Source: Ranitomeya imitator (Eukaryota). From it: a stretch of DNA of 64,000 nt. Positions 1 to 64,000 of the stretch are shown piece by piece; the first letter of the stretch is position 1; each line of letters opens with the position of its first letter. The DNA is taken from positions 749,580,001 to 749,644,000 of the forward strand of contig NC_091282.1 in NCBI RefSeq assembly GCF_032444005.1. Direction: 5' to 3'. The notes beneath the pieces were generated by a model, which saw nothing but the letters and a program-made list of their open reading frames with translations, was not told the origin of the DNA and did not search any database. The translations under genes and the position numbers were made by a program.

Positions 1-420
1 TTGTCTCTGAAGATCAGTCTAGGAATTTAGAGCGGTGTCTCTTCTGGTCCGGTGGAGTTCAGGGTCCTGGTTCCGTATCCTCTGCTGTGTGTAGCTTTGC
101 AGCAGAGGCTGGAGCTAAGTTTCGTTGTTCCTTTCCTTGTTTCCTTGTCTGTCTCATTCTTGTCACTACCCCCTGTGTTGTTACCATCTGCGGTGGCAAG
201 GCTCGCGTCCTTGCTGGCCAGTGCACTAGCCAGGGTACAGTGAGGTGACAGCTAGGGACTAGGCACATGACGGCGACAGGGGGATGGATCCGTAAAGGCA
301 TTAGGGGAGCTTAGGAATAGGCACAGATCGGTGTTAGGAGGTGCCTTCCTCTCCCTTTTTCCATCCCGTTGTTTGTGTGTGTTGTACCGTCTGCTGGACT
401 TTCCATTCCCGAGCGCTACA
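1..420. mobile_element. 3' part of a probable Ty3/gypsy LTR cut by the window edge
   Basis: Ends in ...GAGCGCTACA (CA terminus) at 420. Composition resembles other LTRs in the window. No partner LTR visible. Confidence 0.4.
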
Positions 421-501
421 CCTTGCAAACATTCAAGAGCTTGAACAAACTGCAAAAGAGGAGTGGGAGAAAATACCAGCTGAGAAGTGCAGGAAGCTTT
501 A

Positions 502-1255
502 GGCTGGGTTCACACTTTGCGGTTTTTACCGCGGAACCGCGGCGATTTTGATGCTGAGGGTCCGCAGCAGTTTCCATAGCGCTTCCATTTACGTGTAAAA
601 CCTATGGAAACCGCAAACCACTGTGCACACGCAGAAACGCAGCGGTTTAAAACCTGCAGCATGTCACTTCTTTGTGCAGAATCGCTGCGATTCTGCACCC
701 ATAGGAATGTATTGAACCGCTTACTTCCCGCATGGGGCTGTGCCCACGTTGCGGGAAGTAAGCGGCTAATGTGCGGTTCCTACCCGGGGTGAAGGAGAGG
801 AGACCCTCCTACAGGCCCTGGGAACCATATTTGGGGTAAAAAAAGAATAAAAATAAAAAATCATGTTATACTCACCTCTCAGCGCTGCACGCGGCCGTCC
901 GGTCAGAGTTGCTGTACGAACAGGACCTGCGGTGACGTCGCAGTCACATGACCGTGACGTCACGAAGGGTCCTTCTCGCATAGCATCATTGGAACCGGAC
1001 CGCCGGGTGCAGCGCCGAGGAGATCCGGACATCAGAGGGTGAGTATAACCAATTTTTATAATTTTTAACATTACTATTGATGCTGCATATTGCTGCATAT
1101 GCAGCATCAATAGTATAGGCGGAAACCCGCAGCGGAAACTGCGGAACAAACTGCGATAAATCTGCAGGGAGAACCGCAGCGGTTTTGCCCTGCAGATTTA
1201 TCAAATCCGCTGCGGGAGAACCCGCAGAGGGACGCCGCAAAGTGTGAACATGGCC
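502..1255. mobile_element. PIF/Harbinger-like MITE
   Basis: TIRs GGCTGGGTTCACACTTTGCGG / CCGCAAAGTGTGAACATGGCC. TTA at 499-501 and 1256-1258 (3-bp TSD). Internal CCGCAG/CTGCGG repeats. Confidence 0.8.
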
Positions 1256-1258
1256 TTA

Positions 1259-1646
1259 GGCTATGTGCACACGTTGCAGATTTTACTGTGGAAATTTCTG
1301 TGCAGATTCTGCATTTCTTGGCAGAAAACGCAGGTCAGAATCGGCGCCTTTTTTTTGGTCTGTGCACACGTTGCAGATTTTTGTGCGGATTTCTTCCTTT
1401 TTTTACCCCTGCGGATTTTTATTATGGAATGGGTGCAGAAACGCACCAGATCTGCAAAAAGAAGTGACATGGTCCTTTTTTGAATCTGCTGCGTTTTCCG
1501 TGCAGATTTTTCTGCACTATTAGCACAGCATTTTTTTGTTTGCCATTGATTTACATTGTACTGTAAATCACTTGCGGATCTGCAGCGTTTCTGAGCGGAA
1601 AAAAAAGCTGCAGATCTGCAGGAATCTGCAACGTGTGCACATAGCC
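1259..1646. mobile_element. PIF/Harbinger-like MITE abutting the previous one
   Basis: Perfect TIRs GGCTATGTGCACACGTTGCAG / CTGCAACGTGTGCACATAGCC. Flanked by TTA and TAA. Confidence 0.8.
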
Positions 1647-1649
1647 TAA

Positions 1650-1929
1650 AGATGGCTAGAAGATACGTTTGGAGGCTGCCATCAATGCCAAAGGGTGTGC
1701 AACCATGTATTAATTAGGGGTGCCTTTATTGCTGTACATGCTGTTTATTCTGTTTCTTTTTTGAAATTGTAACATGTAAGTTAAAAAACATTGTTTTTTT
1801 AGTTGTATTAATTTGGAAGACTAATTAAAAAATCCCGAGGATATAACTTTGGTACATTTCCATTTATTTCTGAAGATATTGTACAGTTTATGAAAATATG
1901 AAGGGGTGACAATAATGGTGAGCAGCACT
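1650..1929 (+). mobile_element. Tc1/mariner 3' relic
   Basis: Degenerate transposase C-terminus (LEAAINAK-G-AT-like) followed by an AT-rich TIR-like tail. Confidence 0.5.
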
Positions 1930-2069
1930 AGAATTGTCTCTGTTAGCAACTACCTAACTGTTAATTCGTAGGCCCATAGTAAAAAAATAGTCTTGGACAA
2001 CCCCTTTTAATCGTTTTTTTTTATCAATTAACAAACTGCAAAGTGAATAAACTAAAGAGAAGCCTAAAT

Positions 2070-3600
2070 CTCATGAATATTTGGTGACCATCCTTTGCCA
2101 TAGTCGGTTCTTCTAGATACACTATTGCTTGCACACAGTTTTTGAAGGAACTCAACAGAAGGTTGTGAGTCGCCTGCCAGGGCATTGGGGGTACTCGGTA
2201 CCGGGTCCGATCGCCCTTAAAGGGGATGTCATAGTGGTTACGACCCGGACCGTGGCCCTGGGAACTCAATAAAAGGGGGAAAGTCTTTAAAGGGAATTTG
2301 GTAATAAAGTCTATTCGTGACGCCACCTGTGGTTTTCGGTCAGTGGAACTGACGCTGCTTAAAGGGGTCCTCTGGGGTGATGTTGTTGCAGCAAGATGGT
2401 GACGCTTCCCACAGGTGAAGCGGGGTCCCCAGGGCTCCCAAGGTGTGTGGGCAAGGATGGTGTATGTCAACAAATAAGTGGAGGACACAGAGTTGTAAAG
2501 TCTTTACCTGGTTTACTGGTGGTAGCAGTCCACAGTCCAGGGTACCAGGCACAGGTGGTGATGTGGTCTGGCCGGCTTGGAGGCAATAGGCAAATCCCCT
2601 TTTCCAGGTGAGGTCCGTAAGCCTTTCCTACTTGCACGGATGTGCGAAGTCCCTGCTGCCTGAAGCTTGCTGGCAAGGTACTCCTTTCCTCTCCTGTCCT
2701 GGGAACGGTGCCTGCACGGTGGGCAGTGTGAGCCGTTTTACAGGGTCTCTATCATGACCCGGGCTCTTAAGATACTGCTTCACCTCAGACTTGGTGTGGG
2801 CAAGTAACGTACAGTCTAATGCCCTCTGTTTCTGCTATGTGTCCTAGAGTACAACAAAGCCTTGGGCTCCCGGTGCCTGGTTTCTGCGCTTCGGCTCTGA
2901 GGGTACCCGGTCACAGTTCCCCTCTGAGCCCCTTACTTTCTCCACTGTGCCCCTTCCCGCTTTGGCTCCACCACTTTCAACCCCTCGGGTTCTCCTTCTA
3001 TCCCAGAGCTGCAGCTCAAAGCCTGGCTGCATGGCTCCGCCATCTGCTCTTCACTCCTCAGTGTCTCTCACTAATTGACTAACTCCTCCTCCAGACCAGG
3101 ATATATCTATCTGAGCGAAGCTCCCCTGAATCCTGGTTCAGAGATCCCCTTCTGGCCTGGATTTGGAATGTGTTGTGTGTGGGTGCCATACCTGGTAAAG
3201 GAAACTTCCCTTGCCTCCAAGCATGATATTACCATCCCCGAAAGGAAGGCAACATCACTGTAACAACCGATTACCTGGGGTGTTACAGTTGTTCCAAACA
3301 TCTTGTAGAACTAACCAAGGATCTTTTGTGTACGAGGCTTGTGCAAATCCTTCTGTATCTTCGTGTGATCACACACAGACTAGATGATGCTGAGATGACA
3401 GCTCTGTGGTGACCGGATTATCACTTCTAGGACTCCTTGTTCTTCATTATAGTAATTAATGACATTGGATGTTTGGAGTAGTTTTCCTGATGCATAATAT
3501 ATTTGGAGCCAGTCAGGCGCCTCCCTGATGAAATTGTGTGATGGATAAGGATCTGTACTATACTAGTACTGCATGTTGTATTATATCTGTTTTGGTAAAG
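2070..3600 (-). pseudogene. Degenerate Tc1 transposase fragment split by a solo LTR
   Basis: Minus-strand SGRRLTGSKYIMHQENYSKH resembles Tc1 SGKRLIGxxFILQQDNDPKH. Sequence rejoins across the LTR as CAGAAG-GTTG-TTCCAAAC. Confidence 0.7.
2166..3287 (-). mobile_element. Ty3/gypsy solo LTR (~1.12 kb)
   Basis: TG...CA ends. GTTG TSD at 2162-2165 and 3288-3291. End architecture resembles the LTRs of the 21243 element in reverse orientation. Confidence 0.8.
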
Positions 3601-5239
3601 TGGGTGGACTGCCATTATATATCTCACACAGTTTGACACCCAACTCATCTGGATTGGCAAATACTGCAATAATACATAAAAGGTACCCAAGGAAAAATCA
3701 AGTAACGCCTACAGTAGGTCTTTATGTAAAAGTCTCCGAAGAACTCCTCTCCTACTATGCATAATTTCTAACACTGGTGTATTCTAATATCTTTGGGCTC
3801 CGTAAGGCACCAGGGCCATGTGTAACTGCTAACTGTGTTCCCCTTTTTGCTAACTACGTGCCTCCCATTGCTTTTGGTAAGCCCAACATTTTCAATTACA
3901 GCTATATTAATCAGATTTTCCAAAAAGTAAATATGATTAAAGGGGTTGTCTCATCTTATATCTTCAGGAGTTCAGTGCTTACCTGGCTTTCCGTTTCCTA
4001 TTTTTGGGGGACGGTACACTCCAGATGTTTAACAGTTTGGACATATGGTATGGCTAAGTTAATGGTCTGAACTGTGCACTCTCCAGCGCAGCACTTACAA
4101 GTTCTATAGCAAAGAGCTTGCAATCCTTGAGTCTACCACTAATAGACTACATAAATGGCCGGTAACCTAGGCAACTCGCACTAAACAATGAAATTAAAAA
4201 TCTTTACAGTCCTAAGAACAGAGATGATTTTTCATGAATCAAAATTGCAAAATTGATGGCTTTTACTCTTTATTTTACCCATTTGACAAGATGAGACAAT
4301 CTCTTCAATTATTTGTTTTGACACATGTATTTACTTTTCTTTCTGTATTAATATATTATTCCCTGTAGGAGACCACATGTCAGTCTCAGAGTCTAATTTA
4401 ATTTTGGATTTCCTGACTAGAGGATAGGGACAAATTGGGCCATTCCAATAATCAGCCCAAATTGCTGCCATTGTATATTGCACTCTTTTGAATCAGCCCT
4501 CCAATAAACCGACAGGAATGCCAACTTGCTAATTCACTAAATTAGACCCTATTGGATTGAAGTTGATTGCTCACAGTTTTATGACTACTGTTGGGGGATA
4601 TATAGATCGCCTGGCTTAGGTCTGCAATATTGAGGTTTATGGCACTTGACTAGTGGTAAGGACTGGGTTCACATATGCTGCTTTTTTTTTTTTTAGGAGG
4701 CCGTAAGCGGTGATTCTCCATACAGTACCTACTGTGCCCTAAATTTCATGCGTGCTCTGTTATATAGCTGTTCTCTATGAGGCACCATGTGTTGGCACCT
4801 GGACAATGATTCCATAAGACTAGCATTTTGTACGCCAGTCTCGATGAACAGTGCACTGGATTAAGATGCGTCAAATTCAAGAGGGTTTTTCTTAGTGAAT
4901 TTGGCACATCTGTCAGCTGCTGTTCATCACTGCAAGAAAGGACTGGAGTCCATTTGTGATGTGCATGATAACTTTGTCGGGTGTGATTAGCCTCGCTCCT
5001 CCTGGCAAGGTTAAACCACATTTCAAAAAGTGTCAAAAGTCACAATGTTTTTTGCACAACTGCAAGTCCCCTCAACAAATTTGGGATATTTCAATGCAGT
5101 TTTATGGAGTTTTACCCCATTCTTATCCCTGTAGAGTTATTTTCTCTGCTGAAGATGAAGCCTTTTTAAGACTGTCCTGTGTCTACCAAAAGTAAAGCCT
5201 CCTGAGACCATTCATGTGTGGGAGCTTCTCATCTATGGA

Positions 5240-5645
5240 GGAGGCTCACCACGATTTTGCTGAAGAACACCACTATGAATGAAGAATGTGATCCAGTCAT
5301 TCAGGAGCAATGTGGTGATGATCCTTTTTCCAGCATGATGGAGACCAGGTCAAAAGACAAAAGTGATAACTAAGTGGCTTGGTGAACAAAACATCGTCAT
5401 TTTGGGTCCATGGCTAGGAATCTTCCCAGATCTCTATCCCATTGAGAACCTGTGGTCAATCCTCAAAAAATGGGAGGACAAACAAAAACAAAGAAATTGT
5501 GATAAAGTCCAAGCACCGATTAGGCAAGAACGGGTGATCATTAATCAGGATTTGAGAAGCTACTGGGGCGCAGGGCAGAAGTCTGCAGAAATAAGGGTCA
5601 GCAATGGAAATATTGATGCTTTACATAAACTTTTGTCCACAACTG
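5240..5645 (+). pseudogene. Tc1 transposase DDE-domain relic
   Basis: FQHDG...ITKWLGEQNIVILGPWLGIFPDLYPIENLWSILKK is a decayed PWPGNSPDLNPIENLW motif. Frameshifts and internal deletion. Confidence 0.8.
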
Positions 5646-6380
5646 TACTGTATATACAAACATGACAAATAGGTATACTGCGCTGTGACTTTAAAACGTG
5701 GTATATTGAGTGCGCTAATCAATGTCGATAAGCCATGATGAAGAAGAGACTCCAGGTCTACACACACTTTTTGTGAAGAAGACATCTCCCCGATGTGCGC
5801 ACTTCTGGGTGTCCTGTAAGTCCCGTGTGTGAATAGGAATATGTCGTACTGCATTGTCCTCAGATAATTATAATAAACCTCTGGTTCAGTACATGGCCCG
5901 GACCACCTGACAGAAAAGACCCTCGCTCAGGGTCATGTTATTAAGCCAAAGCATCTGATGGTGCAATTTACCCAACATTTATGTGCTAAAATCTGACACG
6001 TTACATTTACACCGTTCATATATCTCCAGCTGACACATTATTGGGCCTTACAGAATTACCGTGTGTCATAAAACTCTGAGTGAGCATTTGTCCAAATTAG
6101 CCCCAAGGGTGAAGAAGAGTAAGTGTCCTTGTGGGATTTTTAGTGCTTTTATTAATTACAGAATTTCCTGGAGGTTGAGGTAAAATATTTGCTTAAAATA
6201 ATATTTGTGCCTCTAGATGCAATCATGAAAGTCCTTAAAAAAAGCCTCAACCAGAGGTGCTAATATAAAATAATAATGCAGTGTATTATAGGGTTTCTCA
6301 CCCACAGCAGGGTCTCAGTGTGACTGCTACCGCTGCCACCCCCTAATAACAAGAACACTGAGACATTAAATTAAGGACAT

Positions 6381-6766
6381 AAAGAGGTTTTCCACCTTTG
6401 GGGCTTTTTGTTTCACTTAAATACATGTATTTGGGGTAAAAAAAATAATTTTTACAATTGAAACTTCTTAAAAACTTCTCACCGTTTGGCTTTACAGGCT
6501 CTTTGTTTCTCTGCACATTCAACTTTGTTGTAGCCTGTGGTCATAAATCTGTGAGGAACTCTGAAAAAAGACAGATAAAAGAGCTACAAAGCTCACTGAC
6601 GCAATATCAGTTAGCGCATTCTGCAGCCAGTAATAGACACTGCTACAAGGAGGCTATAGAAGGCAAATGGTGCAAAAGTTTTAACTGAATCCAATTGTAA
6701 AAATGATTTTTAGCCAAAAATACATGCTTTTATGAAAAAAAAAAAAAATAGGTGGACAACCTTTTT
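6381..6766. mobile_element. Degenerate Kolobok/T2-like MITE
   Basis: Imperfect TIRs AAAGAGGTTTTCCACC / GGTGGACAACCTTTT with subterminal TACATGTATTT / AAATACATG arms. Confidence 0.5.
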
Positions 6767-6768
6767 AT

Positions 6769-6957
6769 TAGGTCACGTTCAGTATTTGGTCAGTATTTTA
6801 CATCAGTATTTGTAAGCCAAAACCAGGAGTGGGTGATAAATACAGAAGCGATGACGTGTTTCTATTAAACTTTTCTTCTGATTGTTCCACTCCTGGTTTT
6901 GGCTGAGAAATGCTGATGTAAAATACTGACCAAATACTGATAGTGTGACTGTGGCCT
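6769..6957. mobile_element. Short foldback Harbinger-like MITE
   Basis: Arms TCAGTATTTGGTCAGTATTTTACATCAGTATTT...AGCCAAAACCAGGAGTGG and CCACTCCTGGTTTTGGCT...TGATGTAAAATACTGACCAAATACTGA. Confidence 0.7.
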
Positions 6958-9278
6958 TACCTAGCATTTAGGTTTACAAATGACACAAATTGCAGGTCTC
7001 ATATTACCTAGTTTACCTATAAACACGCTGGTTAATGTGGTTATTGGGCTTTCAAAAATCTCTAGTCTGGTTTATAGGCCAGAGCTGCATTAACTATTCT
7101 GCAGTCTTCAGAGCTGAAATCTCCCCATTATTCTTCAATGTCTATACAGAATTTACTTGCTTGATATTCGGTAATCAGATATAGTAAAAACTAAATACCT
7201 GGTACTCGTCCCACCTCTGTATTTCTTCTTTACTCCAACTAGGCAACCGAATGTTTCCTTCATGCTGGCAATTGCATCTGTTTTTCGGCGCTGTTGATCT
7301 GCCAGGGCAATAGGCACTTAATCGTAACGTCACAGATTGGGTCTTGCCTGAAGAAAAAAAGTGATTCTGTCACTTGATCATTGTTCCTCTGCATTTTGAC
7401 TCTGTTCCTGACTCCTTATCCTGACTTTGGACTGGTTACAAGATTACGCTTCTGTCTCGTCCTTTGCATTTGTCACCTCCTTGCTCAATTTCCACTTTTT
7501 GGCTTTAATTTCTGAGCTGTCTTCTGACAATTCTGATGCATGTTCTCGCTTATTGAATCCTATCCTCTATATCACTGATGACCCTTCATTATATTCCTGA
7601 ATTTTCTACAAGTTTTTCGCTAGAAAGCATCCGACCACAATTGGTAGCACTTCTGGAGACCACGACCTGTGAATCCAACAGGAAATATTCAAACCTGGTT
7701 GCGGGAGTTGAGTGAACCCCAAGGTGTAGACTTGTGAATCCTCACAGCGCGCACAGTGCATGTTGTCAGGATTCTCCAGCGCCAGGAGCAGCGGGTGTGT
7801 GACCGCAAGTACGCAATTTGCATACATGCGGTCACATGATAACTGGATATGCGTGGCTTCCCTCAATACAAATGAATTGAGCAAGGCCAGGCACATCTAG
7901 TTGGAATATGGCCAAAAGTATGCAAATCACATGATCACCCAGCACCGAAGAATCTTGACAGTGTGCACTCTGCACATAGAGTAACTGCAAACTTGAGCCT
8001 CAAGCTGGGAAACTCCATAAAGGGAAAAGAATAGAGAGAGTCCTTATATGTTGCACCCAATTCTACACAAAAAATGATTCTAAACTGATTGCTGCTTAGA
8101 GGATCCAATCATTTAATGAGAAATGTAACAATAGACAAATGCTTTATTGAAACTGAGCTTTTTTTTAACCCCTTTCTGACATCAGACTTAATATTCCTTC
8201 CATGTGACCCGGGCCAATTTGACCACGGATAGAATATTACGTCTGAGCGATCGGCGCCGGGTGTCAGCTGACTCTCACAGCTGACACCCGGCACTGGGTG
8301 TCAGGAGGGGTCACAGACTGCTTCTGGTATTTTAACCCCCGAAATACTGCGATCCAACAAGATTGCAGCATTCTGGGAGCTGGCACAGGGCTGACAGCCC
8401 ATCTGCCTGTGGATCGGAGACCCAATCGCTGCTATGGTGACCCGATGTCATCATGGCAACTTCCGGGTCACCAGACCTAGCAAACTTGCCGATCATGAGC
8501 AGTGCATGATCAGCAAGTCTCCCTGTCAGTGCAGCGCTGACAACTTCTATGGCATGGTGATGCTGCTTTATCTGCATGCTATAGAAGCGATCAGCCTGCA
8601 AAATATGATTGTACCATAGTGGGACAAAGTAAAAAAAAGTTAGAAAAAAGTAAAAAAAAATGTTTTCAATAATTGAAAAAAAATATGAGTGAAAAAAAAT
8701 CTAAACAATAAAAGTACACATATTTGGTATCACCGCGACCACAATGACCCAACCTACAAAACTGTCTCACTAATTAACCCCTTTAGTGAGCACCATAAAA
8801 AAAGGCAAAAAACAACGCTTTATCATCATACCGCCGAACAAAAAGTGGAATAACACGCGATCAAAAAGACGGATATAACCAAACTTGGTACCGCTGAAAA
8901 CGTCATCTTCTTCCGCAAGAAAGAAGCCCCCATACAGCTCCATCAGCAGAAAAATAAAAAAGTTATAGCTCTCAGAATAAAGGGATGCAAAAATAATTAT
9001 TTTTTATATAAAATAGTTTTTGTTGTATAAAAGCACCAAAACATAAAAAATGATATAAATTAGGTATTGCTGTAATTGTACTAACCTGAAGAATAAAACT
9101 GCTTTATCAATTTTACCACACATGGAACGGTATAAATGCCCCCCAAAAGAAATTCATGAATTGCTGTTTTTTGTTCATTCTGCCTACCAAAAATCGAAAT
9201 AGAAAGCGATCAAAAAATGTCATGTGCCTGAAAATGTTACCAATAAAAACGTCAACTTATCCCACAAAAAACAAAGCA

Positions 9279-10410
9279 AGGACGGGCGCCAGGGAAGAAG
9301 TGTTACAGTAAGCGGCAGCGCTGTTCGCCGGCGTCGGGTGCTGAACACGGCTCTCATCACTCTCCCCTTCTCTGCCGGCGATCGGTGCGAGCAAGGGAGA
9401 ATGATGAGAATTACATTTAAGTAATAAAAGAGCAAGATGCGGCTGATGTGACTATTACTCCCATCAGCCTATCCCTGCTGCTGCTAATAACAGTGACAGC
9501 AGGAGCGGTGGATGGGAGAATTCATGTGCGGCTCCTGCGCTGTAAATAAATATGGTAATTAAAAAATTTAACGGTGTGGGTTCCCTCCTATTTTTGATAA
9601 CCAGCCAGACAAAACCCTCAGCTTTCAGTTTTAGCAAGGTTGGAAATCAAGAATAGAGGGGTCGCCAAGCCACATTTTTTAATTATTTAAATAAATAATT
9701 TAAAAAAAATGGTGTGGGTATCCCCCCATTTTTGACAGCCAGCCTTGCTAAAGCTCACAGTTGGAGACTAGTATTCTCAGGCTGGTAAGGGGCCATGGAT
9801 ATTGACCCCCCAGCCTAAAAAGAGCAGCCCGCAGTTGCCCAGAAAAGGCACATATATTAGATGCGCCAATTCTGGCACTTTGCCCGGCTCTTCCCACTTG
9901 CCCTGTAGCGGTGGCAAGTGGGGTTCATATTTGTGGGGTTGATGTCACCGGTGACATCAAGCACACGGCTTAGTAATGGAGAAACGTCTATAAGACACTT
10001 ATCCATTGCTAACCCTGTAGTTGTATGGTAAATAAAGACACAGTCAGAATATAGTCCTTTATTTAAAAAAAAAATTACTCAGACTTGCAGCAGGGGTAGC
10101 CTGATGGGAGTAATAGTCCCATCAGCTGTCGCCTGTTGTCTCTTTTATTACATAAATATAACTCTCATCATTCTCCCCTGCTCACGCCGATCGCCGGCAG
10201 AGCAGGGAAGAATGAAAAGAGCTGTGTTTAGCACCCGGCACCGATGCGTGTCACATGGATGACATCCATATGTGTTATATGTATGTACGTGTGCGGGACG
10301 TTTTATGGCCCGTGCTGACATTAAAAAATGGACATGTCAACGTGTTTTACCCATGGACACGCAGTCCGTGGAAATACACTGACATGAGCACAGACCCATT
10401 CACTTGAATA
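9279..10410. mobile_element. Partial foldback non-autonomous element inside the piggyBac-like element
   Basis: About 9330-9540 is an inverted copy of about 10080-10240. The core (about 9560-10070) recurs at about 40720-41280. Confidence 0.55.
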
Positions 10411-10449
10411 GGCAAATGGCGCTCTGTTCCTCCCGAGTCTCTCCACATG

Positions 10450-12310
10450 GCTAAGTAGCACTGTACAGCCACATATGGGGTATTGCCACGTTCAGTAGAA
10501 ATTGTGGGACAAATTTTGTTGCCATTTTTACCCACTTTTTGTGTGAAAATGTAAAATATTTGGCTAAAACAAAATTTTGGTGGTAAAAATATAGTTATTT
10601 TTTCCTCAATGCCTAATGGTATAAGATTCTGTGACACACCCATGGTGTGTATATGAACACTGCACCCCTAGATGAATTCATTGAGAGGTGTAGTTCATAA
10701 AATGGAGTCATTTATGGGGGGTTCTGCTGTTTTAGCACCTCATGTGCCCTCCCAGTGGGTCATGGCACCTGCAAAACATGACAGTAAAATCTGGCGCTCC
10801 TTCCCTTCTGAGCTCTGCCATGCACCCAAACAGTGCTTTATCCCCACATATGGGGTATCAGTGTACTCAAGACAAATTGCACAATAACTTTTGGTTTCCA
10901 ATTTCTTCTGTTACCCATGTGGAAAAAATGGGAATGAAAAGATCATTTTTGGGAAAAAAATATGATTTTTTATTTTTACAGCTCTACGTTATAAACTTCT
11001 GTGAAGCAAATGGGGGTTCAAACTGCTCACCACATATCTAGATAAGATACTTAGGGGGGTTTCCAAAATGGTGTCACTAGTGGGGGGTTTCCACTGTTTA
11101 GGCACATCAGGGGCTCTCCAAACACGGTATGGAGTCTGATCTTAATTCCAGCCAATTTTGCGTTGAAAAAGTAAAACAGCGATCCTTCCCTTCCGAACTC
11201 TGTCATGCCCCCAAACAGTGGTTTACCCCTACATATGGGGCTTCAGCATACTCAGGACAAATTGATCAATAACTTTTGGGGTCCAATTTCTGCTGTTACC
11301 CTTGGGAAAAGAAATTGGGAGCGAAAAGATCATTTTTGGGAAAAAATATGATTTTTTATTTTTACAGCTCTACTTTATAAACTTCTGTGAAGCACTTGGG
11401 GGTTCAACGTGCTCACCACACATCTATATAAGTTACTTAGGGGGTCTAGTTTCCAAAATGGTGTCACTTTTGGGGCATTTCCACTGTTTAGGCACATCAG
11501 GGGCTCTCCAAACGCGGCATGGCGTCCGATCTTAATTCCAGCCAATTTTGCGTTGAAATAGTAAAACAGCGCTCCTTTCCTTCCGAGCTCTGCCATGCGC
11601 CCAAACAGTAGTTTATCCCCACATATGGGGTATCAGCATACTCAGGAAAAATTGCACAACAACTTTTGTAGTCAAATTTCTCCTGTTACCCTTGGGAAAA
11701 TAAAAAAATGGAGGTGAAAAATCATGTTTGTGAAAAAAAATGTGATTTTTTATTTTTACGGCTCTACGTTATACACTTCTGTGAAGCACTTGGGGATTCA
11801 TAGTGCTCACCACACATCTAGATAAGTTCCTTGGGTCTAGTTTCCAAAATGGTGCCAATTGTGGGGAATTTCCACTGTTTAGGCACATCAGGGGCTCTGC
11901 AAACGCGACATGGTATCCAATCTCAATTCCAGCCAATTTTGCATTTAAAAGTCAAACGGTGCTCCTTTCTTTCCAAGCTCTGCCATCTTCCCAAATAGTC
12001 GTTTACCTGCATATATTGGGCATCCGCATACTCAGAACAAATTGCACAACAACTGTTGGTATCCAATTTCTCCTGTTACCCTTGGTAAAATAAAAAAAAA
12101 TTGTTCTGAATTAAATTTTTTGTGAAAAAAAGTTAAATGTTCTTTTTTTTTTTTCGTTTTTTTTTTTAAACATTCCAAAAATTCATGTGAAGCACCTGAG
12201 GTTAATACCTCGGTTAATAAACATCTTGAATGTGGTTTTGGGCACCTTGAGGGGTGCAGTTTTAAGAATGGTGTCACTTTTGGGTATTTTCTATCATATA
12301 GACCCCTCAA
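10450..12310. repeat. About 5 diverged tandem units of ~390 bp
   Basis: ACATATGGGG...TACTCAGGA..AAATTG motif recurs near 10453, 10848, 11232, 11622 and 12010. Confidence 0.8.
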
Positions 12311-12940
12311 AGTGACTTCAAATGTGATGTGGTCCCTAAAAAATAAATTCTGTTTTTTTCACAAATAAACGCAAGTCATATCAAAGAAATGTTATGGCTG
12401 TGTGCACACGATGCAGATTTGGTGCAGAATTTTCTGCATAAAATCTGCACTAAATCTGCATCTCCTGGCAGAATCCACAGGTGCGTTTTTTATGCGTTTT
12501 TTTATGCGTTTTTTGTGCAGATTTTACCAATGGATTTCTATTATGGAGGGGTGCAGAAACACTGCATAACTGCACAAAAGAAGTGACATGCACTTCTTTG
12601 AAATCTAAACCAAAAAGCACCAACAACAGCTTTTATGTCCAAAATAGCAAGTAGTACTTTATTAAAGATAATAAGATAAAAACACGTAAAGGGGGAACAT
12701 GGGGGAACATGCAACAGTGCAGCACAAAACGTGCCCAGTAAGAGCCGTGGACGGCATATCTCAATAATATAAATGGACAATGCATAGGTGAAATAAACAT
12801 GTCACAGCGTAGCCAAATATATAGCCATAATCGACTTATTCAGATGACATAAGGATATAGGGCATATTGCAATATAGCATGTAAACTGACGTAAAAACAT
12901 ACCCAGGTATATGTGCCCGTCACCACGCCATACACTGCTG

Positions 12941-12985
12941 ACCCCGACGCGCGTTTCAGTTATATAAACCTTCGTCAGGGGGCGT
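12941..12985 (-). ncRNA. Minimal type I hammerhead ribozyme in the inverted pLTR
   Basis: Minus strand: CCCC-CUGACGA-AGGUUUAUAUAACU-GAAAC-GCGC-GUC-GGGG. Confidence 0.85.
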
Positions 12986-13565
12986 GCCGAGAGTCCACAT
13001 GTGCCGTCTTATATAGTGGGAATGTAACCGCACCAACCGGAAGTGAAAAACCACGTTGCAATAGCAACAGGCCCAGAGCCCACAGCGATGTAGCGCCGGA
13101 AATAGGGGGGCGTCGCCAGCACGTCGTTATAGCAACGACCATACCAGCACATCATGACGCTGCCGCGTCCACTAAGAACTTAAGGGACGCGCACACCCCG
13201 GAAGTAAGGAAACGTTACCATGACAGCAACCGCGGCGTGCAGGTACGTCACCACCCGGTCAGCTGACGCCGGAGCACATGGGGCACCATGTGACCAAGCT
13301 ACAGACTGACCTCAGGGGGCGGAGCACCTGCACCACAGTGCGTCCATGGCAAAAGACGCTAGGATGGGCAAAATGGCACTAGCGGTATAAGTAATTACAG
13401 GACGAACAGTGGAAAGAACTAATATATACAAATACCGAATGTAGGACAACATGTAACGATGATAGATAGACCATTACAGATAACGATATTAATACAATGG
13501 ATAACGAACGGACGGAAGCTGGGATCTAAGCTCAATATACATGAGTAACAGAACAGCAAAGAAGA

Positions 13566-14556
13566 CCTTGCGCAATTTGTTTCCGTGCTTAACAGCAATG
13601 ACCGTAACATTCATCTTACATTTACATGGAGTCCGGATACGATTGATTTCTTGGATGTTACGATCTCCAGAGACACCGCAGATATGGCTCGGACGGACAT
13701 TTTTAGGAAGGCAACAGCCACTAATACGCTCCTCCATGCGTCCTCGGGACATCCATCCCATATGATCAGGTCTGTCCCTATTGGACAGTTCCTGAGATTA
13801 CGCCGTATTTGTTCTACAGAGGTAGATTTTGAGAAAAGAGCTTCGGATCTAAGGGAACGTTTTTTGGCCCGTGGGTACAGTAGTAGAATAATCAAAAAAA
13901 GCGTACCACAGGGCCAAACACACCTCGCGCCATCAATTGTTGTATGGGAATAAATCAGATACTGGACGTCGTGGCGATCAGGTGAGGTTTATTACCACCT
14001 TTAGCTCTCAAGCTGGTAGGGTGAGGTCTGCTCTTGAGAAAGCATGGCCGATTCTCAGGGTAGACCCCATAATTAGTAGATTTCTCCCTGATAAACCATC
14101 AATCACCTTTCGTCGCTCTAAAAATCTTCGAGACCATCTGACTAGGAGCCATTATGTGGGACCACATGTATCCACATTTTTGGATGGTGGCTCTGCTGGG
14201 GGTGGTTGTGTCCCTGCGGCAGATGTGTCGCCTGCCCTAATATTGATCGGAGTGCTACCTTCACGGACTCCAGCGGCATGAGAACTTTTGATATCAGACA
14301 GCGTATAACTTGTATTACAAGATATGTTATCTATTATGCTACTTGCCCTTGCGGCTTAATTTACGTTGGTCTGACAACCCGCCAGCTGAAAGTCTGTGTT
14401 AGGGAGCACGTCCTGGGCATCCAGGCGGCGGCTGTGCAGGCGGACACTTCCACCCTCAAGACATTGCCACGACATTTTAAATCATTTCATGATTGTGATG
14501 GCTCATTACTGCGGGTTCGTGGTATTGATACCAATTATCTAAACGGCTGGGTATGA
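13566..14556 (+). pseudogene. Penelope RT C-terminus plus GIY-YIG endonuclease (frameshifted)
   Basis: IDFLDVTI...DIFRKATATNTLLHASSGHP...IGQFLRLRRICS...RGYS (RT thumb). Cys-rich linker CGRCVACP. VIYYATCPCGLIYVGLT...REH...RHF (GIY-YIG). Frameshifts near 13900 and 14200. Confidence 0.9.
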
Positions 14557-15574
14557 TGGAGTCGCGTTGGATATGGACTTTAAAGACAGTCCATCCCCAT
14601 GGACTCAACGAGAACCTTTCCTTTGCCCCCTTTTTGTAGTCGCCCTGCCTCTGCGCACCTGCCATGTTTATAGTGTTGTGCTACGTTGCCATTTTTCTTT
14701 TATTTTTGTTTTTAACAAGTGTGTTTCTTTTTTAGTATTGCTATACCGTTTGTGGGCTCATGCCTGAAGTTTTATCTTTGAGTTGATGATGACATTGGAC
14801 ACGACGGCGGATTTCGCTTGGATCAACTATTGTCATTTCCTTGAGGGACCATTCCTACGTCTGGACACTATATTTGTTTATATGCGCAATATGTGGTGAC
14901 ATTCTTCATACTGTTATCTCCGATTTAATGTCCCATATATATGTAACACTGTTGTTTGATATACTATGTGCTACTGTCTGGAGTATATATGGATCTTCTT
15001 TGCTGTTCTGTTACTCATGTATATTGAGCTTAGATCCCAGCTTCCGTCCGTTCGTTATCCATTGTATTAATATCGTTATCTGTAATGGTCTATCTATCAT
15101 CGTTACATGTTGTCCTACATTCGGTATTTGTATATATTAGTTCTTTCCACTGTTCGTCCTGTAATTACTTATACCGCTAGTGCCATTTTGCCCATCCTTG
15201 CGTCTTTTGCCATGGACGCACTGTGGTGCAGGTGCTCCGCCCCCTGAGGTCGGTCTGTAACTTGGTCACATGGGGCCCCATGTGCTCCGGCGTCAGCTGA
15301 CCGGGTGGTGACGTACCTGCACGCCGCGGTTGCTGTCATGGTAACGTTTCCTTACTTCCGGGGTGTGCGCGTCCCTTAAGTTCTTAGTGGACACGGCAGC
15401 GTCATGATGTGCTGGTATGGTCGTTGCTATAACGACGTGCTGGCGACGCCCCCCTATTTCCGGCGCTACATCGCTGTGGGCTCTGGGCCTGTTGCTATTG
15501 CAACGTGGTTTTTTACTTCCGGTTGGTGCGGTTACATTCCCACTATATAAGACGGCACATGTGGACTCTCGGCA

Positions 15575-15618
15575 CGCCCCCTGAGGAGGGTTTATATAAC
15601 CGAAACGCGCGTCGGGGT
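15575..15618 (+). ncRNA. Minimal type I hammerhead ribozyme in the 3' pLTR
   Basis: CCCC-CUGAGGA(15581-15587)-GGGUUUAUAUAACC-GAAAC(15602-15606)-GCGC-GUC(15611-15613)-GGGG. Palindromic stem III ACGCGCGU. Confidence 0.85.
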
Positions 15619-16499
15619 CAGCGGTGTACGGCGTGGTGACGGGCACATATACCTGGGTATGTTTTTACGTCAGTTTACATGCTATATTGCAATATGCCCT
15701 ATATCCTTATGTCATCTGAATAAGTCGATTATGGCTATATATTTGGCTACGCTGTGACATGTTTATTTCACCTATGCATTGTCCATTTATATTATTGAGA
15801 TATGCCGTCCACGGCTCTTAGTGGGCACGTTTTGTGCTGCACTGTTGCATGTTCCCCCATGTTCCCCCTTTACGTGTTTTTATCTTATTATCTTTAATAA
15901 AGTACTACTTGCTATTTTGGACATAAAAGCTGTTGTTGGTGCTTTTTGGTTTGGTCTCAGTGTAAGGTTGCAGCTTGTCCTGCCTACGTCCATATTAGTG
16001 GTGGGGACTATTATTTCGTTCCATTGTTGGACCCTATATTTAGTTATCCTCTCCCCACATGTTTAGGATGTCATTTGTTGTGTATTCATTCTTTGAAATC
16101 TGCAGCGTTTCTGCGCAGATTTTTCTGCACCATGTGCACAGCTTTTTTTTTCACATTGATTTACATTGTACTGTAAATCACAGTGCAGTTCTGCAGCATT
16201 TCTGCTGCAGAAAAATCTGCTGCAGTTCTGCACTAAATCTGCATCGTGTGCACATAGCCTACCACTTTCATGAAGTACAATACGTCACAAGAATACAATG
16301 TCAGAATCACCTGGATCCATGAAAGCGTTCCAGAGTTATTACCTCATAAAGGGACAGTGGTCAAAATTGCAAAAATTATCCCGGTCATTAACCTGCAAAA
16401 CACCCTCGGGGGTTAAGGGGTTAAAGGGAACCTGTCAAAAGGTTTGGCCGATACGAGTTACGGCCACCATCTTTCAGGGTTGATATGTACCTGTAGAGC

Positions 16500-17395
16500 C
16501 CCTGTGTGATGTGTCAGAAAGGCTGTCATCATCTGACTAGACAGAACCATGCGGAACCAATCGGCACTGGAAGAGTTGTGGGGTGAACGAGTTCATGTGC
16601 GGGACCCGGTCAGGTGCCTTGGATGATGAAGTTCCTGGATATAAAGGTCCTGAGCACCAAACCACAGTGTGATTTGTTGGCAAGGAGATGAGCAGTGCGG
16701 ACGTGGGCCAGAGACGATGCTCAAGTCAGTGTTACAGGCATCAGTAGAGCGCGTGCAATGGCAGGATGCTGGCCACTGTTAGAGCCCGGATGACTCCTAG
16801 TGAGATCCGAAGACCTGACTACGTCGGTCAAGAACCAGATTTATGCCAGTCAAGAGGCAGAGCTCAAGGTCCAATCTGCCCCAGTCAAGGTCCAGAGGCC
16901 AGACGACAATGACCGGGACCCAAAGCCTAGCCCTCTTTCCTTTTGGCTCTGGAGCCACCTGCTGTCGGTCAAACACCGAAGATCCAAGAGGAGACTTCGA
17001 CCAGCGGAGGATGCTTGTGGTGATAAGAAGGAGACACAAATGAGATGGGTCGTTACTTACTAAACCAATGTATGGTACAGGAGTTAATCTGGGCAAGGAC
17101 AACATGTTGGGTGTGAGTCGGCTAGGGTAAAGGAAGCTCAGTATTCCTTGATAGACTTCATTAGGAGGATTTGCATCCTATTGGGAACACCCGGTGATCC
17201 TTGCTAGGGCCATTGTGTCAAGAGAAGCTTGCATAGCAGCTTTCCCCGGAGCAGGAGACTTCTCCGATTATTCTTGTTGAACTATAAGACTTATTCTGCA
17301 TTTTGTCTTGTATAACCCACTTGTGTTTGTGCTGTTTTCTATGGTTAAATTACTTCCCCAGTTCCACATATTCCTGCCATACGGAAAGCAATAAA
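16500..17395. mobile_element. Possible degenerate LTR
   Basis: TATA-like GGATATAAAGG near 16637, AATAAA near 17390, GC-rich interior, no ORF. Ends and TSD not resolved. Confidence 0.3.
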
Positions 17396-18984
17396 TAGTT
17401 TTGTTGTCTTTTCCGCCTTGTTCTCTTCTGTGCGTTGCATCCGGTCACCTGCTTACACAGATGTGCACACTGCAGAGAACAGAGCACCGCAGCTCCATAC
17501 ACTGTGTAGTGGTCATTCTTGGGTTCTGCAAATCAGCTTCTATTGAAGTTAATGATCTGCAGTACCTGAGAATGTGGGAGTTAAATGGGTTGTCCTGGCT
17601 TAGGAATCAAGTCTGCAGTCACACTGTGACTGCAAACTTGTGAATCCTCACATCGCACACATTAAATGCTGTCAGGATTCTTTGGTGCTGACGCCGGGGC
17701 ACAATGAACAGACCTGAGCTGTGCCACCTTCATACGCTGTATGTTTCTAGCTTTCTCAGGACTTGGTACCAATTAGTCAGTAGAGATGCTGGATGTTGCA
17801 CCCCACATGTTTGATATTGGTCACCCATCCTAAGGATAGACCATCTATATGAAAATCCTGGACAAGCTCCTCAAGTTCGAAGCCAATGGTAATACAAGTG
17901 GCAATGACAGGACCAGATATGATCTCATCCTGACACAAGCATTAGTCCATAGACCAAGCTTCCTTGTGGAAAATCTATTTTATGGCTCATATTAAACATT
18001 TACAACTCTGGCATTACTGGCAGACACCACACATAGGTATAAGAATCTGTTCATATAAGCAGGTGGCTTGGTCGGAAAAATGAAATGTTGGAAAGTCCAG
18101 GAACAATTTACTCATATAGGAAAATGAAATCCTTTGTGAAGGCAATTCAGGCTTCATTGACTCAAGTGAAAGCATTCAGCTTCACGGAGCTCCAGTCGAA
18201 GTTCTAATGTCTACATATGTTATACCATAGGGGGTAAATGATTCCTGTTATATTACATTGCGGCATGCAATGTCAGTGCTTAACCAACGGGAAGAGTTAG
18301 AATCAGAATAAGCATACATTTACGTAATACATGGTGACAACCTCACATCACCCACAGTATCATTACCTGATCGCTATCTAATTGTAACCCTTTTTGTGCT
18401 GTCATAAGCCATTCAAAAATAATACTTACCATATAGGTAGATGGAGGAGAATGACTGACTGGTCGGTTTCCTCCATCATCCCTCAATATATATGGAATTA
18501 TGCAAGTCCACTTTTAATTACATTTTTTTTTTCATTGCATGCATAGGACATATCATCAATCATTAAAGTGGTTATATAGACTTATAACATTGACGACCCA
18601 TAGATCGGAGGGCATCCAACATCTCTCACCTCCACCAATCAACTATGATTAGCTCCAGCGGCAGCCTGACATGACCGGCTTCTTCAACAAAATATCAGCT
18701 CCAGTTCAAGAGATGCCAGAAAATCTCTTTTGATGTCAAATATTTAACTTGTAAATCATCCCATAAATAAAACCCCCTGGTGCCGAATGATTGGCTCCAA
18801 AGTCACATCAAAACAGGGGCCACTGGTGGACCACTTCAAAATTAGCTAAGACAACATGATAAAGTAGGAGGGTGTGGTAAGATTTGGGTGCCCAAAAGTG
18901 AGACATATTCCCTAAGCCCTGGGTGAAGAGGCCGATCATCCCTGGTAGCAAGGTAGCTCTTCCAATAATAGCGGGATGCAGTTT

Positions 18985-19423
18985 TGTAAATGTAAAAAAA
19001 CAAACGCTACATACTTACATTCCCGGTGTCTGGTCATGTCCCTCGCCTTCAGCATCCCGCACTCACTGGTGAGCGCCGGCCAGCCGTAAAGCACAGCACA
19101 GCTGTGACATCACCACTGTACTTTACGGCCGGCGCTCAGTCAGTGCTGGAAGCTGAAGGCGAGGGACCTGACCAAACACCGGGAATGTAAGTATGTAGTG
19201 TTTGTTTTTTTACATTTACAACGGTAACCAGGGTAAACATCGGGTTACTAAGCGCGGCCCTGCGCTTAGTAACCCGATGTTTACCCTGGTTACCCAGGGA
19301 CCTCGGGATCGTTGGTCGCTGGAGAGCTGTCTGTGTGACAGCTCTCCAGCGACCAAACAGTGACGCTGCAGCGATCGACATCGTTGTCGGTATCGCTGCA
19401 GCGTCGCTTAGTGTGACGGTACC
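18985..19423. mobile_element. Truncated copy of the GGTACC-TIR Harbinger-like MITE family
   Basis: Matches the right half of 41302-42050, including the central GTAACCAGGGTAAACATCGGGTTACTAAGCGC...CGATGTTTACCCTGGTTAC palindrome. Ends GTGTGACGGTACC. Confidence 0.8.
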
Positions 19424-19599
19424 TTAAGTCCTAGATGTAGTTGTGTGATGGAAATATATATCATATAGATCTCACTTGCATATATACTCCTATATAATCA
19501 TATATACTCATGTATACTCATATAAATGCAAATATATACTCACAGCAAATATATACATTATAATCAATTGCTTAAAATGGCTGACATAAACTGATGTAA

Positions 19600-20041
19600 G
19601 GCCGGTTTCACATTAGCGTTCTGAGGACCTGCGGAGGGCTGCGGACTTCCTCTGTGAAGCCCCGTCCTTGGCTGCACCTCCGCCTCTAGCTCCACCTACT
19701 TCTGCATGTGGCCTGCGTACCTATCTTTAACATTAGGTATGCAGGTTGTGCCGCTGTATGCGGATGCTTCCGCATGCGTCGTTATGACGATGTGGTGACC
19801 AGCGTTGGACGCAGCGTGTAGCAATTTTTTTTCTCCGCATCGCTAAAACGACGCATGCGGAGGCATCCGCATACAGCGGCACAACCTGCATACCTAATGT
19901 TAAAGATAGGTATGCAGGCCGCATGCAGGCCGCATGCAGAAGTAGGCAGAGCTAGAGGCAGAGGTGCGGCCGAGGGCGGGGCTTCACAGAGGAAGTCCGC
20001 AGCCCTCCGCAGCTCCTCAAAACGCTAGTGTGAAACTAGCC
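19600..20041. mobile_element. Long-foldback Harbinger-like MITE
   Basis: TAA TSD (19597-19599, 20042-20044). About 190-bp inverted arms around a short loop. Confidence 0.85.
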
Positions 20042-21242
20042 TAAGCCAGACAGACTGTTTGGGGATTTCCAGCCAAAAGCAGAACAGCACCAGATGTACT
20101 AAGTGATGATCAGATGTCTCAACTTTGTCCTAGATGCAGACAGCTACATTTTAGTTGCTTAATCAGCATTCATAAGTGCATTAATCACAATATTCCATAT
20201 ATTTAGATAACCAATAACAGAGGATCTCGACAATATAGTAATTAACTAACCACCCCTAACCACCTCCTCTCTATATGCAAGTATAAAACCATGTATGTAC
20301 AATAAACTGTCAGTATTGGTGGAATGTTATTGTCACAATGGTGCACAGTGTTATTCTTGAGCGATCAAAATACTCAGTCTTATTGGGAACGGCCGCAGCA
20401 TACACAGGGATAGATTTATCCAAACCAAATTTCCGTAACAGTTGAGCCAAATGTGCAGATAGTACAAGAACATCAGAAAGTGTAGGCAACTAGTATCAAG
20501 CTGCAGGAGTGCAGTTATAAATTGCAGAGTTGTATAGTCAAACTGGTAACTTGCTTGGAGATTGCTACTGATCGGAATAAAAAAGTAGCAAATGTGGGGA
20601 GCACCATGATAGCAGAGATGACCTTGTTAGCATCACTTGCCACAGTAGAGAGTGGAATAGCACCTAGAATTGCTTGGTCATAATAGCTAGTTGCCTTTTG
20701 CAGGCAGGAGTAGTTGAGAACATTATTTAACACCTGGCTGGAGTAAATTTTAGAGGATGATGAGGCTGACTCCAGGAAAAGAATATGGTAACAGGGTGTT
20801 ACACTTCCTGAATACTCAGGTGGTGGTTGAACCCCTGAACATGCCTTCAAACACCTAGAATGATGGTGTCAAAGGGGCTTGTCAGTCTACCACAATAATC
20901 TGGTGCAGACTAGCACAGAGGGAGTTGACCATAGGGCTAGGAAGTGTAACCCAACATTGGAGCTGTGACAAGTGAGTACTAGACATTCTGTGGACGACAT
21001 CTTTCCATGTGCAGCCTGGATAAACTGAGAAGTCTCTCTAAATGCAAATAGAAAGGGACCTGTAATTCAAACTAAGCTGGGCAATGAGAAGCTTGAAGAA
21101 GCCACCCAGCAGACTCCTCCCTCCCATGCCCAGCTTAGTTTGATTGACAGGCCTCATCCTATATGGCAATAGGAAGGAGCCTGTAAATTAAGCCAAGATG
21201 GTGGATAAAAAGCTAAAGAAAGCCTTTGTCTCACTATGCTAA

Positions 21243-22131
21243 TGTGGCACCCCTAGGGGTATTTGCCACAAAAATAGTTACTGACAGTAAGTACAAATAC
21301 TAAAATAGCAAGACTGCACTACCACCTCCGGCCAGAAGGGGGAGCTCCAGAGACTCCCCTTGATCCATTCTGGTCTGAGAGAAGAAATGGCAGTTGGGCC
21401 AAGGAGCTGATAGTGAGAGGTCATACAGTTGAATCTCTAACAGCCCTGTGACTGTTACCAGGCCTAAATCACCGGCCTGAGGAGAAGAGGGATAGAGAAA
21501 AAGGACATTGTGAGAACCGGGTAGCATTAATCACTACCCAGAACAGGCGCAAAGACGGATACCGGATCCGTGGCTGTATTCATTATATATAATACAGCAA
21601 CCGGAAAAACGTGAGGTGATATCAGCTTCACTAGGGTCGGATGCAGCAACAGACACAGAGTTCAGCGGTACTCCCGGAGGGGGTAAACCGATAAAAGGAC
21701 TCGGGTTGCCCGTCGAACCAGGACCCGGAGGGGACAGATTGGGCCGGCAGCCAGTTCACATACAGCAGCAGGGCCACACAGAAATTGCGCACAATAAGAG
21801 GCGAAGACCCCGGCAGGGTCAAAGTAACTCAGAGTTCCCATACAGACTCCGGTGACAGGACTGGTTGTAAATCCTTTTATGTTAAAGTAAACTGGTTAAA
21901 CGTTTCAGTGCCTCAGTCTTTCATTTGGACAATAGCCATCTATCCAGGATCAGGATCGTCACCGCTGGGAGAACCTGCTGCTGATCAAGTAAGTGCCTGT
22001 CCCCTCATGATACCCCTTACACTGTGCATTGCCTGAGGCCACAGCACCGGGTCAAGCCACCCGTGACATCCCCCTCAAGAGACAGACTCCATTGGTCCGG
22101 TGCTGGGTATCCCGGTCTCCTGGGCGTCACA
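21243..22131 (+). repeat. 5' LTR
   Basis: TGTGGCAC...GGGCGTCACA. I saw one substitution versus the 3' LTR (CCCCTTAC vs CCCCTCAC). Confidence 0.97.
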
Positions 22132-22133
22132 AT

Positions 22134-22151
22134 TGGCGTCACGAACAGGAT
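22134..22151 (+). promoter_or_regulatory. Primer-binding site, tRNA-Ser(CGA) type
   Basis: TGGCGTCACGAACAGGAT, 2 nt after the LTR. Complementary to the 3' end (...AUCCUGUUCGUGACG-CCA) of a vertebrate tRNA-Ser(CGA) isodecoder as I recall it. Confidence 0.85.
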
Positions 22152-22601
22152 CTAGCCAGCCCGTATACCGGGTATTGTGTGCCGTGATTGGAGCCCAAAA
22201 CTGTGAAAACTGGGATGAAAAATCTTGAAAATTGACTTTATTAAAGAAAAATCCATTCCCCATTGAAAACTATTGAAAGTGACTTTTCCCCATTGGTTAT
22301 AATGGAGTAAAGATGGCCGCCATCCCCTGAGGTAATCACTTCATAACCGTTAGGCACGAGACTGTTAATTGAGCTACGCCATCACCTGAGCCCCAGTCTA
22401 ACTGAAAAACTTCAGAATCCGCCATTACAGAGCGCGGTGGGTGGGAGCAGCAGGGGGCGTGTCATTGTGGGCGGCACCAAGCTGAGCGCTCTGACATCAG
22501 AGCAAGGGGAAAATCGATCCTGCTGCACAGCGGAACGAATCTACACTATCCCGACGGAAGTGGAGGACCGGAAGGGTCCGGATTAACTAAGGGGGCACAG
22601 T

Positions 22602-23642
22602 ATGTCGCAGCACGGAGACGCCGCAGCACTCGGCAACGCTAATGCAGCTGAAAGACAGAGTGTCAATAGAGAGTCCGGCAGCGCAGCGGTGCAAGGAGTG
22701 GCGCCCATCATGCCGGTGCTGATGCCATATACCCCGGGTGGCCCATGGCTTCCAATGTATGAAGGTGAGCCTAATACCCTTGACGATTTCAGAAAAAAGA
22801 TGCTGGCCCATTTTGACATGTTCCCTGTGGGTGAAGTTCAGCGTGTTAGTCTCCTGATGATGCAGTTAAGTGGCCATGCTAAGCGAGAACTCACAGCATG
22901 GGCAGCTGATCTAAAAGGCACTGTTGAACGCATATTTGCTGGATTAAAAGCTACATTTGAAACCACGGCCAGCAGCAAAGCTAAAATACGATTCTTTAGT
23001 TGCAAACAAAAAGCTAATGAGGGCGTGAGAGACTTTGCCTTAAACCTGCAGGAAGCCCTTAAATCACTTACACTGGCTGAACCCATTTTTAACACCGGAG
23101 CGGATAAACTGCTAAGAGATCAATTTATTGAGGGACTCTACACCCCTTCTCACCGGGGGCATGTGAGCATGCTTGTTTTTAAGAACCCTGAATTGACATT
23201 TGCCCAATTAAAGGAGAGCGCTATACGTCTCCAGCTGGCAGAGGCACCTCGGGATCAGGATCCTGCGCAACCCATGGCAGAGGCACCTCAACAACAGGGA
23301 GTGCCAGTGACATCAGCTATGTCCGGGGCCATTGCTAAGCCCCTGGGGCCCAGTACTAATGAGGCTCTTCAACAAAAGCTTGACTCTTTAGCTGATGTTG
23401 TTGCTTCAATGGCTAAAACCATGCAGGAGATGAGAGGACACAAGATGGAGTTGGCAAACTGTAGAGAGGATGTTCCATGGATGAGACCCCGGAGATACCC
23501 GACATGGAGAGGACGACCCCGCGACCGCTACCAACCGGATGGACAGCCCATTTGCCGCCGTTGCCAGCAGCCGGGCCACTTTGCACGAGATTGTGATTTA
23601 AACGGGAATCCCCTGGGAATGCGGGCCGCTTCGCAGGAATGA
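22602..23642 (+). CDS. gag: Gag (346 aa) with CCHC zinc knuckle
   Basis: Open ORF. Capsid-like LRDQFIEGL. CRRCQQPGHFARDC knuckle. Confidence 0.95.
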   Translation: MSQHGDAAALGNANAAERQSVNRESGSAAVQGVAPIMPVLMPYTPGGPWLPMYEGEPNTLDDFRKKMLAHFDMFPVGEVQRVSLLMMQLSGHAKRELTAWAADLKGTVERIFAGLKATFETTASSKAKIRFFSCKQKANEGVRDFALNLQEALKSLTLAEPIFNTGADKLLRDQFIEGLYTPSHRGHVSMLVFKNPELTFAQLKESAIRLQLAEAPRDQDPAQPMAEAPQQQGVPVTSAMSGAIAKPLGPSTNEALQQKLDSLADVVASMAKTMQEMRGHKMELANCREDVPWMRPRRYPTWRGRPRDRYQPDGQPICRRCQQPGHFARDCDLNGNPLGMRAASQE

Positions 23643-26600
23643 ACTTTCAAGGCCCAACACCCTGGCACGACAGGTACATCGGAGGACGACCCATTATCCC
23701 TATCGTGCTGGACGGAATTCCCCTCAACGCTTTGCTGGACACAGGTTCCCAGATTTCATCTATACCGTATATCCTTTATAAGAGGTACTGGGCTGATGCA
23801 GATATTGATAAAGGGCCCTCTGATGTTGAACTAGATATATGGGCCAGTAATGGTAAGTTGGTACCGAAACTAGGATTCAGGGAGATGACCATAAAGATTG
23901 GTAAAGTAGAACTGAAGAAACAGGGTATAATTGTTGTTGATGTTGACCGGCGGAACTGTGAACCAACTGTATTGATAGGAATGAATGTGTTAGAGAACTG
24001 CTTTTCCGAAGTCATTTCTGTCTTACAGCAAATTGCTGAAACTGCCCAATCCTGCCAGCAGAGAGTTCTCCGGAGGGAAATAAAAGTATTGATGTTAAGG
24101 CAACAGGTAGAAGTTGCAGGTGGAGAAATCGGCAGTGTGAGGGTAAGTGATCCAACGTCTATTGTAATCCCACCAAAAACAGAAATGCTGGTATGGTGTA
24201 GAGCAGCCATTGGTACTAAGGGACGAGATTATCAAGCCTTAATAGAACCAGTGTACACCAACAGCAGGCCCACTATACTCACAGCACGAGGGATAGTCGA
24301 GGTACACCGGGGACGAGTGCCGGTACGACTTTTGAACTGTGGAGAGGAAGAGGTCACTTTGCCAAGGTATGCTACAATGGCAAAGCTATATACTGTTGAC
24401 AACAATGCCATCACAACCATTGAGCCCTTAGAACCAACCTGTCAGGTGGAAGGCAATGGCTCAGATGGAGAAATGGAGGATTGGTGCCAACAGCTACACG
24501 TGGGCATAAATTCAACACCTACCCATCAAAAACAAGGGGTGTATAGGCTAGTGACGGAATATGAACAAGTCTTCAGTAAACACCCATTGGACTTCGGACG
24601 GATAGAAGGGGTAGAACACACAATCCCCACAGGTGACCATCCCCCAATAAAAGAAAGATATAGACCCATACCGCCCGCTCACTATCAATGTGCAAAAGAT
24701 ATGCTGAGGGAAATGAAACAGGCCGGGGTAATAAGAGACAGCTGTAGCCCCTGGGCGGCCCCTCTAGTGATTGTCAAAAAAAAGGACGGAACCATGAGAA
24801 TGTGCGTAGACTACCGGAAGATTAATAACATCACCCATAAAGACGCCTACCCCTTGCCTAGGATAGAAGAGTCCTTAACTGCTTTGAAATCTGCTAATTA
24901 TTTTTCCACCTTAGACTTAACAAGCGGGTATTGGCAAGTCCCTGTGGCTGAGAGAGATAAGGAAAAGACGGCATTCACCACACCAATGGGTCTATGTGAA
25001 TTTAATCGCATGCCGTTCGGACTCTGCAACGCATCCGGTACCTTCCAGCGGCTGATGGAATGCTGCCTCGGACACAAGAACTTCGAGACCGTCCTCCTGT
25101 ACCTAGATGATGTGATCGTCTACTCAAAGACTTACGAACAACACTTAATAGACCTGGCAGAAGTGTTCGAAGCCTTATCCAGGTATGGCATGAAAGTCAA
25201 GCCATCCAAATGTCACCTTCTCAAGCCAAAGGTACAGTACCTGGGACACATCGTGAGTTCAGAGGGAGTAGCACCAGATCCCGAGAAAATAAGCGCCATA
25301 AGGGATTGGCCAAGACCTACCAGCGCAAAAGAAGTGAGACAATTCCTGGGATTGGTGGGTTACTATCGCAGATTTATAAAAGGATTTACCAAGTTGGCAG
25401 CACCCTTGCAAGACACCTTGGTAGGGCAGACGAAGAAACCTTCAAACCGAAACCCTCCTTTTCAGTGGAACGACGAAAGGGAAGACTCCTTTGAACAACT
25501 AAAGAAGGCACTAACCGGAGAAGAGGTTCTGGCATACCCAGATTACCATAAACCTTTCATCCTCTACACCGATGCCAGTAATGTGGGACTAGGAGCGGTG
25601 CTGTCACAAAAGCAAGAAGGTCGGGAGAAAGTCATCGCCTTTGCAAGTAGAAAGCTCCGGCCTACTGAAAGAAATTCAGAAAATTACAGCTCCTTCAAAT
25701 TGGAACTACTGGCAGTAGTTTGGGCTGTGACGGAGCGTTTCAAACACTATCTGGCCGCTGCAGAATTTATTGTCTATACTGACAACAATCCGTTGACCCA
25801 CCTGGATACAGCCAAATTAGGTGCGTTAGAACAGCGATGGATAGCCCGGTTATCTAATTACAACTTCATAATCAAGTATCGAGCAGGTCGCAAGAATGGA
25901 AATGCCGATGCCCTATCCCGGATGCCACACTTGAGAGATGTAGAAGAGGAAACGGGAGAGCTTGAAGAAATTGAAATACCAGCCTTCCATCGTCCCAAGG
26001 CAAAACATCATCAGTCAAGTACCTATCAGAAACAACAAGAGGTGAATTTTAATCCGTTAGCACACCATAGATGGGCTGACACCCAAGACAGCAATCCGGC
26101 TGTGAAGTTGGTGAAGGAACTGTTGACTGAGCAAAGTGCATATCCCTATGAGGATGCCCCAGAAGAGACGCATCAACTCTGGAAAGAGAGAGGCAAAATG
26201 TTCCTGTATCAAGGGAAGCTCTGTAGAAGAAACACCAATCCGAAAACACATGAATTGGTTTGGCAGATTATTGTGCCTAAACAAGATGTGAAGATGGTCC
26301 TCGAAGCTTACCATAATGGTGCTGGTCACTTCGGTTGGAAAAAGTTAGAAGTACTTCTAAGAGAAAGATTTTATTGGGTCGGGATGAGAAAATCAATCGA
26401 ACAGTGGTGCAGAAATTGTGGCCCGTGTAACCTCAGAAGAAACGATCAAAAGAACCAAAGAGCACCACTGCAGCCCATAATCACCAAACAACCACTTGAA
26501 CTTGTAGCCATGGACCACGTGAAGTTGACACCAAGCCGGTCCGGCTATGTCTATGCCTTGACCATCGTGGACCATTATTCACGTTTCTTGGTAGTAGTAC

Positions 26601-27775
26601 CCGTAAAAGATCTGACAGCAAAAACAGCAGCCAAAGCGTTCCAAACGTACTTTTGTAGACCCCATGGATATCCGGAACAGGTTCTCACCGACCAAGGTAC
26701 AGCCTTTGAATCAGAGATCTTCAGAGAATTCTGTAATATGTATGGTTGCAAAAAGATCCGGACGACGGCCTATCATCCACAAACAAACGGCTTATGCGAG
26801 AAGATGAACCATATTGTAATAGACCTACTAAAGACTTTACCTGAGACAGAAAGGAATCAATGGCCAGAGAAATTGCCTGACTTGGTGGATCTGTATAATC
26901 ATGTCCCGGTGAGCTCCACCAACTGCACCCCAGCTTACCTTATGCGTGCAAGACCCGGCCAATTACCAATCGATCTAGAAATGGGAATTCTGAAACCAGA
27001 CGCAGAAGTTCAAGACTCCAATTGGGATATCATACGGCAAAAGCAGTATCGCCAAGTGCAAGAGAGTGTGGAAAGAAGCCTTCAGCAAACTAGAGAAAGA
27101 CAAGAGCGAACTTTCAACCAGAATGCTCTAGCGACCCCATTAAGACCAGGTGACCAAGTGCTCAAGAGAAATCGTCGAACCAATAAACTGGACAATCAGT
27201 GGGAAGCCGTACCCTACACAGTTTTACCAACAAGAGTGGATAATCCTAAAATGTGTCTCATTAGCAAAAACGGAGGCTTAACATCTGTACTAGTGTCAAG
27301 AGACAATCTTAAATTATGTCCGGAAGCATTGAAAGAGCCAGACGTTGTCCAGCCAGAACCAGAAGTTATTCAACCCATACAGGTTCAACCAGTAAAGGAA
27401 AAAGAAGAGGAAGTGTATCACACCTGTATAGGAGACTTTCCCAAAACCCTACTAACATACCATGGTGCAGTAGTGGTTCCCATGGTGGCCTTTTACCCAA
27501 CACCGAACCCAATACCAGAAGTCCCAAGACAGGAAGAGGCTGACCCCGTACTACAGGAGGTTCCAGGCCAGGAAGAACAGATTCCTGGTCAGAGTAATCC
27601 CATTCACGGTGGACTTGCCAACTCCATAGTCGTGGAATTATCTTTAGCAGAGCGGGCAGATACTACATCCGCAGTAGACAGTAGTACACCACATGAAGAG
27701 ACACCGCTATTACGTAGATCACAGCGTAGTACCCAGGGTCAATTACCGGCCAGGTATGCAGATTACCAACTATAA
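23639..27775 (+). CDS. pol: Pol polyprotein PR-RT-RNaseH-IN (1378 aa from first Met), -1 frame relative to gag
   Basis: LLDTGS protease. YLDD RT. RNase H DAS...ELLAV...DNNPL...DALS. Integrase H-H-CxxC plus D,D(35)E-type core. No stops. Confidence 0.97.
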   Translation: MNFQGPTPWHDRYIGGRPIIPIVLDGIPLNALLDTGSQISSIPYILYKRYWADADIDKGPSDVELDIWASNGKLVPKLGFREMTIKIGKVELKKQGIIVVDVDRRNCEPTVLIGMNVLENCFSEVISVLQQIAETAQSCQQRVLRREIKVLMLRQQVEVAGGEIGSVRVSDPTSIVIPPKTEMLVWCRAAIGTKGRDYQALIEPVYTNSRPTILTARGIVEVHRGRVPVRLLNCGEEEVTLPRYATMAKLYTVDNNAITTIEPLEPTCQVEGNGSDGEMEDWCQQLHVGINSTPTHQKQGVYRLVTEYEQVFSKHPLDFGRIEGVEHTIPTGDHPPIKERYRPIPPAHYQCAKDMLREMKQAGVIRDSCSPWAAPLVIVKKKDGTMRMCVDYRKINNITHKDAYPLPRIEESLTALKSANYFSTLDLTSGYWQVPVAERDKEKTAFTTPMGLCEFNRMPFGLCNASGTFQRLMECCLGHKNFETVLLYLDDVIVYSKTYEQHLIDLAEVFEALSRYGMKVKPSKCHLLKPKVQYLGHIVSSEGVAPDPEKISAIRDWPRPTSAKEVRQFLGLVGYYRRFIKGFTKLAAPLQDTLVGQTKKPSNRNPPFQWNDEREDSFEQLKKALTGEEVLAYPDYHKPFILYTDASNVGLGAVLSQKQEGREKVIAFASRKLRPTERNSENYSSFKLELLAVVWAVTERFKHYLAAAEFIVYTDNNPLTHLDTAKLGALEQRWIARLSNYNFIIKYRAGRKNGNADALSRMPHLRDVEEETGELEEIEIPAFHRPKAKHHQSSTYQKQQEVNFNPLAHHRWADTQDSNPAVKLVKELLTEQSAYPYEDAPEETHQLWKERGKMFLYQGKLCRRNTNPKTHELVWQIIVPKQDVKMVLEAYHNGAGHFGWKKLEVLLRERFYWVGMRKSIEQWCRNCGPCNLRRNDQKNQRAPLQPIITKQPLELVAMDHVKLTPSRSGYVYALTIVDHYSRFLVVVPVKDLTAKTAAKAFQTYFCRPHGYPEQVLTDQGTAFESEIFREFCNMYGCKKIRTTAYHPQTNGLCEKMNHIVIDLLKTLPETERNQWPEKLPDLVDLYNHVPVSSTNCTPAYLMRARPGQLPIDLEMGILKPDAEVQDSNWDIIRQKQYRQVQESVERSLQQTRERQERTFNQNALATPLRPGDQVLKRNRRTNKLDNQWEAVPYTVLPTRVDNPKMCLISKNGGLTSVLVSRDNLKLCPEALKEPDVVQPEPEVIQPIQVQPVKEKEEEVYHTCIGDFPKTLLTYHGAVVVPMVAFYPTPNPIPEVPRQEEADPVLQEVPGQEEQIPGQSNPIHGGLANSIVVELSLAERADTTSAVDSSTPHEETPLLRRSQRSTQGQLPARYADYQL

Positions 27776-28242
27776 AGCTCATAATGTGAATTCTATATAT
27801 GTTATGCCGTATATAGTTAAACAGAAAATGTAGTATAGTCATTGCTATCAGTCTGCAACGTTTAAGCCCAGTGCCTACAGAGACTTGTCTGTATGAACTT
27901 ATTGCATATTCTTGAACTTTTTATCAGCCCGGAGGCACTAAATCAAAGCTCCGGAAAGACTGCTTTTTGAACTTTGCTTTTTGCTCTTTTTGAACTTTCT
28001 TTAGACTTTATATTGATAACTCCGTTGGAAAAATGGAACTAAATTCCTGGACACTAAGTACAGTGCCGTTCCTAATACCTTCAAGGATAGAACTGTATTA
28101 ATGGACGCTATTTGAAGTGACTTTTTACAGAACTCTATTTTTGTTTCCTTGAGTGGTTTTTGTAACTTTTCATTTTTAAGACTCTGTACATATTAATTGT
28201 TATTTCAAAATGTTATTGTCCCACAGTCCCGGAGTACTGTTC

Positions 28243-28257
28243 TTAACTAAGGGGGAA
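28243..28257 (+). promoter_or_regulatory. Polypurine tract
   Basis: TTAACTAAGGGGGAA immediately before the 3' LTR. Confidence 0.85.
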
Positions 28258-29146
28258 TGTGGCACCCCTAGGGGTATTTGCCACAAAAATAGTTACTGAC
28301 AGTAAGTACAAATACTAAAATAGCAAGACTGCACTACCACCTCCGGCCAGAAGGGGGAGCTCCAGAGACTCCCCTTGATCCATTCTGGTCTGAGAGAAGA
28401 AATGGCAGTTGGGCCAAGGAGCTGATAGTGAGAGGTCATACAGTTGAATCTCTAACAGCCCTGTGACTGTTACCAGGCCTAAATCACCGGCCTGAGGAGA
28501 AGAGGGATAGAGAAAAAGGACATTGTGAGAACCGGGTAGCATTAATCACTACCCAGAACAGGCGCAAAGACGGATACCGGATCCGTGGCTGTATTCATTA
28601 TATATAATACAGCAACCGGAAAAACGTGAGGTGATATCAGCTTCACTAGGGTCGGATGCAGCAACAGACACAGAGTTCAGCGGTACTCCCGGAGGGGGTA
28701 AACCGATAAAAGGACTCGGGTTGCCCGTCGAACCAGGACCCGGAGGGGACAGATTGGGCCGGCAGCCAGTTCACATACAGCAGCAGGGCCACACAGAAAT
28801 TGCGCACAATAAGAGGCGAAGACCCCGGCAGGGTCAAAGTAACTCAGAGTTCCCATACAGACTCCGGTGACAGGACTGGTTGTAAATCCTTTTATGTTAA
28901 AGTAAACTGGTTAAACGTTTCAGTGCCTCAGTCTTTCATTTGGACAATAGCCATCTATCCAGGATCAGGATCGTCACCGCTGGGAGAACCTGCTGCTGAT
29001 CAAGTAAGTGCCTGTCCCCTCATGATACCCCTCACACTGTGCATTGCCTGAGGCCACAGCACCGGGTCAAGCCACCCGTGACATCCCCCTCAAGAGACAG
29101 ACTCCATTGGTCCGGTGCTGGGTATCCCGGTCTCCTGGGCGTCACA
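28258..29146 (+). repeat. 3' LTR
   Basis: Direct repeat of 21243-22131. Confidence 0.97.
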
Positions 29147-30445
29147 CTTATATCCTTCTTCAAGTTAGCTTTGTGTAATGAAGGAGCTTGTCTAGAAATG
29201 CTGTATGTGCATTTGCAAATTAATTGCTTGGTCACCCTTTTAATTATGTTTTAGGATTAGAATTAAATGAGTTCTACAGAAAAAAACAAGCAATTTACAA
29301 ATATACTTCAAGACTGAAAGGTGCCCCCATGTTCATGTGCAAGTCCCATTCCCAGGTCATGGCAGGTCTTCTCCCAGTTAGTGTCCCAAACAGGACAATG
29401 CTTCCTGTGTCGGCCTGTAATTAGAGCAGAGCTGTTTGGAAACTCAGCCAGCCCCCTTCACACATTGCTCTAGTTAAAAAAAAGGCTGTCCAGTATAGGG
29501 CAGATATTCGAGGAAGACCTTCAAAGTCCAAGGACAAGAACTTTAGATCAGAACACCTTTTAGATCTCAAGAGTACTAGTAAGTGTCATGACTTAATAAT
29601 GTAGGTTTATTAACCCCTTTGAAACTAAGCCTGTTTTCACCTAAATGACAGGGCCAATTTTTACAATTCTGACTACTGTCACTTTATAAGGTTATAACTC
29701 TGGAAAGCTTCAACGGATCCTAGTGATTCTGACACTGTTTTCTTGTGACATATTGCACTTTATGATAATGGTAAGATTTCTTCAATATGACTTGTGTTTA
29801 TTTGTCAAAAAAATGAAAGTTTGGTGAAAATTTTGCAATTTTCAAACTTTTAGTTTTTATGCCTGTAATTGCCCAAATGTCTGCTTTACATCAGCACAAT
29901 TTTGGAAACACAGATTTCTTTGTTAGGACGTTATAAGGGTTAAAAAATGACCAGCGATTTCTCATTTTTACAATAACATTTTGCAAAACCTTTTTTTAGG
30001 GACCACCTCACACTTGAAGTGACTTTGAGGGGACTATATGACAGAAAATGACTATAAGGGACACCATTCCAAAAACTGCACCCCTCAAGGTACTCAAAAC
30101 CACATTCAAGAAGTTTATTAACCCTTCGGGTGCTTCACAGGAATTTTTGGAATGTTTAAAAAAATGAACATCTAACTTTTTTCACCAAAAAATTACTTCA
30201 GATCCAATTTATTTTATTTTACTAAGGGTAACAGGAGAAATTGGACTCCAAAAGTTGTTGTAAAATTTGTCCTGAGTGCGCTGATGCAACATATATGCAG
30301 GTAAACCACTGTTTGGGCGCACAGCAGAGCTCGGAAGGGAAGGAGCGCCCTTTTGACTTTTCAATGCAAAATTGGTTGGAATCGAGATCAGACGCGATGT
30401 TGCATTTGGAGAGCCCCTGATGTGCCTAAACAGTGGAAACCCCCC

Positions 30446-30735
30446 AATTCTAACTCCAACCCTAACCTGAACACACCCCTAACCCTAATCCCAACCCTAA
30501 CCATAACGCTAACCACAACCCTAAATCGAACGTGCCCCTAACCCTAATCCCAACCCTAACCCCAACACACCTCTAACCCTAATCCCAACCCTAACCATAA
30601 CCCTAACCACACCCCTAACCCTAATCCCAACCCTAAACCCAACCATAAACATAATCCAAACCCTAACCCTAACTTTAGCCCCAACCCTAACCCTATCTTT
30701 AGCCCCAACCCTAACCCTATCTTTAGCCCTAACCA
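30446..30735 (+). repeat. Degenerate (CCCTAA)n-like array inside the DNA element
   Basis: CCCTAA/CCCCAA/CCATAA/CTTTAG hexamer variants with higher-order repeats. Confidence 0.85.
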
Positions 30736-31434
30736 TAATGGGAAAATGGAAATAAGTACATTTTTTTATTTTATTATTTTTCCCTAACTAAGGGGGTGAT
30801 AAAGGGGGTCTGATTTACTATTTATAGCGGGGTTTTTTAGCGGGTTTTTATGTTTGGCAGCTGTCACACACTAAAAGACGCTTTTTATTGCAAAAAATAG
30901 ATTTTACATTGTCGGGGTCGTCACGACAATACCCTTCATCCACCAGTCATTCCAAATCAGATTAGGAGCATGTTGGTACCGGATAAGAATGAGTCAGACA
31001 CAATGCTGGTTCAAACTCATAGCATGCTCGTGTGTCCACACGTAGTGGGAACGTCACAGCAACTACTGAACTTTATTTCCTAAAACACAATATTACATGA
31101 TCTATTGGGGGAAGGTGTGCAGAGGGCGGGGATAGGCAGGGGTTAAGCAATGTATCTAGTATTCAGTCCTTCTGATTGGCTCTGGCATCTTCAGATGAAT
31201 CTTCCTTTGTCTACATCTTGTCCAGTTTCGAATTCCAGAGAAATGTTACTTGTCCTTCTGGAATGTGCAACTTGTTCCTTCAGCCTGAAAGTGGGGCAAA
31301 GGTGAATACTGGCAGCCATCTTAAATACAGTTAAATTTGCATTTGGCAAGCAAAGGGGAAAAACTTATTGTTTCACAGCATAAGAGTATATAAAAGTACA
31401 AAAGAGTATTAAGACGTATATTTTTACCTTGACA

Positions 31435-31447
31435 ATCCCCCCTAAAC
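31435..31447 (-). promoter_or_regulatory. ERV polypurine tract
   Basis: Minus strand TTTAGGGGGGAT directly before the 3' LTR. Confidence 0.75.
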
Positions 31448-31610
31448 ACTAAGTTTTTCCCTAAAAAGAAAGATCCTTCGAGACTGTCCATATGATGGGG
31501 AAAGGGGAGGTGGATTTCTTCATCCAGACACCTCAGAAGCTCTCCCCTTGTGAGAGGCCTCCAGGCAGCTGAACCCTTCACTAGCTTCACATGGAGTTCT
31601 CCCGCTGTCC

Positions 31611-33302
31611 CTAAACTAAATCTCTTAGCATCATCTGAGAGTAAGGGGTTTTGTCTATCTTCTTGAGGGGGACGTACTTAGGGATCTCCCCTGGATCAGT
31701 ACTATCGTACTCTGGTGGGTCTACTTCTTGGTTGAGGAAGGTGCCAGTCGGAGTTGCCTCAGTGATTATCTTTTTATACAGGGGAATAACACAACAGAGG
31801 ACTATCGATCCAACTACAAGAAGGGCAATCAGTACCAGACAAGCTTGTTGAAGGAATCCTTTGAGCCCACCCAACCAACCGGAAAAGAAAGATGTGTATG
31901 TGTCTGCTCCTGCATTAGTTTTTAATTCTGCTGCTAACCCATTTATCTTTTTAAGAGCTATCAGAGTTCTGAGGGATATAGGTACAACATTCCTCTCCCA
32001 CCATCCCACAAACTCCTCCTTTCTCAGCTAAGATCATATCGAGGGCTAGTCGGTTTTGGAGGGTCATTCTAGTGTTAGGGCCCAACTCCTCAACTATACC
32101 CTGGAAAGCATCACAGGTAAAATTGACAAACCTTTGTTCACTGTAATATATGTAATTGATCCCATCAACATTTTTATTAATCTGCACCTGTGGGATTAAA
32201 GAAACAAAGCTAGCATAGATCTGGTTCTCGGCTTTAAACTGGTCAGGCACCCCCCTTGGCACTCCAATGCCATCGACATATACCAATGGATCTTCTTCAT
32301 AACTCATGTGGAGCTGATCGAGACTTCTCTTCTTTCTGGTATATTCATCAGGTGTCTCTGGATCCCAAGGTAAAATCTTGAACTGCATAGCTAGTTTAAC
32401 AAGGGTACATTGACCTGTCCAGGCATTAGGCAACCTAGGATGGAGCTTACCATCTCCACATAACCAATAAATGTCGTACATATACTGTGTATGATTAGCT
32501 AGCAAATCAGTATCCAGGGAACTGTTCTCTTTGCAGAAACCTATCTCGAAGACCCCTACTGGTGTACCTGTAGTGTCATGGGAATTATAGCAGGTATAAT
32601 TATCAGCTAACACAGTTATCCCTCCTGGGACCTTTAGTTTAGGTGCTTCATGAATTAGTGGGACATAATCTGAGCAATCAGTGGGCTTTAGACCCTTCAA
32701 CAGATTCATAACACAGGTAGTGGTATTGTCATCAGGAAAAAACAATGCATGTGTGTGTAGATATATATTCGCTGCAGCACAAGCAATACATCCTACAGAG
32801 ATACTCTGGACTCTTACATTGTACCTTACCCATTCTAACCATAAATTTGTCCTTGGGACTGTTTGTGTTTCTATAGGGAAGACTTCTTGCCAACTAAGAC
32901 CTGGAATGGGGATTACTTCGTTAACTATATTTTGCAAACGTTCACCTAGGCCTGGTTTAGCTGTACTGGTAACGGGGGCCTTGGTTGGTCTGAAGCTAAT
33001 ATCCTGGAGCTGTATATGGCCTAAATTCCCATAGTATCCACTATTAAACACATTATGAAAATATCTTCCCAGCACAATTGTTATCTCTGGTAACACATAT
33101 ATAATACTGGATAATTCCCTCTACCACCCGCTGAGTCTCGGGGCACTTGACTACATCGCAGAAATCAAATCTCCAGATATTTACCGGGGCCGTTAGGTTT
33201 TACCCAGAGAATAGTGACAACGGAATTCTTATTTACAATAGGGGCCGGAAAGGTAGGGGCAAGGATGACCCCTGGCCCTAGGACCAAAAACAACAGCAAC
33301 AT
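31611..33302 (-). pseudogene. env: Gamma-type env, frameshifted
   Basis: Hydrophobic leader MLLLFLVLGPGVILA from 33302. SU CIAC (CxxC). Furin site RKKR/SL. ISD LQNRLALDMILAEKGGVC and CX6CC. Membrane anchor (ACLVLIALLVVGSIVLCC) in another frame. Frameshifts near 33170, 33070 and 31970. Confidence 0.92.
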
Positions 33303-33479
33303 TTTCCTTCGATCACCACTGTGACTAAGCGCTGGTTCGGTCTCTTTTGCAGTGTGCAGCGTAGATCCAGGTGCTCTTTCCTTCAGGTTTTACTGACATA
33401 GCTTTTCACGACCATAAGACCACCAGGCTTCAAATTGTGACCAATATCGGTTTCTGCTGAATCTGGAAGGAAAGAAAAA

Positions 33480-35135
33480 AACTAAAACATAGGTGTTAGC
33501 AACATTTTTACTAAGCTGAATAACATATTGAACAGCACGGTCAGTTTCTTCTGACAACTAATGAGACTGGAAATTTGCAACTGAGAACCTAGCACCAAAC
33601 AATATCTCATATGGGGACAGGCCATGTTTTGCCTTATGGGTAGTACGAACGTGTAAGAGCCCTGACCATGGAGCCGTAGTCTCCTGCATCATTTTGGTCA
33701 ATTGTCCCTTCAGTGCACCGTTCAGCCTCTTAACTTTCCCACTGGATTGTGGAGAGTATGGAGGGCTACAGTGGATCCAAGCATTGTCAGAACCTCCTGA
33801 TACACATGAGAAGGAAAGGCCGGGTCTTGGTCACTTTCAGCAACTTCTGGAACACCATATCTGTATTCGACTTCCATCACCAGTTTCTTCTCTGTGGTCT
33901 TTGCAGTCACGTTGGTAACGGAGAATGCTTCTGGCCAACTGGAGAACATGTCGACAACCACCAGACAATATTCATACCTTCCAGACTTAGGCAACGTGAT
34001 GAGGTCCTGTCGTCCACCTGGAGCTTTTGGAAAGGATAATCAGGCTTAGCAAGATGCTTCGGGGTTACACGTTGAAGTTGACCGGGTTTGCAGGTCTGAC
34101 AGATACCTCGATGTGTGGGCCCATGCGCCCACGTGACAATAGCAGGGTAAATCCGCTTAGAGAGACACACAAGTTGGCCCTTTTTCCAGCGACCATTGTC
34201 CATACGTGCTCCATCAGCTTTCCACTGCTTCACTTCTTTCTTTGGAGACATTCTCTGCATCGTCATTAAGCGGTCTTGCGGGGTCCGGCAGAAAACCTCA
34301 GTCTGGCATAGATCATCAGGTTCCTGTAGAGTCAGTGTTTCTTGTAACTGTTTACGCTGAGAGCGTGTGGTCACCATAGCTGGTATGGTCTGTTCAACGG
34401 GTAGAAGAGCAGCGGCTTTTGCTTGCATATCCGCAAAGGCGTTACCAATAGTATGTGGTCTGTTCCATGGTACCGTGCTCCTTAACTTTGATAATGGCCA
34501 CCTGAGTAGGTAATTCGATTGAGTCCATGAGGGTTTTAACAGCTTCAGCATTCTTCACTGAGTCCCGGCGGTAGTAACAAATCCTCGATTGGCTCATAGG
34601 CTCCGAAATCATGAACAATACCAAATGCATACTGTGAGTCCGTGTATATATTAGCCCGTCTGTCTTTGGCTTGTGCTGACAGGGAGGGAGGGAGTGCAGC
34701 TCCGTGCACTACAGTGTCTTCCGTAGTAACAGCGTATCCTGTGTGGAGTCTGCCAAAATCATCACCATATCTTGAACAGTCTTTCAGGGCCTTGTAGAGA
34801 GGTAACATTATGCGGGATGCGTCCGGTATCCACTGACAACAATAAGTACATAATCCAAGGAAACGCTGGAGTTCAGTCTCATCTTTTGGGAATGGAAGGG
34901 AGCTGACGGCTATTTCTCTTCTTTCTTCTGTGAGGTGTCTGGCACCCTGAAGGAGACAGTGACCCAAAAATATCACTTGACCAAGGCAGAACCGAATTTT
35001 CAAGGCCGAAACCCGACAGTTCAGATCTGCCGGATACTTGAGAAAACTAACAGTGGCAACAATGGCTTCCTGCTCTGTCTGTGCACACAACAAAAAAAAA
35101 CAAAAAATTACCCACATACTGAAGCAGCATAACAT
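33480..35135 (-). pseudogene. pol: ERV pol remnants (RT, RNase H, integrase) with large deletions
   Basis: QVIFLGH, LQRFLGLCTYCCQWIPD (RT). ANIYTDSQYAFGIVHDFG (RNase H). YCLVVVDMFSSWPEAF...ESDQ (integrase). Confidence 0.88.
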
Positions 35136-35249
35136 AGGGATATTCTAACTGACAGGGTTAAACACACTATCCCCCTATTTTTTTTTTTTTTTTAAACTGA
35201 TTGGGAAAGGACATGTGAGATACACATCTCATTATACTCATCTACATAG

Positions 35250-36069
35250 GGGTTATATAACATAAATACATCTGACCATCATCTTGGCTCACCAACTCTC
35301 TAGGTCTGCTTAGGTGCACTTATACGTCCATCATATTATCTTTGTCTGTAAAATGGGAAAGGTTTGTTCTCAGGGTCAGCCAATTATTTTAGCGTAGCTA
35401 GCTAGTCAGAGGGCTTCCAGGGATAATACTCCTGTATCTGTCTTACACTACCTGATGTGGTTGGTTCTCTAGTGGTGGGGGTGACTAGATGACCGGTTGG
35501 GGTTGACATGACATGCTGGTCTACAGCTCCTTCCCAAAAGGATTACTGTCAGCCTACTCCCAAAGTTAATGTCCCCACTACCCACTATCCTGTGTCAGCT
35601 TCTTATATCACTACATCACTACATGTGATCTTATCTGGACAGGAATCAGTGTAATTCACTTAGGTCGAGTTGCAGCACAGTTTATACAAGCATTTCTCCA
35701 GTCTGGGTTTGTCTGACCGCAATATTTACAAATCCATCTGTCTTGTCTTGGTCTGAAAACCAACATGGCGAGAGAGATTTCCAGACACAGGGTTAAAATG
35801 AATATTGGAGCGTAAGACTAGATTTGTGTAAGGGAGGGGGAGCTGGAGCTGAAGTCTTCTGCTTCTTGGGCCACTGATAAGGAAGCGAGCTGCGAGTTGT
35901 GTCCTTGAAGCTGCGAGGGGAGGGGGACTAGAGAGCGAGTGAGGATCGCTGCAGCTGCTGATACAGACTGGGTTAAGTTCTTCTGGAAACTCTGGCCCCC
36001 CTTTCCCTGGCCGGCAGCACAAAGAGGAGAAGTCAAAAAACAATTCGCGCAGGGGTTCACCCCTCCCAT
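35250..36069 (-). pseudogene. gag: ERV gag remnants
   Basis: MGG start at 36069. Decayed capsid-like YYPWKPSD...LADPENKP near 35300-35440. Many stops. Confidence 0.5.
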
Positions 36070-36737
36070 CAGCTACGAACACACAGATAAGAATTTACAG
36101 CATTCCTCAACACAAAAGAAGAAAAACAACAACGCAGCTATCTGACTCCCCCCTCCCATTGGGTGTCTCGGAAAACCACACAGAGTGACGAAATACAGCA
36201 GTTCTCAGACTCAATTAATTTCTACAAAACCTTCACACAATTCCTATGCCAGAACACCTTAGAAAAACCAATGATTGAGATATTTTATAACCAAACACGG
36301 GCTCTGCATCCTTTCATCTTTCCTCTCCATCAACCTTTTTTCCATCCCTCATTCTTTATCCTCGCGCAACTCGCAGATGAGCTTGCACTTGTTCTAACAG
36401 TCCTTTATCTTTCAACATTCTTGACTGCCTTCTTGCCCTCCCGTGACTCTTCTATTGTCTTGACTTCCACAGCATCCTCATCTAACTCGTGGGGCACGGA
36501 CTTCTTCTGCCATAAGAGACGCAACATGACTCACAGAATACTACGCCCTTCTGCAGTAGGCCGCTGACAGCGACAGCAACACTTGTGTCCTAACACGGAG
36601 CCTCGCGCTCCACGTGTTATGAATAAAGAGCCTCACGCTCAATATTTTTCCCTAACCTGAACACCAGTGATTACAGTCTGTCCTGTCACGATATTCTAAA
36701 CGTTGGGAGGCTGTCTCCTAGTGAGACCCCTCCACTG

Positions 36738-37090
36738 TGTTTCTGGTGGTCCCCCTCTTGGGACGTCTTAATTACCGATATGTGCAAGTGTGTGCAAGTG
36801 TTTCTGGTGGTCCCCCTCTTGGGACGTCTTAATTACCGATATGTGCAAGTGTGTGTGCACGTGTTTCTGGTGGTCCCCCTCTTGGGACGTCTTAATTACC
36901 GATATGTGCAAGTGTGTGCAAGTGTTTCTGGTGGTCCCCCTCTTGGGACGTCTTAATTACCGATATGTGCAAGTGTGTGCAAGTGTTTCTGGTGGTCCCC
37001 CTCTTGGGACGTCTTAATTACCGATATGTGCAAGTGTGTGTGCACGTGTTTCTGGTGGTCCCCCTCTTGGGACGTCTTAATTACCGATGT
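36738..37090. repeat. Six tandem 60-63-bp units in the ERV leader
   Basis: GTGTTTCTGGTGGTCCCCCTCTTGGGACGTCTTAATTACCGAT starts at about 36738, 36798, 36861, 36922, 36983 and 37046. Confidence 0.95.
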
Positions 37091-37524
37091 ATGTGCGTGC
37101 AATATCACAGAGGCTACGTCTCCTATCCCTTCCTCAAAGCCGCCCCCAATCCACAAACTTCTCAATCTTTCACTCTATCACTACTAGGCAACAGTCACGG
37201 GTAGGGTGGTTGAATGGAGTTCAATGACCAGTGGAGGAGGTGTGGTGTACACGAGGACGCGCAGAGTGCAACGTCTCTCAGTTGCTGGTTCGAAGCGTGG
37301 CACGGGATCGCGCTCGGTCTCACCACTCGACCGGTCACTCCCCAGACCCAAGGAGACCACAGACTAACCAATAACGGCTGAAACACTAGCAAGTGTGACA
37401 CATACATAGTATGCGATCTCCACTTACCGTGTTTGGAGGGTGATCAGTCCTCGAGGTCAGCCACTACGGGTGTCGTCCACGGACGTCCAGGCATGGGTCC
37501 AGGGGGTCTCGGATCGCGGGCCAC

Positions 37525-37544
37525 GCCCCACGTTGGTTGCGCCA
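37525..37544 (-). promoter_or_regulatory. ERV PBS, tRNA-Lys(CUU)-like with a 2-nt insertion
   Basis: TGGCGCAACCAACGTGGGGC versus canonical Lys1,2 PBS TGGCGCCCAACGTGGGGC. Confidence 0.8.
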
Positions 37545-40406
37545 AATTGTCGGGGTCGTCACGACAATACCCTTCATCCACCAGTCATTCCAAATCAGAT
37601 TAGGAGCATGTTGGTACCGGATAAGAATGAGTCAGACACAATGCTGGTTCAAACTCATAGCATGCTCGTGTGTCCACACGTAGTGGGAACGTCACAGCAA
37701 CTACTGAACTTTATTTCCTAAAACACAATATTACATGATCTATTGGGGGAAGGTTTGCAGAGGGCGGGGATAGGCAGGGGTTAAGCAATGTATCTAGTAT
37801 TCAGTCCTTCTGATTGGCTCTGGCATCTTCTGATGAATCTTCCTTTGTCTACATCTTGTCCAGTTTCGAATTCCAGAGAAATGTTACTTGTCCTTCTGGA
37901 ATGTGCAACTTGTTCCTTCAGCCTGAAAGTGGGGCAAAGGTGAATACTGGCAGCCATCTTAAATACAGTTAAATTTGCATTTGGCAAGCAAAGGGGAAAA
38001 ACTTATTGTTTCACAGCATAAGAGTATATAAAAGTACAAAAGAGTATAAAGACGTATATTTTTACCTTGACAACATCACCACATTTTGAAAGCTATAATG
38101 TTTCCATATTTTGGCCCATAGAGTCATATCAGGTCTAGTTTTTGGTGGGACAAGTTGACGTTTTTATTGGTACCCTTTTCGGGCACATGACATTTTTTGA
38201 TCGCTTTATATTCTGATTTCTGGGAGGGAGAATGACCAAAACCAGCAATTCCTGAATCTCTTTTAGGCGGGGCATTTATACCGATCTGCGTATAGTAAAA
38301 TTGATAAAGCAGTTTTATTCTTCGGGTCAGTACCTCAGCGATACCTCATTTATATCATTTTTTTATGTTTTGGCGCTTTTACACAATAAAAACTATTTTA
38401 TAGAAAAAATAATTATTTTTGCATCGCTTTACTCTGAGAGCTACAACTTTTTTATTTTTCTGCTCATGGAGCTGTGTTGTGGCTTGTTTTTTGCAGAACA
38501 AGATGACGTTTTCAGCGGTACCATTTTTATTTACATCCATCTTTTTGATCACATTTTATTGCACTTTTGTTCGGCGGTATGCATTGTTTTTTGCCTCGTT
38601 TTTTATTTATTTTTTATGGTGTTCACTCAAGGGGTTAACTAGTGGGACAGTTTTATAGAGCGAGGCAACAATACCAAATATGTGTACTTTTATTATTTTA
38701 TTTTTTATTTACATAAATAAATGGATTTATTGGAAAAATATTTATATATTTTTTCTTTATGTGGGGATTTAAAAAAAAATATTTTTACACATTCTAATTT
38801 TTTTTAAACTTTTTAACATTGTCCCAGGTTGGGAAATCACTATATTACATCAGATCGCTGATCTGACACTTTGCACAGCACTGTGTCAGATCAGCGATCT
38901 GACAGGCAGTGAAGGAGGCTTGCCGCCTCCTGTTCTCAGTAGGTGCTCTCAAGCCACCTCACTGCAGGACCCGGAAGGACCCCGCGTCCATCTTGGATAG
39001 GGGGGTCTCCATGGAGACCATGAAAATAGCGTGATCACATCGCGTTATTCTGACGGAAGTGCGCAGGGAGCCCTCGTCCCTGCGCAATGCCCCTCTATAG
39101 TGCTGTTACTACTGACAACGGCATCAGAGGGGTTAAATGCCCACGATCGGTGCTAGCTCGCGGCGCCGTACTAGTACTGCTGCTGGCACAAATGCAGTTC
39201 CAACAGAGCAGTATTAGTACGGCGCATGTCGCAAAGAATTCTCTTTAGCTGGATAAACCTTTTTATTATATTTTACATTATCATTTTATTTTTTTTTCTA
39301 TTCAATATTTAGATTTTTACAAAAGCATTTGGAAAATCTCAATAAATATGAGTATTACATGAAGCATTACTCACACAGTCCTATGGTATCTGCTTGACAC
39401 ATTAACTTCATCTAGTCAGCGTAAATTTTATGATCTATTTTAACAATTCTAGTTTATGGTAATGAATCTGAACCATGAAATGGTGCAGAAGCGAATGTAG
39501 GATTGTCACATAGGAGCCAATCTTTTCAAGACCGACACGTGTTCTCTAGCTGAACCATTAGAGGGAATTACATCTGCAAACAAATTCTCCGCCGTGAACA
39601 ATGAGCAAGATTCAGCCTTCCATCGAAGAATAAAATGTACTGGTGTGGACATAGCAGCACAGGACTTATTTAAATGTTAATGAGAGAGGCTTTCCGAATG
39701 ATGGGACTACTAATGAAACAGTCCCAAAGAAACCCCATATTCTCTGCTCAACACTTTTATGGTGCCACTCTATAAACACAGGGACATATGCAGGGCTAAC
39801 AATCTGACTCTGCTTATTTGGTAATAGACTTGAGGTGGCCGGTTTCCATTAGAATGAGAGTTTATTGTAGCGGCAAGAAACTAACATTGCATTTATTGCA
39901 AATATTGTACAATAAGGATAGCGTAAATAATTGAAAAGAGTAGGAAAATATTTTTGACATGTAAAGCGCATTATGGGAGTTGGAATTGACGGTATCCAAA
40001 ATGCTTTGTGTGCAACGTATCTCCCTTAATGCAGTGTAGGTACATTAATAATCTACATCTCCATCTGGTTATGTTATAGCGACATATACTTCTCTGCTGA
40101 CAATGTAATAGCGGTGTAACTAAATCTGATAGCAAGGCATCCTAATAGGGCGTACCGTCAAGAGGACATGGTGCGTTGAATGGTCAACATTTAGAAATGA
40201 TCATTTATTTTTAGGGCATCATTGATTCCATGGTGTTGTACATGAGAAGAGGGGGTTACGTACAAAATACAAATATAAATTACAGTAAGCAAATTAACAA
40301 TGACAGACTGGTACAGTGAAGAAAGGGCCCTGTTCTTGTGGGCTTACAGTCTACAGGGTGATGGGGAAGGTAGGTTGGGGGTTGCGGCAGTTCCGGTAGT
40401 GGTGAT

Positions 40407-42900
40407 TAGAGATGGGCCGACCCTGGATGTTCGGGTCTGGTGGGTTCGGCTGAACAGTTAAAAAAAGTTTGTGTTCGGTTACCAGAACAGTACCCGGACC
40501 TGTATCCTATTCACTTGAATGGGTGGCCCGAACATCAAGCGTTTTCCATGCTGATGACAGCGTGAGCACGCATCTGTGATCGAAGGTATAAAGTTTAGCT
40601 TCGGTCACTGGTGTCGGCTGCTAGAACTGCTTCCATCAGCTGACGCTAATAACAGTGAGAGTAGGCGGCAACTGATGGGAGTATTCATCTGCCTGCGCTC
40701 TAAATAGATAATGAAAAAAAATGCTGTGGGTTCCTCTGTATTTTTGATAACCAGCCAGGCAAAACTCACAGCTGGGGTCTGAAACCCTCTGCTGTTTGCT
40801 TATTCAAAGCTGATTATCAAGAAAAGAGGGATCCCCATGCTGCGCTGTTTTTTAATTATTTAAATAAATAATTTAAAAAAATGGCATGGGGTCTCCCCCT
40901 TTTTGACAGCCAGCCAAACTAAAGCAGACAGCTGGGAGCTTGTATACTCAGGCTGGTAAGGGGCCATAGATATTGCCCCCCAGCCTAATAATAGCAGCCA
41001 ACAGACACCCAGAAAAGGCACATCAATTAGATGCGACAATTCTGGCGCTTTGCCAGACCCTTCCCACTTGCCCTGTAGCGGTGGCAAGTGGAGTTCATAT
41101 TTGTTGGGTTGATGACACCTTTGTATTGTTAAATGACATCAATCCCACGGAGTAGTAATGGATAGGCATCTATAAGACAGCTATCATTACTAATCCTATA
41201 GTTGTATGGTAAATAAAGACACAGCCAGAATAAAGTATTTTATTTGAAATAAAACAGAACGCACTTTTCCATTTTTATTTAAAAATAACAAACAAATTAA
41301 AGGTACCTTCACACTGAGCGACTTTAGAACGATAACGATAGCGATCCGTGACGTTGCAGCGTCCTGGATAGCGATATCGTTGTGTTTGACACGCAGCAGC
41401 GATCATGATCCTGCTGTGAGATCGCTGGTCGGAGCTAGAAGGCCAGAACTTTATTTCGTCGCTGGATCACCCGCTGACATCGCTGAATCGGCGTGTGTGA
41501 CGCCGATTCAGCGATGTTTTCACTTGTAACCAGGGTAAACATTGGGTTACTAAGCGCAGGGCCGCGCTTAGTAACCCGATATTTACCCTGGTTACCATTG
41601 TAAATGTAAAAAAACCAAAACACTACATACTTACATTCCGGTGTCTGTCGCGTCCCTCGGCGTCAGCTTCCCTGCACTGTGTCAGCGCCGGCCGGCCGTA
41701 AAGCAGACCACAGCGGTGACGTCACCGCTCTGCTTTACGGCCGGCGCTTACACATTGCAGGGAAGCTGAAGGCGGGGGACGCGACAGACACCGGAATGTA
41801 AGTATGTAGTGTTTTTTTTTTTTTTTTACATTTACAATGGTAACCAGGGTAAACATCGGTTTACTAAGCGCGGCCCTGCGCTTAATAACCCGATGTTTAC
41901 CCTGGTTACCAGGGGACTTCGGCATCGTTGGTCGCTGGAGAGCTGTCTGTGTGACAGCTCTCCAGCGACCACACAACGACGAAACAGCGACGCTGCAGCG
42001 ATCGGCATCGTTGTCTATATCGCTGCAGCGTCGCTTAATGTGACGGTACCTTTATACTCCATTAACGCCCATTCCATTGAATCCCTCGTCTCCTGTAATA
42101 AAACAAAAATAAAAAACAACAATATCCTCACCTGTCCATCGTTGTGTCACTTGCCCTAATCTATGTCCGGGAGATAAAGTATTTTCAACCTGGGCGGTGC
42201 CAAGATGCAACCATCAAGGCTGAGATCCACTGGGAGAATGAGCTGCTGCGAGCGCAGCACCAGTGACCAGTGGTGATCTCATCAAGGTTACCGCATATCA
42301 CTGAGGCTGCGTTCCCAGTCGAGCTGAACTGCTGTGACCTCCCTCTGGTAAGTTCACCACTAGCACAGTGACAAAAAATCCCACAGTGCAGAGGTAAGTT
42401 CACCGCAGTTTAAATTCACTCGCTGTTTTTAGCGGTAGCAGGCATCATCTGATGGGAGCAGTAGTCCCATCAGCCAACACCAGTGACCAGAGGTTAACTT
42501 TATACCTCCGATCACAGCTGTGGGCTCATGCTGACTTTTGACAGGGTGGGAACCGCGGCTGTCTGGCCGGCAGTAATGATTTTACTGCTGATCAGAAGCA
42601 GTGTTTGCCACGCTGTCATGTTAATGAATGCGCGACAAACTCTCGGTGTTCAGGGGGCCGAACCCGAATAGTAACATGGACAGTAGGTGTTCGGTATGAA
42701 TGCCAAACTGTTCTGTACTGTGTTCAGAGATGCGGTATCCACCCCATGTTTGGAGAGTTATACCGTGTTTTTGGACACATCCCTGCTCATATTGATATGC
42801 CAATAACTGGCCCCTGACCACCAGTACATCTGGCATATCCAATAAATTGATTCCAGCGTTCACCTATGGGTCAAAATTGCATACCTATTCCTTACCTCTA
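40407..42900. mobile_element. hAT-like non-autonomous element with a nested MITE
   Basis: TAGAGATG start and degenerate ...CCTCTA end. Subterminal GTTCGG/CCGAAC repeats at both ends. No clear 8-bp TSD. Confidence 0.55.
41302..42050. mobile_element. Harbinger-like MITE (GGTACC TIR family)
   Basis: GGTACCTTCACAC...GTGACGGTACC. Two internal GTAACCAGGGTAAACAT palindromes. Confidence 0.85.
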
Positions 42901-43256
42901 ATAGTACACTGATGAAGGTCTTCCAAGACCGAAAAGTTTGTTGTGACTACTGTATGTATATCACAATACATTAAAATTATTTTAATCACATCCACTTGAG
43001 TGTGCCAAGCATATATAATCCCAGCTGTAGGCCCCGGATCCTCAATGTAATGGTTACCGTTTAAGATGGTGACCGCCTGCACGCCACTCAATCTGGGGTC
43101 CCTTCTTGCCTCAGCAACTTCACCCCCACGGCTATCTATCTGCCTTCTTTTACTACTGCATCACAAACCAGGAAGTAGCTCCACTATATCCCAAAGTTCT
43201 GTATTACACCCATCCGTAACTACTCTCAGCCTGGAAAACCCTTTATAATAACTAAA

Positions 43257-44007
43257 GGTACCTTCACACATAACGATTTAGTTAACGATATCATTGCTTT
43301 TTGTGACGTAGCAACGATATCGTTAACAAAATCGTTATGCGTGACAGCGACCAATGATCAGGCCCCTGCTGGGAGATCGTTGGTCGCTGGGGAATGATCA
43401 GGACCTTTTTTTTTGGCCGCTGATCACCCGCTGTCATCGCTGAATCGGCGTGTGTGACGCCGATCCAGCGATGTGTTCACTGGTAACCAGGGTAAACATC
43501 GGGTTACTAAGTGCAGGGCCGCGCTTAGTAACCCGATGTTTACCCTGGTTACCATTGTAAAAGTTAAAAAAAACAAACAGTATATACTTACATTCCGGTG
43601 TCTGTCCCCCGGCGTCAGCTTCCCGCACTGACTGTGTCAGCGCCGGCTGGCCGTAAAGCAGAGCACAGCGGTGACGTCACCGCTGTGCTCTGCTTTACAG
43701 CCGGCCGGCGCTGACACAGTGCAGGGAAGCTGACGGTGCGGGACAGACACCGGAATGTAAGTATGTACTGTTTGTTTTTTTTAACTTTTACAATGGTAAC
43801 CAGGGTAAACATCGGGTTACTAAGCGCGGCCCTGCGCTTAGTAACCCGATGTTTACCCTGGTTACCCGGGGACTTCGGCATCGTTGGTCGCTGGAGAGCT
43901 GTCTGTGTGACAGCTCTCCAGCGACCACACAACGACCTAAACAGCGACGCTGCAGCGATCGGCATCATTGTCTATATCACTGCAGCGTCGCTAAATGTGA
44001 CGGTACC
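43257..44007. mobile_element. Harbinger-like MITE (GGTACC TIR family)
   Basis: Second near-complete copy with the same termini and internal palindromes. Confidence 0.85.
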
Positions 44008-44239
44008 TTTAGCCTATTCTCACACTCTCATTCCATATTTCAAATGTGCCCTACTAATCTATTGCTAAGATTGTCTAGCCTTTTTATTCTAAAGCTATGC
44101 ATAACACATGTACATAGAAATAACAAACGATTATACTAATATTCATAAACTCTATGGGACTGCTCGTCCTTTAATATAAACATGGTTCAAAGAGGAGGAG
44201 GCATATGACGGCTTCTGGCACCCCCTTATAGGAGGCAGA

Positions 44240-44510
44240 AGGAGGTGTTAAAAGGTGGGATGTGCAGTTTGGAAGACAGGGCAGAGTCAAGGATCACTCT
44301 GAGGCAGTGGACTTTAGGTACAGGGGAAATCGTGATGTAATTTATTGTGATAGCTCCATCAGGTAGGTAGGCGGGTTAGGTGAGATGGAAGAAAGTTGAG
44401 TTCAGTTTTGTCCATTGAGCTTTAGGAAGCGCGATGAGAAAGAAAAGGATATGGCTCATAGACACTCTTGGAGTCTGACATCAGAGAGGTGATGTCTGAT
44501 GAAATATCAG
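44240..44510 (-). pseudogene. L2-type LINE reverse-transcriptase fragment
   Basis: Decayed minus-strand translation ...ITISPVPKVHCLRVILDSALS... resembles L2 SPxPxARxLGVILDSxLSF. Confidence 0.6.
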
Positions 44511-45035
44511 GGCTCTGCAATTATTTATTATGTGTTCCAAGTGTTTCTGGATCCTTAGGCATCAGAGTCTCAGGGGACTACTGGTTTACACTACCCCCAG
44601 ATTGAAAAGTGCATGTATATCCAGATTGTCATCCCTTGTGCCCACACTGTGTCCGGGTGCTCACACCAGCCCTGTCTGTCCTCACTAATCTGGAACCTAT
44701 GCCTAAATGGCTTGTGCCATAAACAGTATATATTACCTGTTCACAAGATAGGTGATAAATGTACGAACACGGGGGGTGGGCCTCTGGGCCCCCAGTGATC
44801 ATAGAAATGGTTGTCCTTAATTCTCGTGGAAGAAAGGAACAGTAGTGAGCATGTATGAACATTGCGTCATTCACAATTTACAGAGGGAATGGTGGTGGAG
44901 TGGTCGTACATGCTCACTACCCTTCCATTCACACAGGAGACTTTGAACCCTCTTTTGTTGGGTTTGATAAGGGTTGCAGTGGTCAAATAAAAAGGGATCA
45001 TACATTCATCACACATCCTGCCTTCAGGTAATATA

Positions 45036-46655
45036 CAGTGGGTACGGAAAGTATTCAGACCCCTTTAAATTTTTCACTCTTTGTTTCATTGCAGCCATTT
45101 GGTATATTCAAAAAAGGTCATTTTTTCTCACTAGTGTTCTGTTCACTCTCCACCCCATCTTCACCGGAAAAAAAACAGAAATGTACAATTTTTTTTGCAA
45201 ATTTATTAACAAACAAAAATTTAAATAACACATGGCCATAAGTATTCAGACCCTTTGCTCAGTATTGAGTAGAAGCAAACTTTTGAGCTAGTACAGCCAT
45301 GAGTCTTCTTGGAAATGATGGAACAAGTTTTCACACATGGATTTGGGGATCCTCTGCCATTCTTCCTTGCAGATTCCTCTCCAGTTCCTTCAGGCTGGAT
45401 GGTGAACATTGGTGGACAGCCATTTTCAGGTCTCTCCAGAGATGCTCAATTGGGTTTAGGTCAGGGCTCTGGCTGGGCCTGTCAAGAATGGTCACAGAGT
45501 TGTTCTGAAGCCACTCCTTTGTTATTTTAGCTGAGTGCTTGGGGTCATTGTCTTGTTGGAAGGTGAACCTTTGACCAAGTCTGAGGTCCAGAGCACTCTG
45601 GAAGAGGTTTTCATCCAAGATATCTCTGTACTTAGCCGCATTCATGTTTCCTTCAATGGCAACCTGTCATCCTGTCCCTGCAGCTGAAAAATACCCCCAT
45701 AGCATGATGCTGCCACCACCATGCTTCACTGTTGGGATTGTATTGGGCAGGTGATAGCAGTGCCTGGTTTGCTCCACACATACCGCTTAGAATTAGCACC
45801 AGAAAGGTCTATCTTCGTCTCATTAGACCAGAGAATCTTATTTCTCATAGTCTGGGAGTCCTTCATGTGTTTTTTTAGCAAACTATATGCGGACTTTCAT
45901 ACATCTTGCACTGAGGAAAGGTTTTCGTCAGGCCGCTCTGCCATAAAGGCCCGACTGGTGGAGGGCTACAGTGATAGTTGACTTTGTGGAACTTTCTCCC
46001 ATCTCCCTACTGCATCTCTGGAGCTCAGCCACAGTGATCTTGGGGTTCTTCTTTACCTCCCTCACCAATGCTCTTCTCCTACTATTGCTCAGTTTGGCTG
46101 GACGGCCAGGTCTAGGAAGACTACTGGTGGTCCCAAACTTCTTCCATTTAAGGATTATGGAGGCCACTGTGCTCTTTGGAACCTTGAGTACTGCAGAAAT
46201 TCTGTTGTAACCTTGGCCAGATCTGGGTCTTGCCACAATTCTGTCTCTGAGCTCCTTGGCCAGTTCCTTTTTGACCTCATGATTCTCATTTGGTCTGGCA
46301 TGCACTGTGAGCTGTGAGGTCTTATATGGACAGGTGTGTGCCTTTCCAAATCAAGTCCTATCAGTTTAGTTAAACACAGTTGGACTCCAATGAAGAAGTA
46401 GAACCATCTCAAGGAGGATCACAAGGAAATAGAAAGCATGTTACTTAAATATGAGTGTCTGAGCAAAGGGTCTGAATACTTATGACCATTTGATATTTCA
46501 TTTTTTCTTTTTAATAAATTTGCAAAAATTTACTGTTTTTTCAGTCAAGAGTATACATTAATGAGAAAAAATTACATTTTTGAATTTATCAAATGGCTGC
46601 AATGAAACAAAGAGTGAAAAATTTAAAGGGGTCTGAATACTTTCTGTACCCACTG
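45036..46655 (-). mobile_element. Full-length Tc1 (DD34E, IR/DR type), inactive
   Basis: TA|CAGTGGGTACGGAAAGTATTCAGACCCC ... GGGGTCTGAATACTTTCTGTACCCACTG|TA. About 210-bp TIRs with inner direct repeats. 1620 bp. Confidence 0.95.
45300..46290 (-). pseudogene. Tc1 transposase pseudogene
   Basis: HTH with GRP motif. QQDNDPKH...SPDLNPIEHLW (D34E). Premature stop after GLYGRAA, first catalytic Asp mutated (WSNETK), and frameshifts. Confidence 0.92.
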
Positions 46656-48494
46656 TATGCTAATGGGAAAAAGATTGTGAGCTGTAGTTCCTGTGAAAAC
46701 CAGAGATCTTGGACCCATGAATGCGAATGGTTTCTCCTGTGCCTGCTCTGTAGATATTCCAAATATTGAGAATTGACACGGTACCACCCCTCAATGTGTC
46801 TGGGATGCAGATACTGACAGCTTGGCTGTCCAATCTGGTATAGGGGTGTGCTAAAGCCGTCAGTACTGGAATTGACAGTTTGGCCATCCAATCTTGTACA
46901 GGGGCGTGCTGAGCTGTCAGTGTGTTGATTGACAGCTCAACTATCCAATCTGAGACTGTGAGGCATCGGCTGTCTCATGTGTTCATTACTCCACTTAATG
47001 GCCTTGCTTCTTAACTGAGCCGAGTTTCCCAGAACACTGCCAGACGTACATTCATTTTGTGAGGTTTGTGCTGCGCTCTCTGAGCCTTGAGTTCTATATG
47101 TTTGATCTGTTGCCTGACCTTGGACTTTGTTCTGACTACCCGCCTGTTTAACTCCTTCATCTCTGATCCGTTATCCTCCTGCTACTCTGACCTCGGAACG
47201 TTACCCGACTACTGCGCTTTTGTCTCTTTCTTGCGTTTATGACGTACCCTCCTGGCTTCTGACCTTGGACTCCTTGACCACTCTGACTCATTGCTTGACC
47301 GTGAGAAGTGACTAGGGTCACAGATCTTGAACTTCTTGGAAGGGTAGAAACATAAAATAAAATACACTGTTATGTATAAATGCATAATGCTGCACAGTTC
47401 TAAATAATTTCCCATTTATTACAAGCCTACGCCAGGCGCCAACGCTATCAGTGTCTTCGATAGTTTAGTTGTATTTAGAGAACAGTCCATGAATTGTCTT
47501 ACGTTATTAACAGATTAAATCCATCAGTGCACTACTTCCCATTCACCGGCAGATTATCCCAGCTACGGCCGGCGTGTATTTATATGTTATTGTGAAGCCG
47601 AACAATGAAGGCACAGAACAATATAGCAAATCAGGCTTACACAACATGTGGCTTTTAATATGCTGCTACAGTACATCCCAGCCAGCTCCTCGGCCTAAAC
47701 TGGTTGACAAACTGCTTTAGGCTGCTGGAATCACACATGCAGCCTGAAGTGAATTTAGAAAGCGTGAAAATATAAAGAAAAAACTTCTACTTATTTTTCC
47801 TATTGGATCCACCTTGACTTTGCCCCAAAAGTTGCAGTGGTATTTTTCCAGTCTACAAGAGTAATCCAGTTAGATGTGAGATGCCTGCCCAAACCCTTAT
47901 AGCACCAATATGGAAGCATTGCTAGTAACCTCCATTCTAAACAAGGGAGCAATAAAATTGACAGACCTTCTCTTGCACTTATTTATAATGCTACCCCATT
48001 CTTCAGGTCAACAATAGTTAATAGAGCTCACAATCTCCACCAGAGAAATCTTTTATGGCCTGTGATATTTGGTATAATGTCAATTGCACCATCTGTCAAG
48101 ATTATAGAGGCACTAGTTATTCTCTAAGGCCCCTAAATACATGTTAGATGGCTGTCTGCCAAACAATGCATTGGCCGATTGTTCAGCTGATCGCCATGTC
48201 AGCCGACTTTCCCATAGACAGGAGTGCTTGTTCTTGCGAGCCTTCCTGTTTTCTCTATGAGAAAGCCGCCGACGCCGACACCCCCATACACATTAGTCGG
48301 CCGAACCTATTGATATTGACAGGTTCAGCCCACATTAGTCCAATGTGAATAGGAAATTTTCACATGTGCAACATTCATAGTTTGAGTACGGTCCTGGGAC
48401 CCTGAATTGGCAGCTAACCTTGTGACACAAACTCAACAGAATATTAAGGCATGATAGTCACATATGATCCTGTTGAATTCAGGTTAGGAGACAG

Positions 48495-49010
48495 TTATAG
48501 GATGTTTCGCCCCCAGCAGTTTGCCCCCCGCAGTTCGCCCCCAACAGTTCGCCTCAAGCAGTTCGCCCCTGGGTACATTTCGCCCCCGCACATTTCGTCC
48601 CCAGCATTTGGCCCCCAGGATGTTTAGCCCCCACACATTTCGCCCCCAACAGTTCGCTCCTGGGTACATTTCGCCCCCCGCACATTTCGTCCCCAGCATT
48701 TGGCCCCCGCACATTTCACCCCCGCACATTTCACCCCCAGCAGTTCACCCATTTCACCCCCGGATGTTTTGCCCGGCAGTTTGCCCCCGGATGTTTTGCA
48801 CCCGGCAGTTCGCCCCCGACAGTTCACCCCCGAATGTTTGTACCCTTGTGGTTCATGAATTCCCAACCATCATCAATGTTTCGCCCCCAGCAGTTCACCC
48901 CCGGATGTTTTGCCCCAAATGTTTCTCCTACAGTATTTTGTCCCTGGATGTGTCGCCATCTGATGTTTCGCGCCTAACATTTCGACCCCAGATGTTTCAC
49001 CCTCAACTTT
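48495..49010 (+). repeat. Array of 13-17-bp CAGTTCGCCCCC / GATGTTTCGCCC-like units
   Basis: Dozens of imperfect units. A related array in inverted orientation lies at 57880-58155. Confidence 0.85.
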
Positions 49011-50432
49011 TGGGGTCAACATGCAAGGATCAAAACATCTAGGACTGAACATGCCTGGGGGTAAAATATACAGGACCCTAATTGCTGGGTATTCCTGTGG
49101 CTGCCTTTTCAGCAGCTCACCCAGTGTCTCTTCTGGCTGGCCTTAAAGGAATATTATCACCCTAGAACAAAAAAAAACTGGCATACTTACCCGTCACAGT
49201 TGCAGCTCCTTGGGTCACAGAGTGCAGTCTAGCGGTTTCTCGTGATGTCTTCTTCTGTTTCTGGCTGTCTTTTCATCTTACCTGGATCACTGATCCATGA
49301 AGCATGATGAATGCAGCAGCAGTGAGGCCGAATGTCTCCAGGCCGCTCACTGACATGATATCACTCCTGCCCCATTCATCAGTCAATCCACGGGGCAGGA
49401 TACCTCTCCTGTCACCAAAACACTGCTGCGCAGTACCATGATGAGATCAGGCAGAAGAGGAAGCTGGGAAAAAGGAGAAGACTCGTGGTGGCCTCCGGAT
49501 CCAGCATGGCGATCACCAGCCAACACAGCCAGGAGAAGATCAGGCAAAGATGAGCAAAAGACCTCTAGGTAAGTACGAGGATGGGAAGATCGGCAGCATG
49601 CCTACCTGTTATGATCTGGTGATTAAGGAGCGACATGCGTCTAGCTCTGAGCAGGTGGCAACTATACTGACCGCAGTCCCTAAGCTCAACACAACACTAG
49701 AAGTAGCTGTGGAATGCTCCTAACTCTACCTAGGCATCTCGTCACAGCCTAAGAGCTAACTACCCCTAAAGAAAGAAGCAGGAAAACTATCTTGCCTCAG
49801 AGAAAATCCCCAAAGGATAGATTAGCCCCCCACAAATAATGACTGTGAGAGGAGAAGGAAATGACATACGTAGTATGAAACAAGATTTAGCACAGGAGGC
49901 CACATCTAGCTAGATAGAAATAGTACAGAACAGAACGCTGTGCGGTCAGTAATAAAAACTAGAAAAAGTCCACCGCAGAGAAATGCAAAAATCTCCACAC
50001 CTGACTAAAGGTGTGGAGGGCAAACTCTGCTGCCCAGAGCTTCCAGCTTAACTGAATAGATCCATACTGAAAAGCTGGACAAATGAACAAAAACAAAGAA
50101 AGTGCTGAACAACAAAGTCCACAACAAGAGAACCGCAAAAGGACAAGCAAGGACTTAGCTTTGATGAACTGGTCAGAGTGTCAGGAAAGTCCTAAGAGCA
50201 ATGACTCCAGGCAGGAACAATTGACAACTGGCATTGAATGAGGGATAAGGCCAGACTAATATAGCCGAGCCAGAAAGACGATCAGTGAAAACAGCTGCTG
50301 AAGCTAAATCCAAGAAGCAGCCATACCACTAAAAACCACAGGAGGGAGCCAAAGAGCAGAGCTCACAAAAATGCTACTTACAACCACCGGAGGGAGCCCA
50401 AGAGCGGAATTCACAACAGTACCCCCCCCCCC

Positions 50433-53400
50433 TTAAGGAGTGGTCACCGAACCCTCACCAGAGCCCCCAGGCCGATCAGGATGAGCCAAATGAAAAGCAC
50501 GAACCAAATCGGCGGCATGAACATCGGAGGCAACAACCCAAGAATTATCCTCCTGGCCATAACCCTTCCACTTGACAAGATACTGAAGCTTCCGCCTCGA
50601 AAAACGAGAATCCAAAATTTTCTCAACCACATATTCCAACTCCCCCTCAACCAACACCGGGGCAGGAGGATCAACAGATGGAACAACGGGCACCACATAT
50701 CTCCGCAACAAAGATCTATGGAAAACATTGTGGATGGCAAAAGAGGCTGGAAAGGCCAAACGAAAAGACACAGGATTGATAATCTCAGAAATCTTATAAG
50801 GACCAATAAACCGAGGCTTGAACTTAGGGGAAGAAACCTTCATAGGAACATGACGAGAGGACAACCAAACCAAATCCCCCACACGAAGCCGAGGACCAAC
50901 ACACCAACGGCGGTTAGCAAAACTCTGAGCCTTTTCCTGGGACAACGTCAAATTGTCTACCACATGAGTCCAAATCTGCTGTAACCTGTCCATCACAGAA
51001 TCAACACCAGGACTATCAGAAGGCTCAACCTGCCCTGAAGAAAAACGAGGATGGAAACCAAAATTACAAAAGAAAGGCGAAACCAAAGTAGCCGAACTGG
51101 CCCGATTATTAAGGGCAAACTCGGCCAACTGCAAGAAAGTCACCCAATCATCCTGATCAGCAGATACAAAGCATCTCAAATAGGTTTCCAAGGTCTGATT
51201 AGTTCGCTCAGTTTGGCCATTGGTCTGAAGATGGAAGAAAAAGACAAATCAATACCCATCCTAGCACAAAAGGCCCGCCAAAACCTGGAAACAAACTGGG
51301 AACCTCTGTCAGACACAATATTCTCCACATGCTGAAAAAACAATGGAACCAAATCAGAGGAGGAAGGCAATTTAGGCAAAGGTACCAAATGGACCATTTT
51401 AGAGAACCGGTCACAAACCACCCAGATAACAGACATCCTCTGGGTCACAGGAAGATCTGAAATAAAATCCATGGAAATATGCGTCCAAGGCCTCTCCGGG
51501 ACGGGCAAAGGCAAAAGCAACCCACTAGCGCGGGAACAGCAAGGCTTGGCTCGGGCGCAAGTCCCACAGGACTGCACAAAAGCACGGACATCGCGCGACA
51601 AGGAAGGCCACCAAAAGGACCTAGCAACCAAATCTCTGGTACCAAAAATCCCAGGATGACCAGCCAACACTGAACAATGGACCTCAGAAATCACCTTACT
51701 CGTCCATCTATCAGGAACAAACAGCTTCCCCACAGGACAGCGGTTAGGCCTATCAGCCTGAAATTCCTGAAGCACTCGCCGCAAATCAGGGGAGATGGCA
51801 GAAAGAATCACCCCTTCCTTAAGAATGCCAACCGGCTCAAGGACTCCAGGAGAATCCGGCAAAAAACTCCTAGAGAGGGCATCCGCCTTAACATTCTTAG
51901 ATCCTGGAAGATATGAGACCACAAAATCAAAACGGGAGAAAAACAGGGACCATCGAGCCTGTCTAGGGTTCAGCCGCTTGGCCGACTCAAGGTAAATCAA
52001 ATTCTTATGATCGGTCAAGATCACAATGCGGTGCTTGGCTCCCTCAAGCCAATGACGCCACTCCTCAAATGCCCACTTCATAACCAACAACTCCCGATTG
52101 CCGACATCATAATTGCGTTCCGCAGGCGAAAACTTTCGGGAAAAGAAGGCACATGGCTTCATCAAAGAACCATCAGAATTCCTCTGTGACAAAACGGCCC
52201 CTGCCCCAATCTCAGAAGTGTCAACCTCAACCTGAAAATTAAGAGAAACATCCGGTTGACGCAACACAGGGGCAGAAGTAAATCGGCGTTTAAGCTCCTG
52301 AAAGGCATCAACAGCCTCAGAGGACCAATTAGTCACATCAGCGCCTTTCTTCATCAAATCGGTCAGGGGTTTAACCACACTAGAGAAGTTGGCAATGAAA
52401 CGGCGATAAAAATTAGCAAAGCCCAAAAATTTCTGAAGGCTCTTCACAGATGTGGGTTGAATCCAGTCATGAATGGCTTGGACCTTAACAGGATCCATTT
52501 CTATAGACGAAGGAGAAAAAATAAACCCCAAAAAAGAGACCTTCTGAACTCCAAATAGGCACTTAGACCCCTTCACAAATAGAGCATTATCACGAAGGAT
52601 CTGGAATACCATCCTGACCTGCTTCACATGAGACTCCCAATCATCGGAAAAAATCAAAATATCATCCAAATATACAACCATGAATTTATCAAGATAATTG
52701 CGGAAAATATCATGCATGAAAGACTGGAACACAGATGGAGCATTAGAGAGCCCAAATGGCATCACAAGGTATTCAAACTGGCCTTCGGGCGTATTAAATG
52801 CAGTCTTCCATTCGTCACCCTGTTTAATACGAACAAGATTATATGCCCCTCGAAGGTCAATCTTGGTAAACCAACTAGCCCCCTTAATCCTAGCAAACAA
52901 ATCAGAGAGCAAAGGTAAAGGGTATTGGAATTTGACCGTGATCTTATTAAGAAGGCGATAATCAATACAAGGTCTTAAGGAGCCATCCTTCTTGGCAACA
53001 AAAAAGAATCCCGCTCCCAATGGTGACGAAGACGGCCGAATATGCCCCTTCTCTAAAGACTCCTTAACATAGCTCCGCATGGCGGCATGCTCTGGCACAG
53101 ACAGGTTGAAAAGTCGGCCCTTAGGGAACTTACAGCCAGGAATCAAGTCAATAGCACAATCACAGTCCCTATGTGGAGGAAGGGAACTGGACTTGGGCTC
53201 ATCGAATACATCCTGGAAATCTAACAAAAATTCAGGAACATCAGAAGAGGGGGAGGAGGAAATTGACATCAAAGGAACGTCACTATGTACCCCTTGACAA
53301 CCCCAACTAGTCACAGACATTGATTTCCAATCCAGCACTGGATTGTGTACTTGTAACCATGGAAAACCCAGTACAACAACATCATGTAAATTATGCAACA

Positions 53401-53665
53401 CCAGAAAACGGCAATCTTCCTGATGTGCAGGAGCCGTGTACATAGTCATCTGCGTCCAGTACTGAGGTTTATTCTTGGCCAATGGTGTAGCATCAATACC
53501 CCTCAAGGGTATGGGACTCTGCAAAGGCTGCAAAGAAAAACCACAGCGCCTAGCAAATTCTAAGTCCATTAAGTTCAGAGCAGCGCCTGAATCCACAAAT
53601 GCCATGACAGAAAAAGATGACAATGAGCAAATCAGGGTCACAGACAGGAGAAACTTAGGCTGCAC
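50433..53665 (-). pseudogene. pol: Chromovirus pol PR-RT-RNaseH-IN-chromodomain, one frameshift in integrase
   Basis: FVDSGA protease. YLDD RT. RNase H. HHCC and DFI...SDRG integrase, GPY/F module, chromodomain EYVVEKILDSR...YLVKWKGY...NSW. Small deletions near 51330 and 51240. Confidence 0.93.
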
Positions 53666-54477
53666 AGTACTAATGGTAACAGATCTAGCGACCCTCTTAA
53701 TACGCTTAGGGCAATCAGAAATAGTATGAGCAGAATCACCACAGTAAAAACACAGCCCATTCTGACGTCTGTATCCCCTCTGTTTGCTCTAGTCAAAATC
53801 CTATCACATTGCATGGGCTCAGGACTTCGCGCAGAGGACACTGCCATATGGTGCACCACTTTGCGTTCGCGCAGGCGCCGATCAATCTGAATGGCCAGAG
53901 ACATAGATTCGCTCAAACCAACAGGCGTGGGAAAACCCACCATAACATCTTTAAGGGCTTCAGAAAGACCCTTTCTGAAAATTGCTGCCAGAGCGTCCTC
54001 ATTCCATTTAGTGAGCACAGACCATTTTCTAAATTTCTGGCAGTATAATTCTGCCGCTTCCTGACCCTGACACAGGGCCAACAGTGTTTTCTCAGCATGC
54101 TCTACAGAGTTAGGTTCGTCATACAATAATCCGAGCGATTGAAAAAATGCATCTACATTAAGCAATGCCGGATTCCCTGACTCAAGTGAGAATGCCCAGT
54201 CCTGAGGGTCGCCACGCAGTAGAGAAATAACTATCTTTACTTGCTGAATGGGGTCACCAGAGGAACGGGGTTTCAGAGCAAAAAACAATTTGCAGTTATT
54301 TTTAAAGTTCAAAAACTTAGATCTATCCCCGTAAAACAAATCCGGTGTAGGAATTCTAGGCTCTAAGGCCGGAGTCTGAACCACATAATCTTGAATACTC
54401 TGTACTCTTGCAGCAAGCTGATCCACACGAGAAAACAAACCCTGAACATCCATGCCTGCATCCAAATCCCGAATCAC
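53638..54477 (-). pseudogene. gag: Chromovirus gag, frameshifted before the CCHC knuckle
   Basis: PDLFYGDRSKF...F.KGLSEALKD...LAIQIDRRLRER (PEG10/RTL-like Gag). Knuckle LCFYCGDSAHTISDC is out of frame near 53780. Confidence 0.88.
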
Positions 54478-54583
54478 CCAGAGATCAACAGGAAGGAAAA
54501 AGACAAAACAGACTAAAGAAAAAAAAAATGGCTCAGAACTCTTTTTCTCTTCCTTCTTATGAAAGGCATTCAGCTAATTTTTG

Positions 54584-54592
54584 GCCAGTTGT
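54584..54592 (-). promoter_or_regulatory. Non-tRNA (self-priming) PBS candidate
   Basis: Minus strand GT-ACAACTGGC, complementary to GCCAGTTGT at 55220-55212 within the LTR. Confidence 0.7.
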
Positions 54593-55244
54593 ACTGTTAT
54601 GATCTGGTGATTAAGGAGCGACATGCGTCTAGCTCTGAGCAGGTGGCAACTATACTGACCGCAGTCCCTAAGCTCAACACAACACTAGAAGTAGCCGTGG
54701 AATGCTCCTAACTCTACCTAGGCATCTCGTCACAGCCTAAGAGCTAACTACCCCTAAAGAAAGAAGCAGGAAAACTATCTTGCCTCAGAGAAAATCCCCA
54801 AAGGATAGATTAGCCCCCCACAAATAATGACTGTGAGAGGAGAAGGAAATGACATACTTAGTATGAAACAAGATTTAGCACAGGAGGCCACTTCTAGCTA
54901 GATAGAAATAGTACAGAACAGAACGCTGTGCGGTCAGTAATAAAAACTAGAAAAAGTCCACCGCAGAGAAATGCAAAAATCTCCACACCTGACTAAAGGT
55001 GTGGAGGGCAAACTCTGCTGCCCAGAGCTTCCAGCTTAACTGAATAGATCCATACTGAAAAGCTGGACAAATGAACAAAAACAAAGAAAGTGCTGAACAA
55101 CAAAGTCCACAACAAGAGAACCGCAAAAGGACAAGCAAGGACTTAGCTTTGATGAACTGGTCAGAGTGTCAGGAAAGTCCTAAGAGCAATGACTCCAGGC
55201 AGGAACAATTGACAACTGGCATTGAATGAGGGATAAGGCCAGAC

Positions 55245-55251
55245 TAATATA
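55245..55251 (-). promoter_or_regulatory. TATA-like box of the chromovirus 5' LTR
   Basis: Minus strand TATATTA, 31 nt upstream of the inferred start at 55220. Confidence 0.55.
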
Positions 55252-56167
55252 GCCGAGCCAGAAAGACGATCAGTGAAAACAGCTGCTGAAGCTAAATCCA
55301 AGAAGCAGCCATACCACTAAAAACCACAGGAGGGAGCCAAAGAGCAGAACTCACAAAAATGCTACTTACAACCACCGGAGGGAGCCCAAGAGCGGAATTC
55401 ACAACACCTACCGCAACATGATTGCTGAAAGCATGCTGCCTGATTTTGCTGTTCGGCATGAGAATACCCCTTTAGTGCAGGCTATGTATGGAAGCAGGGG
55501 GATTGTTGACTGACTACAGGGTTAATCCCACCAACCATCTCTGCAGAACTGAGATATTGGCTTTGCTGAACTAAAATGGTGGTTAACCAGCTTCTAAAGA
55601 ACCTCTTTATCAGGTTTTCAGAAGGGGGGTTTGGGGATCTGCCCTCACAGAACACTCTGCCAGTATACCAAAGAATGGAGCAGCAGATAAAAGTGGTATT
55701 CTCACTTCAGGATCCCTTTTTCTGTTGATGCCCATTCCTCAGATTAGGCCAAGAATAGGGTCCAGTTGTCTTCTGCATTGAACCAGCTGTTGATCAGCAA
55801 CTTTCAGCACCAATGACAATGGCAAGTGACTGAAAGCTGCAGCCATAGCTCTCCATGTTTTCAGTGAGATCCAGGGAAGATGTGACAGTGCCTGGAAAAG
55901 AGCTGATCCACCGTGACATGCCTTATACAGGGGCATGCACTGCTCTGTGCAGAGAAATGCATGTTCTGGACGGGACTCGGTTGTGTGCATTCAGTCTTTC
56001 AGTAACAAATGGCCCTTTGGGGTCAACCATTAAATTGGTGTGGCCGTTGGTGAATATGAATTTGACACCCCTGATCTAAGACAAGTGACCATTATTTTAC
56101 TGTCATGTACTAATGGTGTTACACATAATGGCTTCTTTTTGTCATCCATTACATATCATACTGTATC

Positions 56168-57348
56168 TAGTGATGAGCAAACCCAATCTGGAAAGTTCAG
56201 GGTTCGCATCGAACATTGCCTGCTCGGGTTCAACCACACCAACCCCAAACAGGCAATGTTTGGAGTTTGCTCATCAGAAAATAAAAATCACTTCTCTCCC
56301 CCTTGCTGAGGTCAAGACCTGTGTGGAGAGTCTTCTAGACCAAGGGAAGGGAATCCCTAGCTAGGAATCCTGAATGGGATTCCCTCGGGTACGATGACAT
56401 ATTCACACAATGTGGAAGTGCATGGAAGAGGACTGAAGAGGACCTGTTATGATCAGGTGACCTTGGAGCAGCATGAAAACTTTCACTGGAGTAGGTGGTA
56501 ACTATACTGACCGCAAACCCTGATCTTATCACCGCAACTAGAAGTAGCCGAACCCCAAAGGATAGGCAGCCCCCCACAAATATTGACTGTGAGTAGTAGA
56601 GGAAAAGACACACATAGGCAGAAAACAGGATTAAGCAAATGAGGCACACACTAGCTAAATAGGAAAGAATAGGACAGGATACTAAGCGGACAGTATTAAA
56701 AATCCTTCCAAAAATATCCGCAGCAGAAAATACAAAAACTCCACCATCTAACTAAAGATGTGGAGCGTATATCTGCATCTCCAGAGAATCCAACAAGACC
56801 GAGAAAACACTGACACAGACTAAGCTGGACAAGAGAAAAACAAATGAATAGCACAGAATATAAGCACACTGCATGTGTGCCACAGAAACAAAAACCAGAC
56901 ACTTATCTTTGCTTAATTGACAGCTGAGCATGAGACGCCAGAAAGTGATCCAACACTTCAGAAGAAACATTGACAACTGGCAAGGACTAATGAATCCTGC
57001 ACACCTAAATATCCCAGTCAGAACTGCAATCAGCAGATACACCTGGCCAGGACTGTGACTCAGAGACAACTGCATTCCCACCTAAACCACTGGAGGGAAC
57101 CCAAGAGCAGAATTCACAACAAGGACCCTCCACGTGCAAAAGGAGTAAGTAGCAATAAATATATTTTCTTTTTACTATCTGGTCCGTGATGAGGATGTGG
57201 TGGACAGATCCTCCACTCCTCTGAGTCTCCATACCCATTGAGTTCAATGGAGATGATAGTTTGGGGGTGCTGAATCCAAACCTGGATTTTCTTGTGTGTT
57301 TGAGATTGAACTGCCCGAACTGAACTTTGGCAGGTTCCCTTCTCACTA
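56168..57348. mobile_element. hAT-like MITE interrupted by a solo LTR
   Basis: TAGTGATGAGCAAACC ... GGTTCCCTTCTCACTA degenerate TIRs with GTTCGG-type subterminal repeats. Confidence 0.55.
56445..57121 (-). mobile_element. Chromovirus solo LTR (677 bp), a diverged relative of the 49607 LTRs
   Basis: TGTTATGATC...GAATTCACAACA termini shared with the 49607 element. AGGACC duplicated at 56439-56444 and 57122-57127. Confidence 0.9.
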
Positions 57349-57879
57349 ATCATAATTTGGGTCTAAGATGTATAAATGTGATCAAGTTACAGTTTTTTTT
57401 TAATTCCAAAACTTTGAGTTTTCTAGATAAGTAACTTTACAAACAGACAGAAAAATATTAACAATTGGTCAAACCAACCAACACTGCAAAAAAATATATT
57501 TAAAGCGTAACTCTAAAAAAAACAAAAAAATTTTTGATATGTTATAGTAACTGTGGCACTGATCTTTTCCAATGGAGAACCCCTTCCAGCAGTTTTAGTT
57601 TTTTTTATAAATATAATATAATATTTTCTAAATTTTATTTAGTTTTATGTGAAAGTCCAATCCAAGTTACAGCAGCATGCTCTATGTTCTGCAGGATTTC
57701 AGTGGTTACTAAGGAAGTCGGGCCCCCTTGGTAGCAGAAATTGTGGACAGATTCAGGCTTCCTGTGATGCATTCAGGGCTGTTCGATCACAGCCCTCTGG
57801 AAAGTTCCCCTTCTTCCTCTCCTCACGTGCTTCATCCGGGACAGCACTCTGTACAGTACTTTTGTGGCATGTGGATTGA

Positions 57880-58155
57880 TAACGGATGGGAATTCATGAA
57901 CCACAAGGAGAAACTGGCGAAACATCCAAACACAATATTCTGGGGACAAAACAGGGTACAAACATCTGGGGGAAAAACATTGATGATGGACAGGAATTCA
58001 TGAACCACAATGGTACAAACAACCGGGGGCGAACTGCCGGGGCGAACTGCTGGGGGCAAAACATTGATGACGGACGGGAATTCATGAACCACAAGGGTAC
58101 AAACATCTGGGGGTGAACTGTCGGTGCGAACTGCTGGGGGCAAAACATTGATGAT
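57880..58155 (-). repeat. Inverted counterpart of the 48495-49010 array
   Basis: GGGAATTCATGAACCACAAG and GGGGGCGAACTG units are reverse complements of the left array units. Confidence 0.85.
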
Positions 58156-58810
58156 AGATGGATATAAATTTATTTACATTGGTCACATACAGCCTTTATA
58201 CGTATATTACTTCTTTAAAATTAAAGTTAGGCAATAATAGGCAAATCATGAACACACAGGGAGTTTTTTAACACTTTAAGAATTCAGTGTATACTCTATG
58301 GATGCAGTAAAAAAATGAATTTGTATCCCCCTCTATTTTTAATAGTATTTATATGTATGTATATGTTTCAATAAAGATTTTTATATATTTTTTTACATAT
58401 ATTTGGCATAAGGCTTCCTTTTGTTTATAGGTTTAATTCATAGTGATGGAAATGCCATCAATCTAGGCCATTATTGTTTTTTGTTCTGTTACATATGAGG
58501 TTCCAAGGCAGGACCAGACCTGTACTTAAGTCAATGAGTTAACAGAGTTTGTTACAGAGTTCAGTGCAGAACTATCAGCTGAACAGCAGAAATTACTCAG
58601 TGATGGCAAAGCTAAGTTTGTCGCAAGGTCCAATGCAGAGCTGACAGTGGTATGGCAGAGTTGACTCAGTAATAGCAGAGCTTAGTTTGTCACATGGTCC
58701 AGAATTGGCAATGGTGCACAATAGCTCCAAGGAGGCCAACTAATTGAAAAATCAAGCAGCATCCAGACGCAGGCCTAAGACACTAAGGAACATGATGACT
58801 CTAGATTCTA

Positions 58811-59100
58811 CAACCCCTGGCAAAAATTATGTAATCACCGGCCTTGGAGGATGCTCATTCAGTTGTTTAACTTTGTAGAAAAAAAGCAAATCACAGACAT
58901 GGCACAAAACTAAAGTCATTTCAAATGGCAACTTTCTGGCTTTAAGAAACACTAAAAGAAATCAAGAACAAAAAATGTGACAGTAATGGTTACTTTTTTT
59001 AACCAAGCATAGGGTAAAAATTATGGATTCACTCAATTATGAGGGAAAAATTATGGAATCATGAAAAACAAAAACAAAAAAAAAACCTCCAACAAATCAC
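58811..59100 (+). mobile_element. Tc1 left arm
   Basis: TA|CAACCCCTGGCAAAAATTATG TIR start with inner AAAATTATGGAATCA repeats. Confidence 0.75.
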
Positions 59101-59104
59101 TAGT

Positions 59105-61551
59105 TGTCACGCCCTATAGATGGGTGTATCGGGTGGACCCACTGGACCGCTATACAATGGTTGCCGATACCAGGAAGGGATAGCCGGACTAGGAAGGCTG
59201 GTTAGAAGCTTTATTGAAAGGTATACAAAAAATACTAGGGAAGGCACCCCAAAAGAAGTGACGGACCCCGGAGCGCCGGCGGATGACCGGAGCACGATGC
59301 TGCTGGCCCAGGACAGGACCGGAGGAGGTAAGAACAGGCGGAGAAGAGAAAGTAGGCACCCTGGACCGCGAGGTGGTGACAGTACCCCCCCTCCAGGCCC
59401 CCCCGGGAGGCGACTGGCAAGGAACCGACGTAGGAGACGAGGAGCATGGACGTTGCCTTCCGGCTCCCAGGACCTCTCCTCAGAACCAAACCCCTTCCAG
59501 TCGACCAGGTACCAAGTGGCACGCCCTCTCTTCTTCATGTCTAGAATGGCACTGACCTCATACTCGTTATAGGCCGAGATCGGAGAACGACGCTCTCCCG
59601 GGTCCTGGGAGAAGCTGTTGAGGATCACAGGCTTGAGGAGGGAACGGTGGAAAGAATTATGTATTCGCAGAGAAGGAGGCAGTCGCAGCCGATAGCACAC
59701 ATCGTTGAGTCTCTGGGACACTTCGAACGGTCCGATGTACCGAGGTCCGAGCTTGAAGGAGGGCACCTTAAGGCGGATGTACTTGGCTGATAACCATACC
59801 TTGTCACCTGGCTGAAACAACTGGGCATCAAGTCTTCTCTTGTCAGCATGGTCCTTTATACGGTGGGATGCTTTCTCAAGAGCTACACGAGTCTTGTTCC
59901 AGATGTTGACGAAGTCGCGAGCCACGGCCTCTGCTGCAGGATTGGAAGTCGTCATGACCAAGGGTGTCAGGATCCTCGGGTGCTGCCCATATACAATACA
60001 AAATGGAGTATTACGTGAAGACTCACCAACATGATTATTGTATGAGAACTCCGCCCAAGGCAGTAGGGACGTCCAGTTGTCGTGGTGCGCGTTGACAAAG
60101 TGCCGTAGAAAACCTGCCAACACCTGGTTTACCCGTTCCACCTGTCCATTAGACTGTGGATGATGAGCCGAAGAAAAGTCCAAGGCAATATCGAGTCTCC
60201 TGCAGAGAGAGCGCCAGAATCGGGACACGAATTGAACACCCCTATTGGAAACAATGTTGGAGGGTAACCCATGCAACTGGAGGATATGTTGAACAAACAA
60301 CTCGGCCAACTTGGGTGCCGAAGGAAGACCTGGCAGCGAAACGAAGTGACCCATCTTGGAAAATCTGTCCACCACAACCCAGATGACAGTATTCCCAGAG
60401 GATGCAGGAAGATCCGTGATAAAGTCCATCGCAATGTGTTGCCATGGTTTTGATGGTATAGGCAAGGGCAAGAGTTGTCCGGTGGGAAGCCGTTTGGGGG
60501 TCTTATTGCAGGCACAGGAAGAACAGGCAGAGACATAGTCTGTCACCTCTTGACGCATCCCAGGCCACCAGTAGTGCCGACCGATCAACTGTAAGGTCTT
60601 AGTCAAACTCGCGTGACCGGCTAGTAAGGAGGAATGTCCCCAGCGAAGGACGCGTTCTCGATTAAGTTCGGGCACCAGCGTCTTACCTGGGGGTACCTGC
60701 AACAGTTGAAGCGGTGCAACCACGATCACCTTGGAAGGATCGATGATGGAACGAGGTTCCTCCTCCTGATCGATGGTAAGAAAAGACCGGGAGAGGGCGT
60801 CAGCCTTGATATTTTTAACTGCGGGGCGAAAATGAAGACGGTAGTCAAACCGAGCAAAGAATAAGGACCAACGGGCCTGGCGAGGATTGAGCCTCTGGGC
60901 AGACTGGAGATAGGCCAAGTTCTTGTGGTCGGTGTAAATCACCACCAGGTGCACCGCTCCCTCTACGAGGTAACGCCACTCCTCCAAGGCCATTTTGATG
61001 GCAAGCAACTCACGGTCACCAATGGAGTAATTTCGCTCACAGGAGGAAAACGCCTTCGAAAAGAAGCCGCAAGAAACCATACGTCTGGAGGCGGCCTTCT
61101 GCGTAAGGACGGCCCCGGCACCTGTGGAGGATGCGTCCACCACCAGAAAGAACTGCTTCTCAGCGATGGGCCTGTGCAGGGCTGGTGCGGAGGAAAAGGC
61201 CCGTTTGAGTGCTTGGAAGGAGCATTCGGCCTCTGGAGTCCACCCATTAGCAGGTGTTCCCTTGTGTGTGAGTGCTGTGAGGGGCTTGACCAGATCCGAG
61301 AAGTGCGGAATCCCAAGAACCGTTGGATGGCTTTGATCCCGACCGGCCGAGGCCAGTTCATGATGGCCGACACCTTATCAGGATCCATCTCCAGCCCTGA
61401 GTCAGAGGCGATGTATCCAAGGAACGGCAGGGAAGACCGCTCAAAGAGGCATTTCTCATATTTGGCGTACAAGCGGTTCTCCCGTAATCGAAGGAGAACT
61501 CGTCGGACGTCTCTTCTATGTGTGGGCAGGTCTGGGGAGAAAACCAAGATG
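59105..61551 (-). mobile_element. 5'-truncated chromovirus: part of RT, RNase H, integrase, chromodomain, PPT and a 277-bp 3' LTR (59105-59381)
   Basis: LYAKYEKCLF...FLGYI (RT). VDASSTGAGAVL...ELLAIK (RNase H). AMDFITDLP (integrase). EYEVSAILD...YLVDWKG chromodomain. GGAGGGGGGTAC|TGTCAC PPT/LTR junction. Confidence 0.92.
59107..61547 (-). pseudogene. pol: Truncated pol with a frameshifting deletion
   Basis: ORFs 61547-60963 and 61143-59107. QRFLGF is joined out of frame to PHFSDLVKPL. Confidence 0.85.
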
Positions 61552-62538
61552 GGGTTGTAGAATAGATTCTAGAGTCTAGAATAGCATGGTAACCAGAAAA
61601 AAGAAAGAAACAGAGAGCCTGGCATTGTATTCATGAGAGGTGAGTAACATATTTGCCATTAACGGGCTTTATGATGCAACATGGTGAATCAGTGAAAACT
61701 ATGAGCATAGAGCTCATGCACATGGATGTATTGCTAGAAACATATTGCTTCCTCTACTCTACCTCCATCTGTCTCCCATTTCACACATAGCATTTCTTCT
61801 GTGGGTTAATATTTGTACATACAAAGTCCAACCCAGCCGATGTGGCAGTGCATGGCTGCATGGCCCTGTATTGGAGACTCCGAGCCTTTCTTGCTGAAAC
61901 TTCAGTATGTGGAAATTGTGTTCATATGTTGTGTCAGACTGAAAATAAAAGGCCGGACTCCATACCCCATAATCAAACCACATGTATAATTTCATAGATG
62001 AGTGGTCCTGTCACTTACAGCAAGTCCCAGTGGAACGGTTTGGCTCATTTTTAGCATGGCTGGTCCCAGCAGCTGGAATGGATTGTCACTCTTCGATGTC
62101 AGATATCTACTTTAATGTCATTTTTTGTCACAAGACTTTAAATTTCACTTATTCCTCCAAATGACATTGACAAATGTGCCCTGATGACAGAAAATCAAAA
62201 ATAGAAGTTTTTCCTTCTCTGCTCTGTTGAACACAGGCCTAAGAAGATTGCATAATCATGGAAATTAGCCTCTAGGCCATTTTCTGTATTTTAAACAATG
62301 TTTACATTCGAGAATCGGAGAACTGAATTCATTTATATTTGCCGACACATTAAATGGAAAAAAATTAAATTGCTGCTTTGGTGCCTGCACTAGTGGAATG
62401 GCAGCTGTCTGGTTCCTCTGGGTAACACCTACACTTTTTATTTTCTCTCGTGTTTATAAATGTGGCCAAAAGACCAATCAAGTCAACTCCTTCCCAGAAG
62501 GAAAGACAATTTTGCTAGTGCCGCAAGTCTTATTATAT

Positions 62539-62712
62539 GGCCAGGATCACACTTGCAAGTGTGATGCGATAAACTCGCGCAAGTCTCTCGCATCAATACT
62601 CGGCACTGCCGCAGGCACTCGGACCGGAGCGTGCAGCTGCACGTATTTCTATGTAGCTGAACTAGTATTGATGCGAGTTTCTAGCATCACACTCGCAAGT
62701 GTGACACTGGCC
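62539..62712. mobile_element. Short Harbinger-like MITE
   Basis: GGCCAGGATCACACTTGCAAG / CTCGCAAGTGTGACACTGGCC with TAT on both sides. Confidence 0.8.
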
Positions 62713-63049
62713 TATGATGAAGGGTATTAGCCAAGCAAGACAACCATCTACAAACTGGGGGATCAAACTGGCCAACTGTGTATGGAGCTATCTCCAGAAG
62801 GTGGCAATATTCTTTCCTTTTGGGTGAGAGTTAATTTGTGTATTTTTTCCCATCATGTATTGCTAATAAGACTCCAGATTTAGCTTGTCTCCTTAATGAG
62901 AGCCAGTCCAACCCCCAAAACTAGAAAAACAAATATGAGTGTACTATTTAAGAATGATGTAGGGTATTTGGCCTTATGTAAAATCCTTGTCTGTAGAGGG
63001 TGGGCTTTTGGCAAATATATCATCTATAGCCTCTATGTTGCACTATCTT

Positions 63050-63180
63050 CAAGTGCTTCTCACTAAATTAGAATATCATCAAAAAGTTAATTTATTTCAG
63101 TTCTTCAATACAAATAGTGAAACTCATATTATATAGAGTCATTACAAACAGAGTGATCTATTTCAAGTGTTTATTTCTTT
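63050..63180 (+). mobile_element. Tc1-family terminal fragment
   Basis: AAATTAGAATATCATCAAAAAGTTAATTTATTTCAG, a typical Tc1 subterminal sequence. Confidence 0.5.
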
Positions 63181-63224
63181 CATTTTTCAGCAGGACTTGG
63201 CACCTGTCCACACTGCCAAAAGTA

Positions 63225-64000
63225 CCGTATATACTCGAGTATAAGCTGAGATTTTCAGCCCAAATTTTTGGGCTGAAAGTGCCCCTCTCAGCTTATACTC
63301 GAGTCACGGTGGGCGGCAGGGTCGGCGGGTAAGGGGGAGAGGGCGCTGAGGCATACTTACCTAGTCCCGGCACTCCTGACGCTGCCCCTGCCTGTCATAC
63401 TGCTTCGGGTGCCGCAGCTCTTCCTGTCAGCGCTCACGTGGGACCGCTCATTAAAGAAATGAATATGGACTCCACTCCCATAGGGGTGGAGCCACATATT
63501 AATTTCTCTGAGCGGTGCCAGTGACCGCTGACAGGAAGAGCTGCGGCACCCGGAGCAGTGTGACAGGCAGGGGCAACGTCAGGAGCGCCGGGACTAGGTG
63601 AGTATTTTATATTCACCTGTCCGTGTTCCACACGTCGGGCGCCGCTCCGTCTTCCCGGCGCCGCTCCATCTTCCCGACGTCTCTGCGCTCTGACTGTGCA
63701 GGTCAGAGGGCGCGATGACGCATATAGTGTGCGCGGCGCCCTCTGCCTGATCAGTCAGTGCGGAGAGACGCCGGGACGAGACGCTGAGAGCTGCAAGCAA
63801 GAGAGGTGAGTATGGCATTTTTTTTTTATTATTGCAGCAGCAGTAGCAATGACACAGATATATATGGAGCATCTATGGGGCAAAAATTAATGCTGCAGAG
63901 CACTATATGGCACAGATTTATATGGAGCATCTATGGGGCAAAAATGAACGGTGCAGAGCACTATATGGTACAGCTATGGGGCAAGAATGAACGGTGCAGA
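63225..64000 (+). mobile_element. TA-flanked Tc1/pogo-like MITE running off the window, with a ~50-bp minisatellite from ~63850
   Basis: TA|CCGTATATACTCGAGTATAAG start, internal palindrome to 63303, and repeated ATATGGAGCATCTATGGGGCAA units. Confidence 0.65.

Follow-up and report, generated by a model that had tools for sequence, protein, structure and literature searches.

A chromodomain Ty3/gypsy retrotransposon of the poison frog Ranitomeya imitator with its own RNA 5' terminus as the likely primer of reverse transcription

Within the 64-kb window (i.e., the whole stretch of DNA that was analysed), positions 55406-49607 of the minus strand are occupied by a chromodomain Ty3/gypsy LTR retrotransposon, hereafter called the frog element. 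All features of it given below lie on the minus strand. The element is bounded by a 5' LTR (54595-55406, TGTTGTGA...TCATAACA) and a 3' LTR (49607-50418), which were aligned to each other; both are 812 nt long and have TG...CA ends. The 5' LTR ends at 54595 with the letters ...GATCATAACA and is followed by a GT spacer (54593-54594), mirroring the AC that precedes the 3' LTR, and by the primer-binding site ACAACTGGC (54584-54592), which is not tRNA-like and is the complement of 55220-55212. Further downstream come gag (53638-54453; Retrotrans_gag, PF03732), a pol frame with protease, reverse transcriptase (RT), RNase H and the zinc finger and core of the integrase (51176-53788, stopping at a frame break within the integrase), the C-terminal part of the integrase (50433-51248) and a polypurine tract of the form AAG11 followed by TAC (50419-50434). 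The flanking repeat GGTAGG (6 nt) was found at 55407-55412 on the left and at 49606-49601 on the right. The order of Pfam domains (Gag, protease, RT, RNase H, integrase, SH3_Tf2-1, chromodomain), the LTR pair with TG...CA ends, the polypurine tract and the flanking duplication are all those of Ty3/gypsy elements. Moreover, the frame 51248-50433 gave Pfam matches to SH3_Tf2-1 (PF24626, E 1e-17) and to the chromodomain (PF00385, E 9e-14), and it is the chromodomain at the integrase C-terminus that defines a chromovirus, as which the element had been classified in the preliminary description. The best structurally solved relative was Ty3 Gag-Pol (E 6.9e-111), and the closest proteins were mostly from Ranitomeya imitator itself, with up to 97% identity over part of RT-RNase H, in agreement with the earlier assignment to a frog (amphibian) family. 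Recent activity had also been claimed, and a recent insertion is indeed borne out by the four differences between the two LTRs.

It should be stressed that this copy carries two frame breaks not mentioned in the preliminary description, one near 53790, as a result of which the zinc knuckle is read in the frame of pol instead of that of gag, and one in the integrase near 51250-51180. Either could be an assembly error; a truly broken copy would rely on the proteins of other copies. In four of the 18 listed sequencing runs, 119-450 contigs with 80-100% likeness lay on the LTR and leader, a depth that fits a multi-copy family and is not to be read as a copy number. Within the window no further copies of the LTR end were found (three exact matches, all of them already known). 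No match was obtained in IMG/VR with pol, the gag alignment, the pol alignment or a 22-nt primer-site pattern, nor in the metagenomes searched with the gag alignment.

The window contains several other repetitive elements. A diverged solo LTR of 677 nt (56445-57121, minus strand), about 76% alike in its alignable parts, lies close to the frog element and carries GGTCCT on either flank (57127-57122 and 56444-56439). A third chromovirus of another family (about 61570-59106, minus strand) is 5'-truncated and without a primer site, and retains only a short 3' LTR (59381-59106) with a G tract and TAC ahead of it. Two tRNA-type elements served as controls within the window. The one at 21243-29149 (plus strand) is a young non-chromodomain Ty3/gypsy element with LTRs 99.8% alike, a TGG-type primer site, an open gag with PNMA-like and CCHC matches, a pol frame of 1392 aa, and flanking 4-mers that differ at one base. 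The other, at 30908-38073 (minus strand), is a young endogenous retrovirus-like element with LTRs 99.4% alike, a 4-bp duplication, a TGG primer site, an env-like frame (33120-31951, TLV_coat match) and a tandem repeat in its leader (about 36737-37096). Finally, 959-nt inverted repeats (12607-13565 and 14994-15952), 98.7% alike and 1.4 kb apart, are probably a young DNA transposon.

The primer site of the frog element is the exact complement of a 9-mer in its own LTR: ACAACTGGC (54592-54584), which starts 2 nt past the 5' LTR, after the GT at 54594-54593, pairs with GCCAGTTGT (55220-55212). A TATA-like box, TATATTA (55251-55245), lies upstream, its first T being 31 nt above G55220, where GCCAGTTGT begins; from complementarity and fold, GCCAGTTGT is the predicted self-primer, i.e., the predicted first nine nucleotides of the RNA, with the box as its putative promoter element. 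The coordinates of complement and spacer and the 31-nt distance given in the preliminary description were thus all exact. When the first 22 nt after the LTR were compared with the 812-nt LTR, this 9-mer was the longest Watson-Crick complement. In 5000 dinucleotide shuffles of the LTR, a 9-mer complement starting 0-4 nt after the LTR arose in 3.2% of cases, and one starting 0-11 nt after it in 8.7%; with the additional condition of a TATA-like word 20-36 nt upstream, chosen after the site had been seen, the frequency was 0.1%. Taken alone, the 9-bp match appears modest, i.e., weak evidence in itself, and it becomes strong once the relatives described below are considered. Of the 223 variants recorded in the contigs of the four runs, 40 were compared with the two sites, and none of these 40 fell in 54584-54594 or 55212-55220, which has no bearing on covariation.

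The solo LTR retains part of this arrangement. It carries TGCCAGTTGTCAAT at 56982-56969, with TATTTA (57011-57006) located 30 nt above its G. This 14-mer is one of 10 exact words of at least 10 nt common to the two LTRs and the longest of those within the first 330 nt; the conserved block extends 5 nt past the paired bases. The solo LTR had previously been cited for keeping the motif, and the conservation itself stands. The support for pairing drawn from it does not, because the solo LTR has no primer site and is therefore no test of pairing.

The 681-nt leader starting from 55220 was then folded. In the unconstrained minimum-energy structure the 9-bp duplex was present, with pair probabilities of 0.89-0.97, and closed the whole 5' leader. 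After a 2-nt CA bulge, it is adjoined by a predicted helix of 6 bp (one of them G-U) between ATTGTT (55209-55204) and AACAGT at the LTR end (54598-54593). This second helix, absent from the preliminary description, is a candidate, as judged from the modelled structure, for the second duplex of the Tf1-type 'pretzel', whose third duplex was not found in the predicted fold of this leader. Duplex scans also revealed 11 bp between the leader and 55048-55038, a pairing that was set aside, as it was absent from the minimum-energy fold. When the interior of the leader was shuffled, 14 of 58 shuffles still gave the duplex with a probability of at least 0.9 (median 0.52), so that the predicted fold is not specific to the real leader interior. 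The duplex was also predicted from starts placed 7, 20 and 60 nt further up, and the fold therefore does not fix the start site.

For the comparison across related elements, a pol-alignment search yielded 159 loci, of which metagenomes contributed 80 and prokaryote genome bins 79. The latter (L081-L159) carry eukaryotic Ty3/gypsy pol, mostly on short contigs, and probably represent bin contamination. Together with three elements of the window this gave 162 elements, of which 51 had a direct repeat around pol and 35 allowed both LTR end and start to be called. A filter (ACA ends, divergence right after), set after the LTR calls had been seen, was passed by 27 of the 35, and eight were dropped. 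Among the 27, 8-14 bases complementary to the own LTR were found in 17 of the 19 elements without TGG, whereas none of the eight TGG elements reached eight such bases. Counting one element per family and leaving the frog element out, the ratio was 12/14 for non-TGG versus 0/8 for TGG elements (Fisher p 1.4e-4). In the cross-element control, in which each primer site was set against another LTR, at least eight bases matched in 4 of 210 pairs and nine in 1 of 210. The self-complementary sites of the relatives are mostly in different letters, and the spacer measured 2 nt in 13 of the 17 self-complementary elements; two non-TGG elements (L075 and L093) had no self-complementary match. These data show that the self-pairing is kept in changed letters across related elements. 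The relatives compared are mostly distant branches outside the vertebrate clade, and the frog family is represented by a single primer site. A chromodomain-like match was detected in all 18 non-TGG loci checked (in two of them outside the LTR pair) and in none of the four TGG loci checked. In one family (L014, L019, L046, L071, L078 and L080), the self-complementary 8-mer lies about 87 nt from the LTR 3' end, and R-U5 would therefore be very short; more pairing is present beyond a 1-nt bulge.

In a quick RT-RNase H tree (60 rows, no bootstrap), the frog element fell into one clade with L001, L003, L013, L081, L082 and proteins of frogs and fishes (SH-aLRT 98), and this vertebrate clade was nested among chromodomain elements, apart from the TGG elements. 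Its members differ in what they reveal about priming. L001 has a 9-bp match in other letters, with a spacer of 2 nt and TACATA at -30. L003 has an 11-bp match, to its 3' LTR only, and in L081 the 10-nt site contains a mismatch and the duplex was not formed in the fold (p 0.0). No LTR was called for L013 and L082. L095, from an unresolved neighbouring branch, has 10 bp, a spacer of 2 nt and TATAAA at -31; the TATA spacing is thus 30-31 nt in the frog element, the solo LTR, L001 and L095, an indirect sign of where the RNA would begin. It is also worth mentioning that the 5' repeat of L003 (870-1262) shares only its last 115 nt with the 3' LTR and has another LTR-like sequence upstream, being possibly an assembly chimera or a recombinant, and that the LTR of the fish-clade locus L081 (600-640) ends in the same 12 letters (CAGATCATAACA) as that of the frog element, while its primer site differs.

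On the basis of these comparisons, we consider it very likely that reverse transcription of the frog element is primed by the element's own RNA, namely by its 5' end, and not by a tRNA; this self-priming reading, already put forward in the preliminary description, is supported by the relatives, which keep a self-complementary site in different letters, while the tRNA-type elements do not. Transcription would start at G55220, 31 nt downstream of TATATTA, or slightly upstream of that G, and the first nine nucleotides of the RNA would reach back across about 630 nt to pair with the primer site, aided by the predicted 6-bp helix at the LTR end. The RNase H of the element, whose domain was identified by Pfam, would cut the RNA, as has been reported for Tf1, so that a 3' end becomes available. 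A primer of 11 nt, the length in Tf1, was rejected, since nucleotides 10-11 (CA) do not match the GT of the spacer; the primer would therefore have to end at nucleotide 9, by a cut or by trimming. Minus-strand DNA would then begin with AC after the RNA primer GCCAGUUGU, a start mirrored by the AC that lies just before the 3' LTR, downstream of the polypurine tract. The integrase would be expected to trim two extra bases at each DNA end.

Priming by a host tRNA or tRNA fragment at or near the site, with the self-complement being secondary, has in its favour that a TGG is present, 7 nt from the LTR end. None occurs within 5 nt, so that the earlier claim that no tRNA-like TGG adjoins the 5' LTR holds. 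Conserved C61 of tRNAs would need a G at position 16 of the primer site; the displaced TGG site has a T there, whereas G is present in both window controls and in six of the eight TGG elements. In these controls TGG follows the LTR by 2-3 nt, and at most 5 and 7 bases are self-complementary. No tRNA genes were found in the 64-kb window. A TGG at 7 nt is also beyond the 0-5 nt range in which tRNA sites were sought in PMC6317226, and half-tRNA primers were found there, as far as its available part goes, only in Ty1/copia lineages. Priming by tRNA would moreover leave unexplained why relatives with unrelated primer-site letters match their own LTRs, and we regard it as very unlikely. Somewhat less improbable, yet still very unlikely, is that the duplex has been selected for RNA folding, dimer formation or packaging, or that the primer comes from a second co-packaged RNA. 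The predicted duplex does close the entire 5' leader, and sequence gives no means of telling an intramolecular from an intermolecular duplex. In 13 of 17 elements, however, the duplex has its 3' edge at a distance of 2 nt from the LTR end, the point from which DNA must be synthesised; the element has no other primer site, and priming by such a duplex is reported as demonstrated for Tf1 (PMC4600332).

Mere coincidence, in which the LTR motif is a promoter element and its complement arose by chance, could draw on CAGTTG within the motif, which we take to be an E-box/Myb-like word, on the 3.2% chance level obtained without the TATA condition, and on the reach of the conserved block of the solo LTR beyond the paired bases. 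Against it stand the contrast of 17/19 versus 0/8, the 4 of 210 cross pairs, and the fact that L001, L003 and L095 pair without the CAGTTG word, which leaves coincidence extremely improbable. Self-priming is thus the reading that we prefer, and we can add to it, tentatively and with more doubt than belief, that vertebrate chromoviruses might run a distinct version of it, in which two helices are separated by a 2-nt bulge where a 9-nt primer is cut, both ends of the DNA carry retrovirus-like overhangs of 2 nt, and the target duplication of the frog family is 6 bp long instead of 5.

As to the last point, both insertions, that of the frog element and that of the solo LTR, are flanked by 6-nt repeats (GGTAGG and GGTCCT) that begin with GGT; this observation rests on two insertion sites. 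Seven distant chromovirus loci outside the vertebrate clade have 5-bp duplications, and among plant elements 6-bp duplications make up 0.4%. A 5-bp target duplication with CA ends was rejected, as the 5-mers differ. Because both 6-mers start with G, a 5-bp duplication with an LTR ending in CAG is conceivable; it would, however, break the usual CA joint, and at one end only. The repeats may possibly reflect a preferred target together with a duplication of 6 bp, or else a 5-bp duplication extended by a single G that was not trimmed. In the literature searched we found no statement on whether a 6-bp duplication is usual for vertebrate chromoviruses.

Self-priming is already described as the default of Tf1/sushi elements, those of vertebrates included, and the frog element represents the expected state for its clade. 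The discovery is accordingly modest, as a specialist would expect such a site in an element of this Tf1/sushi type. In the literature searched, which left most subscription journals outside, we found no experimental test of self-priming in a vertebrate and no account of it for poison frogs, and the frog-retrotransposon literature within it yielded no mention of self-priming. According to PMC4600332, self-priming has been demonstrated for Tf1 and only implicated in vertebrates, where it could be tested directly in a frog family that, like the present one, is young and has many copies. If the distinct version outlined above were true, this young and abundant family would be well suited for detecting, on the DNA of a vertebrate retroelement, an RNA primer that is not a tRNA. 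Furthermore, 3' tRNA fragments are described in PMC7472051 as targeting the primer site of tRNA-primed retroelements, and we would add that a tRNA-independent element should also lack the site that they target.

Several published systems can be compared with the frog element. Chromoviruses of the Tcn1 clade (mosses, fungi), which is sister to Tf1/sushi, likewise have no tRNA site and are predicted to self-prime (PMC6317226); their hosts are different, and the published self-primer calls comprise at least 10 bp, the minimum required in that work, of which the 9-bp self-match of the frog element falls one base short. The fission-yeast elements, i.e., Tf1/Tf2 of Schizosaccharomyces pombe, Tj1 of S. 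japonicus and Tosmo1-3, resemble the frog element in that the primer site can pair with the start of the RNA, that R and the LTR end form a further helix beside this duplex (both predicted in the frog element) and that the integrase carries a chromodomain, but they have no CCHC, which is present in the frog element. The primer of Tf1 has 11 nt. Its duplex measures 11 nt in comparison with 9 bp in the frog element, which, unlike Tf1, has a 2-nt spacer on both sides. The predicted frog leader fold resembles two of the three Tf1 duplexes described in bioRxiv 10.1101/2022.12.06.519325, the third not being predicted, and Tj1 makes a 5-bp target duplication (PMC4600332), whereas the frog insertions have 6-nt flanking repeats.

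The closest likeness is to the vertebrate Tf1/sushi elements (sushi-ichi of Takifugu, Amn-san and the Fungi/Vertebrates cluster of GyDB). The prediction of self-priming in sushi-like vertebrate elements, invoked in the preliminary description, agrees with the literature: self-primers are described in the Tf1/Sushi group of yeast and vertebrates (PMC6317226), self-priming is implicated from fungi to vertebrates (PMC4600332) and it is listed among the common traits of the Tf1/sushi group in the study of S. osmophilus (bioRxiv 10.1101/2022.12.06.519325), all three crediting its recognition in vertebrate members to Butler et al. 2001. Amn-san, the type found in frogs, is a lineage of vertebrate chromoviruses and the most frequent LTR element in Silurana (PMC4131045, in the available part of which priming is unmentioned). 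Because our tree held no named sushi or Amn-san sequence (nor one of Tf1), the subfamily of the frog element is not fixed by it. Nevertheless, the frog element has no TGG 0-5 nt from its LTR and a primer site complementary to that LTR, as is characteristic of the Tf1/sushi group, and it shares with the vertebrate members the Gag-PR-RT-RH-IN-chromodomain order, the CCHC knuckle, the absence of a tRNA site, the self-complementary primer site and a clade of fish and frog proteins.
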